Assembly: GCA_030390025.1 (NCBI GenBank)
Contig: CM059432.1
Location: 28,708,001-28,772,000 of the forward strand
Length of the DNA: 64,000 nt
Direction of reading: 5' to 3'
Source of the DNA: Squalus acanthias
Lineage: Eukaryota
Shown piece by piece: positions 1 to 64,000 of this stretch. Positions within the stretch are counted from its first letter, which is position 1. Every line of letters starts with the position of its first letter. The translations under genes and the position numbers were made by a program. The notes under the pieces were generated by a model. That model was not told the DNA's origin, did not search any database, and saw only the letters and a program-made list of their open reading frames with translations.

Positions 1-164
1 GGAGATCTGGGTTTAAGATATAGGCTCTACTGGGAGACTTGGGTTTGAAATCCAAACCAGTCTAGGAAGATTATTTCAGACACAGGGCCTAACAAGCTCA
101 ATCCCTCACAGGAAGCATACAACTTACCCCTTTAATTCCACCGTAGAATATTATAAGGCTCGAG

Positions 165-505
165 ATGGATTGGCTGGTTAAAGAGCTACACCACAGGGAC
201 CAGGAAGGTCCATGTTTTGATCTCCAGTCTTTGCTAAGTCAGCTGATCTCAGCCAGGTTGGTAGTAGAGGTGTTACAATTGGCCTCAACACACCTGGTAA
301 GGGAAATCAGTCAGGGTTCCTGCTCCTGAATGCTATCCCTGCTCTAAGTGGGTGTTTGTGTGTGTGCATGTATATATACACATTGGGACAAAGAGTACAG
401 GATCAGGCGCAGCTGTGATGCCTCAAGTAGTCAAATAGCTCACACATGAATAATAAGCACTCAAGCAAGATACTGGAGGGGAGAATCCCAGCATGAGTCA
501 CTGCC
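165..505 (+). mobile_element. LF-SINE-like SINE, degenerate
   Basis: Motifs agctgatctcagcc, ttggcctca, aatcagtcagggttcctgctcctga, caggatcaggcgcagctgtgatgcc and ctcacacatgaa recognised as LF-SINE consensus blocks. Related copies elsewhere in the window. Confidence 0.65.
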
Positions 506-2007
506 TACAGTAGAGGAGGAGTAAAATTTCTGGGGGGAAAAAAAATGTTATGGGTTGTTGTTTTCCTATCTTGCCTTGGAGAATATTTGCAAAGTAGTGG
601 AAGAACTTTCAGGCTGATTAACAGTCTGACAGGCCATAACATGAACGCTCCTTCCATGGCTGTAACCATCTTTATACCAGCCGATAGGGTAGTTAGTCTT
701 ATACAGCAGAAAGGTTTTATGGGCTCCGACAATCCACACAATGAGGGCTGGGACAAACACACCCAGATTTAAGAGCAAGAGTTCCGGTCTCCACTCAGGG
801 GGACTGTCTGGAGCGGGCTTCAAACACTGCACCTTCTGACTCAGAGGCAGGAATGTTACCACTAAATCATTCCATACTATGGGCAAAAGCTGACAATTCA
901 CTCTCACCTAGTATGATACGGTTCTTGTGTCTGTCAGAGTCAGCTCCTGTACATGTCCAGTATACACTGGGAAAAGCTGATAATCCAGAGCTGCGTGCCC
1001 TTGTGTCAGCTCCTGTACATGTTGTCCAGTTCCCAATACACGCTCTGTTGTGCAAAGCTCTGCACCCAGACCATTAAGTAGTAACATTTGCGCTATAATT
1101 TTAATAGAGTACTGGCATTACTACTATGAATTCTGGGAGTAGCCCACTACATAGCATTCTCTTGCTTTCACTCACATTCCATTGATTAAAAGCAAGAGGA
1201 ATCCAAGAATTCATTGGCACACTGCACAGGAGCACGTGATCAGAGTCCTGAAATATGAGGGTGTAATACACATTGGTGGCTTATTCCTATCTGGCACTGC
1301 ATCTCAGCACATGTGCTGGGTAGGTCTATACCAGATACAGCACAGAGTTGGGTGGCTCAAGGAGACAGCTGCGTTGATTTATCCGGCGTCTATGATGGGA
1401 ACAGTAGTCATAAAAATGGTGTTCAGCCTCTGTACATGTGGTCGACAGCCCCCTATAAGCGGCACACAGAACTTGTATGTGTGTGGCAAGTGCATAAACC
1501 TCCCGATACTGAATTCACACTTCCATCCTCAGGATTGCAAGCTCATGTGTGTGCTCTGTTCCAGTAAATCTTGGCATTGTTCTTGCTTTTGCTCAGTAAA
1601 TAATGCGGGGAAAGCAAAAGAATGCGAGAGAGATGGGCTAATTCCAACATTCATAGTGATAATGAAAGTCCTCCATTAAATCTGTGACGGTGAATTTTAC
1701 GATTTAGCGGTCCTGGTGCAAAGCTTCACACGACAGATTGGGAATTCAGACACGGATATCAGTGTGCCCAGTTTGTGGCCTACATGATGTTTCATCTGTC
1801 AAATTAATGGATGACCTCCACGCCCGGATTCCTGATATGCGCTCCTGTCGTGCGAAATCTAATGCCGGAAGAGCTAAGTTCAAAATTTACCCCAATAAAA
1901 GCTGCATAGACTCACCAGAGGGTTTTCACAATCACCATGGATGTTGGGACAGCCCCATCTCCTTGGTGATCTCTTGCATTTTCTGTCAAACAGCAGAAAA
2001 TAAGAAT

Positions 2008-2783
2008 AACACACACACACTAACACGCGCACACACACACTAACATGCGCACACACACTAACACGCGCACACACACTAACACGCACACACACACACTAAC
2101 ATGCGCACACACACTAACATGCGCACACACTAACATGCGCACACACACTAACACGCGCACACACACACTAACATGTGCACACACACTAACACGTGCACAC
2201 TAACACGCACACACTAACACGCACACTAACACGCACACACACACTAACACAACTAACACACACACTAACACGCACACACACACTAACACAACTAACAAAC
2301 ACACACACTAACACACACACACTAACACGCACACTAACACACACACACACACTAACACAACTAACACACACACTAACACGCACACACTAACATGCACACA
2401 CTAACACAACTAACACACACACACTAACACAACTAACACACACACACTAACTAGCACACACTAACACACACTAACACACACACATTAACACAACTAACAC
2501 ACACTAACACACACACTAACACTCACATTAACACAACTAACACACGCACACTAACACACACACTAACATGCGCACACACTAACACACACACACTAACACA
2601 CACACATTAACACAACTAACACACACACACACTAACACGCACACACTAACATGTGCACACACTAACACAACTAACACACACACACTAACACACTCACACT
2701 AACACACACACACACTAACCCGCACACAATCAAACACACGCACACTAATATGCACACACACTAACACACACAGACTAACACAC
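2008..2783. repeat. Compound (AC)n/(ACACTA)n microsatellite, about 780 bp
   Basis: Directly visible reiteration of acacactaacac(gc). Confidence 0.97.
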
Positions 2784-3496
2784 ATATCCTCCTCATAGCC
2801 CAAGTGAGTAAAGAGAGAAATAAATGCAAGGAAAGTGAGAGAAATAATTCAAAAGACAAAACGGAAGAAACGAGAAATAGAAAAAGAAAATAGACAGGGA
2901 AAAGAGGACACTATACTAGTGCAGCTTGGCTATGCCCAGAGACCTATATTGACAGATGCAGGTTGCATCTTTTAACTGCATTTGGTGTGAGGTTTGGTGT
3001 AACGCCTCAGGCACGCAGTGAGTGAGTGAAGTGATGCAGTGTGACTGCAGATCTCACACCTACAGCTTGTCCAATGTCGACAATTCTGATACTCCTTTAG
3101 AAATCCCATTATACTCCTCTCCTTCTAGAACCAAAACAAAAATTATTCCAAACATTTTTCGTGGAGACAGTGCCTCTTTAATTTATGAAATAGAAGTGAG
3201 TTATGCCCCTTTACCAAGCAATAAAATAAATCCCACTATCATTTTTTCCTTCATCACGTGGCACTCAATCAGAAACTGACCATCCACTTATCAGCAATAA
3301 AAACAAGCTGCAAATAGTCAGAAATTGCTATATTACAGGACACAGGGAGGCGCAAAGCAACCGAATTTTGCCCCCCCTGGAGTTATGTGTAGAACCCACA
3401 ACATTCTAATTCAGTGGCATGAGTGCTACTGACTGAGCCAAGCTTACAACAGCCTTCTAATACTCACGCTCTAAACTCACACATGAAGGATGGTTA

Positions 3497-5293
3497 TAAG
3501 AACATAAGAAATAGGAGCAGGAGTAGGCCATTCGGCCCTTCGAGCCTGCTCCGCCATTCAATGAGATCATGGTTGATCTTCTGCCTCAACTCCATTCACC
3601 GGCCCTATCGCCATATCCCCTGATGCCCTTACTAGTCAGAAATCTATCGACTTCTGTTTTGAATATACCCAATGACTGAGCCTCCACAGCCCTCTGGAGT
3701 AGAGAATTCCAAAGATTCACCACCCTCTGTGTGAAGAAATTTCTTCTCATCTCAGTCTTCAATGGCCTACCCTTTATCTTGAGGCTGTGGCCCCTGGTTC
3801 TAGACTCCCCAGCCAAGGGAAACATTCTCCCAGCATCCATCCTATCAAGCCCTGTAATAATTTTGTATGCTTCAATGAGATTCCCTCTCATTCTTCTGAA
3901 TTCAGGAGAATACAGGCCTAGTTTACTCAATCTCTTCTCCCGCCATCCCAGGAATCAATCTCGTGAACCTTTGTTGCACTCCCTCTATGGCAAGTATATC
4001 CTTCCTTAGGTAAGGAGACCAAAATTGTACACAGTACTCCAGGTGTGGTCTCACCCATGCCCTATATAATTGGAGTAAGACTTCTTTACTCCTGTACCCA
4101 AATCCTCTTGTAATGAAGGCCAGCATACCATTTGCCTTCCGAATGGCTTGCTGCACCTGCACATTCACTTTCAGTGACTCATGTACAAGGACACCCAGGT
4201 CCCTTTGAGCATTTGCATTCCCCAATCTTTCACCATTTAGGAAATACTCTGCCTTTCTGTTTTTTCTACCAAAGTGGATAACCTCACATTTATCCACATT
4301 ATATTCCATCTGCCATGTTCTCGCCCACTCACTGAGCCTGTCGAGATCCCCTTGAAGCCTTTTCACATCCTCTTCGCAACTGACACTGCTACCTAGCTTT
4401 GTATCATCAGCAAATTTGGAAATGTTACATTTAGTCCCCTCATACAAATCATTGATATAGATTGTAAATAGCTGGGGCCCAAGCACTGATCCTTGCGGTA
4501 CCCCACTAGTCACAGCCTGCCATCCTGAAAAAGACCCGTTTATCCCTACTCTTTGTTTTCTGTCTGTTAACCAATTCTCAATCCATGCTAGTATATTACC
4601 CCCAATTCCATGTGCCCTAATTTTGTTCACCAACCTCTTGTGTGGGACCTTATCGAAGGCATTCTGAAAATCCAGATACACCACATCTACCGGTTCCCCT
4701 TTGTCTACTCCACTAGTTACGTCCTCAAAGAACTCCAATAGGTTTGTCAAACAGGATTTCCCTTTCATAAATCCATGTTGACTCTGCCCAATCTTACTAT
4801 TAGTTTCTAAGTGCCCAGTTATTGCATCCTTTATAATAGATTCCAGCATTTTCCCAACTATTGATGTGAGGCTAACAGGTCTGTAGTTCCCGTTTTCTCT
4901 CTCCCTCCTTTCTTAAATAGCGGGGTTACATTTGTTACCCTCCAATCTGCAGGAACCGTTCCAGAATCTATAGAATTTTGGAAGATGACAACCAATGCGT
5001 CCACTATTCCAATGGCCACCTCTTTCAAAACCCTAGGATGTAGGTCATCCAGTCCTTGGGATTTATCGACTTTTAGTCCCATTAATTTTGCTAGTACTGT
5101 TTTTTTACTAATAATAATTTCTTTAAGTTCCTCATTCTCGTCACTCCCTTGGTTTTCTCGTATTTCTGGGAGATTTTTTGTGTCTTCCTCTGTGAAGTCA
5201 GAAACAAAGTATTTATTTAATTTCTCAACCATTTCCTCATTCCCCATTATAAATTCTCCCGTCTCTGACTGTAAAGGACCTATATTTACCTTC
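3497..5293 (-). mobile_element. CR1 (HER1-like) LINE, 5-prime truncated, ORF2 RT with frameshifts
   Basis: ORFs 3586..3930, 3923..4849 (GVPQGSVLGP, KFADD) and 4858..5247. (TAAGAACA)n tail at 3497-3510. Confidence 0.95.
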
Positions 5294-5815
5294 CCTTAAC
5301 AAATCTATGCTGACTGTCCTTGATTAATCCGTGATTTTCTAAATGATTTATACTGTACCTCAGAATTTTTTTCAATAATTTTCCCACCACCAAGGTTAGG
5401 TTGACTGGCCTGTAATTACTCAGTCTATCCCTTTCTCCCTTTTTAAACAATGGCTCAATGTTAGCAGTCCTCCAGTCCTCTGGCACCAGGCCTGTAGCCA
5501 GAGAAGATTGCAAAATGATGGTCAGAGCCTCCACCATCTCCTCCCTTGCCTCTCTTAACAGCCTGGGATACATTTCATCCGGGCCTGGCAATTTATCTAC
5601 TTTCAAAGATGCTAAACCTCTTAATACTTCCTCTCTCTATATATTTATCCCATCTAATATTTCACACTCCTCCTCCTTAACTACAATGTCTGCCCGTCCC
5701 TCTCTTCTATGAAGACAGACGCAAAGTATTCATTAAGAACCATACCCACATCTTCCACCTTTTTGGTCTTTAATAGGCCCTACTCTTTCCTTAGTTATTC
5801 TCTTGCTCTTTATAA
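5294..5815 (-). mobile_element. Second CR1 subfamily fragment abutting the previous element
   Basis: ORF 5286..5606 (KLPGPDEMYPRLLRE...NYRPVNLT) repeats a region of ORF2 already present in the adjacent copy. Confidence 0.85.
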
Positions 5816-7016
5816 AGAATCCATTCGGTATGTTGCCGTTCTTCTAAGCATTTCGCCATCGGTCATCAAGACTGAGGGGAGATCGCTGAAAGGCTTCACT
5901 GTGCTTATTCTGCACTGGTTCAGCCCCATCTCCTTCCTGACGTTGAATCATAAGTGATTATGATAGGATGAAGATATCTTCAGCCTCTCTTCACATTGTT
6001 GACATCACATTGGAAGAAAACAGCCTTAGGCAAATTACTCACAGTTGTTCCAAATAACCTTTCAGAATACTTGGGTGGAGTAATTCCATGAAACAGCTTT
6101 AAAGGGCTTTCTTCAACTAAAACAAAATCTTGTGGAGGGCCGGATGGTGCAGTGGGATTGCAGACTAACCTTTCATCTCTGAAATCTGGCACAGACTGAT
6201 GGGATGTAAGTCCTAGTTTGCTGTAAGAAACTAAAGTAAAATGAGCTTGGAGCAACTGAGTTCCTAATGTGCATGGACTCGCAGCTCACTAGTTGGCACT
6301 AATTCACGTAGAGAAGCCACAAGAGTAGCTGGTATGGGAAAGGCAGTGTTAATGATGATGGGCATACTCTTGAGATGGGGTTGAAGTGCTTGATGTTTGC
6401 TGCACAAAGTGCAAATGTATTCCATTCCCCAGCTGCTGATTCACTACTTTAAGGAACACTTCAATGCTCTTATGGTTCCAGAGGGGAGCAGCGCTCAAAT
6501 GGTGCATGAGTCGTAGATAAGTCTACACCAAGATGGACCCAGTTTTCTGCCCTCACTCCCTTTGAGCATAGCTCCTCCCTGGGAGCATGGGATCAGCCAA
6601 TTTACCATGAACTCCTACCCCGTCCATCCCTTTAAAATAGCAGTGCTATTAATATTTCAATAGCTCTCAATCCCCTTCCTTTAAGCAGATTTCAATCCAG
6701 CTCTGTGAATTAACTGCCTTTTCTGCGTGACCTGCTGCAGAAATGGTCTCAGCATTCATCTGTACAATGTTAATATAACTTGTTCTGATGTATTCCAGTG
6801 CTCTCCAGATGCATCCCAGTATCTGAATGTATGAATATTATTGATCACTCTGCTTAATGGGATGTTAGTCTGCTTAGACTCTGTTTGTTAAAGACATCTT
6901 CAAAGAGACAGCTTCCACATCAAAGGGTTGTGACGTGTGGACATGAATTTCTGTTGCCCTTTGCTGTTACATATGCAGAAGGTGGCTAGCGCTCCATAAA
7001 CTGCACTTGCAGAATG

Positions 7017-7466
7017 TCAGTTTGGCTCAGTTGATAGCACTTTCACCTCTGAGTCAGAAAATTGTACGTTTAAGCCCCACTCGAGCACATAGTCTAGTCT
7101 GTTACCTCAGCGCAGGGCTGCAGGAGTGCTGCATTGTAGAAGGTGTCATCCATCAGATGAGACAATAAACTGAGGCCCCTTCTGCGTGTTCAGGTAGATG
7201 TAAAAGATCCCTATTCAGAGAAGAGCAGGGAGTTCTTTCTCTCGGTGTCATGGAAACCTTCCTCCTTAAACCAACATCAACAAAAACAGATGAACAAGTG
7301 ATTCATCTCATTTGCTGTTTGCGGGACCTTGCTGTGCTCAAAATTGGCTGCTGCAATTTTCCACAAAACAGCAGTGACTACACTTCAAAAGTACTTCATT
7401 GGCTGTGAAGTGCTTTAGAACATCCTGAGGATGAGAAAAGATACTAAACAAATGTGAATTCTTTCA
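7017..7466 (+). mobile_element. DeuSINE (SacSINE1-like) tRNA-headed SINE
   Basis: A-box-like tggctcagttgatag, Deu-like core gatgagac..aaactgaggcc..aaagatccc, L2-type tail. Many sister copies in the window. Confidence 0.8.
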
Positions 7467-8905
7467 TATGTATCTCCAGCAACTGTATCCTTCCAAAGGT
7501 TTGCTGAGAGTAACTTGGAGAACTACAGACTTGCTATGTAGTGTTAACTACTGATTATGTTTGTACTTTCCTGCCTGTGTTTGTGCTTTGATGAGATGTT
7601 AAACTGAGGTTCACGCAGACATTATATGACATTATTTGAAAAAGAGTGGGCAGTTGTTCTGGTATCTTGGCCAACATTCCTACCTCAACCAACCACACTC
7701 AAAAATATTTTCTGGTCATTTGTAATTTTTTTCTATCTGTGGGATCCTACTGTGCACAAATTGACTGCTGCGTTGCCTACATGACAACAGTGACTGTACT
7801 TCTAAAGTAAAGTGCTTGAGACATATGGAGGATGTGATGAGGCACAACGTAAAAAAATGCACGTTCCAGTTCTGTGCATCATTTTAGTTAAATAAAAATA
7901 AGTAAACCATGACTGTAGATCATGACAAGCTATTTCATCTTGTCCAGAGCAATAGAACTAGAGGACATGGCCTGCGCTTGAAAAGGGGTACCTTCAAAAC
8001 GAATCTGCGGAAACAATAATTTAGTGAGCGAATAGTCAATCTATGGAACAGGTTTCCTGTGGAGATGACGGAAGCAAATAGTATTGATTAATTCAAATGC
8101 AAATTAAATCATTTTCTTTCTGAAAATAATTTTTTCTTTCAGCGTCACAATGCGTGTGCTGGAAATTTACCAAACCAGTTGGTCCAGGGAGACAGGAATT
8201 TACCTGACGCTGCCGGCAATCTAAACATAATACCCGTAAAGCAGACAAACGCTGGCATATAATTAATTTAGTATTTGGTTTTGAGCAAAGCATGTCTTGC
8301 CTTGTCCTGTGAGATTGTTGACAGATGAATCAAGAATCTTTACATTATTCTATCATTGCCTCAGTCTCATTTCCTGATTGAGAAATCAGCTGATAATTGT
8401 CGGTTAGCCTACAGGCTCCCTCTTACTTTTGCAATCTTCCTTGAGTCTATTTAATTGATACTTTATGGCCATTGCTCCTCTGAACTTTACTCTCTTGTTC
8501 CTCCTAAATTCCATATATACTGTCCTACATGTCTTCCTCCTCTTTGTATCCGTGCCAATTTGAACTGAAAACCCATAGGCTAGATTTTTCTGATTGGTTG
8601 TGCCCCGTAAATGGGTATAATCTAGATATAACCAAAAATATGGGCAAAGATCACACACACTGGATCTCTGCCCATTTGCTGTCTCACGTGATTTCCGAAT
8701 TGAAAATGATGTTGGAGGTGGAAGCTCCTCCTCAAACAGGTGGGAGGTCCTTTCTAAGATTAAAACAAGGCTCATTTCGATGTCTGTACAGTTGCCTGAC
8801 TTTTATGCCTGAGGAGAATTGAGTAAGCAAATGCCCATATAAAATGGGCATCCAGGGTTACTTGGGACTGTTTTGGATGTCAGGTTGGGGTTAAAACGAC
8901 ACATA

Positions 8906-9062
8906 GGGGGTGAAATTGGTCTTCAGCGGTTGCGCAAAATGGGGGCTAACGAATCAGCACCTTGCCCGATTTTCTTTTCCATTGATTCGGGCGGGATGTA
9001 AAAGGGGCTACTGATTTGCGCTCACCCGTTTTGCACCAATGCTGAAAATTAGTTTCAGCCCC
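8906..9062. mobile_element. Short palindromic MITE (PIF/Harbinger-like), 157 bp
   Basis: Ends gggggtgaaatt / agtttcagcccc. ATA on both flanks (8903-8905, 9063-9065). Arms are imperfectly self-complementary. Confidence 0.75.
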
Positions 9063-10215
9063 ATAGGAAGTGATACTGCTGTTGCTTAAGGCTGTTTTGG
9101 AAGCTTTTTTCTGTCTGTTTTGCAGTTAATTTTGGGGTTCAGTGACAACCAAGTTCCAAAGAGCACCCCATCTTCTTTGGCGCACTTGTACCAATAAAAT
9201 TTCTATAGGCCAATCAGAAAAGGGGCAGGGCTAGATGATTAAAAGCATGATTAAAAGTAAATATTGCCAAATTCTCCTCCTCCCCCCAGGCATTATTCAC
9301 ATCAGGAGCTCACCCACAGTATGTTCATGAGCCTGACACTGGAAATTCAGGCAGCATTGGCATACTAATGGTCGGGCGCACTCCTCCAAAGAAAGTCTTG
9401 AAGAAATGGCTCTTCTTTCATTACAGCAACCCAAATTATGAGGCAATATGATAGGAGTATTTGAAAACTATGAAAGATGAGACAGGGTAGCTAGAAGCAG
9501 AGTATTTCCAGTAGTTGAGAGGGTCAAGAACAATAGGCCACAGTTACAGGATTAAATGTAAGGTATTTAGAACAGAGGGCAGGAGAAACTTCTTCACACA
9601 GAGAGTTGTGGAATTCACTTCCAGGGTTAGTAGTTGAGGCAGAAATGATGTCAACACTTAAAAAATCATAATATGATTAGGCAGAGTCAGCATGGTTTTA
9701 TGAAACGAAAATTGTGTTTGACAAATCAATTAGAGTTTTTTTAGGCTGCAACTAGCAGGGTAGATAAAGGGGAACCAGTGGATGTAGTATATTTGGATTT
9801 CCAAAAGGCATTCAATAAGGTGCCACATAAAAGGTTGTTACATAAGATAAGGGCTCATGGGACTGGAGGTAATGTATTAGCATGGATAGAGGATTGGTTA
9901 ATGGACAGAGAGTTGGGATAAACGGGTCATTTTCAGATTGACAAGCTGTAACTAGTGGGGTGCTGCAAAGATCAGTGCTTGGGCCTCAGCTATTTACAAT
10001 CTATATTAATGACTTAGATGAAGGGACAGCGTGTAATGTATCCAAGTTTGCTAATGATACAAAACTAGGTGGGAAAGTAAGATGTGAGGAGGATACAAAG
10101 AGCCTGCAAAGGGATATAGACAGGTTAAGTGAGTGGGCAATAAGGTGGCAGGTGGAGTATAATGTGAGGAAATGTGAGGTTATTCACTTTGGTAGGAAGA
10201 ATAGAAAAACAGAAT

Positions 10216-10817
10216 GGACTGGATTTTCCGATCGGAGGCTTCCTGCGTGCAGATGCCTCCGATCGGGAAAAATCTACGAACTTACCTGCTGGCTCCGTAG
10301 GTCCTGAGACTTCCGATCCTGGGCCACTCCTGGTCCGTGCGCGCAGAGGCCCAGGTATCCCAGGGGCGCAGGCGGTTCACAAGCGTCCCTGGGATCACGT
10401 GGGCCATGGGGAACCAATCAAAGAAGGGAATCCCCCTTCACACTTTTGACAGTTCCGTACGCATAGATGTGTCAAAAGTATGAATGGGGATCACTTAAAA
10501 AACACAGTTAAACATTAAATAAAAATGTTTTAAATCACGTATTTAAAATTAGTTAAAATTACATTAAATTAAATATTTTACCAGGCGTAAGATTTTTTAA
10601 GGTTTTCAGCGGGCGGAGGTTGTGCAGAAAGCAAAACTCTCTGCCTGCAGAGGCCCTTCTCCCGGGCAGGTGGATGATGTGTCAAGAGGATTCTTGACAG
10701 ATCGGAAGTGCCGGTTTTTAGCGCATGAGCTTCGCATGCCTGAAACCGGCACTTGCGAGGCCCCTATGGGCGCGTACGTACCTCATCGGCACCCGTGGGG
10801 GTCGGAATATCCGGCCC
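10216..10817. mobile_element. Harbinger-like non-autonomous TIR element, family A
   Basis: Ends ggactggattttccga / tcggaatatccggccc with AAT TSD (10213-10215, 10818-10820). Removing it restores the CR1 sequence aaaaacagaatattttttaaatgg seen uninterrupted at about 54081. Confidence 0.9.
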
Positions 10818-11038
10818 AATATTTTTTAAATGGTGAGAAACTATTAAATGTTGGTGTTCAGAGAGATTTAGGTGTCCTCATACAGGAAACATAGAGAGTT
10901 AGCATGCAGGTACAGCAAGCAATTAGGAAGTCAAATAGCATGTTGGCTTTTATTACTAGGGGGTTAGAGTACAAGAGTAAGGAAGTCTTGCTACAATTGT
11001 ACAGGGCTTTGATGAGACCACACCTGGAGTACTGTGTA

Positions 11039-11256
11039 TGACATGAATCTTGTCATTCATGTATGAAGTAATACTGGGCAGCCTGCTGGTGGCGCTGTCC
11101 AGGGAGAGTATAAATACTTGGGCATGGGCCCAGCTTGCTTAGGACATTCCTCAACAGGAACTAGAGAAGGACACAACTAGATCTCCATGTTGAAAAACAG
11201 TTGATTAAAGCTTTGTTTAAAGCTTAGACCAAGTGCCTAGTAGTTTTCTTACATCA
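11039..11256 (+). mobile_element. Solo LTR, 218 bp, TG...CA
   Basis: 5-bp TSD GTGTA (11034-11038, 11257-11261) inside CR1. TATAAATA at 11109-11116 and ATTAAA at 11204-11209. Confidence 0.85.
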
Positions 11257-12116
11257 GTGTACAGTTTTAGTCTCCTTATCTAAGGAAGGATATACTTGCC
11301 TTAGAGGCAGTTCAACAAAGGTTCACTCGACTAATCCCTGGGATGAGAGGGGAGATTGAGTAGATTAAGCCTATACTCTTTGGAATTTAGAAGAATGAGA
11401 GGAGATCTCATTGAAACACATAAGATTCTGAGGGGAATTGACAGGATAGATGCTGAGTGATTGTTTCCCATGGCTGGAAAGTCCAGAATTAGGAGGCATA
11501 GTCTCAGGATAAGGGGTCGGCCTTTTAAGACTGAGACGCGGAGAAACTTCTTCACTGAGAAGGTTGTGAATCTTTGGAATTCTCTGCCCTATAGGGCTGT
11601 GGATGCTCAGTCGTTGAGTATATTCAAGGTTGAGATAGATAGATTTTTGGACTCTCGGGGAATCAAGGGATATGGGGATAGGGCAGGAAAGTGGTGTTGA
11701 GGTCATAGATCAGCCATGATCTTATTGAATGGCAGAGCAGGCTCGAGGGGCCGTATGGCCTACTCCTGCTCCTAATTCTTATATTCTTATGTTCTTATGG
11801 GAGGCCAGCCAAGGGTGCGTTGGAATAGCCAAGTCTAGAGGTAACAACGGCATGGATGAGAGTTTCAGTAGCAGACAGGGACTCGTTGGGCCAAACGACC
11901 CGTTTGTGTGTTTGTATTTCTATATATTAAGCAGTGCTACATGTGTACCCAATCAGAAAATCTACAATATCAAATCATCTCGTCCAATATGTTCTTCCCC
12001 AGGACCTCAAAACTATGGATCTCCCTATCTTCTTTTGTAATCCCTTATTTACACTCTTCAGCTTTTAAACCCCAAGGTTGGAATTACTTGGCCCTTCTTC
12101 ACTTCTTATATATCAA

Positions 12117-12540
12117 GCCTAGGCTCAGTGGTAGCATTCTCAACTTCAAGCCAGAAGGTTGTGGGTTCAAGCCCCACTCCAGAGACTTGTGCACCTAATC
12201 TATGTTGACATGTTCTGCACTGTCGGAGGTGCTGTCTTTTGAATGAGAAGTTAAACTTAGGTGCACTCAGATGAGTGTGAAAGATCCCATAGCACTATTC
12301 AAAGAAGAGCAGGAGAGTTCTCTCTGGTGTCCTGACCAATATTTATCCCTCAATCAACATCACCAAAACAGGTCATCTGGGCATTTACACATTGCTGTTT
12401 GTGTGGCATTGCCGTAAGCAAATTGGCTGCCGTGTTTGCTGCATTACATCAGTGACTACACTTCAATAGTACTTCATTGATTGTAAAGTGCTTTGGGACT
12501 TCATGAAAGGCGCTATATAAATGCAAGTCTTTCTTTCCTT
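12117..12540 (+). mobile_element. DeuSINE (SacSINE1-like)
   Basis: A/B boxes (ggctcagtggtag, gggttcaagcc), Deu core and aaggcgctatataaatgcaag tail. Confidence 0.85.
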
Positions 12541-13206
12541 CTATCCTCTTACTCTTTTCAACCTTAGTGTTGTCCTGCACTATGGACTTTGGTCATCACC
12601 TATGTTCTTAATAATGAAACACCGCCTGTGTCGGGGTTGGTAAGATCCACTTTGCAACAAATACTGTGATATCAACTCGAGCATAGCAAAAAAGGCTGAC
12701 ATCATTGACTATGCTTACAAGCTCTTCTATAAAGTTTTCCACAGGATCTTGGCCCACGAACAAACAAAAAGCATTTTTATTTTTCTGACCTATAATTATA
12801 TAGAAGGCTTCATGGTATATAGCTGCAAGGCTGAGTAAAATAATGTCATCTCTCCCAGAGTCCACTGCACGCAGGAATAATAATGCTGCAACATTTTACG
12901 GTAAGGAAAATGCAACATTAGAACTGGATTTTCCTGGGGTTTTTTTCAATTTTCACACCTTTTCTTCTGAAGCTGGTGGTATATGGAATCATAGAAGTTT
13001 ACGGCACAGAAGGAGGCCATTCGGCCCATCGTGTCTGTGCCGGCCGAAAAAGAGCTATCCAGCCTAATCCCACTTTCCAGTTCTTGGTCCGTGGCATGTA
13101 GGTTACAACACTTCAAGTGCCTATCCAAGTACAGTTCCTTAGCCCACCCTCAGGTATCTCATCTAAGTGGCTATTCTTAATGTGTGTGCCTAGACAGTGA
13201 GTGTGG

Positions 13207-13535
13207 AACTATAGTCAGAGGAGAGAGAGATCTATGAGACAGCTGCATTTTCAACTACAATTGAGGAGGGAGAGACATCTAGGCAGTTACTCCAAATACA
13301 GTCAAAAAAAGGGAGAGGTCTAAGAGGCAGCTGCTTGTCCAACTACAGTCAAAGGAGGGATAGATTTAGAAAAAAAACACCAGTTCAAATACAGTCAGAA
13401 GAGTTAGAGATCTAAGGGGCAGTCATTTATCCAGCTACAAACAGAGAGGCAAACAGGCAACTGCTTCTTTAGCTATAGTCAGAGGAGGGAGTGGTGTCGA
13501 GGCAGCCACCCATCAACTACAGTCAGAAGAGACAC
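13207..13535. repeat. Degenerate minisatellite, unit about 45 bp, about 8 copies
   Basis: Recurring aactacagtcagaggaggga...tcta..aggcag. Confidence 0.75.
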
Positions 13536-13549
13536 AGGCCAGTTACAGA

Positions 13550-14755
13550 GTTGTATTTATATAGCGCCTTTAATGCAGTAAAACATCCCAAGGCACTTCA
13601 CAGGAGTGTTATAAAACAAAATTTGACACCGAGCCACGTAAGGAGAAATTAGGGCAGATGAGCAAAAGATTAGGTAAAGAGGTTGGTTTTAAGGAGGCAT
13701 CTTAAAGGAGCAAAGAGAGGTAAAGAGGCAGAGAGTTTTAGGGAGGGAATTCCAGAGCTTAGGGCCTAGGCAGCTGAAGGTACGGCCACCGATGGTTGAG
13801 CAATTAGAAACAGGAATGCTCAAGAGGCCAGAATTAGAGGAGCACAGATATCTTTGGGGTTTGTGAGGCTGGAGGAAATTACAGAGATAGGGAGGGGCGA
13901 GGCGATGGAGGGATTTGAAAACAAGGATGAGAATTTTGAAATCGAGGCGCTGCTTAACCAGGAGCCAATGTAGGTCAGCGAGCACAGGGGTGATGAGTGA
14001 ATGGGACTTGGCATGGATGAGGGTTTCAGCAGCAGATGAGCTGAGGCGGGGCAGAGACGGGCGATGTTATGGAGGTGGAAATAGGTGGTCTTAGTTATGG
14101 CGCGGCAATGTGGTCGGAAGCTCATTTCAGGGTCAAATATGACACCAAGGTTGCGAACAGTCTGGTTCAGCCTCAGACAGATGCCAGGGAGAGGGATGGA
14201 GTCGGTGGCTGGGACCGAAGACAATGGCTTCTGTCTTCCCAATATTTAATTGGAGGAAATTTCTGTTCATCCAGTACTGGATGTCAGACAAGCAGTCTGA
14301 CAATTTAGAGACAGTGGAGGGGTCGAGAGAAGTGGTGGTGAGTTAGAGCTGGTTGTCGTCAGCGTACATGTGGAAACTGGCACTGTGTTTTCGGATGATG
14401 TCGCTGCGGGGCAGCATGTAGATGAGAAATAGGACGGGCCAAGGATAGAACCTTGGGGGGCACCAGAGGTAACGATGCGGGAGCGGGAAGAGAAGCCGTT
14501 GCAGGTGATTCTCTGGCTATGATTAGACAGTTAAGAATGGAACCAGGCGAGTGCAGTCCCACCCAGCTGGACGACGGTGGAGAGGCGTTGAAGGAGGATG
14601 GAATGGTCAACCGTGTCAAATGCACCAGACAGGTCAAGAAGGACGAGGCTGGATAGTTTACCTTTGTCACAGTCACATAGAATGTCATTTGTGACTTTGA
14701 TAAGAGCCGTTTCGGTACTGTGGCAGGGGCAGAAACCTGATTGGAGGATCAACAT
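13550..14755 (-). mobile_element. L2-clade LINE 3-prime portion
   Basis: ORFs contain [33 protein letters not shown] and LHWL..RLDFKIL. Tail ggcgctatataaatac shared with the DeuSINEs. Confidence 0.9.
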
Positions 14756-15598
14756 CAGGGAAATACTAGGAGGTGGAATTTTAAGGGGGCAGTTTTGCAG
14801 CTTTGTGCTCCCAGTAGGGAGCCTGGCCTCCAGGAACATATATCAGAAATGGTCAATAAATCATGTGAGATGACGTCCAAATTTCCAACATGTGCGACCT
14901 GTTGGCTTAATTCCCGATTGGAAGTGCAAGTTGGAAAATGACTCTTATGATGGAAAAGCAGATTGTAGACTGGAAATTCTAAAGTATAATACCTCAAAAC
15001 AGGGTGAATGCACCTGTTCAGTAGGAAGTTTGTTGGAGCAGCTCCGTATGATGCAACTCTCTTGAATCTTCCAATGGTTCCTTTGTACAATAGCACAACT
15101 GGAGTCAGGCAGCTGTGGTGGGATAAAATCTCTAGGCTTGGGCCCATATCCCATTAGGAAATGGCACAATGTTTGTGGTCCCTAATGTTGTGAGCCACAG
15201 CACCTTCATATTTTTGTTTACATTTATGCTCACCTAACTATGGGTCTTAATACAAAGGAATGGAACACTTTTCAGGTCCTTACTGCCAGCAACAAGCTAT
15301 CCCAGAGGCAGCGTGATGCACAGGTTAGATGGAAATTGAAGGTCCCTCTACTTTGCCCCCACAATGTACTGCACCTTAACTCCCATTCTCAGAGACTGGC
15401 CCTATTCTATCAGTGTGACATTTTTCCACTTCCAACATCAGTTATTTTCATGGCCTTTCTGAGTGAGATTGCCAAATTCGATGCTGTTTGAGTTGTGGTC
15501 TCATGCCCACTAACAAGTGGATTAAGATTGCCCAAATTTGTCTCACATATGGCTTTTACAGCCATCGCAGAGAGAGGAGACGTTATCATAGAATCATA

Positions 15599-16328
15599 GG
15601 GCTGGATTTTCATTGACCTTTGGAGGCGTGTGGGGGGTTAAAATTGCGAAAACTGGCGGGCGGGCACAAGTCCGCCTCCATCCCGCCTCCACGCAATTTT
15701 CATTAAATCATGTCTGCTGGTCCCGACTCCGTCCCGCCTTTAAGAGATGGGATAGGCTGTTAAGGCCCTTAACAAGCACTAAATTGGCTCTATAATGCCA
15801 TTTTGAAAGGCCTTTGTGATTTTAACCCTTGATCTACGTGAAGCACGCCTGTTCTGAACCACGATTGTGAAACCTGGCGGGAGCACATTTGAATAGCTGA
15901 CTATCAGCTGCAGGTCCACTATTACAACGGAGATCTGATGAAGGTAGTAGTAGTATTAGGTCTGAAAGTCGCCTCTGATGCTGCTGCATTGAAGGTCTTC
16001 ACAGACTGTCTGGCCTTTGCTGTGAGAGGACCTGGATACAAAACATTTTTTCTCTCTCTCCTTAGAGCTGCTGCTCATTTTGCATCCAGGTCCTCTCACA
16101 GCAAAAGCCAGGCAGTCTCTGACCTGCAATGCAGCAGCAATGATGACATCATCAGAGGCGACTTTCACACTGAAACCACTAATTGGTTCATGGGTTCCCA
16201 CATGCTGGAACTCAATTGCCCAATTAAGTGAAAATTGCATCAATCTCCCACATCCAATTGCAGTCTGGTGGATAACACGAAATTCGGATGACATGACCCC
16301 AACCCGCCCCAGTATCAAAATCCAGCCC
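15599..16328. mobile_element. Harbinger-like non-autonomous TIR element, family B
   Basis: Perfect 12-bp TIR gggctggatttt / aaaatccagccc, flanked by ATA and ATG (imperfect TSD). Sits within a CR1 tail remnant. Confidence 0.85.
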
Positions 16329-17023
16329 ATGGAATCTTACAGCACAGATAGAGACCACTCAGCCCATTTTACCTGGGCTGGCTTTCAAGCAGTTGATCCA
16401 AAAAGTCCCAAAAGGAAATGGCAGTGTCTAAGCTATTAAACCATCCATGTTGTTTTGTTTTATATTCAATAGGATTTTTGTCAGGGGTTGTATATATTTG
16501 ACATTTCAAACATGTCCTGAAATATCTGAAATAATTTATGTTGGACAAAAGAAAATTCTTCCTCGCTCTCTCGCTATCCCACCCCACCCTACCTTTTCAA
16601 CATGGTTACAGACAGAAGCGCCAAATAGCCAAGTAACTGCATTAACTCCTTCACCTCAACCAATTCAATCGCCCTCTCTGCTGTGTCTAACCTCTTTAAA
16701 GCTGGACAATGGCTCTCTGAAATAAACACTGCACTTTCCAAAACCCAATATTCCCCAGTGAACCAGCATTTCCATTTATGAAACCAAAACAGATGAGCCG
16801 CATCCTCCTCAATCCATCTACAATTAGACTGGCACTCATGCAAATCAATAGAAAGACACTTGGCCCTTCCTGTAATAGCACAATATCCCATAGAACACCC
16901 ACACTCCTGGCTCCCTCACCAATACAGAAATCACAACAGACACTAATATTCTCTGATGTGCCACAGCCTCGCTAATTACATGTATTTTTTTCACGAATAG
17001 AACACGTTCTCTCTGCAACACCC

Positions 17024-18459
17024 ATGTCAGCTAACGTAGTACCATTGTTCAAGAAGGGTAGTAGGGATAAACCAGGGAATTACAGGCCAGTGAGCCTAAT
17101 ATCAGTGGTAGGGAAATTATTGGAAAAAATTCTGAGGGACAGAATTAGTCTCCACTTGGAGAGGCAGGGATTAATCAGGGATAGTCAGCATGGCTTTGTC
17201 AGGGGGATATCATGTCTGACCAATTTGATTGAATTTTTCGAGGGGGTGACTAGGTGTGTGGATGAGGGTAGTGCAGTTGATGTAGTCTACATGGACTTCA
17301 GTAAGGCATTTGACAAAGTCCCACAGTGGGGGTTGGTCAAGAAGGTAAGAGCCAATGGGATCCAGGGCAATTTGGCACATTGGATCCAAAATTGGCTTAG
17401 TGGCAGGAGGCAGAGGGTGATGGTCGAAGGTTGTTTTTGTGACTGGAAGCCTGTGTCCAGTGGTGTACCGCAAGGATCGGTGCTGGGTCCTTTGCTGTTT
17501 GTAGTGTACATTAATGATTTAGATATGAATGTAGGAGGTATGATCAGTAAGTTCGCAGATGACACAAAAATTGGTGGAGTGGTAAATAGCGAGGAGGGAA
17601 GCCTCAGGCTACAGGGCGATATAGACGGGATGGTTAGATGGGCAGAACAGTGGCAAATGGAATTTAACCCTGAAAAGTGTGAGATGATGCATTTTGGGAG
17701 GACAAACAAGGCAAGGGAATACACAATGAATGGTAGGATCCTAGGAAGGACAGAGGATCAGAGGGACCTTGATGTGCATGCACATAGATCCCTGAAGGCA
17801 ACAGGACAGGTAGATAAGGTGATTAAAAAGGCGTATGGGATACTTGCCTTCATTAGCCGAGGCATAGAATATAAGAGCAGGGAGGTTATGATGGAGCTGT
17901 ACAAAATGCTAGTTAGGCCAAAGCTGGAATACTGTGTGCAGTTCTGGTCACCACACTATAGGAGGGATGTGATTGCATTGGAGAGGGTGCAGAGGAGATT
18001 CACCAGGATGTTACCTGGGCAGGAGCGCTTCAGCTATGAAGAGAGACTGGACAGGCTGGGGTTGTTTTCCTTAGAGCAGAGAAGAGGGGGGACCTGATTG
18101 AGGTGTACAAAATTATGAGGGGCATAGATAGGGTAGATAGAAAGGAACTTTTCCCCTTAGTAGAGGGGTCAATAACCAGGGGGCATAGTTTCAAGGTAAG
18201 GGGCAGGAGGTTTAGAGGGGATTTGAGGAAAAACTTTTTCACCCAGAGGGTGGTTGGAATCTGGAACTCACTGCCTGAAAGGGTGGTAGAGGCAGGAACC
18301 CTCACAACATTCAAGAAGCATTTAGATGAGCACTTGAAACGCCATAGCATACAAGGCTACGGACCAAGTGCTGGAAAATGGGATTAGAATAGACAGGGCT
18401 TGATGGCCGGCGCGGACACGATTTGCCGAAGGGCCTCTTTCTGTGCAGTATAACTCTAT
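17024..18459 (+). mobile_element. CR1 LINE, 5-prime truncated, with an uninterrupted 357-aa RT ORF
   Basis: ORF 17024..18097 (NYRPVSL, DFSKAFDKV, GVPQGSVLGP, KFADD) plus 18103..18387. The tail is split by the next element. Confidence 0.96.
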
Positions 18460-19352
18460 GGGGTAAAAATTCAATTGGTTGCGCCTCCCGTTAGCGCCTT
18501 AAGAGGGCGCTAATGGGGCGCAAAGCCGCTAACGCCCGGGTGCAGCGATGTTTGCGCCGCTCGAGAACTTAACTTGAGATTGTGCGGCGGCGCTAAAACT
18601 TACCGCTGCGACCACCTGCGCGCGCAGATTGTGACGTCATTCCATGGTGCAACGCCCTTGTGGCGCCCCGTAGCGGAAATTGAGTGGCGCCCCCTGCCTT
18701 ACCGCCTGGCGCTTCCAACGACCAGAAGACTGGAACGCTATCAGTCGCTGTGGGGCTGGGGGGGACGCTATTTAAAGGGGGCCTCTTCCTGTCTTTTATT
18801 GTTGGTGGCATTTTTGAACTACGCATTCTGAGAGAGAGAGGGAGAGACTTCTGGAGAGATTCAACGTTGTGGGAAGGAGTTTTGGGTACTGAGCAGCACT
18901 TTGCAGGTTCATTTTGATTTGCCATTCCTTGTATCGATTTAGCAGAGACTGTGGGAGCTGCACTCTGAGCTCTTTGCCTGGTACTCTCCATTGTTCTTTC
19001 CAGCACATTTGATGTGCAAGTCTCTCCAGGCCGAGATTCAAGGCTGCAATGAACAGGATGTGGATGGAAAGCAAGATTAACCATCCCCTTTAAGAACTGG
19101 CCCGTGCCATTGTGTGTGTGTTCCATTGCTGACTGACATTACATGAGCTTCGCCAGCGCTCCGAGTTAGCGCCTCACTGCTCGGCCTTTGCGCCTTAAGA
19201 GAGGTGTGCAGCGCCTGCTTTAGCGCTCCACTCACCTCCCGGGGCGGTAAAAGTGAAGTTTCCTGTCAGTGCCGATAATTAGCGCCAGGCGCTAATATTT
19301 GCGTCCAGACGATATTTGCGCCCCAAATGGGGCGCGACCTAATTTCTACCCC
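18460..19352. mobile_element. Harbinger-like non-autonomous TIR element, family C
   Basis: Ends ggggtaaaaatt / aatttctacccc with TAT TSD (18457-18459, 19353-19355). Termini near-identical to 23512-24284. Confidence 0.9.
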
Positions 19353-19469
19353 TATGACTCTATTATAACATGCTCGGTTCTAAAGATGTAATTTCTCATC
19401 GGGCCTGGATTTTAAAGAAGCCACTGCCCAATTTCCCTTGATAGCTGAGTGATTTTATCAAGTGAAAAA

Positions 19470-19765
19470 GAAAGGACGTGCATTTATATAGTGCCTTTCA
19501 CGACCTCAGGACATCCCAAAGTACTTTTGAAGTGCAGTCACTGTTGCAATGTAGGAAAAGTGGCAGCCAATTTGCACACAGCAAGCTCCCACAAACAGCA
19601 ATGTGATAATGAGCTGATAATCTGTTTTAGTGATGTTGGTTGAGGGATAACTGTTGGCTAGGACACCAGGAGAACTCCTCTGCTCTTCATCGAATTGTGC
19701 CATGGTAATTTTTACTCCATCTGAGAGGGCAGACAGGGTCTCGGTTCAATGTCTCAGCCGAAAGA
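19470..19765 (-). mobile_element. DeuSINE fragment
   Basis: Reverse complement of the SINE core and tail. Confidence 0.8.
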
Positions 19766-21142
19766 TTCAAAACAAATCTGCAGAAATAATGTTTCAGTGA
19801 GCGAGTGGTCAATCTATGGAAGAGACTCCCTCGGGAGACAGAGGAATCAGTTAGTATTTATTCATTCAAATGCAAATTAGACAGATTTCTTTCAGAAAAT
19901 AACATTTTGGGATTTAGTGTATGAGTAATTGGAGACATGACGGCCTGCGCTAGCTCTCCTCCCGTTCTCGTGCTCCCAACAAATGGGACTCACCTGAGGG
20001 CTGCTGTCAGCGAGGCAGACGGCCCAAATTGTTCCCGCAATTATTAAATGAGGCCCGAAGCCCAATTTTGGGCGCGCCTCACGCCTCGAGCTCCTGCACG
20101 CCAACCGTTCGTCGGACCAAAATGAGCCGGGACCAATTTCACCTCCAATGAGTTATGAGGATGCAGGGGTGGAAAGAATGTGTAAAATGGAATATTTGGA
20201 GCTTAGGAGAAGAAAGTGCAGAGAAGTGCATTCTGCCCAGGGATTTCTTCTCTTTCTCAACCACACAGAAGTTTGCCAGACACTTTTTTCAGACATCTTT
20301 TCATGAGGAGATTTCCCCCTCAAGGCTATGTTCATTGAACAAAAGGGAGCTGGCTTGACTCACAGCTGGCCAGGAAGGTTTTAAAGTTGAGTATGATTAG
20401 AAGCTGGGTGGAAAGCTTTGGCTCCAGGTCTGACCAGGATTGATGCTCTTTTCTTGGTCAATTACTTCTTGGAAATGATGTCTGCCTCCCTCAGGCGTTA
20501 AGTAAATTGGATAGAGTCGTGACAGTGCAGAATCAACATGGTCTGTTGGAGGTATCCACATATGGATCGTTCATGTTGCCTGAGCATGCAGAGTGACACA
20601 ACAGACTTTGGTGGAAACCAGAATGTGCCTGATAATGGTGTGTGCAATGCCACAAACAAGCAACTTTTTTTTGGTTTTGTTTTGTTTCCCCCATAGTGGT
20701 GCCAAATTGCCTCACAGGTTACTCTGGAAAACTGACGTAATCTGGGCGGTCGGTGTGAAGCTTGTGGTAGGACCTGTGCGCCTAGTCAACCTGAACTGCA
20801 GCAAGGCACCACAGAGATTTTCCTCCGACTCCCCATCCCCCAACTGAGGCGGTGCCGAGCTGCACTGTGATTGTGCCCGCGTGAAATATTTAAATGTCTC
20901 TGACCTGGGAAGTGAGCCAAGACCAGCGGGCTCAAACAACAGGCAGGCAGAATTCCCACCCACCACGTTTCTGCCAGCAGTCAAGGAACTTGGCTCCATT
21001 GTTTCATGCTCTCTCACTAATGAAGAATATAAATGTAACCTCCCTCTACACAAATGGCTCGCAAAGATAGCATTACAGAGTGGTTTCCCATACCTCTGAT
21101 GGGCCATACAGGTGTCAGCCTTGCCTCAGGGGTAGCATTTTC

Positions 21143-22320
21143 ATGGATTTGTGAAAGGTAGGTCATGACAAACCTGATTGAATTTTTTGAGGAGGTGACT
21201 AAAGTAGTAGACAGGGAACTGTCTATGGATGTTATTTATATGGACTTCCAGAAGGCATTTGATAAAGTCCCACATAAGAGACTGTTAACTAAGGTAGAAG
21301 CCCATGGAATTGAAGGCAAATTATTGACCTGGTTAGGAAATTGGCTGAGCGGCAGGAGACAGAGAGTAGGGATAATGGATAGGTACTCTAATTGGCAGGA
21401 TGTGACTAGTGGTGTCCCGCAGGGATCTGTGTTGGGAGTGTAGGTGAAAGCATAAAATTACAAAGGGGTATCAATAGATTAAGTGAATGGGCAAAACTGT
21501 GGCAAATGGATTTCAATGTAGGCAAATGCGAGGTCATCCACTTTGGACTTAAAAAGGATAGAACAGGGTACTTTCTAAATGGTAAAAAACTAAAAACAGT
21601 GGAGGTCCAAAGAGGCTTGGGGGTCCAGGTACATAGATCATTAAAATGTCATGAACAGGTACAGGAAATAATCAATAAGGCTAATGAAATACTGGCCTTT
21701 ATATCTAGAGGACTAGAATACAAGTGGGTAGAAGTTATGCTGCAGCTATACAAAACCCTGGTTAGACCACACCTGGAGTACTGTGAGCAGTCCTGGGCAC
21801 CACACCTTAGGAAGGATATATTGGCCTTGGAGGGAGTGCACCGTAGGTTTACCAGAATGATACCCGGACTCCAAGGGTTAAATTACGAGGAGAGATTACA
21901 CAAATTAGGGTTGTATTCCCTAGAATTTAGAAGGTTAAGGGGTGATCTGATCAAAGTTTTCAAAATATTAAGGGGAACAGATAGGGTAGAGAGAGAGAAA
22001 CTATTTCCGCTGGTTGGGGAGTCTAGGACTAGGGGGCATAGTCTAAAAATTAGAGCCAGACCTTTCAGGAGTGAAATTAGGAAACACTTCTACACACAAA
22101 GAGTGATAGAAGTTTGGAACTCTCTCCCACAAATGGCAATTGAGGCGAGATCAATTGTTAATTTTAAATCTGAGATTGATAGATTTTTGTTAACCAAAGG
22201 TGTTAAGGGATATAGGCCAAAGGTGGGTATATGGAGTTAGGTCGCAGATCAGCCATGATCTCATTGAATGGCAGAACAGGCTTGAGGGTCTCAATGGCCT
22301 ACTTCTGTTCCTATGTTCCT
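21143..22320 (+). mobile_element. CR1 LINE with internal deletion, inserted into a DeuSINE head
   Basis: ORFs 21165..21443 and 21506..22240; FADD region deleted. SINE head at about 21112-21142 and SINE body resumes at about 22321. Confidence 0.9.
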
Positions 22321-22712
22321 TGCACTCTCGCCTCTGAATCAGAAGGTGGTGGGTTCAAGTCCCATTCCAGAGACTTGAGTATAAAAATGTAGGCTGAAAC
22401 TTCAGTGCACTACTGAGGGTGTGCTGCACTGTGGGAGGTGCAGTCTTTCGGATGAGATGTTAAACCAAGGCCCTGTCTGCCCTTTAGATGGACATAAAAG
22501 ATTCCATGTCAGGGGAGTTCTCCCTGGTGTCTTGGCCAATATTTATCCCTCAACCAACATCACTAATAATAGATTATCTGGTCATCATCACATTGCTGTT
22601 TGTTGGACTTTGCTTTGCAAATTGTCTGCTGCGTTTTCCTACATTACAACAGTGACTATACTTCTAAAGTACTTCATCATAAAAGGCGCTATATAAATGC
22701 AAGTTCTTCTTC
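22321..22712 (+). mobile_element. DeuSINE body, separated from its head at about 21112
   Basis: B box gggttcaagtcc, Deu core and L2-type tail. Confidence 0.85.
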
Positions 22713-22974
22713 TTCATTGTTGTGCTATCCTCACTGATCCAAACCACCCTTGCTGAAATGAAAATGGTTAAATCCCATGTTCTTGCCTCCCCAAATGGCT
22801 CAGTTGGTAAACGTATCACATGGTGTGAAGCTGAGCCATTCATACCGAGGAGGACCCAGGTTTGATTCAGATCTGTGCCAGATTAACAATCTTAGCTGGA
22901 GTGGCAATTGAGGAAGCTCCAGTTGGCCACAGTGTCCCCCAGACAAAGGAAAGAAAGAAAGAAAGACTGACTGA

Positions 22975-23405
22975 TTGACTTGCATTTATATAGTGCCTTT
23001 CATGACCACTGGACATCCCAAAGTGCTTTACAGCCAATGAAGTACTTTTCTTTTTGAAGTGTAGTCACTGTTGTAATATAGGAAACGCGGCAGCTAATTT
23101 GCGCACAGCAAGCTCCCATAAACAGCAATGTGATAATGACCAGATAATCTGTTTTTAGTGATGTTGATTGAGGGATAAATATTGGCCAGGGCACCAGAGA
23201 TAACTCCCCTGCTCTTCTTCGAAATAGTGCCATGGGATCGTTTACGTTCACCTGAGAGAGCAGACGGGGCCTCAGTTTAACGTCTCATCTGAAAGACGGC
23301 ACCTCCGACAGTGCAGCACTCCCTCAGCACTGCACTGGCATGTCAGCCTAGATTTTTGTGCTCAAGTCTCTGGAGTAGCATTTGAACCCACAACCTTCTG
23401 ACTTC
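22975..23405 (-). mobile_element. DeuSINE, well-preserved copy
   Basis: Reverse complement of the full core and tail; forms an inverted pair with 22321-22712. Confidence 0.88.
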
Positions 23406-23511
23406 TGTCCTAAGAACAGGAAAATCATGATGGCCCCTATTAACTGTACATATTTTGTGATAGCAACCTACTGATTGTTAGGGATTTTTCTCTCTGTATA
23501 ATAGAATTATA

Positions 23512-24284
23512 GGGGGAAAAATTCAGCTGCTTGCGCCTCCCGTTAGCGCCTTAAGAGGGCGCTAATGGGGCGTAAAGCAGCGAACGCCCGGGCGCAGCGC
23601 CGCCCACGCCTCCCGAAAAATTCAGCGGGAGGTTAGCGGCGGCGGCAGCCGGTAGCGCCCTGTGGCGCTGCGCCGCCGGTGATGACGTCATCGCCGTGCG
23701 CAGCACCCCGCTCGCGCCCCGGCCGTGATCTTCAGTCGCGCCCCCTGATTTACCGCCAGACGCTATGTCCGACGGGTTCAGGGAGGCGTACGTGCGGCCG
23801 GGGCGGCGATATTTAAAGGGGAGGTGGCAGGCGGCCATTTTTGTTGCTGGCCGCCTGCCAGCACCTGCCCCCGTTGCTGTCCCCGGCCCCCGTGAAGCCC
23901 CCCCACCGTGAAGTGCCGGCTGCGCTCCAAGAGCCCGGCACTTCTCTTGAGTGCCGGGCTCTTTTGCCGGCACTCCCGATCCCTGGGGGCCCAGCTGGGC
24001 CCCGGTTCGCGCTGCGCAGGGTCCCTCCCCTTTAAGAAGGGGAGGAAGGCCTGCAATACCGCGGCGCGACGTGCCGCAGCGCGTGGCGCTGCGGCACGTA
24101 GCGCCAGGATATTCCCTCGCAGCGCCCCAAGAGGGATGCGGGGTGCTTCCAGTGGCGCCCCGCTTCCCTCTTGGGGCGCAACCACTGAAGTTCCGGCGCG
24201 GGGCCGCTAATTTTTTCGGGGCGCTAAAAGTCGCGCCCCGGCGAGGTTAGCGCCCCAAATGGGGCGCGACTCAATTTTTACCCC
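23512..24284. mobile_element. Harbinger-like non-autonomous TIR element, family C, very GC- and CpG-rich
   Basis: Ends gggggaaaaatt / aatttttacccc with ATA TSD (23509-23511, 24285-24287). Flanks rejoin as a minus-strand CR1 tail and 3-prime UTR (to about 24487). Confidence 0.9.
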
Positions 24285-25428
24285 ATAGAGTCTTACAGCA
24301 CAAAAGGAGGTGATTCAGCCCATCGTTTCCATGTCGGCTCTTTGAAAGAGTTATCCAATTAGTCCCACTCCCCTGCATTTTCCCCATAAACCTGCAAATA
24401 TTTCCTTTCCAAGTATTTATCCAATTCCCGTTTAAAAGTTATTATTAAATCTGCTTCCACCACCCTTTCAGGCAGTGCATTCCAGACTTGCTGCGTAAAA
24501 CAATTTCCCCTCATCGCCCCTCTGTAAAAGTTTACACTGCAAGTGTCACACTATTCCACCGGCACACACTTAAAAATAGTGTTCGAAAGAGAAAAAGAGA
24601 GCCAATTATTTGCAGTCTACAGAGAAATGTCCCCAGCGACAGAAAATACATTCTAATTAACTTCAGGAAATACATTTATAAGATTATAGACAAAGAAATC
24701 TCGTCTGACCTCTGACTGGCATCAGGATCTGCTAAAAGCAGTTGAGCTCTACTGTCCCAGGAAAGCTCAATAATTATACCCGGAGTCTTGAAGGAGCATG
24801 CAGTCACACAGAGCTGCACTTTATATACTAGCGTGGTACTAGATCAGAAGTTATGTCTTTTTATGGCAATATGGGTGTAATCAACAAAGTACATAGTGAG
24901 CAACACTGCCCTGCACACACTTATACTGTTAACCGGCATCTCCGCATCATGGACACTTATACTGGGCAGCAGTAACAAGTAATGTTCCGTCAATCTGCTT
25001 TGATAAGCTGTGATACCAGGCTGCCTTAGATGGGATTGTATTAACAGTTTATTGTCTCTGTGAGTCTGGAGCAATAAATAAGTGAAGACAAAATCCAATT
25101 CAATGGCAATAATGGACACAGGGGGTTCATAAAGCAGGTCAGCCAGTGCCTGAGCTTCTATCCCCTCCCCCCAGCCATTGATCAGTCCAGACTGGTCGAT
25201 ATTTGATGAACAAAGTCTTCCCCGGATACGAGATACTTTTCCGCTTATCATTATGTTCCAGTCAACCTCCATGTACTGCTCTCCATCAGTCAGACTTTGT
25301 GGTCACATGCCCTGGTGTCTGCAGGGCCTGAGTTTCACTGCTCTCTGCATTTAGCCTGACTGAATGGACACACTTGACCAGCCGACAGATTCGTAGAGCC
25401 AGAATTAACGAAAACTATCAGATATTTA

Positions 25429-26290
25429 GGGTCGGATTTTGCCAGCCCTGGGGAGGCGGGTTTGGAGGCGGGACTGCCGGGAAAATGGCAGAATCTGGGG
25501 GCGGGTACGGGTACCCATCCCACCCCCAACCCGCCTTCTTGCCATCTTCCCGGGAGGTGGGTAGCCGACCCATGCCGGGTCCCATCTCCTGGAGGCGGGA
25601 AGGGGATTACAGCCACTTAACTGCTTGTTAACAGGTAGTTAACAGGTAGTTAACAGGCAGTTCAGAGGATTATCCCCATTTTCCCACCAGCGGCGCGGCC
25701 TTCCCGATGTCAGGAAACCCCGCCAGGGTCACCGAGGCAAGCAATGTGTCTGTGGGGGTCGGAGGGGTACAAATGTGTGCTGTGGAGGCAAGTGATGGGT
25801 GTAAGTGTGGAGAGGTGAGTATGTGAGGTGAGTGGAAAGTGTTAGAAAATGTTTACTTACCTTTGTTTCTTCCTGCAGGCTTCAACAGTTGGGGATGCGG
25901 AGACTCTCGCTTCTCACCGGCAGAGATGACAGATGGCTGCTGCATTCTCCGATGCAACAGCCATCTGATTTCTGCTCACAAAAGAAGTTTGATGAGTCTT
26001 GAATACAAGGACTCATCAAACAACAGAGAATGTCAGTGTTTGACAGCTTCACAAAGCTGTCAAACGATGACAATTCATCTGTCAAAAATGTTTGACAGAT
26101 GCAACGTCATACGTTGACGTTCTCTGTAACCAGCTTCCCCTTAATTGGCCTGCTGAGCCCGCTGGGTGGGCTTAACAAGGTCAATCAAGGGAAAATAGCG
26201 TGGGTTGGCCAAAAGTCGATGGAGGCGGGACTAAAACCCGACAAGCAGCAGTCCCGCCTCCAACACGCCCCCATTGATAAAATCACCCCC
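25429..26290. mobile_element. Harbinger-like TIR element, probably related to family B
   Basis: Imperfect TIR gggtcggatttt / aaaatcaccccc with TTA on both flanks. Subterminal ggaggcggga / tcccgcctcc motifs shared with 15599-16328. Confidence 0.7.
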
Positions 26291-26839
26291 TTATTCATAG
26301 GAGCTGGCGTTGGGACGACAGGTGACTGAACTCCTCTAATGTATGAGCAACATGTGATTGGTTTCAAACGTGGGGTTGATTTTCCCCCTGAATGTTAAAG
26401 TCAGGGATGTGTCCTCAACGTATGGGGCACCTGGTGCTGTGGAGTCTGAAATCTGTCCTTTTTTTATACTTCAGAGCACTGACATCAATAGCTGTCGAAA
26501 AGTCACAATCAGCAGGCTGTTGAAAAAAAGCCCATAAAATATCTTGTGAAGGGGGAAGCTGTGAAGCCCAACAGTGTAAAACAATGATTAAAAGACTATA
26601 GCGGCTGGGACTGGGCTAAGCACCCAGCTGTCCCATGGCACACAAAACACAGCCACACGCAGCATTCAGTACTGCTGGAGGTGGCCATTTATATGTTTGG
26701 TCTTTGGCACAGTGGTGAAAAAAACACTTCCCGAAGAGGGATTCCATGCCTGTAGTGGCAGTAGCGTAATATAAATACAGTACGACTGAGAAATTGAATG
26801 CCTGAAGGGAGGTGATCCTTCTCATTGCATGACTCACTC

Positions 26840-27250
26840 TTAGGAACATAGGAACAGGAGTAGGTCATTCAGCCCTCGAGCCTGTTCCACCATTCAATTA
26901 GATCATGGCAGATCGGTATCTTAACTCCATTTACCCACCTTAGCTTCATTTCCCTTGATAACCTTATCTGACAAAAATCTATTGATCTCAGTCTTGAAAG
27001 TTCCAGTTGACCCAACATCCACAGCCTTTTGGTGGAGAATCCAATATTTCCCTTCTAAATGGCCTAACTCTAATTTTAAAATTATGTTCCCTCGTTCTAG
27101 ATTCTCCCACATGAGGAAATCATTTCTCCGTATCTATCCTTTCAAATCCTTTCAACACTTTAACCACCTTGATCAGATCACCTCTCAATTTTCTATACTC
27201 AAGGGAATACAAGCCTATTTTATTAACCTGTCCTCATAATTTAACTCCCT
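26840..27250 (-). mobile_element. CR1 3-prime fragment
   Basis: (TAGGAACA)n tail and ORF 26921..27112 ending FKTEINRFL...KVGKWS. Confidence 0.85.
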
Positions 27251-27574
27251 CAGCCCCAGAGCTCCAGAGCCTGACCACACTGGTACAAGCTAAGGCTGAA
27301 TGGTACACAGTAAGCGACTGTGCAATGAGGGGAGAGCATAGGTTTGAATTTTATTAGTCATGCGGTTCGGCTCCAGGTTTGTGCCTTGGTCTGCAGCAGC
27401 ACAAGACATTCACCATCTCAGTCCTGCAGGAAGAAGAGAAGCGGGATGGAGAGGAGAGGAATGAATGCAAGACTGAGACAGAAAGAGTGACAGCAAAGGA
27501 AAAGAGAAAAAGAGAGAGACAGGAAGAAAAATAGGGACAAAGAGGAAGTAGAAAACAACTGTGTGGTATGGTAA

Positions 27575-27890
27575 AATAGACCAGGGATATCCCAGGGTTG
27601 ATTCCCAGTCCGTGCTGATCTAACCCATAATGGTGTTGGGGGTGCTACAGTTGGCCTCAGTGTTCTTGGGTTAGGGAGGGGTGAAATACCTGATCAAAGA
27701 CCCCTTTTGGACATTGGAACTGTAAGGCAAGGATTGGGCTCGGCTGCAGTCCCCCATCTGACTGCAACACTGAACATCAAGGCTACACATGAAGAATGCC
27801 CAGTCGGGTAATGTACGGCAGGACTGTTGGTGTCCGCGGAACCCTAACCCACCATGTTAGTGCCTCAAGGGGAGAAAATTGAGGTGGAGG
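27575..27890 (+). mobile_element. LF-SINE-like SINE, degenerate
   Basis: ttggcctcag...gggttagggagggg, ggattgggctcggctg and ggctacacatgaagaatg blocks. Confidence 0.62.
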
Positions 27891-28223
27891 GGGAAAAGAA
27901 AAACACTTTTTTGTCTAGACAGTTTAATAACTGCACAAATTTATTGTAAATAAATTATATAATAAAATCAATGGCTTAAAATACAGCTGTTCTAAAAAAA
28001 ATAATAATCAGACACACAGCACTTAGAAGAGTTCACAAACTTTACACGCCCACAGACATTATTGTGGGAAAGGAAGCCTGTGGTTCTATCTGTAAATAAA
28101 TGGGACTGCAAAGGGACCTGAATTATTTTGCTCCCAATCTGTTTTTACACACAGTGCGGGTAAGAATTCCTCTGGCTCTGTGCTGAAACCATAAATGTGT
28201 TTGAAATGCGGAATAGACAGAAC

Positions 28224-29544
28224 GGGGGTAATTTTAACCCCAAAAACGGGTGGATTGGGATCAGGTGGGATGTTAAAATCTTAAAATTCTCAAAGCCGAC
28301 CCCAACCTGCCTCCAACCCGCCCACTTCTGGTTTTAACGGAGGCGGGACGGGGGCAGGCAATCAGCCCACTCCCAGGAGGCGGATTGGCCATTTAAATAT
28401 TATAATGAGGCTGCGTGCCTCATATTTAACCTATAAGAACATAAGAACATAAGAAATAGGAGCAGGAGTAGGCCATGTGTTGCCTCGAGCCTGCTCCGCC
28501 ATTCAATAAGATCATGGCTGATCTTCTACCTCATCTCCACTTTCCGGCCCTAGCTCCATATCCCTTAATTCCCTTAGTGCCCAAAAATCTATCGGTCTCG
28601 TCTTGAATATACTCATCGACTGAGCCTCCACAGCCCTCTGGGGAAGAGAATTCCAAAGATTCACCACCCTCTGAGTGAAGAAATTTCTCCTCACTCAGTC
28701 CTAAATGGCCGACCCCTTCTTCTGAGACTGTGACCCCCTAGTTCTAGACTCTTCAGCCAGGGGAAACAGCCTCTCAGCATCTACCCTGTCAATCCCCCTC
28801 AGAATCTTATATGTTTCAATGGGATCACCTCTCGTTCTTCGAAACTCCAGAGAATATAGGCCGAGTCTACTCAATCTCTCCTCATCGGACAACCCTCTCA
28901 TCCCAGGGATCAATCTAGTGAACCTTCATTGCACCCCCTCTAAGGCAAGTATATCCTTCCTTAGGTAAGGAGACCAAAACTGTGCACAGTACTCCAGGTG
29001 TAGTCTTACCAAAGCCCTGTACAATTGCAGCATGACTTCCTCACTGTTAGTACCCTTATACTCCAACCCCCTTGCAATAAAGGTTAATATTCCATTTGCC
29101 TTCCTAATTGCTTGCTGTACCTGCAGGATTTAACCCTTGCCGGCCAGCAGCTAAAGGGAGGCGAGGACTGCTTCATGGAAAAGGTAAGTGCCTTTACAGC
29201 ACTGCTTGTTGGCCAAGAGGAGCAGGAGTGCCATCGGACTCCCCGCCCCCACCCCGGGATACAAAGAATCCCCCCGCGATCGGACCCCTCCCCACAAGAT
29301 CTGGACCCCACTACACTCCCACTAACCTAGCTGCAGGCTCCCTACCTGCTCCTGGCCTGTGGCCTCCTTTGGAACGTTCCCCACATGACAGGGAGCCAAG
29401 CCTGTCAATCAGGCTGGCTTCCGAGAGGGGAACCTGCTTGAAATAAAAGATGCACACTGGAACATTAAAACCTGCACAGCGTGTGGGGCCCGGCCATAAC
29501 TCCTCCCCATCCCTGCTTACAAAACCCGAGTAAATATCGAGGTC
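28224..29544. mobile_element. Probable Harbinger-like element carrying a nested CR1
   Basis: Left end gggggtaattttaaccc; right end degenerate; AAC on both flanks. GC-rich halves are continuous across the CR1. Confidence 0.55.
28433..29124 (-). mobile_element. CR1 3-prime fragment nested in the TIR element
   Basis: ORFs 28512..28694 and 28701..28913, and (TAAGAACA)n tail. Confidence 0.92.
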
Positions 29545-30660
29545 AACGTGATTACAATGTCGCTGCGCATGAAAGTGAATTAACCAATCCCGTGCTCCCA
29601 GTGGGGAGCCATGCTTGAAGGGAGTGCGGATCACAGAATCGGTACTTTCGTCCCGAGGCCCTGTCTCTATCCAATGCTGCCTTTGAGTTCGGCTTCCCGC
29701 TGGGAACATGGGATCTGGATTTACCTTATAGTGGCCAAAGGAATTCTTACCACAGTGTCACACATAGGAACTGTGTCGTCATTTATTGTGGATCGTGCAA
29801 TCACCCCTAATATTTACCTCCAATGTTTATGAAACAGTTCTTACGCCAAATGGGTGTCCCGATGCAGCTTGGCGGATTGAGGCGTCTCACTATCAGACTG
29901 CCCTGGCTGCCAGCAAGGTAAGTACAGATGAGGGGGCGGGGGGGTGGGGGGGGGGGGTGGCTGTTGCGATCGCAGAGGGTGGGGGTCCCAGAGCGGCAGT
30001 GGCCCAGATTACTTTTGTGGAGCTCGCACATCTAGGCCAGACCAGATAAGGACGGCAGGTTTCCTTCCCTAAAGGACATCAGTGAACCAGTTTAGTTTTT
30101 ACAACAATCCGACAGCTTCATGGTCACTGATTTACTGATGTCAGCTTTTTATTTCCACATTTTTTAAATAGATTCAAATTCTCAAACTGCCACAGTGAGA
30201 TTTGAACTTAAATTGCTCTCATAACCACTACGCTACCATACCCCCTCATAATATACTGAATGAGTACAGACGTTGACACTGATATTTGCAGATGTATGCA
30301 CTATTTGATCCTAAAGCCATTATTTATTTGTTTTATCTATATTTAGTAAACGTTTTGTGTGTGGCATGCACTTCCTTTCCACAAACATTAGTTCCTAAAA
30401 CACTTTTTATGTCAACAGTTAGAATGGAAACTTCATTTGTAAACATTTATAATGGGATTCCAGTATGTCAACACTTTATAATGGGAAAAATATATGTAAA
30501 CATTTGATCATCATGCTTTCTTAATCAACCAATTAAAAAGTTTTCTTCCACCATTTTTTCCTGGTAACTGAAATTTCTTATGTCCAAATAAGGTTTTAAA
30601 CAAAATTTAAAAAATACATATTTCCCAATGTGATTAAATGTGGCCATTTAATTGTTTTAC

Positions 30661-30857
30661 ACAAAAGCAAAATACAGCAGATGCTGGAAATCTGAAATAA
30701 AAACAGAACATGCTGGAAATACTCAGCAAGTCAGGCAGCATCTGTGGAGGGAGAAACAGAGTTAACGTTTCAGGTCGATGACCTTTTGTCAGATTTGACA
30801 AAAGGTCATCGACCTGAAACATTAACTCTGTTTCTCTCTCCACAGATGCTGTCTGAA
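30661..30857. repeat. Penelope-like pseudo-LTR inverted-repeat relic
   Basis: Arms of about 60 bp (30731-30791 and 30796-30856) form a near-perfect hairpin. Related single arms at about 52155-52245, 57860-57945 and 62562-62650. Confidence 0.7.
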
Positions 30858-32074
30858 TTGTTTTATACCTTTATTAAAGTTTGTAAAGTCTGAGGTCTCA
30901 TCCTCTCGGAAGAGCTTCTGCTTAGACCTGATATTTTTGTGATGACTCCATTACGCTGAAGTTAGATTCTACAGTCTGAGTATATGCATGTTTGGACATT
31001 TTCCCAGGTGTATCAGTAGCATTTAGACTCGCCAAATGATAGAATAACTCTCTCCCAGTCTTCAACAAAATCAAGATTCTTACAGCACAGAAGGAGGCCA
31101 TTCAGCCCATTGTTCCTGTGCCAGCTCTTTGAAAGAGCTATCCAATTAGTCCCATTCCCCTGCTCTTTTTCCATAGCCCTGCAAATTTTTCCTTTTCAAC
31201 TATATTCCTTTTGAAAGTTACGATTGAATCTGCTTCCACCAACTTTTCAGGCAGTGCAAAAGCTATTTCATTGTCTTTCAAAATAATTTGAAGAAAGGCT
31301 ACAAGATAAATTTCAAAAGCTTTGTTCAAGTTAAATTGATATTGAGTGTTTTTAAAACATCTTTGTGCATGAGAGAGAGAACGAGAAAAAACATGACAGA
31401 CTATATTGCTCACATACGTGCTTTAATGAGTGTTCAAGTTATAAATACTGTATAAGCTTCAGAGTGTCTTTCCTCAACGGAATTTTTCTTTGTTAGAAAG
31501 AAAATGAATTGAATTTTTAAAGCAAGTTGCCGTGAAGGTGTGTTGGCGGGGTGGGGGTGGAGGTGGGGGGGGGGGGGGGGGGGGGTGGAGGTGGGGGGTG
31601 CGGAGGGGAGAGGGGGAAGGAGTCCTGCGGTGCCAGTGGCCCAGATTATTTCTGTGGACCCAAGAGGAGCAATTATGCATGGAGCGTGAAATCTGCAGTG
31701 TGAAGTTTGCAGTGTAATGTCTGTGTGTGCTCACATACTGTATTATGTTATAGCTGTTGACTGACAAAAGCTTATGGGTTGCGTAATAATTGTGCTGTTA
31801 CATAATACATGCTGTATTCATAGTATTTGAATGACCGAATTCGGGGGAACTCCTATCTATTTTTGGGCCGACTGGTATCTTAAATTTTCAGGTTACATAA
31901 TCTGATGCTGAAATTAGCATCAATATTACAGAAATAAAGCTATTCAAACAGTAGAAATAACTTTATTATTGTAATATTTAATCTAAAGTACTAAATTGAA
32001 GAGTAACACTTAAATCTATCTGTCTATTATTTAATCATTGTGCACATATCCAGTTCACTGGCAGCTGTCAAGTG

Positions 32075-33277
32075 TCAGCTGTGGCTCAGTGGTAGCACTC
32101 GCTCGTCTGAGTCAAAGGGTTGAGGGTTCAAGTCCCATTCTAGATACTTGAGCACAAAATTTAGGCTGACATTCCAGTGCAGTCCGAAGGGAGTGTTGCA
32201 CTGTTGGAGGTGCCGTCTTTCAGACGAGAAATTAAACCTCTCAGGCGGATGTAAAAGATCCCATGACACTATTTCGAAGAAGAGTAAGAAAGTTCTCCCT
32301 GGTGTCCCAGCCAATATTTGTCCGTCAACCAATATCACTAAAAACACATTGGGCCAGAAATTCGGGTCTCCACGGGTGAGTACGCGCTGTGTACTCACCC
32401 GTAGACCCAACGAAAGTGCCGGTTTCGCGCATGCGCTGGAAACCAGAACTTCCGTTCCCCTGAAGGAAGGGGTTCAGAGGTCGAACGCGTGCGCCAGAGA
32501 GGCAGCGCATAGACCTCGAACTTTGTTTTTTTTTTTCAGGTTTCTCCGTGAGGGTAAGTACGGAGAAGCTGCGCAGGGAAAAAGGAGGCGCAAGGCCTGT
32601 TTTTAACAAGGTAAGTGATGAATTAAGTACAATTTTAAAAAATTTTCAACAGGTTTATCTTTTTTACATACTTTAAAGAAAGGTAAGTTTATTTTTAGCA
32701 CCGTTAAAAAGTGTAATTAATTTTTTCAAAAATTTAAATTTTTGTTTAAAGTAGTTAATTTATGTAATTTATAGTTATTTTAAAAATGTGATTTAAAAAA
32801 AAATGTATTTGAAGTTTTAGTGAGGTTTTGGGGCTGATCTCCATTCATAGATTTGACAGGTCTTCCTGTCAAATCTATGAATGAAGATTCCCTGCTCCGA
32901 TTGGCTCTCCATGGCCCACGTGATCCCAGGGGACACTTCGAACTAACTGCGCCGCTGGGATACGCAAGCACTGCGCACCGGCAGCTGGAGGAGGCCCAGG
33001 AGCCGAATTCCACGCAGGCCCGACAGCACAGCGGCAGGCGCGGTATGTAAGTACACGCGCAATTCTTGCACCCGCGGGAAGCCGGAGAGCCGAATTTCTG
33101 GCCCATTATCTGGTCATTATCACATTGCAGTTTGAGAGACCTTGCTGTGTGAAAATTGGCTGCTGCGTTTCCTATATTTCAACAGTGACTACACTTCAAA
33201 AGTATTTCACTCGTTGTAAAGCGCTTTGGGACGTCCTAAGGTTGTGAAAGCTGTTATATAAATGCAAGAGCTTTCTT
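32075..33277 (+). mobile_element. DeuSINE interrupted by a family A TIR element
   Basis: Head and core at 32075-32350, remainder at 33105-33277. Confidence 0.88.
32351..33104. mobile_element. Harbinger-like non-autonomous TIR element, family A, reverse orientation
   Basis: Perfect 15-bp TIR gggccagaaattcgg / ccgaatttctggccc with ATT TSD (32348-32350, 33105-33107). Confidence 0.93.
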
Positions 33278-33909
33278 TTAATGACCTCATTGGTCCATGA
33301 TATGCTGTCGCTTTATAATGAATGATGGTCAGTGGAAACCTGACCATATGTTTTCTCCAATTAGGTGCTGACAGCTTTGCCAAGTCGGCCAAAAGTTAGA
33401 AACCATTACTGACAGCAGTCTGTTTGTGAAAGGCTTGTGCAAACCTATGAAACTTTTCCTGACACAACCAATTTTATTCATCTTCATCCTTAAATTTCCA
33501 CTGAATTCACTTACCATTAATATGCATTTCTAATTATCCCTCGGTCTAAATTTAGCTTCCTGAGCTGTTCTCTTGGACTTAGGGACCATTGCAGCCTCAT
33601 AGATTGGCAGATCTGGTTGTTTTAACTGAAATTTGAATTTATGTTGTTTTCCCAGTGTAACTACTCCACTCCCACTGGCCCACTCTGCTCCCCTCCCCTG
33701 TGATCTTCTCTGTGACCTCATGCTGCATTCCCCGTGCCGCTCCCTTGCCCAGTGCACATGAATTAGCCTTTCCAAATGGCAGAGGTCTGAAAGGTTGCAC
33801 ATCTACAGATGGCTGCAAATTTCAGAACCCAAGGCCAAGGTGAAGTATACAATCTGCAGAAGAGCAGGAGAAGGCACGCCCAAGGCCTCTTAGAAATGGC
33901 TGGCCTGCG

Positions 33910-34405
33910 TGGTTAAAAACTCTGCTGTTCGTATCCTATCTCGCACCAAGTCCCATTCGCCCATCGCCCCTGTACACGTCAACCTACATTGACTCCCGGT
34001 CCAGCAATGTCCCGAATTTAAAATTCTCATCCTTGTGTTCAAATCCCTCCATGGCCTCGCGCCTCCCTATCTCTGTAACCTTGTCCAGCCCTACAACTCT
34101 CCAAGAACTCTGGATTCCTCTAATTCTGGCCTCTTGCGCATCCCCTATTTTAATTGCTCCACCATTGGCAGCCAAGCCTTCAGCTGTCTAGGTCCGAAGC
34201 TCTGGAATTCACTCCCTAAACCTTTCCGCCTCTCCATCTCCCTCTCCTCCTTTAAGATGCTCCTCAAAACCTACATCTTTGACCAAGCTTTTGGTCACCT
34301 GTCCTATCATCTCCTTATGTGCCTTGATGCCAAATTTTGTCTGATTACACTCCTGTGAAGCGCCTTGGGATGCTTTACTACATTAAAGACGCTATATAAA
34401 TGCAA
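33910..34405 (+). mobile_element. L2 LINE 3-prime end
   Basis: ORF 34035..34358 (FKSLHGLAPPYL...AFSCLGPKLWNSLP) and L2 tail. Confidence 0.88.
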
Positions 34406-34639
34406 AATGTTTTGTTGTTTTTATGAGGAATAGTGGCACAAATGTTTTTTCATCGAACTATTTTCAGTATCAGCTGTGGCTCAGTTGGTAGCACTCTCAC
34501 CTTTGAATTAGAAGTTCGTGGGTTCATAGTCCCACTCCATGAGACCTGAGCACAAAAATCTAGGCTAACACTCCAGTGCAGTACTGAGGGAGTGTCGTAG
34601 ATGCCATCTTTTGGATGAGACATTAAATCAGTCTCCTGC

Positions 34640-35800
34640 CAGAGTTATAGTGGGGTCACTAATTAGATTAGGTGAAGTTGGGATTATTAAATAGAGTAGG
34701 TGGGGCTGGGGGGTTGTTAATTAGAGTGCAGGGAAGGGGAGTTGCTAATTAGAGTAGGTGGGGCTGCTGATGCTAATTTGAGTAGATGGGTTGAGTTATC
34801 AATATTTGTTTGTGGGGGCGGGGTTGTTAATTTGAGTAAGTGAGGCTCAGGTTGATAAGGTTTCATTTCCCTTCATGAGCATATTTACTTGTTATATAAT
34901 TCAGTCACATCCTCTCTCCCCGTCATAACCTTTGTGTACTGTTTCTATATTTAGAATCAGGAACTTGAGGAAGGACAGGATTGAAAGCAAATATAACTAC
35001 ACCCAAATCTCCAAGCCTGCTAAAGCAAAGGCTAATATTTACTAAGGCCTGGTTTGTCATCCTAACTCTAGTGTGTACTGACATATCATTTCCTGTCTGC
35101 TTATAAATCCGAATGTTTTTGTTAGGGAGGGGGAGGAGGCTGGCTCCGGATTCACTGTGGTGATATAATGTGATAATAAACATACTAGAAAGTTTAAAGC
35201 TGCAGTGGGGAGGAGTAGGATGGTGAAGAAAGAGGGAAGAAGAGGAGAGACAAAAGAAGAGGCGAGGAGAGAGAATAGCAAAGAGAGAAAATAGCAAAGA
35301 GAGAAGAAGGAAGGAGAGGTGGAGCAGGACACTGAGGACAGCCAGAAGGAGGGGAAAGAAGGATGGGTAGAGGTGAAATGAAAGCTGAGGAACAATAGAG
35401 GAGAGAGAAGAGAGTTGCAAGGAGAGGAGAGTCATATACAGAAGAATAGAAGAAATGGAGAATGGGAAGCAGAGAGGAAAGACATTGAGAGACTTCTGGT
35501 GAGGAGAGAGAGAAGGAAACTTCAAGATGGGTCATTAATGCTGGGACTGAGGGTTTTATTTTGAGTAAGTGGGCTCAGGTTACTAAATAGACTAGGGCTG
35601 CTGGGGTTACTAATGCGAGTAGGTGGAGCTGGGATTATTGTGGTGCTGTGGTCGTTAATTAGAGTTTGTGGGGCTGAGGTGCTACTTAGAGTAGCTGGAG
35701 CTGGGTTACTAATTACAGTAGGTGGGACAGTGTTACTAATTAGCATAGTTGGGGTTGCTCTTAGAGTAGGTTGGTTGCATTTGCTGATATTTTCATGAGC
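34640..35800. repeat. Two degenerate arrays with a unit of about 30 bp (34640-34880, 35530-35800), flanking unique and GA-rich sequence
   Basis: Unit resembles gttactaattagagtaggtggggctgg. GA-rich tract at about 35210-35520. Confidence 0.7.
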
Positions 35801-36221
35801 AAATACACTGCAATGTAATAACTGAATTGTGGCAATTGAGCTATTTCTAAGAATGGAGCTTTATATTATGTATTAATATCCTTACTTTTAACCAATAGGA
35901 TTGTCAGACCACTTTCACCTACCTAGAAATTAGCCTCTAAATAGTAGCAATAATGAAAATATTGAATATTCTGGCAGTTTAAACTGGATGCTTTTTATTG
36001 GCAATAACTTTGAATTGAAACATGCAACAGGGCCGGGTCAAAGCATTTGCAGAGCTTAAAAGGCCTCAGTAGCAAAAAGAGCCATATGCAGGCTTGAGTC
36101 AACCTTATTTGACTCAAAGAAGGGTGTGTTAACAAGGTTCTATATCCTAGGAATGACTTAGTGCACAGATAAAGCAAATCCCACAAACACAAACTTGTGA
36201 ATTTAGAATATAAAAATGACA

Positions 36222-37045
36222 ACTTATATTTATATAGCACCTTTTACTGTAGTAAAACGTCCCAAGGTGCTTCACAGGAGTGTAATCAGACAGAAATTGA
36301 CACTGAGCCAAAGAAGGAGACATTAGGATCGGTGACCAAACACTTAGTCAAAGAGGTAGATTTTAAACACAGTGTTAAAGGTGGAAAGGCGCAGATGTTT
36401 GGGGAGGGAATTCCAGAGTTTAGGTTTTAGTTGGCTGAAGGCACAGTTACCAATGGTGAGGTGACGGAAGTGGGGTATGGACAAGAGGCCAGAGTTGGAG
36501 GAACTCTTGAGTATTTGGAGGGTTGTAGAGCTGGAGGAGGTTACAGAGATAAGGAGAGGCGAACCCATGGAGGGATTTGAACATGAGGATGAGAATTTTT
36601 TTTTTAAATGTTGGTGGTCTGGGAGTCAATGTAGGTCAGCGAGCACATGGGTGATGGGTAAACGGGACTTTTTTATTCATTCCTGGGATGTGGGCATCGC
36701 ATTTATTACCCATCCCTAATTGCTCTTGAGAAGGTGGTGGTGAGCCACCTTCTTGAACCGCTGCAGTCCATGTGGTGAGGGTACTCCCACAGTACTGTTG
36801 GGAGGGAGTTCCAGGATTTTGACACAGCGACGATGAAGGAACGGCGATATATTTCCAAGTAAGGATGGTGTGTGACTTGGAGGGGAACTTGGAGGTGGTG
36901 GTGTTCCCATGTGCCTGCTGCCCATGTCCTTCTAGGTGGAAGAGATCGCGGGTTTGGGAGGTGCTGCCGAAGAAGCCTTGGCGAGTTGCTGCAGTGTATC
37001 TTGTATATGCTATGAATTAGGATATGGGCAGCAGAGTTTTGGTCT
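36222..37045 (-). mobile_element. L2 3-prime fragment with a nested second CR1-group LINE 3-prime end (about 36670-37005)
   Basis: L2 tail at 36222. The 36670-37005 segment is the reverse complement of about 44040-44385. L2-like sequence resumes at about 37012. Confidence 0.8.
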
Positions 37046-37280
37046 GCATAGGGGTAATCTTATTAATTAGCATTCATTGCGCGGGGCTTCATCTGCAGGG
37101 ATCAGTTATTGAGAATTCGGGCACACGACTCCTGTAAAAATTAATGGACAGAAAATCATACCGCGCTCTCAACCATATTCCTGATATGCAATGCCATTTC
37201 TTGGATCACTCATTCGTAAAATGATCGCTTATATCCATTATTTGGAAGGTGATGATCTCCTCTGTATCTCACCATCTAAT

Positions 37281-38025
37281 GGCCCAGAAATTAAAGACGG
37301 AGCCTTCCTGCGGGGGTAAGGCTTCCCCGCGATATCTCACTGCACGCCTGCCTTTTCATTCCGAGCTCACACGAACTTTAGTTTCAAGGCTGCAGCTGTG
37401 CAGTGCTTGCGTATCCCACAGATGCAGTTAATTCGTGCGAGCTGTGGGATCACGTGATTCAGTTAGAGCCAATGGCAGCACACCATCTTTCATTCATAGT
37501 TTTCACAGCAAGGGCTGTGAAAGCTATGAATCTATACCCCCCCCAAAAGAACAGCTAAACCTTAATTAAATTTTAAAAAAAAACCATCACATTAATAAAA
37601 TAAGTATAGTTAAATAAATTAACCACTTTAAACAAAAAATTAAATTTTTGAAAAAATTTTAAATCTTTTTAAAAGTTATAAAAATAAACTTACCTTTCTT
37701 TAAAGTCTCTAAAAAAGATATACCTGTTGAAAAAAATTCAAAATAATACTTAATTAACTACTTACCTTGTTAAAAGAGGGTCTTACGCCTCCTTTCTTTA
37801 TGTGCAAAATCTTCCATGCTTACCTGCGCGTTCAAAGCACTAAGTGCACTGCGTGCGCGCAGCCTGTAGCGCACACGCGGTTCACCTAGGAACCGCCCCC
37901 TTTTGAAATCACCAAGTGCCGGTTTTCAGCGCATGCGCAGTGCATGCAGAAAACCGGCAATTGGAGACAGAATACGCGAGAGTACACAGTGCGTACTCTC
38001 GCGTAGTGAGACTAATTTTTGGGCC
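37281..38025. mobile_element. Harbinger-like non-autonomous TIR element, family A
   Basis: TIR ggcccagaaatta / taatttttgggcc with AAT TSD (37278-37280, 38026-38028). Internal homology to 32351-33104 in reverse. Confidence 0.88.
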
Positions 38026-38549
38026 AATATAACCCTCCAGGTTCAGCTGATGAATGAACTGATTGAGCTTTTGCTCTCATGTTTCATGGTGTCATCTGAA
38101 CCGCCTTAATCACTGCACTGTAATATGCTGGCAGTCATCCAGTCCCCTCTAAAGAGTCAACACTTGGAACATAACACCTAAGCTTGTTTTATTGTTTAAA
38201 TCGGTATTTAATACATTTTAATAAGGTGTTTTATTGGCACTACTATGGCCATTGCTCCTTTCATGTTCCTCCCAGATTCGTTGTTATACATGCTCTCTGC
38301 ATTCTCATTTTGTTGAAATGGAGACTCAACACGCTGTCTCCTATTCTAACTCTTCCTTTCTTAGGAACGGAAAACAGTGGGACAGTCATATTCTACAGTC
38401 TGGAGGCTTCTTACACCCAAGCTTGGTGTCACCTTGCCACTACTTCTTGATTCATCCTATTTCACCCATATTCTTTTCAACCTTGGTGGTTACTATCATG
38501 TAAAGTGGGCCTTATCTCATCATCTAGCCTTGTTAATTGAAAACAATAT

Positions 38550-39035
38550 CATGCTTCACATGTAATGTAACAGGTCTGTCTATGGCATGCACTGACTTGT
38601 GCTTCCCCCACCTCTTTCGCCCCACCATCATTGCTTAAAACCGACCTCTTTGATCAAGCTTTCAGTCACCTGTTCTAGTGTCTCCTTCTTTGGCTCGGTG
38701 TCAATTTTTGTCTGATTACGATCCTGTGAAGCGCCTTGGGACGTTTGGTGCTATATAAATGTAAGTTGTTGTTCTGTTGTACCATTTTAAGGTAACAGGT
38801 CTATCTGTGATGTGGGCTCTCCTGCTCATTCCTTAATTTAACTGGTCCATCATGATGTGCACGGTTCTGCTCATGCTTTAATGTAACAAGTCTGTCTGTG
38901 ATGTCTGTGACTCACATTGTCCTGCTGTCATGCTTTAATGTTACAGGTCTGTCTGACATGCTTTTTCCTGCTGTCTTGCTTTATTGCAAAACATCCTTAA
39001 GTAACATGTACTGTGTCCTGCTGTTATGTTTTAAA
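38550..39035. repeat. Degenerate tandem repeat (tgctttaatgtaacaggtctgtct...) interrupted by an L2 tail at about 38635-38770
   Basis: Recurring gtaacaggtctgtct motif. Confidence 0.65.
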
Positions 39036-39929
39036 CATACTCACTTCTTCCAGGGCACAATTTTTTTTGAACTCTTCTAAATTAACTTTATGCATATTAA
39101 GGGTTCAAGGGATATGGGGATAGTGCAGGAAAGTGGAGTTGAGGTAGAAAATCAGCCATGATCTTATTGAATGGCAGAGCAGGCTTGAAGGGCCTGAATG
39201 GCCTACTTCTGCTCCTAGTTCTTATGTTCTTATACTTAGCAACATTACATTGAAACTTAACTTGTGGAAACAATTCAAAAAAATAAAATATACACGTTTT
39301 GGTGTATGAGAAGGATTGGAAATGGAGACTCAGAGAAGGATTGGAGATGATGGAGAGACTCAGAGAAAGATTGGAGATGGAGAGACAGACTTGGATAAAC
39401 ATTGGATTTTGAAGAGGTAATTGTGCCCTTAATTAATAAGGCCACCCCTTCTCCCTTTGTGCCAAGATGCTAGCATTGGCTCGGTGGTAGAACTCTCACC
39501 TCTGAGTTAGAAGTTCTGCAGGTTGAAGCCTCACTCTAGAACTTGAGCATATATTCTCGACAGACACTCCAGTGCAGTACCAAGGGAGTGCTGCACTGTT
39601 GGAGGTGCTGTCTTTCAAATAAGATGTTACGCCCTCTCAGGTGGCTGTAAAAGATTCCATGGCACTATTTGAAGAAGATCAGGGTATTTTTCCTGGCCAT
39701 CAGCTCAACTAGCATCACTTAAAAAACTATTTAATTGGTCATTTATCTCTTTCTTTTTCCCTTTCCTTCTCTATATCTCCTCAAAGTTTTATAGCTGGGA
39801 ATATTTAGTTCTCAGTTTTGCCCAGCCAAAGTCAAGTTTCCATCAAGGCTACAAATACCATAACCTTCCATTGTAATTAATGCTTCTAGTTCCAGAACTT
39901 GTATTATATATTATTAGTATAATACTGTG

Positions 39930-40460
39930 TGTCAGGCAGTGGCTTAGTTGGTAGCACCCGTGCCTCTGAGTCAGAAGGTTGTGGGTTCAAAGTCCCACTC
40001 CAGAGACTTGAGCAGAAAACATCTAGGCTGACACTCCAGTGCAGTACTGAGGGAGTGCTGCACTGTCAGAGGTGCTGTCTTTTGGATGAGACGTTAAACC
40101 GAGGCCCTGTCTGCTCACTCAGGTGGACATAAAAGATCCCATGGCACTATTTTGAAGAAGAGTAGGGGGGTTATCCCTGGTGTCCTGGCCAAAATTTATT
40201 CCTCATTCAACATCATACAAACAGAATATCTGGTCATTATCACATTGCTGTTTGTGGGAACTTGCTGTGCGCAAATTGGCTGCAGCATTTCCTACATTAC
40301 ATCTTCTGCCTAAGAAGAAGTAGCTGTTTGTGGGAGCTTGCTGCAGCATTTCCTACATTACTACAGTGACTACACTTCAAAAAAAATACTTCATTGGCTG
40401 TAAAGCGCTTTGGGACATCCGGTGGTCATGAAAGGCGCTATATAAATGCAAGTCTTTCTT
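39930..40460 (+). mobile_element. DeuSINE, full length, with a short internal duplication
   Basis: A/B boxes, Deu core and tail. gctgtttgtggga.cttgct...gcagcatttcctacattac occurs twice (40247-40300, 40323-40362). Confidence 0.9.
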
Positions 40461-43168
40461 TCCTTTTTCTTTCTTACATCTGTATATAAACACTGTAACT
40501 CTGAACTTTCATTCCCCTCAGTGCCAATTTCCCTTCTTTATTTTAATTATTCTTTTCTTCAGTATTCTTTTCGTTAATGTCTCTCCATACTGCCATTTGA
40601 GTTTTTTGTAAATTTATTCATTCATGGGATGTGAGTGTTCCTGGCAAGGCCAGCATTTATTGCCCATTCCTAGTTGCCCTCGGTTAGCCGCCTCTTGAAC
40701 CACTGCAGTCCGTGTGGTAAAGGTACTCCCATGGTGCTGTTCGGTAGGGAGTTCCAGGATTTTGACCCAGCGACATTAGTACTGGTTCGGCTTAGGTAAA
40801 GACAATTCCATCTGTTGAGCTTTCACCTTCTCTGGAACTCATAGAACTGGAACTCTGGAACAAAGGAAGGATTGGGTCAAAGGGAGAGACCCACTGAAGG
40901 ATTGGGGATGAAGGGAGAAACTAGACAGAGGGATATATATACTAATATACCAACTAGGGAACAGGCTATTTTAGATCTAGTATTGTGCAACGAGAAAGGG
41001 TTAATTAATAACCTTGTAGTAAAGGGGCCTTTAGGGATGAGTGACCATAATATGATAGAATTTTATATTGAGTTTGAAAGTGACTTAGTTAAATCCAAAA
41101 CTAGGGTCTTAAATCTAAACAAAGCAAACTACGTAGGTATGAGGGGCGAGTTGGCTAAGGTAAATTGGGAAACTACATTAAAAGGTATGACAGTGGATGA
41201 GCAATGGCTAGCATTTAAAGAATTAATACATAATTTACAACAAATATACATTCCTTTAAGGCACAAAAACCCCACAGGAAAAGTAGTCCATCTGTGGCTA
41301 ACAAGGGAAGTTAAAGATAGTATTAGATCAAAGGAAGAGGCTTATAATTCTGCCAAAAAGAGTAGTAAGCCTGAGGATTGGGAGGATTTTAGAATTCAGC
41401 AAAGGAGGACAAGAAATTGATAAAGAAAGGGAAAATAGAATATGAGAGTAAACTAGCGAGAGACATAAAAACAAACTGTAAAAACTTCTATAGGTATGTA
41501 AAAAAGCAAAGATTAGCAAAAGTAAATGTGGGTCCCTTACAGGCTGAGACCGGAGAAATTATAATGGGGAATAAGGAAATGGCAGAGAAATTAAACAAAT
41601 ACTTCACGGAAGAAGATGCAAAAAACTTCCCAGAAATAGTGGAGAACCAAGGGCCTAGCGAGAATGAGGAACTGAAAGAAATTGGTATTAGTAAAAAAGT
41701 AGTACTGGAGAAATTAATGGGACTGAAAGCCGATAAATCCCCTGGATCTGATGGCATACATCCTAGGGTTTTGAAAGAGTTGGCTATAGAGATAGTGGAT
41801 GCATTGGTTGTCATTTTCCAAAATTCCATAGATTCTAGAATGGTTCCGGAAGGGAGTAAATGTAACCCCACTATTTAAGAAAGGAGGGAGAGAGAAAACG
41901 GGGAACTACAGACCAGTTAGCCTGACATCAGTAGTAGGGAAAATGCTACAATCTATTATTAAGGATGTGGTATGAAAGGGAAATCGTGTTTGACAAATCT
42001 GTTAGAGTTTTTTGAGGTTGTAACCAGCAGAATAGATAAGGGGGACCCAGTGGATGTGGTGTATTTGGATTTTCAGAAGGCATTCGATAAGGTGCCGCAC
42101 AAGAGGTTATTAAACAAAATTAGGGCTCATGGGATTGGGGGTAATATACTAGCATGGATTGAGGATTGGTTAATGGACAGAAAACAGAGAGTAGGAATAA
42201 ACGGGTCATTTTCGAGTTGGCAGGCTGTAACTAGTGGGGCACCGCAAGGATCAGTGCTTGGGCCTCAGCTATTCACAATCTACATCAATGATTTGGATGA
42301 GGGGACCAAATGTAATATATCCAAGTTTGCTGATGATACAAAGCTGGGTGGGAATGTAAGTTGTGAGGAGGATGCAAGGAGGCTTCAAGGGGATATAGAC
42401 AGGCTAAGTGAGTGGGCAAGAACATGGCAAATGGAATATAATGTGGAAAAATGTGAAATTATCCACTTTGGTAGGAAAAATAGAAAAGCAGAGTATTTTT
42501 TAAATGGTGAGAGATTGGGAAATGTTGGTGTTCGGAGGGACCTGGGTGTCCTTGTACACGAATCACTGAAAGTTAACATGCAGGTACAGCAATTAGGAAA
42601 GCAAATGGTATGTTGGCCTTTATTACAAGAGGATTTGAGTATAAGAGTAAAGATGTCTTACTGCAATTATATAGGGCCCTGGTGGGACCACACCTGGAGT
42701 ATTGTGTACAGTTTTAGTCTCCTTACCTAAGGAAGGATATACTTGCCATAGAGGGAGTGCAACGAAGGTTCACCAGACTGGTTCCTGGGATGGGGAAATT
42801 GTCCTATGAGGACAGATTGAGTAGACTAGGCCTATATTCTCTAGAGTTTAGAAGAATGAGAGGTGATCTCATTGAAACATACAAAATTCTTACAGGGCTT
42901 GACAGGGTAGATGCAGGGAGGATGTTTCCCCTGGCTGGGGAGTCTAGAACCAGGGGTCACAGTCTCAGAATAATGGGTCAGCCATTTAGGACTGAGATTA
43001 GGAGAAATTTCTTCACTCAGAGGGTGGTGAATCTTTGGAATTCTCTACCCCAGAGGGCTGTGGAGGCTCAGTCATTGAGTATATTCAAGACAGAGATCGA
43101 TAGATTTTTGAATATTAAGGGGTCAAGGGATATGGGGATAGTTCAGGAAAGTGGAGATGAGGTAGAAA

Positions 43169-44397
43169 CTGCTTCATCAATGACATAAGGTCAGAAATGG
43201 GGATGTTCGCTGATGACTGCACAGTGTTCAATGCCATTCACAACTCCTCAGATAATGAAGCAGTCCATGCCCGCATGCAACAAGACCACTGTCCAAAAAT
43301 GTGCGGGTTAGGTTGATTGGCTATGATAAAATTGACCCTTAGTGTTAGGGGGGGATTAAATATGTGGGGTTATGGGGATAGGATGGGATATGTTAGGGGG
43401 AATTAAATACGTGGGGTTACAGAGGTCGGGTGGGATATGTGTACTGTGGGGATTAAAGCAGGGACAGGGTACTGGATTTGAATGATCAGCCATGATCGTA
43501 TTGAATGGTGGTGCAGGCTCGACGGGCCGAATGGCCTACTCCTGCTCCTAGATTCTATGTTTCTATGTTTCTAGACAACGTTCAGGCTTGGGCTGATAAG
43601 TGACAAGTAACATTCGCGCCACAGAAGTGCCAGGCAATGACTATCTCCAACAAGCAAGAGTCTAACCACCGCCCCTTGACATTCAAAGGCATTTCCATCA
43701 CCGAATCCCCCACCATTAACATCCTGGGGGTTACCATTGACCAGGAACTTAACTGGACCAGCCACATAAATACTGTGGCAACAAGAGCAGGTCAGAGGCT
43801 AGGTATTCTGCGGCGAGTGTCTCACCTACTGACTCCCCAAAGCTTTTCTACCATCTACAAGGCACAAGTAAGGAGTGTGATGGAATACTCTCCACTTGCC
43901 TGGATAAGTGCAGCTCCAACAACACTCAAGAAGCTCAACACCATCCAGGACAAAGCAGCCCAAATGATTGGCACCCCATCTACCACCTTAAACATTCAGT
44001 CCCTCCACCACCGGTGTACTGTGGCTGCAGTGTGTACCATCTACAAGATGCACTGCAGCAACTCGTCAAGGCTTCTTCAGCAGCACCTCCCAAACCCGCG
44101 ACCTCTTCCACCTAGAAGGACAAGGGCAGCAGACGCATGGGAACACCACCACCTCCAAGTTCCCCTCCAAGTCACACACCATCCTGACTTAGAAGTATAT
44201 CACCGATCCTTCATCGTCGCTGGGTCAAAATCCTGGAACTCCCTACCTAACAGCACTGGGGGAGTACCTTCACCACACGGACTGCAGCGGTTCAAGAAGG
44301 CGGCTCACCACCACCTTCTCAAGGGCAATTAGGTATGGGCAATAAATGCTGGCCTTGCCAGCGACGCCCACATCCCATAAAAACAAATTTAAAAAAA
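43169..44397 (+). mobile_element. Second CR1-group (CR1/Crack-like) LINE 3-prime portion
   Basis: MFADD at about 43204, ORF 43637..44332 (ILGVTID, YKAQVRSVMEY) and an A-rich end. Confidence 0.85.
43287..43572 (+). mobile_element. V-SINE (HE1-like), 5-prime truncated, with CR1-derived tail
   Basis: V-domain gtccaaaaatgtgcgggttaggttgattggctatgataaaattgaccctt, then CR1 3-prime UTR and (TTTCTATG)n tail. Confidence 0.8.
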
Positions 44398-46015
44398 GAT
44401 CAGCCATGATCTTATTGAATGGCAGAGCAGGCTCGAAGGGCCAAATGGCCTACTCCTGCTCCTATTTCTTATGTTACTTGTCAGCTGGGAGTTTACTTAG
44501 ATTTTCAGCCCACTGCTGGCTAATTAAGGAGTGGAATCTTCTAGTCCCGGATTCAATTCCGGTGCTCCATGAAAATGTGCTTTAAAACGGTTAGATGTTT
44601 ACTCTAGTTATATATTAATAATAACTAACTAACTAGCTAACTAAATAAATAACGTCTATGGATGAGCTTGAGAACCATTTATGAATCCAAGCAGCTCCTG
44701 TTTTATTTACAACCTTTCAATCTGGCTTGGTTTCAGACAACCCTTCTGCCTGTTGCAGGCAAAACATGAACAGGTGCTGCAATAGATAACCAAAGGTAAA
44801 AGCCTTTCAGAAAATTGAATCCAGCTCTCCCAACTCCCTGGCAAGTTTGTCTAATGAGTAGCTGAGCTATACATATGAGGTTTGCAGGGGAGACCAGAAC
44901 TAGGGCCCATAAATATAAGATAGTCACTAATAAATCCAACAGGGAATTCAGGAAAAACCAGAGTGGTTAGAATATGGATTTCAAGGACCACAAGGAGTAG
45001 TTGAGACGACTAGCATAGATGCATTTATGGAGAAGCTAGATAAATACATGAGGGAGAAAGGAATAGAGGGATACACTGATGGGGTTGGATAAAGAAGGGT
45101 GGGAGGAGGCTTGTGTGGAGCATAAGCACCGATGTAGACCTGTTGGGACAAATGGCCTGTTTCTGTGCTGTAAATACTATGTAAGACTATGTTTGATTCT
45201 TCTAATTGCCCTGAGTTAGCTGATCTCAGTGGTCGAATAAACTGCTGACATTAACTAGCTAAGCTCACATTGAAGAATGGCCACTAGGATGAGGTACCAA
45301 GTGGAACCATACTTCAGCTAGAGTTGGCACCTTCACAAGAGGAGGGAAATCTGAATCAGTACTGCAGACCCAATCAGAAGAAATTCCATATCCTATTGGG
45401 ATCCACTATTTGAGAGTTGCAGCCTTTCCAAGTTTGGGTTAATTAAAAAATATCAATCCTCTGTCATCCAACACAATATACCATCTATTGAAATCAAAGA
45501 TATTGCTGTTACAAATTGGACAACTGGAGGTCACTGTATTGCAGGAGCATTTAATGGCTTAAAGTCATTTACTGTCTAAAGGCATTGATTCAGAGTAAAT
45601 CTCAGTAAGTATTTGACTTCACATGAGAAGTGCACTGATAGCTATTTTTAGCATAGATCATAATATGGTATTGAGCATACATTTACCACACACACGTATA
45701 TATATATTTTTGGTACAGGGTATAAAATCTATCCCATATCGCCCTGAATAGAGTTTCTGTTCAAGTTAGATGGCTCAATCGGTCGTCCAATGTTATTAAC
45801 CGTGACATCCCATCACCACAAAAAAAGCAATAAAAACAGAGAGAGTAAGCAATGTAAAGTGTGTATCTGTCCCACTTTGGAGCACATTCTTAGCTAAGGG
45901 GTCTCACTCATCTGGCTTTGATGGTTCCATCTCAGCCCTTAGATGGTTGGTACCTGCAGACTTTCTGTCACCCAACATCCTATAAAAAATCCAAGTGTGT
46001 ATTTGTTTTACTTAC

Positions 46016-46235
46016 TTTCCCCTTCGATCTTTTCGCACGTCCTGCACCAGGTGATCTGCCGGGTTTCTAGTTTAACCTGAAAAGTTTTTCTCTCCGGTCG
46101 CTGGGATTTTTTCTGATAATATAAAGTCATGACAGTTCCCAGCTCCAAGTTTCGGATGATCCTGCTAACTTCTGCCTCCATCCTCCCATCTTCCAGCAAA
46201 AATCCATTTGGAAAACCGACTCTGGACACTGACAT
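46016..46235 (-). CDS. PLCG1: Phospholipase C gamma 1 (or PLCG1-like) first coding exon, N-terminal PH domain
   Basis: ORF 46008..46235 reads LELGTVMTLYYQKKSQRPERKTFQVKLETRQITW...KIEG, diagnostic of PLCG1. ATG has A at -3. Phase-1 GTAAGT donor at 46010-46015. Lies downstream of TOP1 on the same strand, as in mammals. Confidence 0.9.
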
Positions 46236-47689
46236 CTTCAGAGCATCGTCCAGTAGATTATTTATAATTTAAGAAAAGTAAATAAACCCGATTTGATTGA
46301 ACAACAACAAAAAAACACCACGTTTTTAATTAGAATTCTAAACTGGCCCCTTTTCCCTGCCTTTATTTTTCCGCTGCAAACTAGTCTCCTGTTGGCCAGG
46401 GTAGGTACGCGGGTTCCCTCCTCTAATATATATTCATATCATTAAACGTGGAAAAAAAATTGCCAATGAAATTGCTCCAATGTTGCGGTGTTGGATCCTT
46501 GCCTGCTTCCTGGATGTCTGGATGTTCTTCCCCTTTCTGTCAAATCCTCGGTTGTACTGGCAGACGCACTGAAGATGGCTGAGTACTGCTGGAAATACAC
46601 ACACACACACACAGATATATATATATATATATATCCCCCCCACCCTTGTTTTTTTTTGTCAGTTTTAGTCCAAGTGAAATCGACACGGTCGAAAGGCAGA
46701 GCCGAGCCCAGAGGAAACAGCACATACACACATAGCCGGAAAGAGATCAGAGACAGGAATCTGAAATATTATAGGATCGGGGGAGGAAGGGGGGGAGAGA
46801 GAGAGGAAAAAAAGTGTTGAAAAGAATGAAAAACAGCGACATCTAGAGAGAAATGGTGAATACAAATAAAAAGAAGAGGACTGAAAAGGTGTGAAAGAGA
46901 GAGAGAGAAATATGAGGCAAAACGAATGCTAAGTAGGACAACTAATGGGCAAATGGCGAGGGCTGGAGTGGAGGAGGCAGACAGCAAGGGATAATACTTA
47001 TATTTATATCGTGCCTTATTACAAACACATGTCTCAAAATAATTCGCACAATGAATTACTTTTGGAGTGCAGTGACTTGTTATGGGGGAGAGAAGACAAT
47101 TTGAAATTAGACAGATGCTGTAGGAAGGGAGCCAATCCATAAAATATATCCAGGAAAAAGGTGACAGCAAAGAAACAGGAACTGAAAGAACAAGGAAAGA
47201 TAAAATGAGAGAAAGAGGTGGCATATGAAGAGAAAAAGAAAGACATTTCAAAAATAAATTTGCAAAAATTTGTGAGGCTTTGCTGGGGTTTACTAGTCAC
47301 TGATAGGTCAATTAACACAAGAGGGTCAGATCTGTGACCTACAGTCCCATCTTCGGAGGCTCCATCCCTGCCTCACAATAATTACCACACAACATATAGA
47401 TTTCTATATGTACAAACATCGTAAAGCCATTTGTGACAAGTCCCAATGTTCAGTATTTCTAGTGAAATCAGAAACATCCTCTTTAAAGCGAAATAAATCT
47501 TCAATGAATGATTGTGTTGCTAGACATAGCAATCCGGTTAATTCTTAGTTTCCCCATTATGGAAAGAGGAATACTAATCTAAAAATAGTAAGATGCAGAG
47601 AAATTGACAAACGAGGGAAAAAAGTGCAATAGAAAATAAAGAGGTAAGAGTGTTATCACTGAGTCAAGGTTTATTATAAGAAATAAAAA

Positions 47690-49215
47690 CAGAAAATTAC
47701 AACATGGAGGAAGGCAAATTTCAGTGGGTTGAGAATGGATCTGGCCCGGGTAAATTGAAATCAAAGATTGGCAGGCAAAACTATAATCGAACAATGGGCT
47801 GCCTTTAAAGAGGAGATGGTTCGGGTACAGTCGAGATACATTCCCATTAGGGTGAAAGGTAGGCCAAGAGGTCCTTGGTTGACGAAAGAGATGAAGAGTA
47901 AGATGAAGCAGAAAAAGAGCGCGTATGACAGATGTCAGGTTGAGAATACAAGTGAGAATCAGACTGAATATAGAAAGTTCAGAGGGGAAGTGAAAAAAAA
48001 CATAAGAGGGGCAAAGAGAGAGTATGAGAATAGATTGGCAGCTAACATAAAAGGGAATTCAAAAGTCTTCTATAGGCATATAAATAATAAACAAGTAGTA
48101 GGAGGGGTGGGGCTAATTAGGGACCAAAAAGGAGACCTACGCATGGAAGCAGAGGGCATAGCTGAGGTACTAAATGAGTACTTTGCATCTGTCTTCACCA
48201 AGAAGATGCTGCCAAAGTCATAGTGAAAGAGGTGAAAGAGTGGAGATACTGGATGAGATAAGAATTGATAAAGAGGAGGTACTAGAAAGGCTGTCTGTAC
48301 TTAAAGTTGATAAGTCACCAGGACTGGATGGGATGCATCCTAGGATGCTGAGGGAGGTTAAGGAGGAAATCGTGGAGGTACTGGCCATAATCTTCCAATC
48401 TTCCTTAGATACAGGGGTGGTGCCAGAGGACTAGAGAATTGCAAATGCTACACCCTTGATTAAAAACGGGTGTAAGGATAAACTCAGCAACAACAGGCCA
48501 GTCAGTTTAACCTAGTGGGGAAGCTTTTAGAAATGATAATCAGGGACAAAGTTAACAGTCACTTGGACAAGTGTGGATTAATTAAGGAAAGCCAGCATAG
48601 ATTTGTTAAAGGCAAATTGTGTTTAACTAACTTGATTGAGTTTTTTGATGAGGTAACAGAGAGGGTTGATGAGGGCAATGCGGTTGACGTGGATTTCCAA
48701 AAGACGTTTGATAAAGTGCTTGCCAGCAAAGATAATAGGCTTGCAAGCAAAGTTGAAGCCCATGGAATTAAAGGGACAGTGGCAGCATGGATACGGAATT
48801 GGCTAAGTGACAGGAAACAGAGAGTAGTGGTGAACAGTTGTTTTTTGGACTGGAGGAAGGTATACAGTGGTGTTCCCCAGAGGTTGGTACTAGGACCACT
48901 GCTTTTCTTGATATATATTAATGACTTGGACTTGGGAGTACAGGGCACAATTTCAAAATTTGCAGATGACACAAAACTTGGAATAGTGAGGAGGATAGTG
49001 ATAGACTTCAAAAGGACATAGACAAACTGGTGAAATGGGCGGACACATGACAGATGAAATTTAACGCAGAACAGTGCGAAGTGATACATTTTGGTCGGAA
49101 GAATGAGGAGAGGCAATATAAACTAAAGGGTACAATCCTAAAAGGGGTGCATGAACAGAGAGATCAGGTGCATATATGTGCACAATCATTGAAGCTGGCA
49201 GGGCAGGTTGAGAAA
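47690..49215 (+). mobile_element. CR1 LINE fragment, degenerate
   Basis: ORFs 47768..48223, 48174..48434, 48515..49021 and 49054 onward. Confidence 0.9.
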
Positions 49216-49849
49216 GCCAAAAAAAAAGTTAAAAAGTGCAAAACCTTTCTCCCCCCCTCCCCCCCCCCCCCAAATATAGCAATGGCCTTTTCCCTAAATT
49301 ACCTGCAACTGCTGCAATTTGCCACAATGGTCTCTCACAATGGAACTTGATCCACAGGAGCTGTGACCAGGTCAACAGCACCACAGAGAGCTCTTGGAGG
49401 CAGCAAGTGGAGGCAATGAGTGTGGAGCAGCTGGAGACAGTACCAGACAGAAGGCCTACATTGTACCAGACCATGGTATCTGTTATCAGGGACGGCGTAT
49501 CTGAGGTCAAAGCGGTCGATTTTGTGTGGGTAGGAGATGAGAAGAGATGTCACAACATGAAAGATGGGATGGATATGTTTATGAGGGGTTTGTGAGTTTC
49601 TTTGTGAATCATTTGATTGATTGTGCACTAATTATTTTTTTGATTTTACTGGTATATAGTGAGGTGGGCGAGGAACTATCATGACAGCTGTATATAGAAG
49701 AAAATAACTCTATAATATGATTGGGAGAAATTTTGTTTTTATGCAGCTTGATTGGTTATTTTCTACTTTCATTATTCACCAATTAGAGGCAAACAGAAGA
49801 AAATGAATGAACATGAAAGATGAATTTTTTGATCAGATAACTGTATTAC

Positions 49850-50225
49850 ATAACCTATAGACTGACTTATTATTGTATAATATACATCGACTGATATCCA
49901 TTATTATTTAAACCATTTGAACTCCTTGATTAAATTCCAACATGCATCTCATTCTGTAGTTTCCTTTATAAACCAACCAAACTTTTCAACTGAATTCCAG
50001 CACGTAACTCACTTCTGGGTATCCCTTATTCTATATATAAACCATTTGAACCCTTTGATTAGATTCTAGCCTGTAACTCAGTCCCAGGTATCCATTATTA
50101 TTCTGTATAAAAAAAACAATTGAATTCCTCAATTTAATTGCAGTCTCTAACTCATTGTTGGTATCCGTGATTTTGTGTATAAACCAGTTTAGTCCACCGA
50201 TTAGATTGCTGCTAGGTATCCATTA
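49850..50225. repeat. Degenerate minisatellite, unit about 60-65 bp
   Basis: Recurring tataaaccatttgaac..cttgattagattccagcctgtaactca...gggtatcc. Confidence 0.75.
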
Positions 50226-51544
50226 GATATCAACACTCTGGCCTGTTTATTTTTATGGTGTATCAGGAGTAGGAACCCTGGTTGTTTTCTTTTTATCTGT
50301 CAAGCACGTGGATGCTGAAGCCAATTGTAGCTCTCCTACTTCATTTACCTCATCTTCCCTCCTGCTCTTTTCACAATCAGTCGTGTCCTTCTCTATGGAC
50401 CTTGGTCTTTGCTAATGTTTTCTCATGTTAAGAAAATCCAACATTTTTTGCCAACTATCTGATTTTATTTATTTTTGAATCCAAATTTAAATGTGAAAAT
50501 GCCATTACTCAATATTAGCTAGTCGTTTTCCATAGATGTTTCCGTGGCTTGGCGTACATTTAAAAGCAGCACTACCTGTCTCTAAACTGGTTTTTAGTTG
50601 TTCTATTTGCATCTGGACGCATCTTAATCTATTCATCTGTTGTCAACAGTTGTTGGGTGTATGCACTTGATTAATCAGTTAAAAGCCCTATATGCTTTCA
50701 ATAGTCGAATGGCTAATATTGCATTACTATCACCAACTCAAGTTGTTGTAGTTAATAAGTATTTATTTATGTTTTACTCCCGTTGTGCCAATTAAGTATT
50801 CTCCCCTGGAGTATTGGCAAGAATGATTGGAATTAGGTCATCTCTGATGTATGTGATAATGTTGATTTTCTTTTGTTAAATTGCAGGAGGGCAAGAGCTG
50901 GAGGAAATGGCAGAGGCATTCAGATCAATTGGAGATCGCCCATGGTGGAGGCTTGGTTCCTAATTTCAGGGTCAAAAGGGACATTTGTTACAGGGATGGA
51001 ATATGCATTCTGTGCTGGGGCAGTAGGAAATAAATAGAGGGTGAGTTGGAAAACAAAGGCAGGAATTATGAAGCAAGGTGCAACAGTGCAATTGAGTGGA
51101 GTGGATGGGGATAATTACATAAAGACTTGCATTTATATAGCACCTTTCATGATCTCAGGATGTCCCAAAGCGCTTTAGTACTTTTTGAAATGTAGTCACT
51201 GTTGTAATGTATGAAATATTACATGCAGTGGCTAGGCTCAGGCAGCGATTGGCTTGAGCTCCCTCAGGCCTTTCTTAATAGGTTTAAAGGAGCATGCCTG
51301 GGACAACTACAGATTTTAATTTACATAACCAACTTGGATTCAGAACTCAATGCAAGTTGATCAAATTTTCAGGTGATATCAAACTGGGAGGGGCAGTGGA
51401 TTCAGCTCACAAATTAAAAAAATAGCTGAATAAAATATAAAAGTCAGTAGAAAAATAGCTGAAATTGAATGCAGACAAGTATAAAGAATTGCACATACCA
51501 AAAAAGTGGATGGGCAGACTCCATAAATGTTGAAATGGGCAAGT

Positions 51545-54500
51545 ATTTTTTATTTATTCACAGGATGTGGGCGTCACTGGTAAGGCCAGCATTTATTGCC
51601 CATCCCTAATTGTCCTTGAGAAGGTGGTGGTGAGCTGCCTTCTTGAACCGCTGCAGTCCATGTGGTGAAGGTACTCCCACAGTGCTGTTAGGTAGGGAGT
51701 TCCAGGATTTTGACCCAGTGACGATGAAGGAACGGCGATATATTTCCAAGTCAGGATGGTGTGTGACTTGGAGGGGAACTTGGAGGTGGTGGTGTTCCCA
51801 TGCGCCTGCTGCCCTTGTGCTCGGTGGTAGAGGTCACGGGTTTGGGAGGTGCTGTCGAAGAAGCCTTGGCGAGTTGCTGCAGTGTACCTTGTAGATGGTA
51901 CATACTGCAGCCACGGTGCGCTGATGGTGGAGGGAGTGAATGTTTAAGGTGGTGGATGGGGTGCCAAATCAAGCAGGCTGCTTTGTTCTGGAAGGTATCA
52001 AGCTTCTTGAGTGTTGTTGGAGCTGCACTCATCCAGACAAGTTGCGAGTATTCCATTACATTCCTAACTTGTGCCTTATAGATGGTGGAAAGGCTTTGGG
52101 GAGTCAGGAGGTGAGTCACTCGCCACAGAATACCCAGCCTCTGACCTGCTGGTCATCAGTCATCGATCTGAAACGTTAACTCGGTTTCTCTCTCCACAGA
52201 TGCTCCCTGACCTACTGAATATGTCCATCATTTTATTTTTATCTCTGACTTGCTATTGTAGCCACAGTATTTATGTGGCTGGTCCAGTTTGTTCTGGGCA
52301 ATAGTTACCTCCAGGTTGTTGACAGTGGGGGATTTGACAAAGGTAATGCTGTTGAATGTCAAGGGGAGGTGGTTAGACTCACTCTTGTTGGAGATGGTCA
52401 TTGCCTGGCACTTGTGTGGCGTGAATGTTACTTGCCACTTACCAGCGTAAACGTGAATGATGTTCAGGTCTTGCTGTATGCTGACATGGACTGCTTCATT
52501 ATCTGAGGAGTTGCGATTGGAACTGAACACTGCTCAATCATCAGTAAACATCCCCACTTTTGACCTTATGACAGACGGAAGGTCATTGATGAAGCAACTG
52601 AAGATGGTTGGGCTTAGGATACTGTCCTGAGAAACAATGTCCTGGGGCTGAGATGATTGGTCTCCAACAACCATAACCATCTTCCATTGTGGAGAGTTTT
52701 CCCCGATTCCCATTGACTTCAATTTTACTAGGACTGCCTGATGCCACACTCGATTAAATCTGCTTTGATGTCAAAGACAGTCACTTTCACCTCACCTTTG
52801 GAATTCAGCTCTTTTGTCCATGTTTGGTCCAAGGCTGTAACTAAAGAAGTTAAGGATAGCATTAGATTGAAAGAAGCTTATAATGTTGCAAATAGTAAGT
52901 CTGAGGATTGGGAGTTTCAGAAACCAGCAAAGGTTGACCAAAAAATTGATTAAAAGGGAAAAAAATAGAATGAGAGAAACTAGCAAGAAATATAAAAGCA
53001 GATTGTAAGAGTTTCTACAAGTATGTAAAAAGGAAAAGAGTAGCAAAAGTAAACATTGGTCCCTCAGAGGCTGAGACAGGAGAAATTATTATGGGGAATA
53101 AGGAAATGGCAGAAACGTTAAACAAATATTTTTTATCTGTCTTCACAGTAGAAGACACAAACAAGCATGCCAAAAATGGCGGGGAACCAAGGGTCTAATG
53201 AGGGTGAGGAACTTAACGTAATTTATATAAGTAGAGAAAAAGTACGAGAGAAACTAATGGGACTAAAAGCCAACAAATCCCCAGGACCTGACGGCCTACA
53301 TCCTAGGGTTCTAAAAGAAGTGGCTGAAGAGATAGTGGAAGCATTGGTTTTGATCTTCCAAAATTCCCTAGATTCTGGAATGGTCTCAGCGGATTAGAAG
53401 GTCGCAAATGTAACACCGCTATTCAAGAAAGGAGGGAGAGAAAAAACAGGGAACTACAGGCCAGTTAGCCTGACATCAGTCATCGGGAAAATGCTGGAAT
53501 CCATTGTTAAGGAAGTGGTATCAAGTCACTTAGAAAATCATAACATGATTAGGCAGAGTCAACATAGTTTTATGAAAGGGAAATCGTGTTTGACAAATTT
53601 ATTAGAGTTTTTTGAGGATCTAACTAGCAGGGTAGATAAAGGGGAACCAGTGGATGTAGTATATTTGGATTTCCAAAAGGCATTCGATAAGGAGCAACAT
53701 AAAATGTTATTACACAAGATTAGGGCTCATGGGGTTGGGGGTAATATAGTAGCATGGATAGAGGATTGGTTAACTGACAGAAAACAGAGATTAGGGATAA
53801 ACGGATCTTTTTCAGGTTGGCAGGCTGTAACTAGTGGGGTGCCGCAAGGATCAGTGTTGGGGCCTCAGCTATTTACAATCTATATTAATGACCTAGATGA
53901 AGGGACCGAGTGTAATGTATCCAAGTTTGCTGATGATACAAAGCTAGGTGGGACAGTAAGCTGTGAGGAGAACACAAAGAGTCTGCAAAGGGATATAGAT
54001 AGACTAAGTATGTGGGCAGTAAGGTGGCAGATCGAGTATAATGTAGGGAAATGAGAGGTTATTCACTTTGGTAGGAATAGAAAAACAGAATATTTTTTAA
54101 ATGGTGAGAAACTTTAAAATGTTGGTGTTCAGAAATATTTGGGTGTCCTCGTACAAGAAACACAGAAAGCTAGCATGCAGGTACAGCAAACAATAAGGAA
54201 GGCAAATGGCAAGTTGGCCTTTATTGTAAGGGGAGAGTGTAAGAGTAAGGAAGTCTTGCTACAATTGTACAGGGCCTTGGTGAGACCACACCTGGAGTAC
54301 TGTGCACAATTTTGGTCTCCTTATCTAAGGAAGGATATACTTGCCTTGGAGGCGGTGCAACGAAGGTTCACTAGATTGATTCCTGGGATGAGGGCTGACC
54401 TATGAGGAGAGATTGTGTAGAATGGGCCTATACTCTCTGGAGTTTAAAAGAATGAGAGGTGATCTTATTGAAACATACAAAATTCTGAAGGGGATTGACA

Positions 54501-55170
54501 GGGTACATGCTGAGAGGTTGTTTCCCCTGGCTGGAGTGTCTAGAACTAGGGGGCATTGTCTCAGGATAAGGGACTGAGGTGAGGAGGAATTTCTTCACTC
54601 AGAGGGTTGTGAATCTTTGGAATTCTCTGTCCCAGAGGGCTGTGCATGCTGAGTCTTTGAGTATATTCAAAGCTTAGATAGATTTTTGGACTCGAGGGGA
54701 ATCAAGGGATATGGAGATCGGGCGGGAAAGTGGAGTTGAGGTCGATGATCAGGCATGATCTTATTGAATGGCGGAGCAGGCTCGAGGGGCCTACTCCTGC
54801 TCTTATTTCTTATGAGGTCTGGAGCCGAGTAGTCCTGGTGGAACCTGAACTGGGCAATAGTGAGCAGGTTATTGGTAAGATAGTACTGTCAATGACCCCT
54901 TCCATCACTTTGCTGATGATTGAGAATAGGCTGATGGGGCAGTAATTGCCAGATTGGATTTGACCTGCTTTTTGTGGACAGGACATACCTGGGCAATTTT
55001 CCACTTTGTCAGGTAGATGTCAGTGTTGTACTGGAACAGCTTGGCTAGAGGCACGGCTAGTTCTGGAGCACAAGTCTTTAGCACTGCAACCGGGATGTTG
55101 TTGGACCCATAACCTTTGCTGTATCCAGTGCGCTCAGCCGTTTCTTGATATCACATGGAGTGAATCGAAG
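51545..55170 (-). mobile_element. Second CR1-group LINE, split by a CR1 (52840-54812) and a Penelope-like relic (about 52155-52245)
   Basis: ORFs 51751..52119, 52228..52530, 52534..52749 and 54810..55004. Host sequence aaggctgtaa|tgaggtc rejoins across the CR1. Confidence 0.82.
52840..54812 (+). mobile_element. CR1 LINE fragment
   Basis: ORFs 53167..53397, 53491..54054 and 54139..54405, with 3-prime UTR and tail. Confidence 0.93.
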
Positions 55171-57468
55171 TACGTGGAGTATAAAACTGAGAAAGCTAGG
55201 AGTCTTAGCCATACGTCTTAGAACCTGCTCAACAAACCAGTACAGAACAGCCAATAAAATGTTGAACTATATAGCCAAAACAGTAGAATGCAATTCAGAA
55301 GAGGTAGTAAACAAACTTTATCGTACTCTGGTCAGACTGCACCTTGAGTACGACATCCAGTCCTGGTCACTGAGACACAAGAGATAGAGGCTATATCCTA
55401 ACATCAATCGGCTGAACTATGAGGAAAGACTGGAGGGATGGGCTTTTCAGACTGGGAAGCAGGGATCGGAGAGGTATAGACAATATTAATTGGAATAGAA
55501 ATGGCAAACCTGCAATTACTTTAAACTGTGAGAGTAGGACAAAGAGACACTGATTCAAGCTAGTCAGGTCAATTTAGGACCGTCTGAAAATTCTTCATAG
55601 AAGGCATATTCAAAATATGAAACAGACTTTATATATAGAGTAATGGAGGCAAAAACCCTGGAATCATTTAATAAACAAATGCAGGGGGTGGCAGAAGCAT
55701 AAGGTTGTTCTGAATGGATGAATTAAGATGGGTTGAATGGTCTTCCTCCTCTGTAATTATCATGTGATCTTGTAACTGGATTATTTTAAGTGTATTAGTG
55801 GAGAAAAGGTGAAAGCATTTTGTTGATGCAGATTAAGATATTTTGAATTCATATTTTCCTTGGCCTGCCCTTTTAAGACTGCTGGGGTGGCTGAATTGAG
55901 AAGAGTCAGAAGAGAAGGGCATTGGTTGATGTGGATGGGTAAATAGGAAACTACATTTCAATGTCCACAGACAGTTGTCTGTAATAGGCCCAGGGCCAGA
56001 AACCTGGCTTTGCCCTCCTCAGATAAACCTACCTCATTTCTGGTATTCTGGATTGATAGTTACCTATGGTGCTCACTTCCCTCTTCTTGAAGACTTGGTT
56101 GGTCATATCACGTCCAACACAATGCCACAGATAGCAACTCTCTCCTCTTTGCAAGTTGTTTCTTGGAGGCTTTGCTTATTTTGCACCTGTCATTTTGTTA
56201 ATTTTAAGCTGGTACATTTGGAAACCAAAGATCACACGACTAGATTATAGTTTAGCAAAACTCAATTCAAATAAGTGACATTGAAATTTGCAATTGAGAG
56301 TAGACTGTTAAGTTTGTCTGTAAATTAAACAAACATTCTCTTTGTTTATGTGGTGTTTGTTCGGTCTATGGAGGCAGGAGAGGTGGGATCAAGATTTGGT
56401 GTTCTGTTGCTTGGTGATTTCCTTTATGTAGGCCTGCTATTTTCAGCTTTCTGTTCTGGTTCTTCAGATTTATTTGTTGGGGAGGGAGAATATACATCGC
56501 AGAAAATCTTATGCCAGTTACTAGTTCTGTTGTGAGAAGAGGATTTCAGAGCATTGTCTATTGCTTTCTGGTTGTTCCTTAAACTTCTCATTTTTTCAGG
56601 TCCAGCATATGGAAAGATAGAGGCCATTAAAAAAATCATTTCCCCCAGGATAATTTCAAAGATTGTTTCTGTTTGCCTTCGGTGGCCTTAATCACATAAC
56701 ATTAAACTCACACCTATGGGTACAATCTTTTTAGAATGTTTTGACTGTGCACCGTGTTTAATATACAATTAATAGATTTCCCACCCCGCCTTTGCTTTCT
56801 TAGGTCTAGGACATAGGAATTACCTGACCCTGAACCCAGATTAGCACCAATCTACAAACACAATGGGTAGATGCTCTAATTTTCCAACCCGCTGTTTCAT
56901 AGTACTTGGTTTCCATTCAACTGTTTTGTAATGCTTATAATAATCATTTGTTTTTGCTCTATGCTATTGTCAATGGCTTGAGCTACACTGAGATACTGCA
57001 TTCTGCTTTGTTGTGTGTGATATTCACCTGCAATTGCAGTGCAGTGTTTGTGCACTTATAAAGGTAACATCCCAAGAACTTTGAGGTGATTGAGAGATGT
57101 ATTAAGGTGCTATATAAATGCAAGTTTATTTTTTTCTTTCGAAGCACCTCATGGCTTCCCAACGTGCGCTTACAGACATGCTGCAATACAGCACTACTAA
57201 GCCAAAACGTTTACTTTCATTAAGCTTTACATATTTCAATAACTTTAATCTCAATTCTTTCCAATGAACATTTCCTACCAACTGTGCAACAAAGCAAATT
57301 TATCAAAAAATGATTTATATTATAAATTTGTAAATAATACAAACCTATTGAAAGAAACACAGATTCAGTGAACAGTGTTCAAGTGCAAATCTTTATAATG
57401 TAACATCTTTTTTTGACTCCCTGAGGTATTGTGTAATTGCTTCTCGAGGTGAACATTTGCGTTTTGTT

Positions 57469-57571
57469 TTAGAATTCAAAGTCCTCGTCGGTCATATCGA
57501 TAGCCCAGGCAAATTTCTCTCTCTGCGTCTTGTTGTAGATCTTCTCAATGGGAACGTTCCACTTCTTGCAC
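57469..57571 (-). CDS. TOP1: TOP1/TOP1-like terminal coding exon, (W)[37 protein letters not shown]
   Basis: AG acceptor at 57572-57573 and TAA stop at 57469-57471. Canonical TOP1 C-terminus. Confidence 0.96.
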
Positions 57572-58225
57572 CTTCAACAAAGAACGGAGATAATTAGGTA
57601 AACATATAGTTCATATTTAGGCTGCTAGTAATTTTACTGTAATTTCATAAATATGCAAGATTATACAAAAAGTTAATACAAATGACAAGAGTTGACATCT
57701 TTTACCAAATCCAAAACCAGGCAAGATGAAAAATAGTCAAAGGGTAGGATCAGGGCCTGAGTTCTGATGTTTGGGGGGGGGGGGGGGGGGATGAGGGAGA
57801 AAGAGAAATATCTCAAAAAGACTTGTTAGAAATATAAAAAACAATGAATGCTAATTTGAAATAAACACAGAAATTGCTGGTCAGTCAGTATCTGAAAAAG
57901 AGGAGAGACAAGTTAAAGTTTTGAGAGGAGAAACTTTGTCAGAACAGAATCGGAATCTGGTCTCTAGTTTATGCTTTAGAATAGTTCCAGACGCCTCACT
58001 CAAAAACTGAATTTGGCGAGTGGGGGTGCAACAACATTAAAATATCTAAACACTGCCTCTACTGCCAACTGCTTGGCTTGTAACTGCCATACCCAACCAA
58101 CATTGTTTTTCGTAGTTTAGATTATTCAGGACATCAAATTATATCAATCCCATGGCCTCATTGCAGCAGCTGAGGTAGTGTTGTGGTAGCGTTGTATGCC
58201 AAAAACTTTGTACAGTTTCACTGAC

Positions 58226-58375
58226 CAAGCCACAGTGATCCTAGGATCAAGGTAGTTCAGTTTGGACGTGCCCAACGCAATCTGCTTGTTCTCCTCTCGG
58301 TCTGTTGCTTGAACCTCCAGCTTCATCAGTTGTTCCTCTAACCTCTGTAACTGCTTCTTCTTCTTCTCCACCACC
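58226..58375 (-). CDS. TOP1: TOP1/TOP1-like exon with active-site Tyr, 150 bp, [49 protein letters not shown](W)
   Basis: CAG acceptor and GTCAGT donor. [11 protein letters not shown] is the topoisomerase IB active-site signature; Tyr codon at 58252-58254. Confidence 0.97.
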
Positions 58376-58721
58376 CTGCACAAAGAAACTTCATGTCAGT
58401 CCCTTTGGAACAAGATCATTTAAAAAGTCATCTTCATTTCTAGTCTCCTTGCTCCAACAGGGCAAGCAGGTCATTTCACAATTCTTTGGGAAGCGATAAA
58501 AAGTCAAGACGACTCACTTCTAGGCCAAGATTTCATCACGGCTCTCTTCACCCCCACCTCCCCCATCCCAAACAATTTACTTGCCAACTTATGCTGGGAT
58601 ACACTTCCACAGCTCCTCTGGCTGCTCCTTGCTCACATGGCCATTATCAACATGTGGTTATTGACTGAATGTTGACAGAGCATTTGATGAAAGGGTACAA
58701 TCACAGCTGTGTCTGGTTCTC

Positions 58722-59080
58722 ACTAGACATCTTTCAAGAGTTGATAAGGTAGATAGAGATAGAAACTATTTCCTCTGGTGGGGAATCCAGAACAAGAGGG
58801 CATAACCTGTAAAATTTGAGCTAGGCCGTTCAGGGGTGATGCAAGGAAACACTCCTTCACACAAAGGGTAATGGAAATCTGGAACTCTCTCCTCCAAAAA
58901 GCTGTTGAGGCTAGGCAAATTGAAAATTCCAAAACCAAGATTGATGGATTTTTGTTAGGGAAGGATATTAAGGATTATGGAACCAAGGCGGGTGGATGGT
59001 GTTAAAATACAGATCAGCCATGATCTAAGTGAATGGTGGAACAGGCTCGAGGGAGCTGAATGGCCTCCTCCTGCTCCTAG
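58722..59080 (+). mobile_element. CR1 3-prime fragment in a TOP1 intron
   Basis: End of ORF2 and 3-prime UTR (cagatcagccatgatc...aatggcctcctcctgctcct). Confidence 0.82.
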
Positions 59081-59318
59081 CCTACCAGTGCTGGGCTCAG
59101 CTCTGTATAGCACCATTTTGCCAATTGATCAAACTAGGAGAGTAATGCTTCTTTTTAAAACAGAGAATGTGAATATTGTAAAAGTAGACAATTATTTCCT
59201 CCCAGTTAAACTACAAAAATTGAGATTAAAAAACATTTTATTCTTTCCTATTGAAGTCCCTTGCTTCAACAGGAGGCTGTTTAATGAGTCGGTGTGGTCC
59301 TGCTCAGGAAATACTTAC

Positions 59319-59413
59319 TGTTTTGATCTTTCATCTTTTTTCACTTTGTAATCCACCTTGGCATTTTTCAGATCTTTCTTTGCCATATTAAGTTGTTCTT
59401 TTTTTGCTTCAAT
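59319..59413 (-). CDS. TOP1: TOP1/TOP1-like linker-domain exon, 95 bp, IEAKKEQLNMAKKDLKNAKVDYKVKKDERSK(Q)
   Basis: CAG acceptor and GTAAGT donor. Lys-rich coiled-coil linker, phase-compatible (0 to 2). Confidence 0.92.
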
Positions 59414-60942
59414 CTGCCAATAGAAAAATATGAACTCTGAATCACAGCCTGTTTGTTACTGCCACGTTTACAGATTACCAGCCCAAGAATTCTCAGTCAG
59501 AAAGGGATCTCACAGGTAGCCTCCCTTTCCTCTTCCTAAGCATGGCTGGCCCTTCAGTCACTCACCCAACTGGACATTTCTCAAGTGTGAACCTAGACAA
59601 AGTGCCTCAGTCAAATCCTCACTGGATTTCAACAGCTGCAGGATTCAGAGTAGCAGTAGGAGCCGGATCCTAGCTGATTAAATTGCCCACTCGAAGTGGC
59701 ACGGAGGTAGACTATAGCATTCCACTGCTATGCCAACAATGGCGATCAAAGCTGGAATTGGACTCTACTGCATTTCCACATCAGGTGGAGCTGAACCTCC
59801 TCTAGCTTAAAAAAAAAAATTCTGTATCAAACAATGTTCCCGCTATTTATTTTTTTTTTTAACGTAAATTGTTACGATCTGGAATGCACTGCCTGAAAGA
59901 GTGGTGGAAGCAGATTCAATAGTAACATTCAAAAGGAAATTGGATATGTAAATCAAAAAGTAAAACTTTGAAGGGCTATGGGGCAAGAAGCAGGGGAGTG
60001 GGACTAATTAGACAGCTCTTTCAAAGAGCCGGCATTAGGCATGATGGGTCAAGTGGCCTCCTTCTGTGCTGTAAGATTCTATTTTTTATTTTTACAGACA
60101 CAACCCATTCCCTCTTACTGATGGCATTGTTGAGCACTGTGGAAGTAATGGTTGTCAAGTGTAGCCACCTGCAGGTTTTTACTGGTATTGGAGCCCCCTA
60201 GGCTGCAATCCTGAGCAGGGCTGTTTTAAAAGGTTACTCTCTCATCTACCACTAGAAACATACGTGCGCTCAATTTTTTACTTTAAAAAAAAATGCATTC
60301 TTCACAAATTTTTCAACATATTTCTTTCTCTCTCACACTCCACAGCTGGTAACCTCTAAAATCATGCCAAACAAATGGAGCAACAAGTCTGCTGAGAATA
60401 ACAGGTGCTGGGAGATAAGTCATAAGTGGCTCCAGGCTGTAGCATCAGTACCTCAGAAAGTGATTCAAAAGTACCATCGTGCGCGATTTAAGGTGTGACC
60501 TAATTGAAGTTTTCAAAATTATGAAGAGAATTGGTAAAAGTAATCCAGGCAAATTGTTCACTATGGTAAAGACTTTGAATACAAGTTAAAAATTAGAAAG
60601 TTCGGAACATGTAGGGAGGTCCAGTGGAATGTTTCCAGCCAAGGTGTAATGGCATTGTGGGACTAGTTATCCAAGAAAGGCCTTTAAGCCAGATGGTATA
60701 AATGGGTTTGCAGCACAATCTGAAATGTTTCTAGAGGAAGGATTGAGAGATGCGGTGAGAAGTTGGATAGAAAGGGCTGAGAATCCATTAAAAAGGATGG
60801 GTTTGCTTGCACTGAATGTCTGTTCCCGTTCTTATTAGAATATGTAAGAAACACAATATTCACTTTGTGCTAGTTCAATGAATGAGTATTGTTGTGTTTA
60901 TTGCAGTGTGCATTTTCTGCTCTGGTTGTCAAGACATTCTAC

Positions 60943-61070
60943 CTTGGTCTGAATGGTTTTCATGGATTTCTCAAAGGTTTTCGGGGGCGCCCTCTGGTGG
61001 TTGCAGAGAATGGCCACTGCTCTGTTGGCTCGGTTGTAGGCCAGGATTTTTTCTGCGATACTTTCTTCGG
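60943..61070 (-). CDS. TOP1: TOP1/TOP1-like exon, 128 bp, (P)[42 protein letters not shown]
   Basis: CAG acceptor and GTAGAA donor. Contains ILCNHQR with the catalytic His (H632 equivalent). Overlaps ORF 60898..61110. Confidence 0.95.
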
Positions 61071-61214
61071 CTGTAAAGAAAAAAAACAAGCAAACCATGT
61101 CCTTGATCAAATAATTGAATTATAGTAAAAGCTGCTTATTTAATTGTTTCAGGTGGGTAAGGTTTTAGAAAAGGCAAGAATCCTGTGGCATCAACTTTTT
61201 GTTAAGGATCACAA

Positions 61215-62420
61215 ATCGTAGGAACATTAGGTCATTCATCCACTTAAGCCGGTTTTACAATTCAATTAGATCATGGCTGACCTGTACCTTAACTCTATTT
61301 ACCCACCTTTGCTCCATATCCCTCGATCCCCTTACCCAACAAAAATCTATCGATCTCAGTCCTGAAAGCTCCAATTGACCAATCATTCACAGCCTTTTTA
61401 GGGAGAGATCTCCAGATTTGCACTACCTTTTGTGTGACCAAGTGTTTCCGGATTTCACTCTGCTTTTCTATTTTTCCTACCAAAGTGGATAACTTCACAT
61501 TTCTCCACATAATATTCCATTTGCCATGTTCTTGCCCACTCACTTAGCCTGTCTATCTCCCCTTGAAGCCTCCTTGCATTCTCCTCACAACTTACATTCC
61601 CACCTAGCTTTGTATCATCAGCAAACTTGGATATATTACATTTGGTCCCCTCATTCAAATCATTGATCTAGGTTATAAATAGCTGAGTTCCAAGCACTGA
61701 TCCTTGCGGTACCCCACTAGTTACAGCCTGTCAACCCGAAAATGACCCATTTATTCCTACTCTCTGTTTTCTGTCGGTTAACCAATCATTAATCCATGCT
61801 AGTATATAACCCCCAATCCCATGAGCCCTAATTTTGTTTAATAACCTCTTGTGTGGCACCTTATCGAATTCCTTCTGAGGATCCAAATACACCACATCCA
61901 CTAGTTCTCCCTTAACTATTCTGTTAGTTACAACTTCAAAAAACTCCAATAGATTTGTCATAAATCCTTGTTGACTCTGCCCAATCCGATTATTATTTTC
62001 TAAGTGCCCTGTTATCATGTTCTTAATAGATTCTAGCATTTTCCTACTACTGATGTCAGGCTAACTGGTCTGTAGTTCCCCGTTTTCTCTCTCCCTCCTT
62101 TCTTAAATAGTGGGGTTACATTTGCTACCTTCCAATCCGCGGGAACCGTTCTAGAATCTATGGAATTTTGGAAGATGACAACCAATGCATCCACTATCTC
62201 TATAGCCATCTCTTTTAAAACCCTAGGATGTAGGCCATCAGGTCCAGGGGATTTATCGGCTTTCAGTCCCATTAATTTCTCCAGTACTACTTTTTTACTA
62301 ATACTAATTCTTTCAGTTCCTCATTCGGACTAGACCCTTGGTTCTCCACTATTTACGGAATGTTTTTTGCGTCTTCTTCTGTGAAGACAGACACAAAGTA
62401 TTTGTTTAATTTCTCTGCCA
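61215..62420 (-). mobile_element. CR1 fragment with internal deletion in a TOP1 intron
   Basis: ORFs 61295..61543, 61455..61658, 61731..62039 and 62033..62272. Confidence 0.92.
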
Positions 62421-62693
62421 TATAAAGTGCAGAGAGAGAGGTTGATGTTTTCGGTGCAGTTAAAGCCTAAAGCAAGACGATATTCTGTTGCTTATCGGAG
62501 TCACAAGGAAGATTCTGTAGCTAAAGCATAATCTAAAGTTAGGTTTTTTGTACCGTATCCCATTTCTGATGAAGGGTCGGTCGTACCTGAACCGTTAACC
62601 CATCTTATTCAGATGCATTGCCTCCATTTTCTATTCTTATTCAGATTCAATTTTATGCCAACAAAAGGATTCAATGACAGGATAATCACTTAC

Positions 62694-62808
62694 GGTCAGT
62701 CAATTCTACCAACTGTTCTTGCAGTGTGATGGAGGCATTGTACGTTCGGAACACTTTGGCAGTGAGCCCCTCCATCAACTCCTGAAGGTGCTTGTTCAGA
62801 TCAGAGGT
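62694..62808 (-). CDS. TOP1: TOP1/TOP1-like exon, 115 bp, [38 protein letters not shown](P)
   Basis: TAG acceptor and GTAAGT donor. Contains [10 protein letters not shown] with the catalytic Arg (human R590 equivalent). In phase with flanking exons. Not in the ORF track; translated by hand. Confidence 0.95.
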
Positions 62809-63005
62809 CTAAAGATAGAAAATAAAACTCATTAGTTCTTTTTCTTAGCTCCAGAAAGATGTTTTGTTTAGTCTATGGTTGGTGGTAGTAAGCTGATCTA
62901 AACAGATTCCTTTCAGCATTAATTCGTACAGGTATACATGAGGGTAGAAAAAACTGAGCATTAGATAAATGTACATTAGTGAGATTCACAAAAAACAAAA
63001 CATAC

Positions 63006-63074
63006 GTTCAATCTGTCAAACAGGTCATCTGCAGGATCCTTATTCTCCATGAATAATTTTAGATTCTTGAACAC
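63006..63074 (-). CDS. TOP1: DNA topoisomerase IB (TOP1/TOP1-like) internal exon, 69 bp, VFKNLKLFMENKDPADDLFDRLN
   Basis: AG acceptor (CT at 63075-63076 on +) and GTATG donor (AC at 63004-63005). Peptide matches the TOP1 core domain. Upstream exons lie beyond the window. Confidence 0.93.
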
Positions 63075-63144
63075 CTGGGAGAAAGAAATACAAGTAACAT
63101 CACTAAGGAATTGTATATGCTGCACAAATACAGGCATAAGAAAG

Positions 63145-63521
63145 AAACAAAGAACTTGCAATTATATAGCTCCTTTCACGACCACAGGATGTCCCAAAGC
63201 ACTTTATAGCCAATTAAGAACTTTTGAAGTACAGTCACTGTTGTAATGTAGGAAATGCAGGCGTCAAATTGCGCACAGGAAGGTCCTGCAAACAGCAATG
63301 AGATATATAAGCAAATTTTTTTTTGTTGATATTGGTTGAGGGATAAATATTGGCCAGGACACCGGGGAGAACTCCCTTGCTCTTCTTCGAATAATCCCGT
63401 AGGATCTCTTATGTCCACCCAAGAGAGCAGACGGGTTCTTGGTTTAACATTTCATCGGAAAGACAACACCTCTGACAGTGTAGCACTCCCCCAGTACTGC
63501 AGTGAAGTGTCAGCCTGGATT
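63145..63521 (-). mobile_element. DeuSINE in a TOP1 intron, interrupted by CR1
   Basis: Reverse complement of the Deu core and tail. Confidence 0.85.
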
Positions 63522-64000
63522 ATAAGAACATAAGAAATAGGAGCAGGAGTAGGCCATTCGGCCCCTCGAGCCTGCTTCGCTCTTCAATAAGATCATGGCT
63601 GATCTTATATCTCAACTCCACTTTCCTGCACAATCCCCATATCCCTTGATTCCCTTAATATTCAAAAATCTATCGATCTCTGTCTTGAATATACTCAACG
63701 ACTGAGCCTCCACAGCCCTCTGGGGTAGAGAATTCCAAAGATTCACCACCCTCTGAGTGAAGAAATTTCTCCTCATCAGTCCTAAATGGCCGACCCCTTA
63801 TTCTGAGACTGTGACCCTTAGTTCTAGACTCCCCAGCCAGGGGAAACATCCTCCCTGCATCTACCCTGTCAAGCCCTGTAAGAATTTTGTATGTTTCAAT
63901 GAGATCACCTCTCATTCTTCTAAACTCCAGAGAATATAGGCCAAGTCTACTCAATCTCTCCTCATGGGACAATCCCCCCATCCCAAGAACCAGTCTGGTG
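63522..64000 (-). mobile_element. CR1 3-prime end, continues past the window edge
   Basis: ORF 63670..63981 and (TAAGAACA)n tail. Confidence 0.93.

What the first reader, a model, noticed from the sequence alone, without database searches (positions are those of the whole stretch)
46016..63074. TOP1-like/PLCG1-like pair may be a retained whole-genome-duplication paralog pair, not the orthologs
Seen: six intact TOP1-type exons followed about 11 kb later by a PLCG1-type exon on the same strand, the order known for mammalian TOP1-PLCG1. Against my recollection of the human proteins, the topoisomerase is a mosaic. It is TOP1-like in [10 protein letters not shown] and [44 protein letters not shown]. 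It is TOP1MT-like at ENKDP, LQELM, LQEQL and the terminal DFEF, and it has a divergent linker. The PLCG exon has a distinct N-terminus and WCRTCEKIEGE where PLCG1 has WSRGADKIEGA. Inference: this is more divergence than expected for slow-evolving chondrichthyan orthologs, so it could be a third vertebrate topoisomerase IB plus an extra PLC-gamma lost in mammals, or a conservative TOP1MT that kept its PLCG neighbour.
Basis: partly seen in the sequence, partly recalled or inferred. Interest (0 to 1): 0.7.

Follow-up and report, generated by a model that had tools for sequence, protein, structure and literature searches.

The report
Shark TOP1MT beside third PLC-gamma gene
This shark DNA holds the end of the 'mitochondrial' topoisomerase gene TOP1MT and the start of a third phospholipase C-gamma gene, an ancient duplicate of the TOP1-PLCG1 pair, and predicted proteins of relatives suggest that this TOP1MT gene also makes a nuclear-type enzyme in many vertebrates.

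Summary
Observation confirmed: six intact topoisomerase IB exons (63074-57469, minus strand) and a PLC-gamma exon 1 (46235-46016); transcript-like contigs break at the last TOP exon and at the PLC exon. Neither gene is the TOP1 or PLCG1 orthologue. The topoisomerase is 95-96% identical to the closest shark proteins of a second locus, filed as TOP1MT in a published dataset, and 81-82% to shark TOP1, which lies on another chromosome. A third topoisomerase IB is unlikely: the 'mosaic' is normal for non-placental TOP1MT. The PLC is a third PLC-gamma clade (sharks, a teleost, amphibians, reptiles, birds; no named mammal among 120 hits). It adjoins TOP1MT in elasmobranchs and lies near it in quails and a caecilian. 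The pair is a retained duplicate of TOP1-PLCG1, older than the shark/bony-fish split. Side finding, from relatives and outside the window: TOP1MT models from sharks to a wallaby have two N-termini at one junction, a short mitochondrial-type one and a long charged one that restores TOP1's tryptophan cluster. Contigs of this gene from two studies start at that junction. A nuclear TOP1MT isoform is inferred, not shown.

The parts
63006..63074 (-). TOP1MT coding exon, sixth from the end (69 nt)
   Evidence: AG/GT, in frame
62694..62808 (-). TOP1MT coding exon (115 nt) with the AKVFRT catalytic arginine
   Evidence: the motif holds active-site R590 per PMC10081982
60943..61070 (-). TOP1MT coding exon (128 nt) with the catalytic histidine (CNHQR) and linker start
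   Evidence: Pfam Topoisom_I; best hit Heptranchias second-locus protein, 98%
59319..59413 (-). TOP1MT linker exon (95 nt)
   Evidence: the 219-aa model that includes it is 95-96% identical to the closest shark orthologues
58226..58375 (-). TOP1MT exon (150 nt) with the catalytic tyrosine (NYLDPR)
   Evidence: Pfam Topo_C_assoc
57119..57571 (-). TOP1MT last exon: 103 coding nt (stop ends at 57469) and 3' UTR; AATAAA at 57130; contigs end at 57119
46236..46757 (-). 5' untranslated part of exon 1 of the third PLC-gamma (at least this long)
   Evidence: an X5 contig covers 46757-46016 in one piece
46016..46235 (-). Coding part of exon 1 of the third PLC-gamma (PLCG1-like): 73 aa, YQKK type
   Evidence: contigs of X5 and X10 stop at 46016 and go on
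1..46015 (-). Intron 1 of the PLC-gamma gene (longer than 46 kb), rich in LINE remnants; no further PLC exon found
   Evidence: tblastn of orthologues finds no exon downstream of residue 73

Best explanation
The window holds the 3' end of shark TOP1MT followed by exon 1 of a third vertebrate PLC-gamma gene (PLCG1-like). One ancestral TOP1B-PLCG gene pair was duplicated as a chromosome segment before cartilaginous and bony fishes split, most simply in a vertebrate whole-genome duplication. One copy became TOP1-PLCG1, the other TOP1MT-PLCG1-like. Mammals appear to have lost the PLC from the second copy. How it works: the topoisomerase is a normal type IB relaxase; the catalytic Arg, His and Tyr coded in the window are intact (shown). 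Its short isoform carries an MTS-like leader and would serve mtDNA (inferred from orthologues). The PLC is a full PH-EF-X-SH2-SH2-SH3-Y-C2 enzyme that keeps the catalytic histidines and the regulatory tyrosine segment, so it is probably switched on by tyrosine kinases like PLCG1 (shown for orthologues' sequence; activity inferred). The topoisomerase looks TOP1-like because non-placental TOP1MT cores stay close to TOP1 while placental ones have drifted.
For: Identity of the 219 aa: 95-96% to second-locus proteins of Heptranchias, Pristiophorus and Heterodontus, 81-82% to shark TOP1, 68-70% to primate TOP1MT. In the trees the window lies inside the second-locus shark clade (96*/97*) and TOP1 is a separate clade (99*/100*) with its own chondrichthyan members; a recent chondrichthyan duplication is rejected (AU p = 0.002). 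Canonical TOP1 lies on a different contig from the second locus in 9 chondrichthyan assemblies where both were listed. The supplement of PMC10081982 labels Chiloscyllium plagiosum XP_043543828.1 as MT; our orthologue P0132 is XP_043543830.1, isoform X3 (same gene inferred from accession numbering), and PLCG1-like is XP_043543826/7. The two genes share a contig length in 17 of 18 elasmobranch assemblies where both were listed (the 18th is a fragmented S. torazame assembly), with directly consecutive accessions in Heterodontus, Narcine and Amblyraja. In tetrapods, proteins on the TOP1MT side share a contig with PLCG1-like in two quails (locus tags 4 and 2 apart), alligator, two other birds and a turtle; a caecilian's accessions are 11 apart. 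Callorhinchus has the canonical pair XP_007903384/5 on another scaffold. PLC tree: PLCG1 clade 100*, PLCG1-like clade 99*, each with cartilaginous fish, ray-finned fish and tetrapods. PLCG1-like is 71% identical to PLCG1 and 86% between shark and bird, and scores 2043 bits to solved PLCG1 against 1485 to PLCG2. Core identity to the TOP1 consensus is 74-80.5% for shark, ray, amphibian, reptile, bird, platypus and marsupial TOP1MT and about 72% for three placentals.
Against: Trees alone do not prove TOP1MT orthology: support for the shark-plus-bony TOP1MT clade is only 85 and 78, the alternatives are not rejected (AU p = 0.065 and 0.069), and site patterns are split 2:3:1. Outgroups were distant unnamed metagenome sequences; both trees are quick searches (the careful one did not finish). 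No genome of this species was held, so its own TOP1-PLCG1 locus was not seen. Same contig is not adjacency: a snake has both PLC genes on a contig of one length, and in two birds (Melopsittacus, Chiroxiphia) and two sharks (Stegostoma, Carcharodon) the accessions of the two genes are not close. PLCG2 was not in the PLC tree. Absence in mammals rests on 0 named mammals among the 38 PLCG1-like rows of the best 120 of 398 hits and on recalled knowledge that humans have two PLCG genes. Flanking genes (MAF, ZHX) were not examined.
Confidence: 0.92

Rival explanations
1. The topoisomerase is a third vertebrate TOP1B paralogue, distinct from TOP1 and TOP1MT, kept in cartilaginous fishes with an extra PLC-gamma.
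For: AU tests do not reject trees with the shark gene outside TOP1 plus TOP1MT (p = 0.069) or beside TOP1 (p = 0.065). At 34 columns that separate TOP1 from bony TOP1MT, the Heptranchias protein has 14 TOP1 states, 13 TOP1MT states and 7 others. Long nuclear-type isoforms exist at the locus.
Against: Only two TOP1B loci per shark appeared in two searches. The shark gene has an MTS-like isoform of 603-604 aa, close to the 601 aa of human TOP1MT. Its neighbour is the orthologue of the PLC that lies by TOP1MT in quails, alligator and a caecilian. After the 16 other elasmobranch rows, the top hits of its CAP region are almost all named TOP1MT of birds, marsupials, frogs and reptiles. Long isoforms also occur at tetrapod TOP1MT.
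Confidence: 0.05
2. These are simply diverged orthologues of TOP1 and PLCG1.
For: Gene order and strand match TOP1-PLCG1; the 219 aa are 81-83% identical to many TOP1 proteins and align without gaps to human TOP1 through an orthologue.
Against: Sharks, rays and a chimaera have a separate TOP1 at 92-95% to the TOP1 consensus on another contig; Callorhinchus TOP1 sits by a canonical YSKK-type PLCG1; both trees exclude the window genes from the TOP1 and PLCG1 clades.
Confidence: 0.01
3. The pair arose by a local segmental duplication in an early jawed vertebrate, not by a whole-genome duplication.
For: Only two adjacent genes were examined; no wider paralogon was tested here.
Against: The copies lie on different large chromosomes in every shark where both were listed. 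PMC10081982 ties TOP1/TOP1MT to 1R and PMC7144352 ties the neighbouring ZHX3 versus ZHX1/2 split to a genome duplication. The MAFB/MAFA pairing of human 20q12 and 8q24 is recalled, not tested.
Confidence: 0.05

Closest known systems
Vertebrate TOP1MT (mitochondrial type IB topoisomerase; PMC10081982, PMC2770673, PMC8455175)
   Same: Same core, catalytic residues and paralogue clade; orthologues have a 43-55-residue basic leader with almost no acidic residues, joined to the core as in the short tetrapod forms; a Chiloscyllium orthologue is already listed as MT.
   Different: Much closer to TOP1 than primate TOP1MT is. RefSeq models of the same gene also give 800-1030-aa forms with a charged N-terminus ending in W[KR]WW, whereas the three papers describe TOP1MT as short and mitochondria-only. 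It still has a PLC-gamma neighbour.
Nuclear TOP1
   Same: 81-83% identity over the 219 aa; the long isoform of orthologues aligns to human W203/W205/W206 and has K/R clusters.
   Different: Separate clade and chromosome; the long N-terminus shows no BLAST similarity to TOP1 N-termini at E <= 0.05 and is longer (about 250-570 aa in the full-length forms, against about 205).
PLCG1 (phospholipase C gamma 1)
   Same: Same domain order, catalytic histidine motifs and tyrosine segment; downstream of a TOP1B gene on the same strand; exon 1 codes the start of the N-terminal PH region.
   Different: 71% identity; own clade with its own N-terminus, YQKK instead of YSKK, PHFY instead of PGFY before the activating tyrosine, and a different C-terminal tail; no mammalian member found.
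RefSeq 'PLC gamma-1-like' of sharks, birds, turtles and amphibians
   Same: This is that gene: automatic annotation already names it 'gamma-1-like'.
   Different: Three literature searches (listings only, one hit read in passages) found no paper that treats it as a third paralogue.

Membership tests
Type IB topoisomerase | Catalytic Arg (AKVFRT), His (CNHQR) and Tyr (NYLDPR) in an open frame | tested here: met
TOP1MT | Branches with TOP1MT, not TOP1 | tested here: inconclusive
   Best trees group it with TOP1MT (85, 78) and outside TOP1 (100*), but the alternatives are not rejected, p about 0.07
TOP1MT | Same locus as tetrapod TOP1MT | tested here: met
TOP1MT | Short N-terminal mitochondrial targeting sequence | tested here: met
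   Met in orthologues only and by composition only (43-55 aa, 5-10 K/R, 0-1 D/E in the main elasmobranch short forms); the exon lies outside the window
TOP1MT | Exclusive mitochondrial localisation | not testable with these tools
   Stated for the human protein; predicted long isoforms argue against it for non-placentals
TOP1MT | 13-exon core with conserved intron positions | not tested
   Only the last six exons are in the window and no human exon map was fetched
TOP1 orthologue | Falls in the TOP1 clade, with no closer copy in related genomes | tested here: not met
PLC-gamma family | PH, EF, X, SH2-SH2-SH3, split PH, Y, C2 order with catalytic histidines and regulatory tyrosines | tested here: met
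   In orthologue P0003, 97% identical over exon 1; only exon 1 is in the window
PLCG1 orthologue | Falls in the PLCG1 clade | tested here: not met
   Sister clade, 99* and 100*; grouping with chimaera PLCG1 rejected, p = 0.0002
PLCG2 orthologue | Closer to PLCG2 than to PLCG1 | tested here: not met
   2043 against 1485 bits; no PLCG2 row in the tree
Whole-genome-duplication pair | Neighbouring genes duplicated together, on different chromosomes, before the shark/bony-fish split | tested here: met
Whole-genome-duplication pair | Wider paralogon and assignment to 1R or 2R | tested here: inconclusive
   One cyclostome PLC lineage falls outside both clades (AU p = 0.03 and 0.046 against joining either), which favours 2R; PMC10081982 argues 1R for TOP1/TOP1MT; flanking genes not tested

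The most novel reading that the evidence does not exclude
In jawed vertebrates other than placental mammals, TOP1MT is not a mitochondria-only gene. From an upstream start it makes a second nuclear topoisomerase IB with a long charged N-terminus that restores the tryptophan cluster controlling the DNA clamp; from an internal first exon it makes the mitochondrial enzyme. One splice choice would then swap both the address and the clamp. Placentals lost the nuclear exons, so the mitochondria-only enzyme of the textbooks is a late, derived state, and mammals also lost the adjoining third PLC-gamma. The long form is a candidate for the high-molecular-weight oocyte topoisomerase I of Xenopus (recalled from memory; not found in searches).
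Probability: 0.6. Interest if true: 0.72.

Novelty: new variant of a known kind. Interest (0 to 1): 0.55.

Why it matters
(1) Vertebrates appear to have had three PLC-gamma genes. The third is more conserved between shark and bird (86%) than PLCG1 is between chimaera and mouse (78%), and it is present in birds, turtles, amphibians and at least one teleost, so signalling work in non-mammalian models may be missing a redundant receptor-tyrosine-kinase effector, and database names blur it with PLCG1. (2) If the long isoform is real and nuclear, the view that TOP1 and TOP1MT split the work by organelle at the origin of vertebrates holds only for placentals, and camptothecin or knock-down results in fish, frog and bird cells would need a second nuclear target considered. 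(3) Two adjacent genes must share one duplication date, so the long PLC sequences can test the published 1R date for TOP1/TOP1MT. The identity of the topoisomerase itself is already known.

Tried and rejected
No whole genome was held for the window, so the search for a closer TOP1-PLCG1 locus in the same species could not be done; relatives were used instead. tblastn of orthologues found no further PLC exon and no upstream TOP1MT exon in the window. Rfam: 0 matches. The unrooted tree cannot tell TOP1MT orthology from a third paralogue, so outgroups were added: 18 of 80 metagenome loci translated, 17 without a stop, 6 used in the tree and 5. Polarising the 34 diagnostic columns did not settle the question: where the shark consensus has the TOP1MT state, the outgroups share it in 9 of 14 columns, so it is mostly ancestral. 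The idea that keeping a nuclear isoform by itself keeps the core TOP1-like is weakened by the two teleost rows, which have the long N-terminus yet are as diverged as placentals (73-74%). P0478, tried as a possible PLCG2, proved to be an invertebrate-type sequence. No run was on record as RNA (no RNA holder listed); laying contigs on 18 kb was swamped by repeats, so the joint table showed none of the five introns and only the piece table was usable. Literature: searches (listings) showed no paper on a long or nuclear TOP1MT isoform; searches none on a third PLC-gamma. The library lacks most subscription journals, and Zhang et al. 2004 (PMC407812) is not held, so absence from print is not shown. 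Earlier findings of this scan: none.
Full report
Observation. No further PLC exon lies in the window, so intron 1 exceeds 46 kb. Contigs from public runs that are guessed to be RNA behave like spliced messages. X1, X4 and X5 each have a contig matching 57569-57119 with 0-1 differences and ending 11 nt from the start of an AATAAA at 57130. An X5 contig covers 46757-46016 and goes on for 588 nt that do not lie on the stretch; an X10 contig also stops at 46016. The nearest proteins are from sharks; the window's peptide is sister to Pristiophorus with modest support.

The PLC. The exon's best hits are shark and ray 'gamma-1-like' proteins (97-71%), then bird, turtle and newt 'gamma-1-like', all ahead of canonical PLCG1. 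Sorting the 120 listed hits (of 398) against reference sets gave 38 of this type, all with YQKK or HQKK, and 82 of PLCG1 type. Every named mammal is among the 82; two of the 38 are unnamed. With a tunicate, other invertebrate-type rows and cyclostomes as outgroups, PLCG1 (100*) and PLCG1-like (99*) are sister clades, each holding cartilaginous fish, ray-finned fish and tetrapods (quick LG+G4 trees, no PLCG2 row). The Heterodontus orthologue scores 2043 bits to solved PLCG1 and 1485 to PLCG2, has the full PLC-gamma domain order, and keeps both catalytic histidine motifs and the tyrosine segment. It is 71% identical to PLCG1 and 86% to its bird orthologue. So it is a third, strongly conserved PLC-gamma. 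Its activity is inferred from sequence only.

The topoisomerase. The 219 aa are 95-96% identical to proteins of a second TOP1B locus in three sharks, 81-82% to shark TOP1 and 68-70% to primate TOP1MT. Nine chondrichthyan assemblies showed both loci, on different contigs. The window nests in the second-locus clade and TOP1 forms its own clade. Whether the second locus is TOP1MT is not settled by trees: support is 85 and 78, and placing it beside TOP1 or outside both is not rejected (p = 0.065, 0.069), although a recent shark duplication is (p = 0.002). Three other lines settle it. First, the supplement of Moreira et al. 2023 (PMC10081982; I read parts 1-3 of 5 of the text, found passages, and the supplement) lists a Chiloscyllium accession of this locus as MT (same gene inferred from numbering). 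Second, orthologues have a 603-615-aa form with a basic, nearly acid-free leader. Third, the neighbour is the same in tetrapods, where the gene is named TOP1MT: the two genes share a contig in two quails (locus tags 4 and 2 apart), alligator, two more birds and a turtle, and a caecilian's accessions are 11 apart. In elasmobranchs they share a contig length in 17 of 18 assemblies, with consecutive accessions in three. These are indirect measures: accessions are not close in two birds and two sharks, and a snake has both PLC genes on a contig of one length.

The mosaic. Core identity to the TOP1 consensus is 74-80.5% for elasmobranch, amphibian, reptile, bird, platypus and marsupial TOP1MT, about 72% for three placentals and 73-74% for two teleosts, against 88-94% for TOP1 rows. 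The shark gene is therefore an ordinary non-placental TOP1MT; the human protein is the outlier. Many of its 'TOP1MT-like' residues are ancestral states shared with outgroups.

Origin. A TOP1B-PLCG pair exists twice, on different chromosomes, and both duplications predate the shark/bony-fish split. A vertebrate genome duplication is the simplest cause. Moreira et al. argue for 1R. My PLC tree puts one lamprey and hagfish lineage outside both clades, and tests against joining either clade give p = 0.03 and 0.046, which leans to 2R; with one cyclostome lineage, long branches and no PLCG2 this is weak. A paper on the ZHX family (PMC7144352, passages) names TOP1, PLCG1 and MAFB in the legend of its ZHX synteny figure and ties the ZHX split to a genome duplication.

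Side finding: two N-termini. Of 161 TOP1MT-type protein records examined, 63 reach the core through a charged stretch ending in W[KR]WW, 49 through a short MTS-like leader, 38 were unclear and 11 lacked the core start (records include isoforms and partial models). Both types were seen in 9 species: four sharks, three rays or skates, one bird and a wallaby. The charged type also occurs in a chimaera, two teleosts, frogs and a turtle. None of 5 named placental records has it (one lacks the junction); the single platypus record is of the short type. The long N-terminus is 49-74% conserved over about 250 aa among sharks and rays and 67% over 51 aa in the chimaera, so it is under constraint as protein. 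It does not align with TOP1 N-termini, and scarcely between classes; homology across classes rests on the shared junction and composition. A merged S. torazame model reads long part, then the end of the MTS leader, then core, which places the MTS exon between the long exons and the core. The junction aligns with human W203/W205/W206. Dalla Rosa et al. 2009 (PMC2770673; abstract and part 1 of the discussion read) note that these tryptophans help govern the DNA clamp, that two are missing in Top1mt, and that nuclear-targeted human Top1mt binds chromosomes poorly. The long form restores all three; most short forms keep one.

Hint from this gene's own contigs. The X1 and X5 contigs (two studies) have 1582 nt before the last exon. 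In 15 of 15 elasmobranch proteins checked, the distance from the third base of the junction codon to that point is 1581 nt. Both contigs therefore begin one base before the core's first exon, which is where an assembly would break if two different 5' partners merge. This assumes the same core length here, and an unspliced intron against a CGG-ending leader exon would give the same break, so it is a hint, not proof. The alternative exons lie upstream of the window.

Literature and novelty. PMC10081982 and PMC8455175 (passages) describe TOP1MT as exclusively mitochondrial with a short N-terminus; the word 'isoform' does not occur in the former. Ten searches of the held library found no account of a long TOP1MT isoform or of a third PLC-gamma, but the library is partial and one key paper was not held. 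Both features are already implicit in RefSeq models. A high-molecular-weight Xenopus oocyte topoisomerase I is recalled from memory and not verified. A Xenopus oocyte RNA-granule table lists Top1mt without isoform (PMC8861640, one passage).

Verdict. The topoisomerase is known TOP1MT, not a third enzyme. The third PLC-gamma is real in sequence terms and seems little described. The most interesting lead is the predicted nuclear-type isoform of TOP1MT (0.6), which rests on relatives' gene models and needs transcript and localisation data. Interest 0.55.

Noticed in passing
P0121 (Heptranchias isoform X3); possibly P0378 (Callorhinchus X4) and P0128 (Narcine X5); corresponds to window 58226-58375: A predicted isoform skips the 150-nt exon with the catalytic tyrosine, in frame (seen in P0121; P0378 lacks 50 of the 219 columns). 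A catalytically dead splice form may recur in several species.
   Followed up: partly
P0138, P0311, P0314 and similar records: Database names are inverted: the long charged isoforms are called 'mitochondrial-like', the short MTS forms 'topoisomerase 1-like', and canonical Mustelus TOP1 is named 'mitochondrial'.
   Followed up: yes
window 57597-58253: Contigs of X1 and X4 cover most of the last TOP1MT intron at depth 7-9, against 52-59 for the contigs on the last exon: unspliced or intron-retaining RNA, or DNA in the run.
   Followed up: no
window 16976-18097 (+), also 3923-4912 (-), 41963-42730 (+), 53398-54054 (+) and others: Many reverse-transcriptase remnants of LINE type; the longest open stretch (373 aa) matches Pfam RVT_1.
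   Followed up: partly
window 2001-3000, 10001-11000, 23001-25000, 32001-33000, 37001-38000: Blocks with CpG observed/expected of 0.7-0.9 inside PLC intron 1, one of them GC-rich (56%); repeats or regulatory islands, not examined.
   Followed up: no
window 46588-46647: A (TA)n/(GT)n microsatellite lies within the transcribed 5' untranslated part of PLC exon 1.
   Followed up: no
P0107 and P0291: PLCG1 of the snake Liasis and a PLCG1-like protein are listed on contigs of the same length (203,662,644), so the two paralogues may share a chromosome there.
   Followed up: no
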